From an uncultured Chloroflexia bacterium (GTDB taxonomy: Bacteria; Chloroflexota; Limnocylindria; Limnocylindrales; CSP1-4), in the NCBI GenBank assembly GCA_963752475.1, contig CAVVYR010000016.1, positions 1-14,548 of the forward strand: a DNA stretch of 14,548 nucleotides. The letters are read 5' to 3'. A program made the translations under genes and the position numbers. This document shows, piece by piece, positions 1 to 14,548 of this stretch. Each line of letters begins with the position of its first letter. Position 1 is the stretch's first letter. The notes below the pieces were generated by a model, which had not been told where the DNA came from, made no database searches, and saw only the letters and a program-made list of their open reading frames with translations.

Positions 1-15
1 ATGTTCCTTGCCGGC

Positions 16-936
16 TCAACTCATCGTATTGCTGATGAGCGAGATGAGCAGCACGCCCGCGAGGGTGCCCAGGATGGTGCCCCGGCCGCCCTTCAGGCTG
101 GCTCCGCCGATGATGACAGCGCTGATGGCGTCGAGGATGAGCAGGTCGCCGCCCATGCCCGAGGAGCCGGTGCCAAGGCGCGCGACGAGGGTCACGCCGG
201 CGAGTGCGGCTGCGAAGCCGGCGATGAGATAGGTGCTGAAGATGATGCGGTCGGTGGGGATGCCCGAGGCGCGTGCCGCGAGCGCATTTGTGCCGGTGGC
301 GTAGAGCATGCGGCCGTAGGCGGTGCGCTGCAGCAGCACGTAGGCCAGCACCGAGATCACGGCTACCGCGATGATGGGGATAGGCACCACGGAGCCGCTG
401 GCCGAGCCCATGCGGCGGAAGTCGCGCATGACCGGCCCGATGGTCACGCCCTTGGTGTACATGGCCGCGATACCGGTGGTCAGCACGAGCGTGGAGAGCG
501 TGACGATGAAGGGGGTCATCTTCACGCGTGCCACGGCCACGCCATTGAAGGCACCGAACGAAACGCCCACGGCGATCATGACGAGAACGCCCAGGAAGAT
601 GGCCTGTGACTGCACCAGCACATCTGCGCCGAGCACGCCACTCAATGCCAGCACACCCGCGAGCGACAGGTCGATGCCGCCACCGACGATGACGAAGGTC
701 TGGCCCAGGGCCATGAAGGCCACGACACACGACTGCAACAGCACGTTGGTCAGGTTCCGTACCGTGGCGAAGGCGGGGTTGGTGAGAGCTAGGACGATGG
801 CCACGATGGCCGCGGCGATCAGCGTCCAGCTGCTGTCGGCGCGTAACCAGCCCAGGATCAATGCCTGCCAGCGCGGTCGCGCGGCGATCGGCGAGTCGGC
901 TGCACTCATACGGCGTTGGGGCTTCGATCTCGTCAT
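16..936 (-). CDS. Sugar ABC transporter permease (RbsC-like, BPD_transp_2); C-terminus possibly truncated by an error
   Basis: Hydrophobic 306-aa ORF with family motifs GQTFVIVGGGIDLS, PFIVTL, YGRMLYATGTNALAARASGI and AISAVIIGGASLKGGRG. It stops at ...LISNTMS*, roughly one helix short of the paralogue at 2158-3192. Confidence 0.9.
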   Translation of the reverse strand: MTRSKPQRRMSAADSPIAARPRWQALILGWLRADSSWTLIAAAIVAIVLALTNPAFATVRNLTNVLLQSCVVAFMALGQTFVIVGGGIDLSLAGVLALSGVLGADVLVQSQAIFLGVLVMIAVGVSFGAFNGVAVARVKMTPFIVTLSTLVLTTGIAAMYTKGVTIGPVMRDFRRMGSASGSVVPIPIIAVAVISVLAYVLLQRTAYGRMLYATGTNALAARASGIPTDRIIFSTYLIAGFAAALAGVTLVARLGTGSSGMGGDLLILDAISAVIIGGASLKGGRGTILGTLAGVLLISLISNTMS

Positions 937-960
937 CCGATCCTCGTGTCGTGGAAGGAT

Positions 961-1001
961 CGCCGGGCGACCAGCACGCTCGTGCGCGCGGCCACCCGGC
1001 G
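961..1001 (-). terminator. GC-rich stem-loop downstream of the binding-protein gene (mRNA stabiliser or partial terminator)
   Basis: On the minus-strand RNA, CGCCGGGUGGCC (1001-990) pairs with GGUCGCCCGGCG (972-961): 12 bp including 2 G-U, plus an inner GCACG/CGUGC stem. No U-tract follows. Confidence 0.55.
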
Positions 1002-1020
1002 GTTCATCGGCGGCTAGCGA

Positions 1021-2040
1021 CTACTGCTCGACGTAGCCGTTGCCCCAGAAGGCGCTGCCCATCTCGAGGATGTTGTCGACCGTGCCGACGACGCCGGGCA
1101 GGGCGTTGAAGACGGGGTCGATCTCCTCGCAGGCGGCAAGTGTCAGGACGTTGTCCACTGGCATGCGCGCCCAGGCGATCGGGTCGTGCGCGATGTCGAC
1201 CGTGCTGTAGCCGTCCTGCAGGGACTTGGCGCCGTTCCCGTCGCCGTCGATCTGGGCCAGCATGATGTGGCCTTCCTCGCCGTAGGGCACGAGGCGGTCG
1301 TTTGTCTTGAGCGCCGACAGGACCGACGGCAGCAGGTAGTCAGAGGGGATGAAGATGGCGTTGATGTCCGGGTCGGCGTTGAGGGCGTTGGTCACCCCGT
1401 TGAGCGCCTTCTCGGGCTGCCACTCGGTAGGCACCTCGGCCACGATCTCGATGCCCAGTTCCTCGGCCACCTCGCGGAAGCCGGTGTCGCGATGGACCGC
1501 GTTGGGGTCGGTCAGGGCGCCGATGAGCGCCAGCACCTTGAGTTCGACGCCATCACGGTCGGCGAACTCCTTGAGCACTCGCGCGGCGTCCTTGCCGAAG
1601 GTGTAGTTGTCCGAGCCTACGAAGCTGGCCACGCCCTCCATCTCCGCCGGCGGCCGGTCGAAGAAGTGGATGGGCACGCCGCCCTCGTTGGCCGCGAAGA
1701 CGGACGTCAGGATGGCCTTGTCGTCGATGGGGTCGACGATGATGCCATCGACGCCTTGGGCCACGAGGTCCTCGATCTGGCCCGACTGCTTGTTGACGTC
1801 GTTGTCTGCCACGACCTCGACCAGTTCGAAGCCGAGCTCCTCCTGGTAGGCCTTGAGTTCTGCCTCGGTCACTTGCCACGTCGCGCTCATGAGCGACGGG
1901 AACGAGACGCCGATGGTGAGGTCGCTCGCATCACGCGGCGTGCAGTCCTCGGCCAGCACGGCGCCGGAGCCGACGGTCAGTGCGGCGCCCAATGCGAGCG
2001 CCACGCCGGCGCCCAGGGCCCTGTTCTTCCGGTTTGACAT
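1021..2040 (-). CDS. Sugar ABC transporter substrate-binding protein (RbsB-like, periplasmic binding protein type I)
   Basis: Signal peptide (basic N-terminus, hydrophobic core, AVLA|ED). Family motifs KQSGQIEDLVAQGVDGIIVDP, VGSDNYTFG and PDINAIF. SD AGGAGG upstream at about 2052-2057. Confidence 0.93.
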   Translation of the reverse strand: MSNRKNRALGAGVALALGAALTVGSGAVLAEDCTPRDASDLTIGVSFPSLMSATWQVTEAELKAYQEELGFELVEVVADNDVNKQSGQIEDLVAQGVDGIIVDPIDDKAILTSVFAANEGGVPIHFFDRPPAEMEGVASFVGSDNYTFGKDAARVLKEFADRDGVELKVLALIGALTDPNAVHRDTGFREVAEELGIEIVAEVPTEWQPEKALNGVTNALNADPDINAIFIPSDYLLPSVLSALKTNDRLVPYGEEGHIMLAQIDGDGNGAKSLQDGYSTVDIAHDPIAWARMPVDNVLTLAACEEIDPVFNALPGVVGTVDNILEMGSAFWGNGYVEQ

Positions 2041-2103
2041 TCTGCGTCTATCCTCCTGTGTGCCCGGAGCCGATGGAGCTAGCTTGCCTCTGGCCCGGGA
2101 CCC

Positions 2104-2139
2104 GGATCAGGCCCGTCCCTTCGTGGATGGGTCTGGTCC
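2104..2139. repeat. Imperfect 15-bp inverted repeat in the permease/binding-protein intergenic region
   Basis: GGATCAGGCCCGTCC (2104-2118), loop CTTCGT, GGATGGGTCTGGTCC (2125-2139). 12 Watson-Crick pairs plus 3 positions that are G-U on the plus strand. Confidence 0.6.
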
Positions 2140-2157
2140 ACCTCCGTATCGGATCGA

Positions 2158-3192
2158 TCAGGCGATACTCGGCGCGGTCACACCTCCTCCCTCTTCGGTC
2201 GTGCGGATCCGGCGCCCCTGCGCAGTACGGCGCCGGATGCGAATGGCGTCTGCGAAGACCGCGATGAGCATCACCGCGGCTCGGGCGATGGAGAACCAGT
2301 AGGGATCGGCGCCCGCGACGATGAGCCCGTTCTCGAGCATGGCCAGCATCAGCGCGCCGAAGAGCGTGCCGGGGATGATGCTGCCTTCGCCGCCGGCCAG
2401 GCTGGTACCGCCGAGGACGACCACGGTCACGGCTACGAACTCGGCGCCCAGGCCGGTGGCCGGATCGACCGTAGCCGAGCGCGAGAACCACATGACGCCG
2501 CCGATCGCCGCGGTCACCCCGCAGAGCACGTAGGCGATGGCCTTTGTGCGGTTGACGTTCACACCGCTGGCGATCGCGCCGCGCTCATTGCTGCCCACGG
2601 CCATGGCATGGCGACCGAAGGTGGTCTTGGACAGGATGAACTGGCCCGCGATAAGCACCAGGCCGCCCCAGATGATGGCCGTGGGGATGGGTCCCAGGTA
2701 GCCGGCGCCGAAGTCGTAGATGTGGTCGTCGTGGACCATCAGCGACGAGTTGTTGATGATGTACTGGCCGGTGCCGCGCAGCACGAACATCATGGCCAGC
2801 GTGGTGATCAGCGGGTTCACGCCCAGGCGTGTGATCGCGAGCGCGTTGACCAGGCCCACGACGGCGCCGATACCCATGGCGACCAGCAGCGCCAATGGGA
2901 TGGTCAGGATGTCGTTGAGGATGAGCTGCACGGCCACGGCCACGGCCACGAAGGCGGCCGAGCCGACCGAGATATCGATGCCGCCGGTGATGAGCACGAT
3001 GGTCAGGCCGGTGCCGATGATGGCCATGGGCATGGCCTGCATGGCGATGTTGCGCAGGTTCGCTGGTGCCAGGAACGTGCTCGGCTCGAGCAGGGCGAAG
3101 ACGAGGAACAGGGCCGCGAAGCTGACGTAGAAGCCGCGTGAGCGCAGGACCCCAAGGATGCGACTGCCGAACGTGCCTCCCATGGCCTCCAT
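2158..3192 (-). CDS. Sugar ABC transporter permease (RbsC-like)
   Basis: Motifs GLTIVLITGGIDISVGS, NPLITTLAM, FGRHAMAVGSNERGAIASGVNV and VVVLGGTSLAGGEG. The ATG at 3192 overlaps the reconstructed ATPase stop (TGATG). An alternative ATG lies at 3183. Confidence 0.93.
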   Translation of the reverse strand: MEAMGGTFGSRILGVLRSRGFYVSFAALFLVFALLEPSTFLAPANLRNIAMQAMPMAIIGTGLTIVLITGGIDISVGSAAFVAVAVAVQLILNDILTIPLALLVAMGIGAVVGLVNALAITRLGVNPLITTLAMMFVLRGTGQYIINNSSLMVHDDHIYDFGAGYLGPIPTAIIWGGLVLIAGQFILSKTTFGRHAMAVGSNERGAIASGVNVNRTKAIAYVLCGVTAAIGGVMWFSRSATVDPATGLGAEFVAVTVVVLGGTSLAGGEGSIIPGTLFGALMLAMLENGLIVAGADPYWFSIARAAVMLIAVFADAIRIRRRTAQGRRIRTTEEGGGVTAPSIA

Positions 3193-4691
3193 CAGCTACC
3201 GCCGGTCCCGTGGCGCAGGAGTTCCTCTTGGCTGGCATCGTCGGGGCGGATTCCTGCACCACCTCGCCCCGGCGCATGATCAGGATGCGATCGGCCAGCC
3301 GCATGATCTCCTCCATCTCCGAGGAGATGAGCAGGACCGAGGCGCCGGCCTCGGCCACGGCCAGGATGGTGCGTTGGATCTCGTCCTTGGCACCCACGTC
3401 GACGCCGCGCGTGGGCTCGTCGAGGATGTAGATGTCCGGACCGCGGGCGAGCCACTTGCCCAGCACCACCTTCTGCTGGTTGCCGCCGCTGAGGTTCTCG
3501 GCCTTGTGCTCGGGCCCCGAGGCGACGATACCGAGTCGGTCGATCTGCTCGCGCGCGATGGCCTCCTCACGCGAGCGCACGAGCCAGCCGATGGGCGTCC
3601 GCACCACGTTCTTGAGGCTGGCCATGGTCACGTTCTCACGCACGTTCATGCCCAGCACGAGCCCGTCATCGCGACGGTTCTCCGGTACGTAGCCGATGCC
3701 GGCTGCGATGGCCTTCGTGGGCTGCATGCGGTCGTGCAGCTGGCCTCGAACGGTGATCGTCCCACAGTCGGTCGGGTCGAGCCCGAAGATGGCCCGCGCC
3801 AGCTCACTGCGGCCAGAGCCGAGCAGACCCCAGATCCCGAGCACCTCGCCTTCACGCAACACGAACCGGACGTCCTCGATGTAGCCCTCGCGGGAGAGTC
3901 CCTCCACGCGCAGGGCCTCAGCCTCGCCGGGTGGCGTGGAGCGGCTGAGCGTGCTGCCGAGTGCGCGCCCGACCATCATGCGGATGACCTCGTCGTGGTT
4001 GGCCTCGCCTGTGTCCACGGTGCCCACGTTGCGGCCGTCGCGCATGACATTGATGCGGTCGGAGATCTTCGAAGATCTCGTTCATGAAGTGGGAGATGTA
4101 GATGACCGCCGTGCCGGCATCGCGCAGGCCGCGGATGACGGTGAAGAGCAGCTCGCGCTCGGCCACGGTCAGCGAGGAGGTGGGCTCATCGAAGATGATG
4201 AGCCGGACATCGTTAGAGAGCGCGCGGGCGATCTCGACCAGCTGCTGGTCGCCGATGGACAGGTCGCGCACGGGCGATCGCGCATCGACATGGACGCCCA
4301 GGCGTTCGAGGATCTCGGCCGCGTCATGCTCGATGCGCCGATGATCGACGAGGCCCAGAAGCTTGGGGTAGTTGCTGATGTAGATGTTCTCGGCCACCGT
4401 CAGCGACGGGCTCAGCGTCAGCTCCTGGTGGATGAAGGAGATGCCCGCGGCCTGCGCGTCGCGCGGGTTCGTGGGCGCGTACGCCTCGCCGCCGATGGTC
4501 ATCGTGCCGCTCTCCGCGGAAACCATCCCGCCGAGCACGTTCATGAGCGTGGACTTGCCCGCGCCGTTCTCGCCCACCAGCGCCAGCACCTCACCGCTTC
4601 GCGCCTCCAGGCTGACCTCGTCGAGTGCCTGGACACCACCGAACCGCTTGGACATGCGGTCCATGGCGAGAAGGGGAGCGGTGCTGGTCAT
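3192..4691 (-). CDS. Sugar ABC transporter ATP-binding protein (RbsA-like, two NBDs), broken by two single-base frameshifts
   Basis: Walker A GENGAGKS, LSIGDQQLVEIA, IIFDEPT and YISH in 4691-4070. After one extra base at about 4068 the frame continues FEISDRINVMRDG...LSGGNQQKV...ILDEPTRGVDVGAK...LISSEMEE. After one missing base at about 3251 it ends RPDDASQEELLRHGTGGS* at 3194-3192. Confidence 0.9.
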
Positions 4692-4724
4692 CAGCTCACC
4701 AGCGTTGGCGCGGATGCGTCACGG

Positions 4725-4964
4725 TCAGGTTTCCTCGTAGGTGGCCAGGACCGTGCCCACCTTCGCGTCGGTGCCGGCCTCGACAAGGATCTCGGTCAGG
4801 CGGCCGGTGGCCGGCATCTCCAGGTCCACGTTGGCCTTCTCGGTCTCGATCTCGGCGATGACCTCGCCTTCCATGACCGAGTCACCCACGGCCTTGAGCC
4901 AGCTGCTCACGCGGGCCTCGTCGGTCTCGGCCCCGAGGTTGGGCATCTTGATGGGCGTGCTCAT
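4725..4964 (-). CDS. Stand-alone lipoyl-domain protein (79 aa)
   Basis: IKMPNLG...WLKAVGDSV.EGEVIAEIETEKANVDLEMPATGRL..I....G....VGTVLA is a complete lipoyl domain with the acceptor Lys. Start placed at ATG 4964 because AGAGGAG lies just upstream; the ORF track start at 4982 overlaps the previous gene. Confidence 0.88.
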   Translation of the reverse strand: MSTPIKMPNLGAETDEARVSSWLKAVGDSVMEGEVIAEIETEKANVDLEMPATGRLTEILVEAGTDAKVGTVLATYEET

Positions 4965-4974
4965 GGCGCTCCTC

Positions 4975-7137
4975 TTAGTCATCCTTCCGGGCCGAAGAAA
5001 CGATGGCGGCGCGGATGTCGTCGTCCTGGATGTGTGTGAACGCCTCGAGCGGCTTGCTCACGGGCGAGTAGACATCGAGACCCGTGACCCGCAGCGGCGC
5101 CGTGCGCAGCAGCGCGTGTAGGTCGGGCTGCAGGTAGTCGAGCACCCGCGGGCCCATGGACAGCATGTGCTGGGCATCCTCGGCGATGACCAGGGCGCCG
5201 GTGCGCCCGACCGACTCGAGCACTGCCGCGCGCGGGAAGCTGGGCTCGTCGAGCCAGCGCGGGTCGATGACCTCGGCCTCGATGCCGCGTTCGGCCAGCT
5301 CGGCCACGACCTCGGCCACGCGCGTGGCGGCGTAGCCCCAGGTCAGCACGGTCACATCGCGCCCGGGCCGCACCAGCCGCGCCTTCCCGAACTCGACCAC
5401 GTGGTCGAAGCCGGCGCCCGGGAGCACACCCGTGGTCTTGGCCAGGCGATGGTCGTCGATGATGAGCACCGGGTCGCGACTGAGCACGGCCGCGTTCCAG
5501 CAGCCGACGTAGTCGGCCGGGGTGGTGGGCGCGGCCACGCGCCAGCCGGGATACGACGTGAAGAGGCCGGCCGGGTCGCAGGAGTGCTGCGGTCCATAGC
5601 CGCGCCCGCGAGCGATCTGCGTGCGCGCGATGACGGGCACCTCGTGGTCGCCGCCATACATGTAGCGGCTCTTGGCGATGTGGTTGAAGAGCTGGTCGGT
5701 GGCCTCGAGTACGAAGTCGGGGTACATGAACTCGATGATCGGATGCATGCCCGCGAGCGCCGCTCCCAGGGCTGCGCCACTGAAGCCGTTCTCGCAGATG
5801 GGCGTCGAGAGGAGCTGCTGCGGGCGCGAGGCCACGGCTGAACGGGTCATGCCCACCGTGCCGCCGCCGAGGTGGCCGACCTCCTCGCCCAGGTAGATGG
5901 CCTCTGGGTCACGCTCGAGCGTGCGACCGATGACGCCCTGCGCGGCCTCGGCGTAGGTGACCGGCGCAGCCTCAGGGTCCGGCGTCGCGTCGAGGCGCTC
6001 GTAAGGGAGGTCCGGGAGGCCCGGGCCGAGCATGCCGCGATGGGCGTCCTCGACCGGCGGGTAGAGCTCGGGCGGGATGGCTGGTCCGTCGTCGGTCTCG
6101 ACCGTCAGTGCCGCCACGCAGCGGGCCACGAGCGCGTTGGCCAGGCCCTGCACGTGCTGCACTTGCTCGGCACTGAGCAGCTCGGCCTCGATCACGCCGC
6201 GAGGCCAGGCGACCGCTGGGTCGCGACCCTTCCATTCGCGCTCCTCGTCCTTGCTGCGGTACTTGAAGGCCGAGCCGGGGAGGGGACCGTTCTGGTGGTA
6301 GTAGCGGTAGGTGATGGCTTCGACGAAGATCGGCCCGTGCGTGACCGCATGCTCGCGTGCCTGAGCCATCGCCTCGTACACCGCCACCGGGTCCATGCCG
6401 TCGACCACGAGCGCGGGCATGTCGTAGCCCGCGGCCCGTTTGGCCAGGCGTGTGAAGCCGGCCGTCTCCTGCACGGTGGTAGCGACCGAGTACTGGTTGT
6501 TCTCCAGCAGCAGGATGAGTGGCAGATCCCATGCCCGCGCCAGCGCCGCCGCTTCGTGGAAGGAACCGATCTGGCTGGCGCCGTCACCGAAGGAGGCCAC
6601 GCCCACGTCGCCCGTGCCGCGCAGCTTGGAGGCCAAGGCGTAGCCGCCCGCTGGCGGGATACCGCCACCGACGATGGCCGTGGTCATCACGCCACCGGCT
6701 CGGTCCCAAAGGTGCATCGAGCCGCCGCGGCCGTGGCAGAGCCCTTGTTCGAGGCCCATGATCTCAGCCATCGTTCGCTGCACGGGGTCGGCCATGGCCT
6801 CGGTCACCGTCTCGGCGGTGAAGGGGTCGAAGTCATCCGGGGTGGCCGAGAGCAGCAGCTTGGCCACCACGTCGTGATGGGCGCGGTGGGTCGAGGTCAG
6901 CCAGTCACTCGGGCGCAGGGCCAGGGCCGCGCCCGTGGCCGTGGCCTCCTGGCCGATGCTCGAGTGCAGCGGTCCGTGCACCAGGCCCGCGTTGTCGAGC
7001 AGCCACTTCTCGAAGCGACGGATGGTCCCGATGCTGAGGATGGCCAGCCCCAGGCGGCGCTTGGGCGTGCCGGCGAGCACGTCCGTGGACAGCTCGTAGC
7101 GGGTGAGGTCGGGTGCCGTCGTCGGCTCTGCGGTCAT
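4975..7137 (-). CDS. ThDP-dependent 2-oxoacid/acetoin dehydrogenase-like E1, alpha-beta fusion (720 aa)
   Basis: Alpha part: HSSIGQEA, STHRAH, GRGGSMH and the ThDP motif GDGA...ENN. Beta part: LGEEV, TPICENG, EFMYPDF, GPQHS, GRDVTV and EVIDPRWL. Uninterrupted frame; SD GGGGGAG. Confidence 0.92.
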   Translation of the reverse strand: MTAEPTTAPDLTRYELSTDVLAGTPKRRLGLAILSIGTIRRFEKWLLDNAGLVHGPLHSSIGQEATATGAALALRPSDWLTSTHRAHHDVVAKLLLSATPDDFDPFTAETVTEAMADPVQRTMAEIMGLEQGLCHGRGGSMHLWDRAGGVMTTAIVGGGIPPAGGYALASKLRGTGDVGVASFGDGASQIGSFHEAAALARAWDLPLILLLENNQYSVATTVQETAGFTRLAKRAAGYDMPALVVDGMDPVAVYEAMAQAREHAVTHGPIFVEAITYRYYHQNGPLPGSAFKYRSKDEEREWKGRDPAVAWPRGVIEAELLSAEQVQHVQGLANALVARCVAALTVETDDGPAIPPELYPPVEDAHRGMLGPGLPDLPYERLDATPDPEAAPVTYAEAAQGVIGRTLERDPEAIYLGEEVGHLGGGTVGMTRSAVASRPQQLLSTPICENGFSGAALGAALAGMHPIIEFMYPDFVLEATDQLFNHIAKSRYMYGGDHEVPVIARTQIARGRGYGPQHSCDPAGLFTSYPGWRVAAPTTPADYVGCWNAAVLSRDPVLIIDDHRLAKTTGVLPGAGFDHVVEFGKARLVRPGRDVTVLTWGYAATRVAEVVAELAERGIEAEVIDPRWLDEPSFPRAAVLESVGRTGALVIAEDAQHMLSMGPRVLDYLQPDLHALLRTAPLRVTGLDVYSPVSKPLEAFTHIQDDDIRAAIVSSARKDD

Positions 7138-7156
7138 GGTGCTCCCCCTGCTGGGC

Positions 7157-7435
7157 TCAGGCGATGGTCTCGGGGATCTCGTCGGGCATGGCCTCGCCAG
7201 GCGCGAGGATGACCGCGATCACGGTGTTGTTGGGCACGATGTCGCCCTCGCCGTGGACGATCTTCGCGAGCACGCCGGCCGCGGTCGCCTCCAGCTCCAC
7301 GGTGGCCTTGTCGGTCTCGACCTCCACGACGGGCTGACCCTTGCTGACGCTGTCACCCTCGGACACGAGCCAGGAGACGATCTCGCCCTCCTCCTGGTTC
7401 ATGCCCAGCTTCGGCAGTGGGAAGAACGTGGCCAT
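7157..7435 (-). CDS. Stand-alone lipoyl-domain protein (92 aa)
   Basis: LPKLG..QEEGEIVSWLVSEGDSVSKGQPVVEVETDKATVELEATAAGVLAKI with canonical ETDKA, then a short acidic tail and a stop. SD AAGGAGG. No acyltransferase domain follows. Confidence 0.92.
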   Translation of the reverse strand: MATFFPLPKLGMNQEEGEIVSWLVSEGDSVSKGQPVVEVETDKATVELEATAAGVLAKIVHGEGDIVPNNTVIAVILAPGEAMPDEIPETIA

Positions 7436-7456
7436 CGGTGTTGGACCTCCTTCGCC

Positions 7457-8425
7457 TCAGCGGCCGACGGCAGCGAGGACGGTTCGTTCGATGCGGGCCT
7501 CGTCGGGGATGACGAGGGCCTCGAGTGCGCGGTTGTAGGGCATGGGCACGTCGAGCCCGGCCACGATGCGCGGCTGCTCCTTGATCAGCTCGAAGCCGCG
7601 CTCCACGACCTGGGAGACGATCTCCCCGCCGATGTTCGAGCGCCGGTTGGCCTCGTGGACCACGACCAGTCGGCCGGTCTTCTCGAGAGAGGCCAGGACG
7701 GTGTCGTAGTCGAAGGGATAGACGGTGCGCGGGTCGATGACCTCGCACTCCACCCCTTCAGCCGCGAGCCGCTCGGCCGCGGCCATGGCCTTGTGACGCA
7801 TGATGCTGATGGCCACGACGGTGACGTCATCGCCCTCGCGGACGACATCGGCCTGACCGAAGGGGATGGTGTATTCCTCGACCGGCACCTCGCCCTTGAT
7901 CTCGTAGCCACGCTTGTGCTCGAAGAAGAGCACCGGATCATCACTGCGGATGGCCGTGCGCAGCAGGCCCTTCACGTCGGCCGGGGTCGAGGGCATGACG
8001 ATCTGCAGGCCGGGCACGGCGCTGAACCAGTTCTCGAACGACTGGCTGTGCTGTGCCGCCTGCCCGCCGCCGGCGCCGACCGGGGCGCGGATGACCAGGG
8101 GCACGCTGATGGCGCCACCGAACATGTAGCGGATCTTGGCGATCTGGTTGACCAGCTGGTCCATGCCGATGGTGATCCAGTCGCTGAAGAGGATCTCGGC
8201 GATGGGTCGCAGGCCGGTGGCCGCGGCACCCAGTGAGCTGCCCACGATGGCGGCTTCACTGATGGGCGTGTCCAGCACGCGCTGCGGCCCGAACTCCTCG
8301 TACAGCCCCTTGGTCACGCCGAAAGGGTTGCCGCGCACGCCCACGTCGCAGCCGAGGATGATGACCGTGGGGTCACGCTGCATCTCCTCGCGCAGCGTCT
8401 CGTTGATGGCGCGCTTGACGTTCAT
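7457..8425 (-). CDS. Pyruvate/acetoin dehydrogenase-like E1 beta subunit (AcoB/PdhB family)
   Basis: AINETLREEMQRDP, GCDVG, RVLDTPISEAAIVG, DQLVNQIAKIRYMFGG, AAQHSQS, DDPVLFFEHK and EVIDPRT. Start is uncertain: in-frame ATG at 8425, or ATG at 8463 (ATGA overlap with the alpha stop) if one further base is missing near 8453. Confidence 0.9.
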   Translation of the reverse strand: MNVKRAINETLREEMQRDPTVIILGCDVGVRGNPFGVTKGLYEEFGPQRVLDTPISEAAIVGSSLGAAATGLRPIAEILFSDWITIGMDQLVNQIAKIRYMFGGAISVPLVIRAPVGAGGGQAAQHSQSFENWFSAVPGLQIVMPSTPADVKGLLRTAIRSDDPVLFFEHKRGYEIKGEVPVEEYTIPFGQADVVREGDDVTVVAISIMRHKAMAAAERLAAEGVECEVIDPRTVYPFDYDTVLASLEKTGRLVVVHEANRRSNIGGEIVSQVVERGFELIKEQPRIVAGLDVPMPYNRALEALVIPDEARIERTVLAAVGR

Positions 8426-8459
8426 GCGGCGGGGCTGGACCTCGGCGCTGGTGTGGCCG

Positions 8460-10297
8460 TCATCGGCCGATCCCCTGCTGCTCCATGAACTCGTCGGAGT
8501 AGAGCCCGTCGTAGAGCGTGTCGAGCTCCGGTTGTGGTGCGGCCTTGGCGAAGGCGATGGCGTCCTCGACGCGCGCCGCGGCGGTCTCATCGGCTTCGTC
8601 GAGCCAGCCTTCGTCCGCTGCCCGGACTCCAGCAGGAACCCACCCAGGCGGTCGATGGGGTCGAACTGCTGCCAGCGCTCGTTGCACTCGAGGTCGCGGT
8701 AGGCCTCGTCATCGGCCACGAAGTGCCCGATGTAGCGGTAGAAGCGGGCCTCGATGAGCGTGGGACCGCCGCCGGCGCGTGCACGCTCGGCGGCCTCTGC
8801 CACCGCGTCGTGGACGGCGATGGCGTTGAAGCCGTCGACGGTCACGCCGGGGATGCCGTAGCCCACGGCGCGGTCGGCCACCGAGGGGTTGCCGACGGCC
8901 TGCTCGTAGGGCATGGAGATGGCCCACTGGTTGTTCTCGCAGAGGAAGATGACCGGTAGCTCCCAGGCTGCGGCGAGGTTGATCGACTCGTGCCACACAC
9001 CCTGGTTGGTGGCGCCGTCGCCGTGGAAGCAGACGGTCACGAAGTCCTGGCCCAGGGTCTTGGCCGTGAGCGCTGAACCGACCGCGATGGGCATGGCCGA
9101 GCCCACGATGCCGGTGGCGCCGAGCATGCCCATGTCGACCGCGGCGATGTGCATGGAGCCGCCCTTGCCCTTGTTGTAGCCGGGTGCGCGGCCCATGAGC
9201 TCGGCCATCATGCGCCGCGGGTCGCCGCCCTTGGCGATGGTGTGGCCGTGGCCACGGTGGGTGCTGGTGATGTAGTCGCCGTCGCGCAGCGCCGTGCAGG
9301 CCCCCACGGCGATGGCCTCGGCGCAGACGTAGGAGTGGGCCAGGCCGTAGATGAAGTCCTGCTTCCACAGCTCCTTGACCGCGCTATCGAACTCGCGGAT
9401 GAGGCGCATGCGCCCGTACATCTTGAGCACGTCGGCCGGGAGCGCCTCCGAGATGACCAGCGGCGTGAGCGTGTCGCGCTCGAAGGCAGCGACCGCGTCG
9501 CGTTCTCCTCGACCGTGATGCGGTGCCGCGTCTGATGCCCGCAGTTCGATGACCTGGCCCGGCTCGGGCGCGACCACGGTCGGCTGCCATTCACCGGCCG
9601 CCGTGTGCGCCTCCATCAGCTTGAGGAAGGCCTGCACGTCGGGATGGCTGGGCCACTGGTAGTGACTGGCGATGACGTGCTTCAGCCCCAGCCACTGGCT
9701 GGCCATGACCGCCTCTTGCACGTTGACCTCGCCGCCACGGTAGACCTCGAAGTGGGGCAGCGAGTCTTCCGGCAGGGCCACGACCATGAGCCCGTGCGTG
9801 GGCCGGTACAGCTCCCCGAATAGGCGGAAGTCGTAGGAGATCGCCGAGTCGCCCTGGTGGTAGAGGCGCACGCCGGGTCCGGCGTCGACGACGAAGCCCA
9901 TGGCCGGGCCACTGAGCAGCTCGCCGCCGGGCGTGACCGAGAAGGACCAGTGGTGGCTCTCGACGGGGTGGACCGGCACGCCTGCGACGGTCATGGGGAT
10001 GCCCCAGATGGTGACGCGGATCTGGTCGGGGTCGACGCCGCGGACGGTGGTCAGGTTGTGGGCCACGTCCTTGGCGCAGATGACCGGGCACTTGTCGCGC
10101 TTGAGGATCTCGGCGGCTTCGCCCTGGTGGTCGTAGGCGGCATGGGTGACCAGCACCAGGTCGACCTTTTCGAGGTCGTGCCAGGAGAGGGGACAGGCGG
10201 GATTCGAGTCCATGTACGGGTCCATCACGACCCGCGTCCCAGCCTCGGTCACGAGCTCGTAGCCCGCGGTGCCGAAGAACCGAAGTGTCGCCGTCAT
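8460..10297 (-). CDS. Fusion of an MBL-fold metal-dependent hydrolase (UPF0173/UlaG-like, about 255 aa) and an E1 alpha subunit (AcoA/PdhA family); one frameshift near 8622
   Basis: ATG 10297 with SD AAGGAG. Hydrolase motifs LRFFGTAG, VVMDPY, THAAYDH, YHQGDS and IASHY. E1-alpha motifs STHRGHGH, GKGGSMH, GDGA...ENN and YRYIGH. Restoring one G in the run at 8621-8623 gives a typical alpha C-terminus (...VEDAIAFAKAAPQPELDTLYDGLY...*) ending at 8460. Confidence 0.8.
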
Positions 10298-10365
10298 GAG
10301 CCGCTCCTTGCTGTCCTCGGGCGCCAGGCCTGCTCGCGTCCGCTGCGCCGATCGTCGGGCTGTTC

Positions 10366-10380
10366 GATTGTAGTACAATC
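10366..10380. promoter_or_regulatory. Predicted GntR/FadR-type operator overlapping back-to-back -10-like hexamers
   Basis: Perfect inverted repeat GATTGTA-G-TACAATC, an AT-rich island in the divergent intergenic region. The core TTGTAGTACAA fits the FadR-subfamily pattern t.GTa.tAC.a. TACAAT reads on both strands. Confidence 0.8.
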
Positions 10381-10420
10381 CTACGACGCAAGTCCAGCAT
10401 CGAGGACCGACAGCGGATCG

Positions 10421-11129
10421 ATGAGCATGGAACAGGCGACGCTCGACCGGCCACCCAGCCTCACCGACGCGGTCGTGGCCCACATCCGCGACGGCATCAT
10501 CCGCGGGGCCTACACGCCCGGCCAGCCGCTGACCGAGGCCCAGCTGTCAGACGAGCTGGGGACATCGCGCGGTACGGTTAGGGAGGCGCTGCGGGTGCTG
10601 GCCGGCCTGGGTCTGGTCGAGCGCTCGGCGCATCGCGGCGCGGCGGTCTCGCGGCTCACGGCCAAGCGGGCCGAGGAGATCTACACGCTGCGCGCGTCGC
10701 TGGAGTCGTTGGCGGCGCAGCTGGCCGTGGAGCGCGGGCATCTCGACGAGGCCGCGCTGGCGTTGCTTGCGACCCACGTGGACGCCATCGAGCATGCTGC
10801 CCGGCGCGATCGACCTGCAGGGCATGGTGCACGCGGACATCGACTTCCACCGAGCCCTCTCGGCCTACTCGGGCCACGACCTGCTGATGGAGCACCTCGA
10901 CGCCATCCAGGTGCACAGCCGTCGGCTGCTCTTCTACAGCGACCTCTACCAGCCCGAGCCGGAGCTGGTCGTGCGTCGCCACCGCGAGCTCCTGCGGGTG
11001 TTGCGCTCCGGCGACGCGTACGCGGTGGCCAGCGCCATCGACGAGCACATCAGCGGTCCGGGCCGGGACATCGTGGAGAAGATGCTCGCGCGCGAGCAGG
11101 ACGGGGAGGGGACCGATGAAGACGCGTGA
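10421..11129 (+). CDS. GntR-family (FadR/FCD) transcriptional regulator; one frameshift near 10805-10811
   Basis: wHTH IRDGIIRGAYTPGQPLTEAQLSDELGTSRGTVREAL and EIYTLRASLE. After removing one base the frame continues with the FCD signature DIDFHRAL...SGH...H..LL..LRSGD...HI, which is the ORF-track 10767-11129 frame. Confidence 0.9.
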
Positions 11130-11901
11130 CCTGAGTGGGCTGTTCTCGCTGGCCGGCAGGAGCGCCATCGTCACCGGCGGTGGCTCGGGCCTGGGCCTGG
11201 CCATGGCCGAGGCCTTCGCCCAGTACGGCGCGGCCGTGGCGGTCGTCGACCTCGACGAGGCCGCCGCGAGCGAGGTGGCGCGTGACATCGAGGCTGCCGG
11301 CGGACGAGCCGTCGCGATCGGCTGTGATGTGGCCGACCAGGCGCAGGTGGAGTCGGCCGTGGCCGCGGCGCGGAGGACCTCGGGCGACATCCACGTGCTC
11401 GCGGCCAACGCCGGGGTCGGCGACCGTGCGCCGGCCGAGGAGATGACCCTCGAGCAGTGGCAGCGCGTGCTCGACATCAACCTCTCCGGCGCCTGGTACT
11501 TCGATCAGGCCGTGGGCCGGCACATGATCGAGCGCGGCATCGCCGGCTCCATCATCAATACCTCTTCGATCACCAGTCTCGTGGGCATCACCACCGGCAA
11601 CGCCAACTACGCCGCTACCAAGGGCGGGCTCAACGCGCTCACGCGCACGCTGGCCATCGAGTGGGCAGGCCATGGCATCCGCGTCAACGCCATCGCCCCC
11701 ACGCACGTCAAGACCGCGCTCATCGAACAGAAGATGGCCGAGGATCCGGCCCTCGCGGACTTCTTCCTGGGCAACATCCCGCTCGGCCGACTGGGTGAGC
11801 CGGAGGACATCGCGGCTGCCGCCATCTACCTCGCCTCTGACGCTGGCGCGCTCGTCACCGGGCATGTGCTGGTCGTCGACGGCGGCCACACCGCGCGATG
11901 A
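11116..11901 (+). CDS. Classical short-chain dehydrogenase/reductase (gluconate 5-dehydrogenase/KduD-like)
   Basis: LFSLAGRSAIVTGGGSGLG, Asp at the end of beta-2 (VVDLD, NAD-type), NAG, catalytic YAATK, IRVNAIAP and VDGG. SD GGGGAGG. Confidence 0.93.
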   Translation: MKTRDLSGLFSLAGRSAIVTGGGSGLGLAMAEAFAQYGAAVAVVDLDEAAASEVARDIEAAGGRAVAIGCDVADQAQVESAVAAARRTSGDIHVLAANAGVGDRAPAEEMTLEQWQRVLDINLSGAWYFDQAVGRHMIERGIAGSIINTSSITSLVGITTGNANYAATKGGLNALTRTLAIEWAGHGIRVNAIAPTHVKTALIEQKMAEDPALADFFLGNIPLGRLGEPEDIAAAAIYLASDAGALVTGHVLVVDGGHTAR

Positions 11902-12936
11902 ACGGCCCCGACATGGTTCGGGCGCTGCACATCACGGGGCCGGACCGCTTCGGCATCGTCGAGAAGGTGCGACCCGAGCCTGGTCCCGGGTGCAGCCTCG
12001 CCGCGCCTGCCTATGTCGGCCTCTGTGGCACCGACCTCGACCTCTTCGATGGCTCCATGCCCTATTTCGCCGAAGGCGTGGCCACGTATCCGCTGCAACC
12101 CGGCCATGAGTGGTCGGGCAGGCTGCTCGAGGCGAACGATGAACTGGCGGCGGGCACGCGCATCATCCTCGACGCGGTCATCGACTGCGGCCGGCCTGAC
12201 TGCGAGCTGTGCACGGCCGGCCTGGTGGTGCGCTGTCAGGAGCGCTTCGAGTTCGGCGTGCGCAAGGGCCTTGACGGCGCCCTGGCCACGGCCGTGTCGG
12301 CACCCGATCGCTACATGCTGCCGGTGCCCCAGGGCGTTCGTCTCCGCGATGCTGCCTTGGTCGAGCCGATGGTGACCACGCTCGAGGGCATCAAGCGGAC
12401 GGCGCCGGTGCCGGGCGAAGAGGTGCTCATCGTGGGCTCGGCCACGCTCGGCCTGGCCGGCGCCATGATCCTCGCCGCACGCGGCATCCGCACACACGTG
12501 CTGCTGCGCAACGAGACGCGCACCGAGACGGTGGAGGCGACCGGGGCCATCCCCTGGCTGTTCGGCACCCGCGCCGCCGTGGAGCGCTTCGACGTGGTGC
12601 TCGAGGCGGCCGGCACGCCGTCGGGGGTGCAGGCGGCCCTGGCACACGCCGCGGCCGGTGCGCGGGTGGCGCTGCTGGGCGTGCCCACGGAACCGGTACC
12701 CATCGACATCGGCAACCTGGTCATCCACGACATCACCGTCCAGGGCGTGCTCAACGGCCCCGGCCAATACCCCCATGGCCTGGCCGCGACTCGCCTCGGG
12801 CGAGGTCAAGCCGGAGCTGCTCATCGACCGGGTCTTCCCCTTCGATGAGATCGAGGCCGCCGTGGCGCGCTCGCGAGAGCCCGGCCGTGCCCGGCCCAAG
12901 GTCCTCGTACAGGTCGACCCCGAGGCGCCCGAGTAG
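11898..12936 (+). CDS. Zn-dependent medium-chain dehydrogenase (sorbitol/threonine dehydrogenase-like); one frameshift at about 12789
   Basis: GLCGTD, GHEWSG, structural Zn cluster CGRPDCELC...C, AALVEP and DVVLEAAG. Removing the extra A at 12789 gives LAALASGEVKPELLIDRVFPFDEIEAA...KVLV, ending TAG 12936. ATGA overlap with the SDR. Confidence 0.88.
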
Positions 12937-12971
12937 CCAGAGCGGACGTCAATCCCAAGGAGGCCATGCAC

Positions 12972-14050
12972 GTGAGCGACCACTACTTCGAGCGGGTCCG
13001 CGCCGAGACCGGCGGCCGTTTCTGGGTCAACAACCCCACGAGCGAGGAGATGGACCTGGCACTGGCCTCCGGGGCCATGGGTTGCACGACCAACCCCGGC
13101 TACGGCGGCAACCTCGTGCAACGGGTACCCGAGGAGGTCCTGCCCGTGGTGCGCGCGTGCCTGGCCGAGTCGGACGACGACGAGGTCGTGGCCGAGCTCG
13201 TGCAGGAGCAGCTCGTCGGGCGCATCTGCGAGCGCTTCGCGCGCCTGTACGAAACGAGCGAAGGCCGGGAGGGCTTCGTCTCCATCCAGGGTGCCCCAGA
13301 GCGAGACACCGAGGCCTCGAACATCATCGAGGCCAGCCGTCGCGCCCGCGCCATCGCGCCCAACGCCACACCCAAGATCCCGGCCACGCTACCGGGGTTC
13401 GAGGCGTTCGAGGAGAACGTGCGGGCCGGTCGGCAGTCCATCGCGACCGAGGTCTTCAGCGTGGCCCAGGTCATCGAGACCTGCGAGCGCTACCTCGCGG
13501 TGACTGCCGAGACCGGGGTACGCCCACCCTTCTTCATGAGCCCCATCACCGGCATCCTCGGCGACCACTTCAAGAAGCTTGCGGCACGTGATGGGCTGGA
13601 CGTGCCCGTCGAAGCCATGGAGGCGGCCGGCGTCATCGTGGCACGGGCCTGCTACGCGGTGGTGCACGAGCGTGAGTACCCCGTGACCCTGCTCTACGGC
13701 GGCGCGCGAACCGAGCTTGATTTCGCCGGCCTCATCGGTGGCGGCATGGCCGCGACCATCAACTGGTCGACCGCCTCCGAGCTCATCGAGCACGACCCGC
13801 CTGCCCGTATGAGCGTCACCGATGCGCCCGATTCCGAGGTCGTGCAGGTGCTGACCGAGGCCTTCGACGAGATGCGTCAGGCCCTCGATCCCGGCGGTCT
13901 GCCGCCGAGGACTTCGAGGAGTTCGGCCCGGTCCTGCACTTCCGCGACGCCTTCATCGATGGCTGGAACGGCGTGCGCGCGATGATCGGTGACGTGCGTG
14001 CCGGGAACCCACGAAGCCGTGCTGACGGCGATGCCGGAGCACGCCGCTGA
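12972..14050 (+). CDS. Transaldolase/FSA-family protein with a divergent active site; one frameshift near 13901-13907
   Basis: GCTTNP, GFVSIQ, Schiff-base KIPAT and TEVFSVAQ. Adding one base near 13902 yields the tail EDFEEFGPVLHFRDAFIDGW...RR*, ending TGA 14048-14050. GTG 12972 is preferred over ATG 12966 because SD AAGGAGG (12957-12963) is 8 nt from the GTG but only 2 nt from the ATG. Confidence 0.82.
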
Positions 14051-14271
14051 TGCTCGAGGGCTTCGCGCCACCGCCGGTCACGCAGCTGCGCATGCGCGAC
14101 CGCGACATGCGGCATCCGCTGATGGTCTCGGAGGACGGGATCGACGTGGTCTCGGAAGCTCCGCCGTCCGAGGCCTTGGCGTCCGGGCACGACATCGAGC
14201 TGGCCGCGGGTGTCGAGTGCATGCGGGTCGAAGAAGCCACACTAGAGACTAGGGAGGTCGAGAGATGGTGA
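14050..14271 (+). CDS. Small hypothetical protein (73 aa) or gene remnant
   Basis: TGATG-coupled to the reconstructed transaldolase stop and overlaps the next start, so it fills the gap exactly. No confidently recognised domain. Confidence 0.35.
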   Translation: MLEGFAPPPVTQLRMRDRDMRHPLMVSEDGIDVVSEAPPSEALASGHDIELAAGVECMRVEEATLETREVERW

Positions 14272-14548
14272 CCGGATGGGAGATCGCAGTCGAAGCTGCC
14301 GACCTGCTCGGCGAGGGCCCCGCTTGGGAGGCATCCCGGGCGTCGCTGCTGTGGACCGACATCGCCGGGCGGCGGATCCACCGGCTCGACCCGGCCAGCG
14401 GTGAGGTCTGGACTCGCGGACTCGACCAGATGGCAGGGGCCGTGTTGCCGCGTGCGCGCGGCGGGTTGGCCCTTTGCCTGCAGGACGGTGTCTACCTCAC
14501 CGACGACGACGAGGGGGAGCCATGCCTGCTCGCGCCGATCGAGCCCGA
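14265..14548 (+). CDS. SMP-30/gluconolactonase/LRE-family lactonase, 3' end cut by the window edge
   Basis: Not in the ORF track; translated by hand: MVTGWEIAVEAADLLGEGPAWEASRASLLWTDIAGRRIHRLDPASGEV..., matching the LGEGPxW...LxWxDI...IHRxDP signature. SD GGAGG at 14253-14257. Confidence 0.9.
   Translation, partial: MVTGWEIAVEAADLLGEGPAWEASRASLLWTDIAGRRIHRLDPASGEVWTRGLDQMAGAVLPRARGGLALCLQDGVYLTDDDEGEPCLLAPIEP

Follow-up and report, generated by a model that had tools for sequence, protein, structure and literature searches.

Tandem E1 Modules With Free Lipoyl Carriers in a Sugar/Polyol Locus of an Uncultured Chloroflexia Bacterium: A Putative Unbundled Acetoin-Dehydrogenase-Like System

Introduction

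In the genome of an uncultured Chloroflexia bacterium two E1-type enzymes are encoded in tandem, each followed by the gene for a free lipoyl protein, which arrangement raises the question of how acyl groups loaded onto such carriers would be passed on when the block itself encodes neither an E2 catalytic core nor an E3. The stretch of DNA analyzed, of 14,548 nt and hereafter called the window, is a complete contig (C16) of that genome.

Results

Layout of the Locus

On the minus strand the genes for an MBL-fold hydrolase, E1 alpha, E1 beta, a first lipoyl carrier (Lip1), a fused E1 alpha-beta, a second carrier (Lip2), and a CUT2 ABC transporter follow one another; and the Pfam domains, ending in ABC_tran, confirmed this succession as the original prediction had given it, along with its gaps of under 40 nt (intergenic distances of 21, 19, ~10, and 33 nt). 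The features are the following:

16..4691, minus strand: CUT2-type sugar ABC transporter (Pfam ABC_tran, BPD_transp_2, Peripla_BP_4), comprising an ATPase with two frameshifts, a permease (2158-3192), a binding protein (1021-2040), and a second permease (16-936)
4725..4964, minus strand: Lip2, free 79-aa lipoyl carrier with ETEKAN (Pfam Biotin_lipoyl, 3.3e-19)
4975..7137, minus strand: fused E1 alpha-beta of module 2, 720 aa (Pfam E1_dh, Transket_pyr, and Transketolase_C in one ORF)
7157..7435, minus strand: Lip1, free 92-aa lipoyl carrier (Pfam Biotin_lipoyl, 6.5e-21)
7457..8424, minus strand: E1 beta of module 1 (Pfam Transket_pyr, 4.7e-42; Transketolase_C, 1.9e-36)
8460..9534, minus strand: E1 alpha, the ThDP-binding subunit of module 1 (Pfam E1_dh, 1.1e-78)
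9536..10297, minus strand: MBL-fold hydrolase, UPF0173-like (Pfam Lactamase_B_2, 4.8e-16)
10367..10396, minus strand: promoter-like site ahead of the MBL gene, between the two divergent arms (sigma-70-like consensus match)
10328..11129, plus strand: GntR/FCD-family regulator, pointing away from the E1 operon (Pfam GntR and FCD, split over two frames)
11116..11901, plus strand: SDR-family dehydrogenase (Pfam adh_short_C2, 1.3e-64)
11898..12936, plus strand: Zn-dependent alcohol/polyol dehydrogenase, Zn-ADH (Pfam ADH_N, ADH_zinc_N)
12966..14005, plus strand: transaldolase/FSA-like protein (Pfam TAL_FSA, 2.3e-15; 424 aa in the C6 copy described below)
14265..14546, plus strand: SMP-30/gluconolactonase-like gene, truncated where the contig stops (Pfam SGL, 2.3e-15)

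None of the 16 main window ORFs scanned with Pfam contained PF00198, PF02817, or an E3 domain, so that the lack of an E2 core and an E3 from the block, as predicted, held over what is the whole contig; a peripheral-subunit-binding domain (PSBD) was absent throughout the block as well. The evidence supports the description of the setting as a GntR-controlled sugar/polyol locus with an SDR, a Zn-ADH, a transaldolase-like gene, and a CUT2 importer. The SDR scored above the cut-off of the NCBIfam glucose 1-dehydrogenase subfamily, its matches to the GolD/DthD, gluconate 5-dehydrogenase, and BudC models being under theirs; the Zn-ADH, frameshifted in the window by indels at 12133, 12294, and 12790, gave weak sub-cut-off NCBIfam matches to PRK10083 and to the scyllo-inosose 3-dehydrogenase IolM. 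The transaldolase-like gene, likewise frameshifted, departs from the C6 copy past 14006, and its PKIPAT lysine aligns with IKVPAT of solved transaldolases; the regulator gene, intact in C6 (268 aa), is interrupted here by indels at 10327 and 10811. One sigma-70-like site was found against 0.4 expected in shuffled sequences, the site being a consensus match only.

Co-transcription of the CUT2 genes with the E1 modules, as originally proposed, is plausible on this contig, where the 33 nt between Lip2 and the ABC ATPase gene are without a terminator-like site; but CUT2 genes followed Lip2 in none of the 19 related loci, being so placed only in the window contig. On the divergent arm, 9 of those 19 have a CUT2 importer behind the transaldolase-like gene, and in C6 and in the genomes G014 and G027 Lip2 is the last gene of the operon and faces convergent CUT1 genes.

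A Second Copy of the Locus and the Apparent Fusion

The same genome holds a second copy of the locus on contig C6 that is 94.7% identical to the window, and relative to which the reading frames of the window copy are broken by 10 indels in 9 kb; if these were real, the window copy would be defective. The genes for the fused E1, Lip1, and the SDR, together with the bodies of the MBL and E1 beta genes, are free of indels; and two further loci of its clade, also from long-read MAGs (L035 and L099), are fragmented to an equal degree, which finding points to consensus errors. An IS110 transposase sits between the fused E1 and Lip2 in the C6 copy.

One open frame of 1008 aa (7457-10483) spans the MBL, E1 alpha, and E1 beta genes of the window, and a hydrolase-E1 alpha fusion had been proposed. 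That single frame results from indels at 9533 (2 nt), 9497, 8622, and 8442 (4 nt), the first of which, an insertion, removes the MBL stop codon. The fusion was therefore rejected as an artefact: in C6 the MBL (288 aa), E1 alpha (359 aa), and E1 beta (336 aa) genes are separate, with overlaps of 4 nt at both junctions, as they are in the closest database homologues; and E1 alpha was unfused (316-366 aa) in all 120 homologues among the matches listed. A longer form of the MBL protein was not found, this being weak evidence.

The E1 Enzymes, the Carriers, and the MBL-Fold Protein

The window E1 alpha has its first 12 and last ~50 residues out of frame, the true C-terminus being read in another frame; by tblastn the C6 protein matches the window in three pieces. 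The start of E1 beta is uncertain because of the 4-nt deletion at 8442; residues 11-336 are 97% identical to the C6 subunit. The fused E1 is 96% identical to its C6 copy, with 80 synonymous and 31 non-synonymous codon changes and with 94 of 130 differences at the third codon position, which pattern shows purifying selection. Visible in the translations of both E1s are GDG...NN stretches, which we take to be the ThDP motif. The scores against the NCBIfam PDH E1 and E1 alpha equivalog models lay under the respective cut-offs; the automatic source names of the homologues are pyruvate, acetoin, or 2-oxoisovalerate dehydrogenase E1.

Each lipoyl gene does possess, as had been claimed, its own Shine-Dalgarno sequence and its own stop: AGGAGG before 7435 for Lip1, whose lipoyl-lysine motif is ETDKAT, and AAGAGGAG before the ATG at 4964 for Lip2. 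The Lip2 start at 4982 given by the ORF finder is probably too early, the orthologue in L038 being also of 79 aa. The best NCBIfam match of Lip1 was the lipoyl part of AcoC (NF011457, 4.2e-23); the DKA and EKA motifs are of the lipoyl type, and E2/AcoC lipoyl domains scored far above biotin carriers. All orthologues seen retain the start, Shine-Dalgarno sequence, stop, and lipoyl lysine; and because ETDK is invariant in 12 of 12 Lip1 orthologues and most substitutions relative to the C6 copy affect the third position of a codon, the sequences support Lip1 and Lip2 as genuine conserved genes, not truncation debris.

The best solved relatives of the MBL-fold protein are UPF0173 hydrolases (TM_1162 and Igni18), with Pfam families in common (PDB relatives TM_1162, 7e3v, and 6hrg; E 6e-17 to 4e-10), and it reached 103.7 bits against NF001911, whose cut-off is 144. 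The second histidine of the UPF0173 motif HxHxDH is, however, alanine in every E1-linked member (HxAxDH), the motif being distinct in 24 of 24 rows of that clade as against HGHxDH in 21 of 21 ordinary UPF0173 homologues. In the seven loci with homologues at 40-69%, E1 genes adjoined in one, and a Zn-ADH-like gene stood there instead in three. The linkage to E1 is confined to one family, where the protein is conserved as an accessory of module 1 and its metal motif is altered. The physiological role of UPF0173 is described as unclear in a passage of one report (PMC7846560).

Conservation in Relatives and a Split E2

Among the 80 homologous loci retrieved for a neighborhood survey, the fused E1 family occurred in 66 and the two-module block in 15, these being from related Chloroflexota; an E2 core and an E3 were absent from the block in 13 of the 15, and the E3 query found no E3 gene in any of the 80. 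A lipoyl gene lay within 3.5 kb in 30 of the 66 fused-E1 loci, without an adjoining E2-like gene in 20 of these; the other 36, 8 of which break off less than 700 nt from the E1 gene, indicate that a dedicated carrier is not always needed by this family. In a quick tree the supported clade of the window (SH-aLRT 99) had a free lipoyl gene in 21 of 22 rows, and 40 of 64 loci had an SDR no more than 3 kb away from the fused E1.

In five basal relatives (L038-L042; E1 ~65% identical) an E2 catalytic-domain gene comes straight after Lip2, as a separate ORF of 239-242 aa that overlaps Lip2 by 8 nt and retains DHRAVDG; the four best library matches to this stand-alone core are also of 223-264 aa. An E2 core in the same operon, which the original prediction had held to speak against it, is therefore present in these relatives but not on the window contig. 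To judge from these sequences, the E2 of the family is split into a lipoyl protein and a core, the subclade of the window being without the core gene, which state looks like a loss; and the core gene in L038-L042 implies that acyl-CoA is made in at least some lineages. E2 cores are also absent from an actinobacterial sister clade. Since the fused E1 and Lip2 occur alone in L040-L042 and L044, the modules are separable, and the obligatory cleavage in two ThDP steps that had been envisaged is not indicated. We found no description of E2-less or split-E2 lipoyl modules in the literature.

Potential Partners in Trans

Elsewhere in the genome there are five PF00198 matches, with three kinds of full-length E2, an E3 at C19:60484-62037, and a LipA above the cut-off at C19:64854-65714, so that, although the block has no E2 or E3, service in trans is possible. 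Canonical loci with a fused E1 and a full-length E2 (484 aa) are likewise present, the two fused E1 types of the genome being 36% identical. Searches of this genome and of five close relatives recovered no orthologue of the stand-alone core, their best matches being full-length E2s at 30-38% identity. Two of these relatives, G014 (78% complete) and G031 (84% complete), gave no PF00198 match and no strong E3, which result fits E2-independent working and incomplete assembly equally.

Discussion

We favor, at a probability of roughly 0.55, an unbundled acetoin-dehydrogenase-like lipoate system within a GntR-controlled sugar/polyol catabolic locus, the carriers of which would be serviced in trans. 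The SDR and the Zn-dependent dehydrogenase would oxidize an imported compound to an alpha-hydroxy-ketone or diketone; the two ThDP E1s—the split alpha/beta pair and the fused alpha-beta—would cleave next to the carbonyl of the sugar/polyol-derived ketol; and each, as the domain content and conserved pairing suggest, would reductively acylate its own separately translated carrier, Lip1 or Lip2. Acyl transfer and dihydrolipoyl re-oxidation would then be left to enzymes encoded elsewhere, with the carriers outside any E2 core: here the likeliest helpers may be a housekeeping E2 and the C19 E3, and in the basal relatives the dedicated stand-alone core protein beside Lip2 instead. A point against this reading is that a housekeeping E2 to which these E1s cannot dock would need to work on a carrier that reaches it by diffusion. 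Any glycolyl or ketose chemistry of the locus is conjecture.

A possibility that we consider clearly less probable is that the acyl-dihydrolipoyl carrier is discharged without an E2, yielding a free acid or lactone rather than acyl-CoA, through either a hydrolase (the MBL protein with its HxAxDH) or the spontaneous lactonization of a sugar-derived hydroxyacyl thioester. The lack of E2 cores in most two-module loci and in the actinobacterial sister clade would fit, as would G014 and G031; and in several groups a hydrolase of one fold or another neighbors the E1 or lipoyl genes: the MBL gene overlapping E1 alpha in C6, Amidohydro_2 immediately preceding the fused E1 in all three loci checked with Pfam (L046, L048, L051), and AcoC-type Lip-PSBD-alpha/beta-hydrolase proteins in three proteobacterial loci (L061, L064, L068). 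The distinct MBL motif is conserved, and the protein matches the NCBIfam model of hydroxyacylglutathione hydrolase weakly (7.5e-6), though far under the cut-off. The MBL gene and an E2 core nevertheless coexist in L038 and L039; the tie to E1, within one family only, would also suit an enzyme of the sugar branch, such as a lactonase; and the lost metal ligand may mean that the protein is no hydrolase, its nearest solved relatives being themselves of unclear function.

That these are ordinary pyruvate, acetoin, or branched-chain E1 paralogues with leftovers of decayed E2s, in a decaying pseudogene cluster, seems to us improbable. The 10 indels, the two breaks in the ABC ATPase, the IS110 insertion in C6, and the automatic names of the homologues could be so read; the retained features of the lipoyl genes, the purifying selection, the indel-free genes, and the equal fragmentation of L035 and L099 speak otherwise, as do the sub-cut-off PDH E1 equivalog scores and the separate canonical loci of the genome. 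Hardly credible is a biosynthetic role like that of QncN/QncL/QncM, in which the C2 glycolyl unit of a ketose phosphate is handed to natural-product assembly. There, and in SclQ1-4, an E1-like ThDP enzyme does move a ketose C2 unit onto a lipoyl group, but as far as the account in PMC6335953 goes the lipoyl domain shares its protein with an acyltransferase domain and cooperates with an ACP in an NRPS context; the window locus has neither that fusion nor an ACP nor an NRPS context. Domains of the ACP, NRPS, PKS, or phosphopantetheinyl transferase kind were absent from the scanned ORFs of the window, C6, G014, G027, and G007, and the neighbors are transporters, dehydrogenases, and a GntR regulator.

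As to the favored trans-serviced system, its nearest counterpart among known systems would be the acetoin dehydrogenase (AcoA/AcoB E1, AcoC E2, AcoL E3), with which the locus shares a heteromeric PDH/Aco-type ThDP E1, the AcoC-like lipoyl domain, and an SDR partner, as in butanediol-to-acetoin oxidation, and whose AcoC type adjoins the distant fused-E1 members mentioned above. The window locus differs in that the lipoyl domain is a free protein of 79-92 aa without a binding or catalytic domain, E3 genes are absent, the E1s are two in tandem with one fused, the E1 alpha equivalog scores are below the cut-offs, and the context is sugar/polyol and not butanediol. In architecture the oadh operons of Haloferax volcanii, with E1 genes and a free lipoyl ORF but no operon E2 or E3, are comparable; van Ooyen and Soppa reportedly noted the unattached lipoyl domain there in 2007. 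That system is archaeal and of a single module, and unlike the window has no fused E1, MBL gene, or sugar locus. With canonical E1-E2-E3 complexes, including those of the same genome, the locus has in common the E1 domains, the kind of lipoyl domain, and, through the stand-alone core of sister lineages (34-38% identity), the E2 core fold; here the E2 is dismantled, the lipoyl part being separate, the PSBD missing, and the core separate in basal relatives and absent in the window. Because the binding domain is absent, a stable multienzyme particle would not be expected. From its gene content, the locus would be a conserved, unbundled form of the pyruvate/acetoin dehydrogenase design, within a fused E1 family that is widespread and whose E2 partners are very variable.

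Gene organization and domain content of the locus

The window spans the entire contig C16 (14,548 bp) of the genome bin under study (4.25 Mb in 38 contigs, 88.8% complete, 5.8% contamination), for which the closest relatives with a name are MAGs bearing the label Chloroflexia or Candidatus Limnocylindrales. This contig carries a first module composed of an MBL-fold protein, E1 alpha, E1 beta, and the free lipoyl carrier protein Lip1, followed by a second module composed of a fused E1 alpha-beta and the carrier Lip2, with the surrounding features listed here:

7457-10483, minus strand: one open frame of 1008 aa with an MBL-fold domain plus E1_dh, Transket_pyr, and Transketolase_C (Pfam)
7157-7435, minus strand: Lip1, a Biotin_lipoyl protein of 92 aa (Pfam)
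4975-7137, minus strand: fused E1 of 720 aa with E1_dh, Transket_pyr, and Transketolase_C (Pfam)
4725-4982, minus strand: Lip2, the second Biotin_lipoyl protein (Pfam), with a likely start at 4964 that gives 79 aa
After Lip2, minus strand: CUT2 ABC transporter (Pfam)
Plus strand: GntR/FCD regulator, SDR, Zn-dependent dehydrogenase, transaldolase-like gene, and the start of an SMP-30/gluconolactonase gene

The ThDP-dependent E1 domains PF00676, PF02779, and PF02780 are present twice, once split and once fused; PF00364 is likewise present twice, with the putative lipoyl-lysine motifs ETDKAT and ETEKAN readable in the two proteins. The reading of these ORFs as biotin carriers was rejected, because those motifs and the NCBIfam ranking both point to lipoyl.

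The original prediction had described two tandem E1-plus-free-lipoyl modules with no E2 core or E3, gaps of under 40 nt, and a Shine-Dalgarno site and stop codon for each lipoyl gene. The gaps between the minus-strand genes measure 10-33 nt, and both lipoyl ORFs, each of which indeed has a Shine-Dalgarno-like site and a stop codon of its own, stop after 79-92 aa, with the next gene following 19-33 nt on. The E2 catalytic domain PF00198 is absent from the main ORFs of C16 (Pfam) and from the locus on C6, the contig of the same bin that bears a second copy; the peripheral-subunit E1/E3-binding domain PF02817 gave no match among the scanned ORFs of the window or of C6, and no E3 dihydrolipoamide dehydrogenase was found among the window ORFs (Pfam). 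Therefore, given this compact spacing and the lack of any E2 catalytic, E3-binding, or E3 domain on the scanned ORFs, the core of the prediction holds.

The proposed co-transcription with the CUT2 transporter is plausible in the window, where the ABC ATPase gene begins 33 nt past Lip2 with no terminator-like site between the two; but CUT2 genes occupy that position in none of 19 related Chloroflexota loci. In nine of those 19, a CUT2 binding protein and ATPase (28-45% identity to those of the window) are encoded in the divergent arm, downstream of the transaldolase-like gene, and thus the importer is a conserved member of the locus, at a place other than the one first seen. The CUT2 ATPase gene of the window (2585-4691, minus strand) is split over three frames, with breaks near 4045 and near 3200 (the C-terminal ...EELLRHGTGGS being in another frame), and lies outside the stretch shared with C6, so that it has no intact copy for comparison.

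The second copy of the locus and the apparent gene fusion

The C6 copy is 94.7% identical over window positions 4978-14006 and encodes the MBL protein (288 aa), E1 alpha (359 aa), and E1 beta (336 aa) as separate genes, with a 4-nt overlap at both the MBL/E1 alpha and the E1 alpha/E1 beta junctions; after Lip2, the C6 operon runs into convergent CUT1 transporter genes. Between the fused E1 and Lip2 of C6 there sits an IS110-family transposase gene (466 aa; DEDD_Tnp_IS110 plus Transposase_20; plus strand of the fetched locus L026 at 7208-8608, which is about 353200-354600 of C6 in the study genome, G000), by which Lip2 is detached from its E1.

A global alignment of the window with C6 yielded 11 indel events, 10 of them not multiples of three. 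Those at 9533, 9497, 8622, and 8442 bring MBL, E1 alpha, and E1 beta into a single frame, and the remaining ones disrupt the regulator, the Zn-ADH, and the transaldolase-like gene. Through those four indels the first 12 and the last approximately 50 residues of the window's E1 alpha are out of frame, the true C-terminus being legible in another frame, in which it matches 358-aa database homologues; these out-of-frame ends rule out a real MBL-E1 alpha-E1 beta triple fusion. Homologues of E1 alpha measure 316-366 aa in all 120 of the matches listed, and no natural MBL-E1 alpha fusion was found among the longer proteins searched, a search that constitutes weak evidence. The hydrolase-E1 alpha fusion originally described must consequently be withdrawn, as the genes are separate in C6, the homologues are unfused, and the frame in the window is made by indels.

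The substitutions between the two copies indicate purifying selection: in the fused E1 the counts at codon positions 1/2/3 are 20/16/94, with 80 synonymous versus 31 non-synonymous codons, and in E1 beta 5/4/35. Other long-read MAG loci of the clade (L035, L099) are fragmented to the same degree. Because the homologues are unfused, the substitutions are mostly at third positions, and L035 and L099 are equally broken, we read the window indels as probable consensus errors of a low-quality strain-variant contig. Furthermore, a canonical locus of fused E1 plus a 484-aa E2 occurs threefold in G000 (C10:1188-4573, C19:469-3830, C27:583-3952) with near-identical scores, which multiplicity, together with the C6/C16 pair, suggests that the bin mixes closely related strains.

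Conservation among related loci

The fused E1 had 5560 database relatives among 8000 scored candidates, and 243 loci of the genome collection encoded such a relative. We fetched 80 of these loci and mapped the window proteins, together with the E2 cores and E3 of the study genome, against their six-frame ORFs. A fused E1 was present in 66 of the 80 (64 by a stricter rule), the other 14 being ordinary loci of Dehalococcoidia and others with a split E1 and a full-length E2. A lipoyl gene lies within 3.5 kb of the fused E1 in 30 of the 66 loci, and the full two-module order MBL, E1 alpha, E1 beta, Lip1, fused E1 recurs in 15; no lipoyl gene is nearby in the other 36, eight of which end less than 700 nt from the E1 gene. 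Lip2 stands behind the fused E1 in 14 of the 15 two-module loci; none was seen in L043, whose fused E1 is in pieces.

With respect to E2, 20 of the 30 lipoyl-bearing loci have a free lipoyl gene without an adjoining E2-like gene, five have an E2 core directly 3' of Lip2 (L038-L042), two have a canonical full-length E2 (L058, L082), and three encode an AcoC-type protein in which lipoyl, E3-binding, and alpha/beta-hydrolase domains are joined (L061, L064, L068). The E3 query from the study genome matched in none of the 80 related loci. An SDR is encoded within 3 kb of the fused E1 in 40 of the 64 loci obtained by the stricter rule. In Actinomycetota and Rubrivirga the order is SDR, free lipoyl protein (79-81 aa), GFO/IDH/MocA oxidoreductase, Amidohydro_2, fused E1, GntR/FCD, and APH-family kinase, with lactonase-like genes nearby and without E2.

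Several individual records deserve separate mention. The L029 locus (G007:C52, 707-11751) contains the fused E1 and Lip2 alone, behind a ROK-family gene; close by are genes for a CUT2 permease-ATPase fusion, a GDSL hydrolase, a GNAT, a GntR/UTRA regulator, a BadF-type kinase, and a SIS-domain protein, a setting that resembles one for amino-sugar use. In L045, from an Actinomycetota MAG, the fused E1 has no lipoyl gene nearby, and a few kb ahead of it are genes for a cytochrome P450 and for a transketolase in two parts (3162-6219). The 820-aa database protein P0144, with 81% identity across 58% of the query, combines PF00364 with all three of the E1 domains, as the result of a natural fusion of lipoyl protein and E1 or else of read-through from one gene into its neighbor. 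Finally, L048 and L049, from MAG records titled Bifidobacterium breve, contain the same SDR, lipoyl, GFO, Amidohydro_2, fused-E1 cluster as is found in Nanopelagicales and other freshwater Actinomycetota MAGs; their species label looks doubtful.

The E2 core in relatives and elsewhere in the genome

In L038, a 242-aa ORF bearing the active-site stretch DHRAVDG begins at 11393 (L038:11393-12121), before the 79-aa Lip2 has ended at 11400; the same 8-nt overlap is shared by Lip2 and a 239-aa core in L041 (L041:11358-12077, DHRAVDG). These stand-alone cores (239-242 aa) contain neither a lipoyl domain nor the binding domain PF02817. Among the 150 listed library representatives of the stand-alone core, the best four are 223-264 aa long at 50-60% identity, and 22 are of 270 aa or less, the rest being full-length E2s at 37-50% identity.

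A quick tree with SH-aLRT supports was obtained from 55 fused-E1 rows, after exclusion of 14 loci in which the E1 match was fragmented or spanned fewer than 640 residues, and with the canonical fused E1 of the study genome as outgroup. The Chloroflexota formed a clade of 15 rows (SH-aLRT 100), in which the five Lip-plus-core loci occupied basal branches and the window's subclade (nine rows, all with free lipoyl; SH-aLRT 100) was nested; in the sister clade of seven rows (Actinomycetota and Rubrivirga), six had a free lipoyl gene and none a core. This quick topology is consistent with the core gene having been lost in the subclade to which the window belongs.

The block has no core on C16 or at the C6 locus, the genome has full-length E2s and an E3 elsewhere, and in L038-L042 the split core lies beside Lip2. 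The five PF00198 matches of the study genome represent three kinds of full-length E2, one of which adjoins the canonical fused E1 (36% identity), and contig C19 bears an E3 adjoining an E2, along with LipA above the cut-off. No orthologue of the stand-alone core was found in that genome, where the best matches had 30-38% identity, or in five close relatives carrying the block. The genomes G014 (78% complete) and G031 (84% complete) gave no PF00198 match and are without the strong E3 of the other three relatives, though the full E1/lipoyl block is present; this deficit may be due to incomplete assembly or may hint that the block functions with no E2 at all.

The MBL-fold protein

The nearest solved relatives of the MBL protein are the UPF0173 hydrolases TM_1162, 7e3v, and Igni_1254, and Igni18 is described as promiscuous in PMC7846560; the score of the protein against NF001911 (UPF0173) was 103.7 bits, short of the cut-off of 144. 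At window 10100-10160 we read THAAYDH, with alanine at the place of the second histidine of HxHxDH (UPF0173-like MBL subfamily; L030-L057, L111-L118). The HxAxDH form was found in 24 of 24 related rows, namely 17 linked to E1 and seven from homologues of 33-45% identity, and all 21 rows of ordinary UPF0173 proteins from Chloroflexota kept HGHxDH. A survey of 401 genomes sampled from the phylum, the tally including the study genome and the unpublished G204, gave an MBL match at E <= 1e-15 in 137 genomes, only seven of which had homologues of 40-69% identity; in the seven MBL loci fetched, E1 genes lay beside MBL in one (L111) and a Zn-ADH-like gene in three. Therefore, with so few close homologues and E1 genes adjacent in one of seven loci, the MBL protein is, judging from sequence, a companion of module 1 that is specific to this lineage, although membership in the sugar branch is just as possible.

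Discussion

Lipoate-dependent dehydrogenases are giant complexes built on an E2 core. When compared with the 2-oxoacid and acetoin dehydrogenase complexes, the window locus has the E1 and lipoyl domains, but the core on the lipoyl polypeptide, the binding domain, and the co-encoded E3 are all missing; by analogy, the system would work like acetoin dehydrogenase, yet it lacks the features that define the complex. The source names of the E1s are mixed (acetoin:DCPIP oxidoreductase or pyruvate dehydrogenase), with the best NCBIfam models being those of PDH E1, below their cut-offs. As to AcoC, the window lipoyl proteins match only the lipoyl part of NF011457 (residues 6-80 of 372), full AcoC-type proteins being confined to the distant loci L061, L064, and L068. 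The Haloferax-type operon, in which the genes for E1 alpha and E1 beta adjoin a free lipoyl ORF without E2 or E3, resembles the window in its gene layout. In that operon the lipoyl domain is reportedly unattached. The substrates of the Haloferax E1-plus-lipoyl operons are still unknown according to PMC8305020. The LarG lipoyl carrier of the Pelobacter genome paper is GcvH-like and unrelated to the window carriers. Our literature search returned no description of a bacterial catabolic E1-plus-free-lipoyl-carrier module, a split E2, or the present fused E1 family, the related finds being the Haloferax table (PMC8305020), Qnc/Scl (PMC6335953), Igni18 (PMC7846560), and the Pelobacter genome paper.

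We propose that the dehydrogenases would turn an imported compound into a ketol or diketone, that each E1 would reductively acylate the carrier next to it, and that the carriers would be unloaded and re-oxidized in trans, to which reading as a whole we assign a probability of roughly 0.55. The broken frames of the window might be taken to mean that these are ordinary or decaying dehydrogenase genes, an explanation that we consider improbable, since the changes in the fused E1 and E1 beta are mostly third-position and other MAGs of the clade are equally fragmented. A biosynthetic role like that of QncN/L/M appears more improbable by far: according to PMC6335953, that lipoyl domain is fused to an acyltransferase and has an ACP as acceptor, and neither domain occurs among the ORFs scanned here.

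Unloading could also take place free of CoA, through a hydrolase or through lactonization, a possibility that we hold to be real and rather unlikely. Still more tentatively, the locus might serve a CoA-independent sugar burning, in which a ThDP E1 would cleave a sugar-derived ketol or diketone and leave the oxidized fragment bound through a thioester to a lipoyl protein free to diffuse, to be discharged by hydrolysis or self-lactonization and not by an E2 core. Recruitment of the hydrolases would have been convergent, with the HxAxDH MBL taken up here, Amidohydro_2 in Actinomycetota, and alpha/beta-hydrolase domains in Proteobacteria; the products would be a free sugar acid and reducing power, and the split-E2 relatives would represent an intermediate stage in the dismantling of the classic complex.

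In contrast to complexes assembled on an E2 core, the swinging arm is here a free protein within a conserved gene set, and within one protein family the E2 core is either part of a full-length E2, detached as a catalytic protein with no further domain, exchanged for a hydrolase-fold domain, or lacking altogether. To this picture the window contributes the tandem module pair, the fused E1 family with its range of E2 states, the apparent nested loss of the split E2 core, and the HxAxDH MBL subfamily. If the carriers are loaded and unloaded as we propose, the locus would represent a new layout for lipoate biochemistry, an unrecognized step in the non-phosphorylative breakdown of sugars or polyols by abundant soil and freshwater bacteria (Limnocylindria, freshwater Actinomycetota), and a natural series in which to study the disassembly of multienzyme complexes; the Haloferax E1-plus-lipoyl operons of unknown function would likewise become easier to approach.
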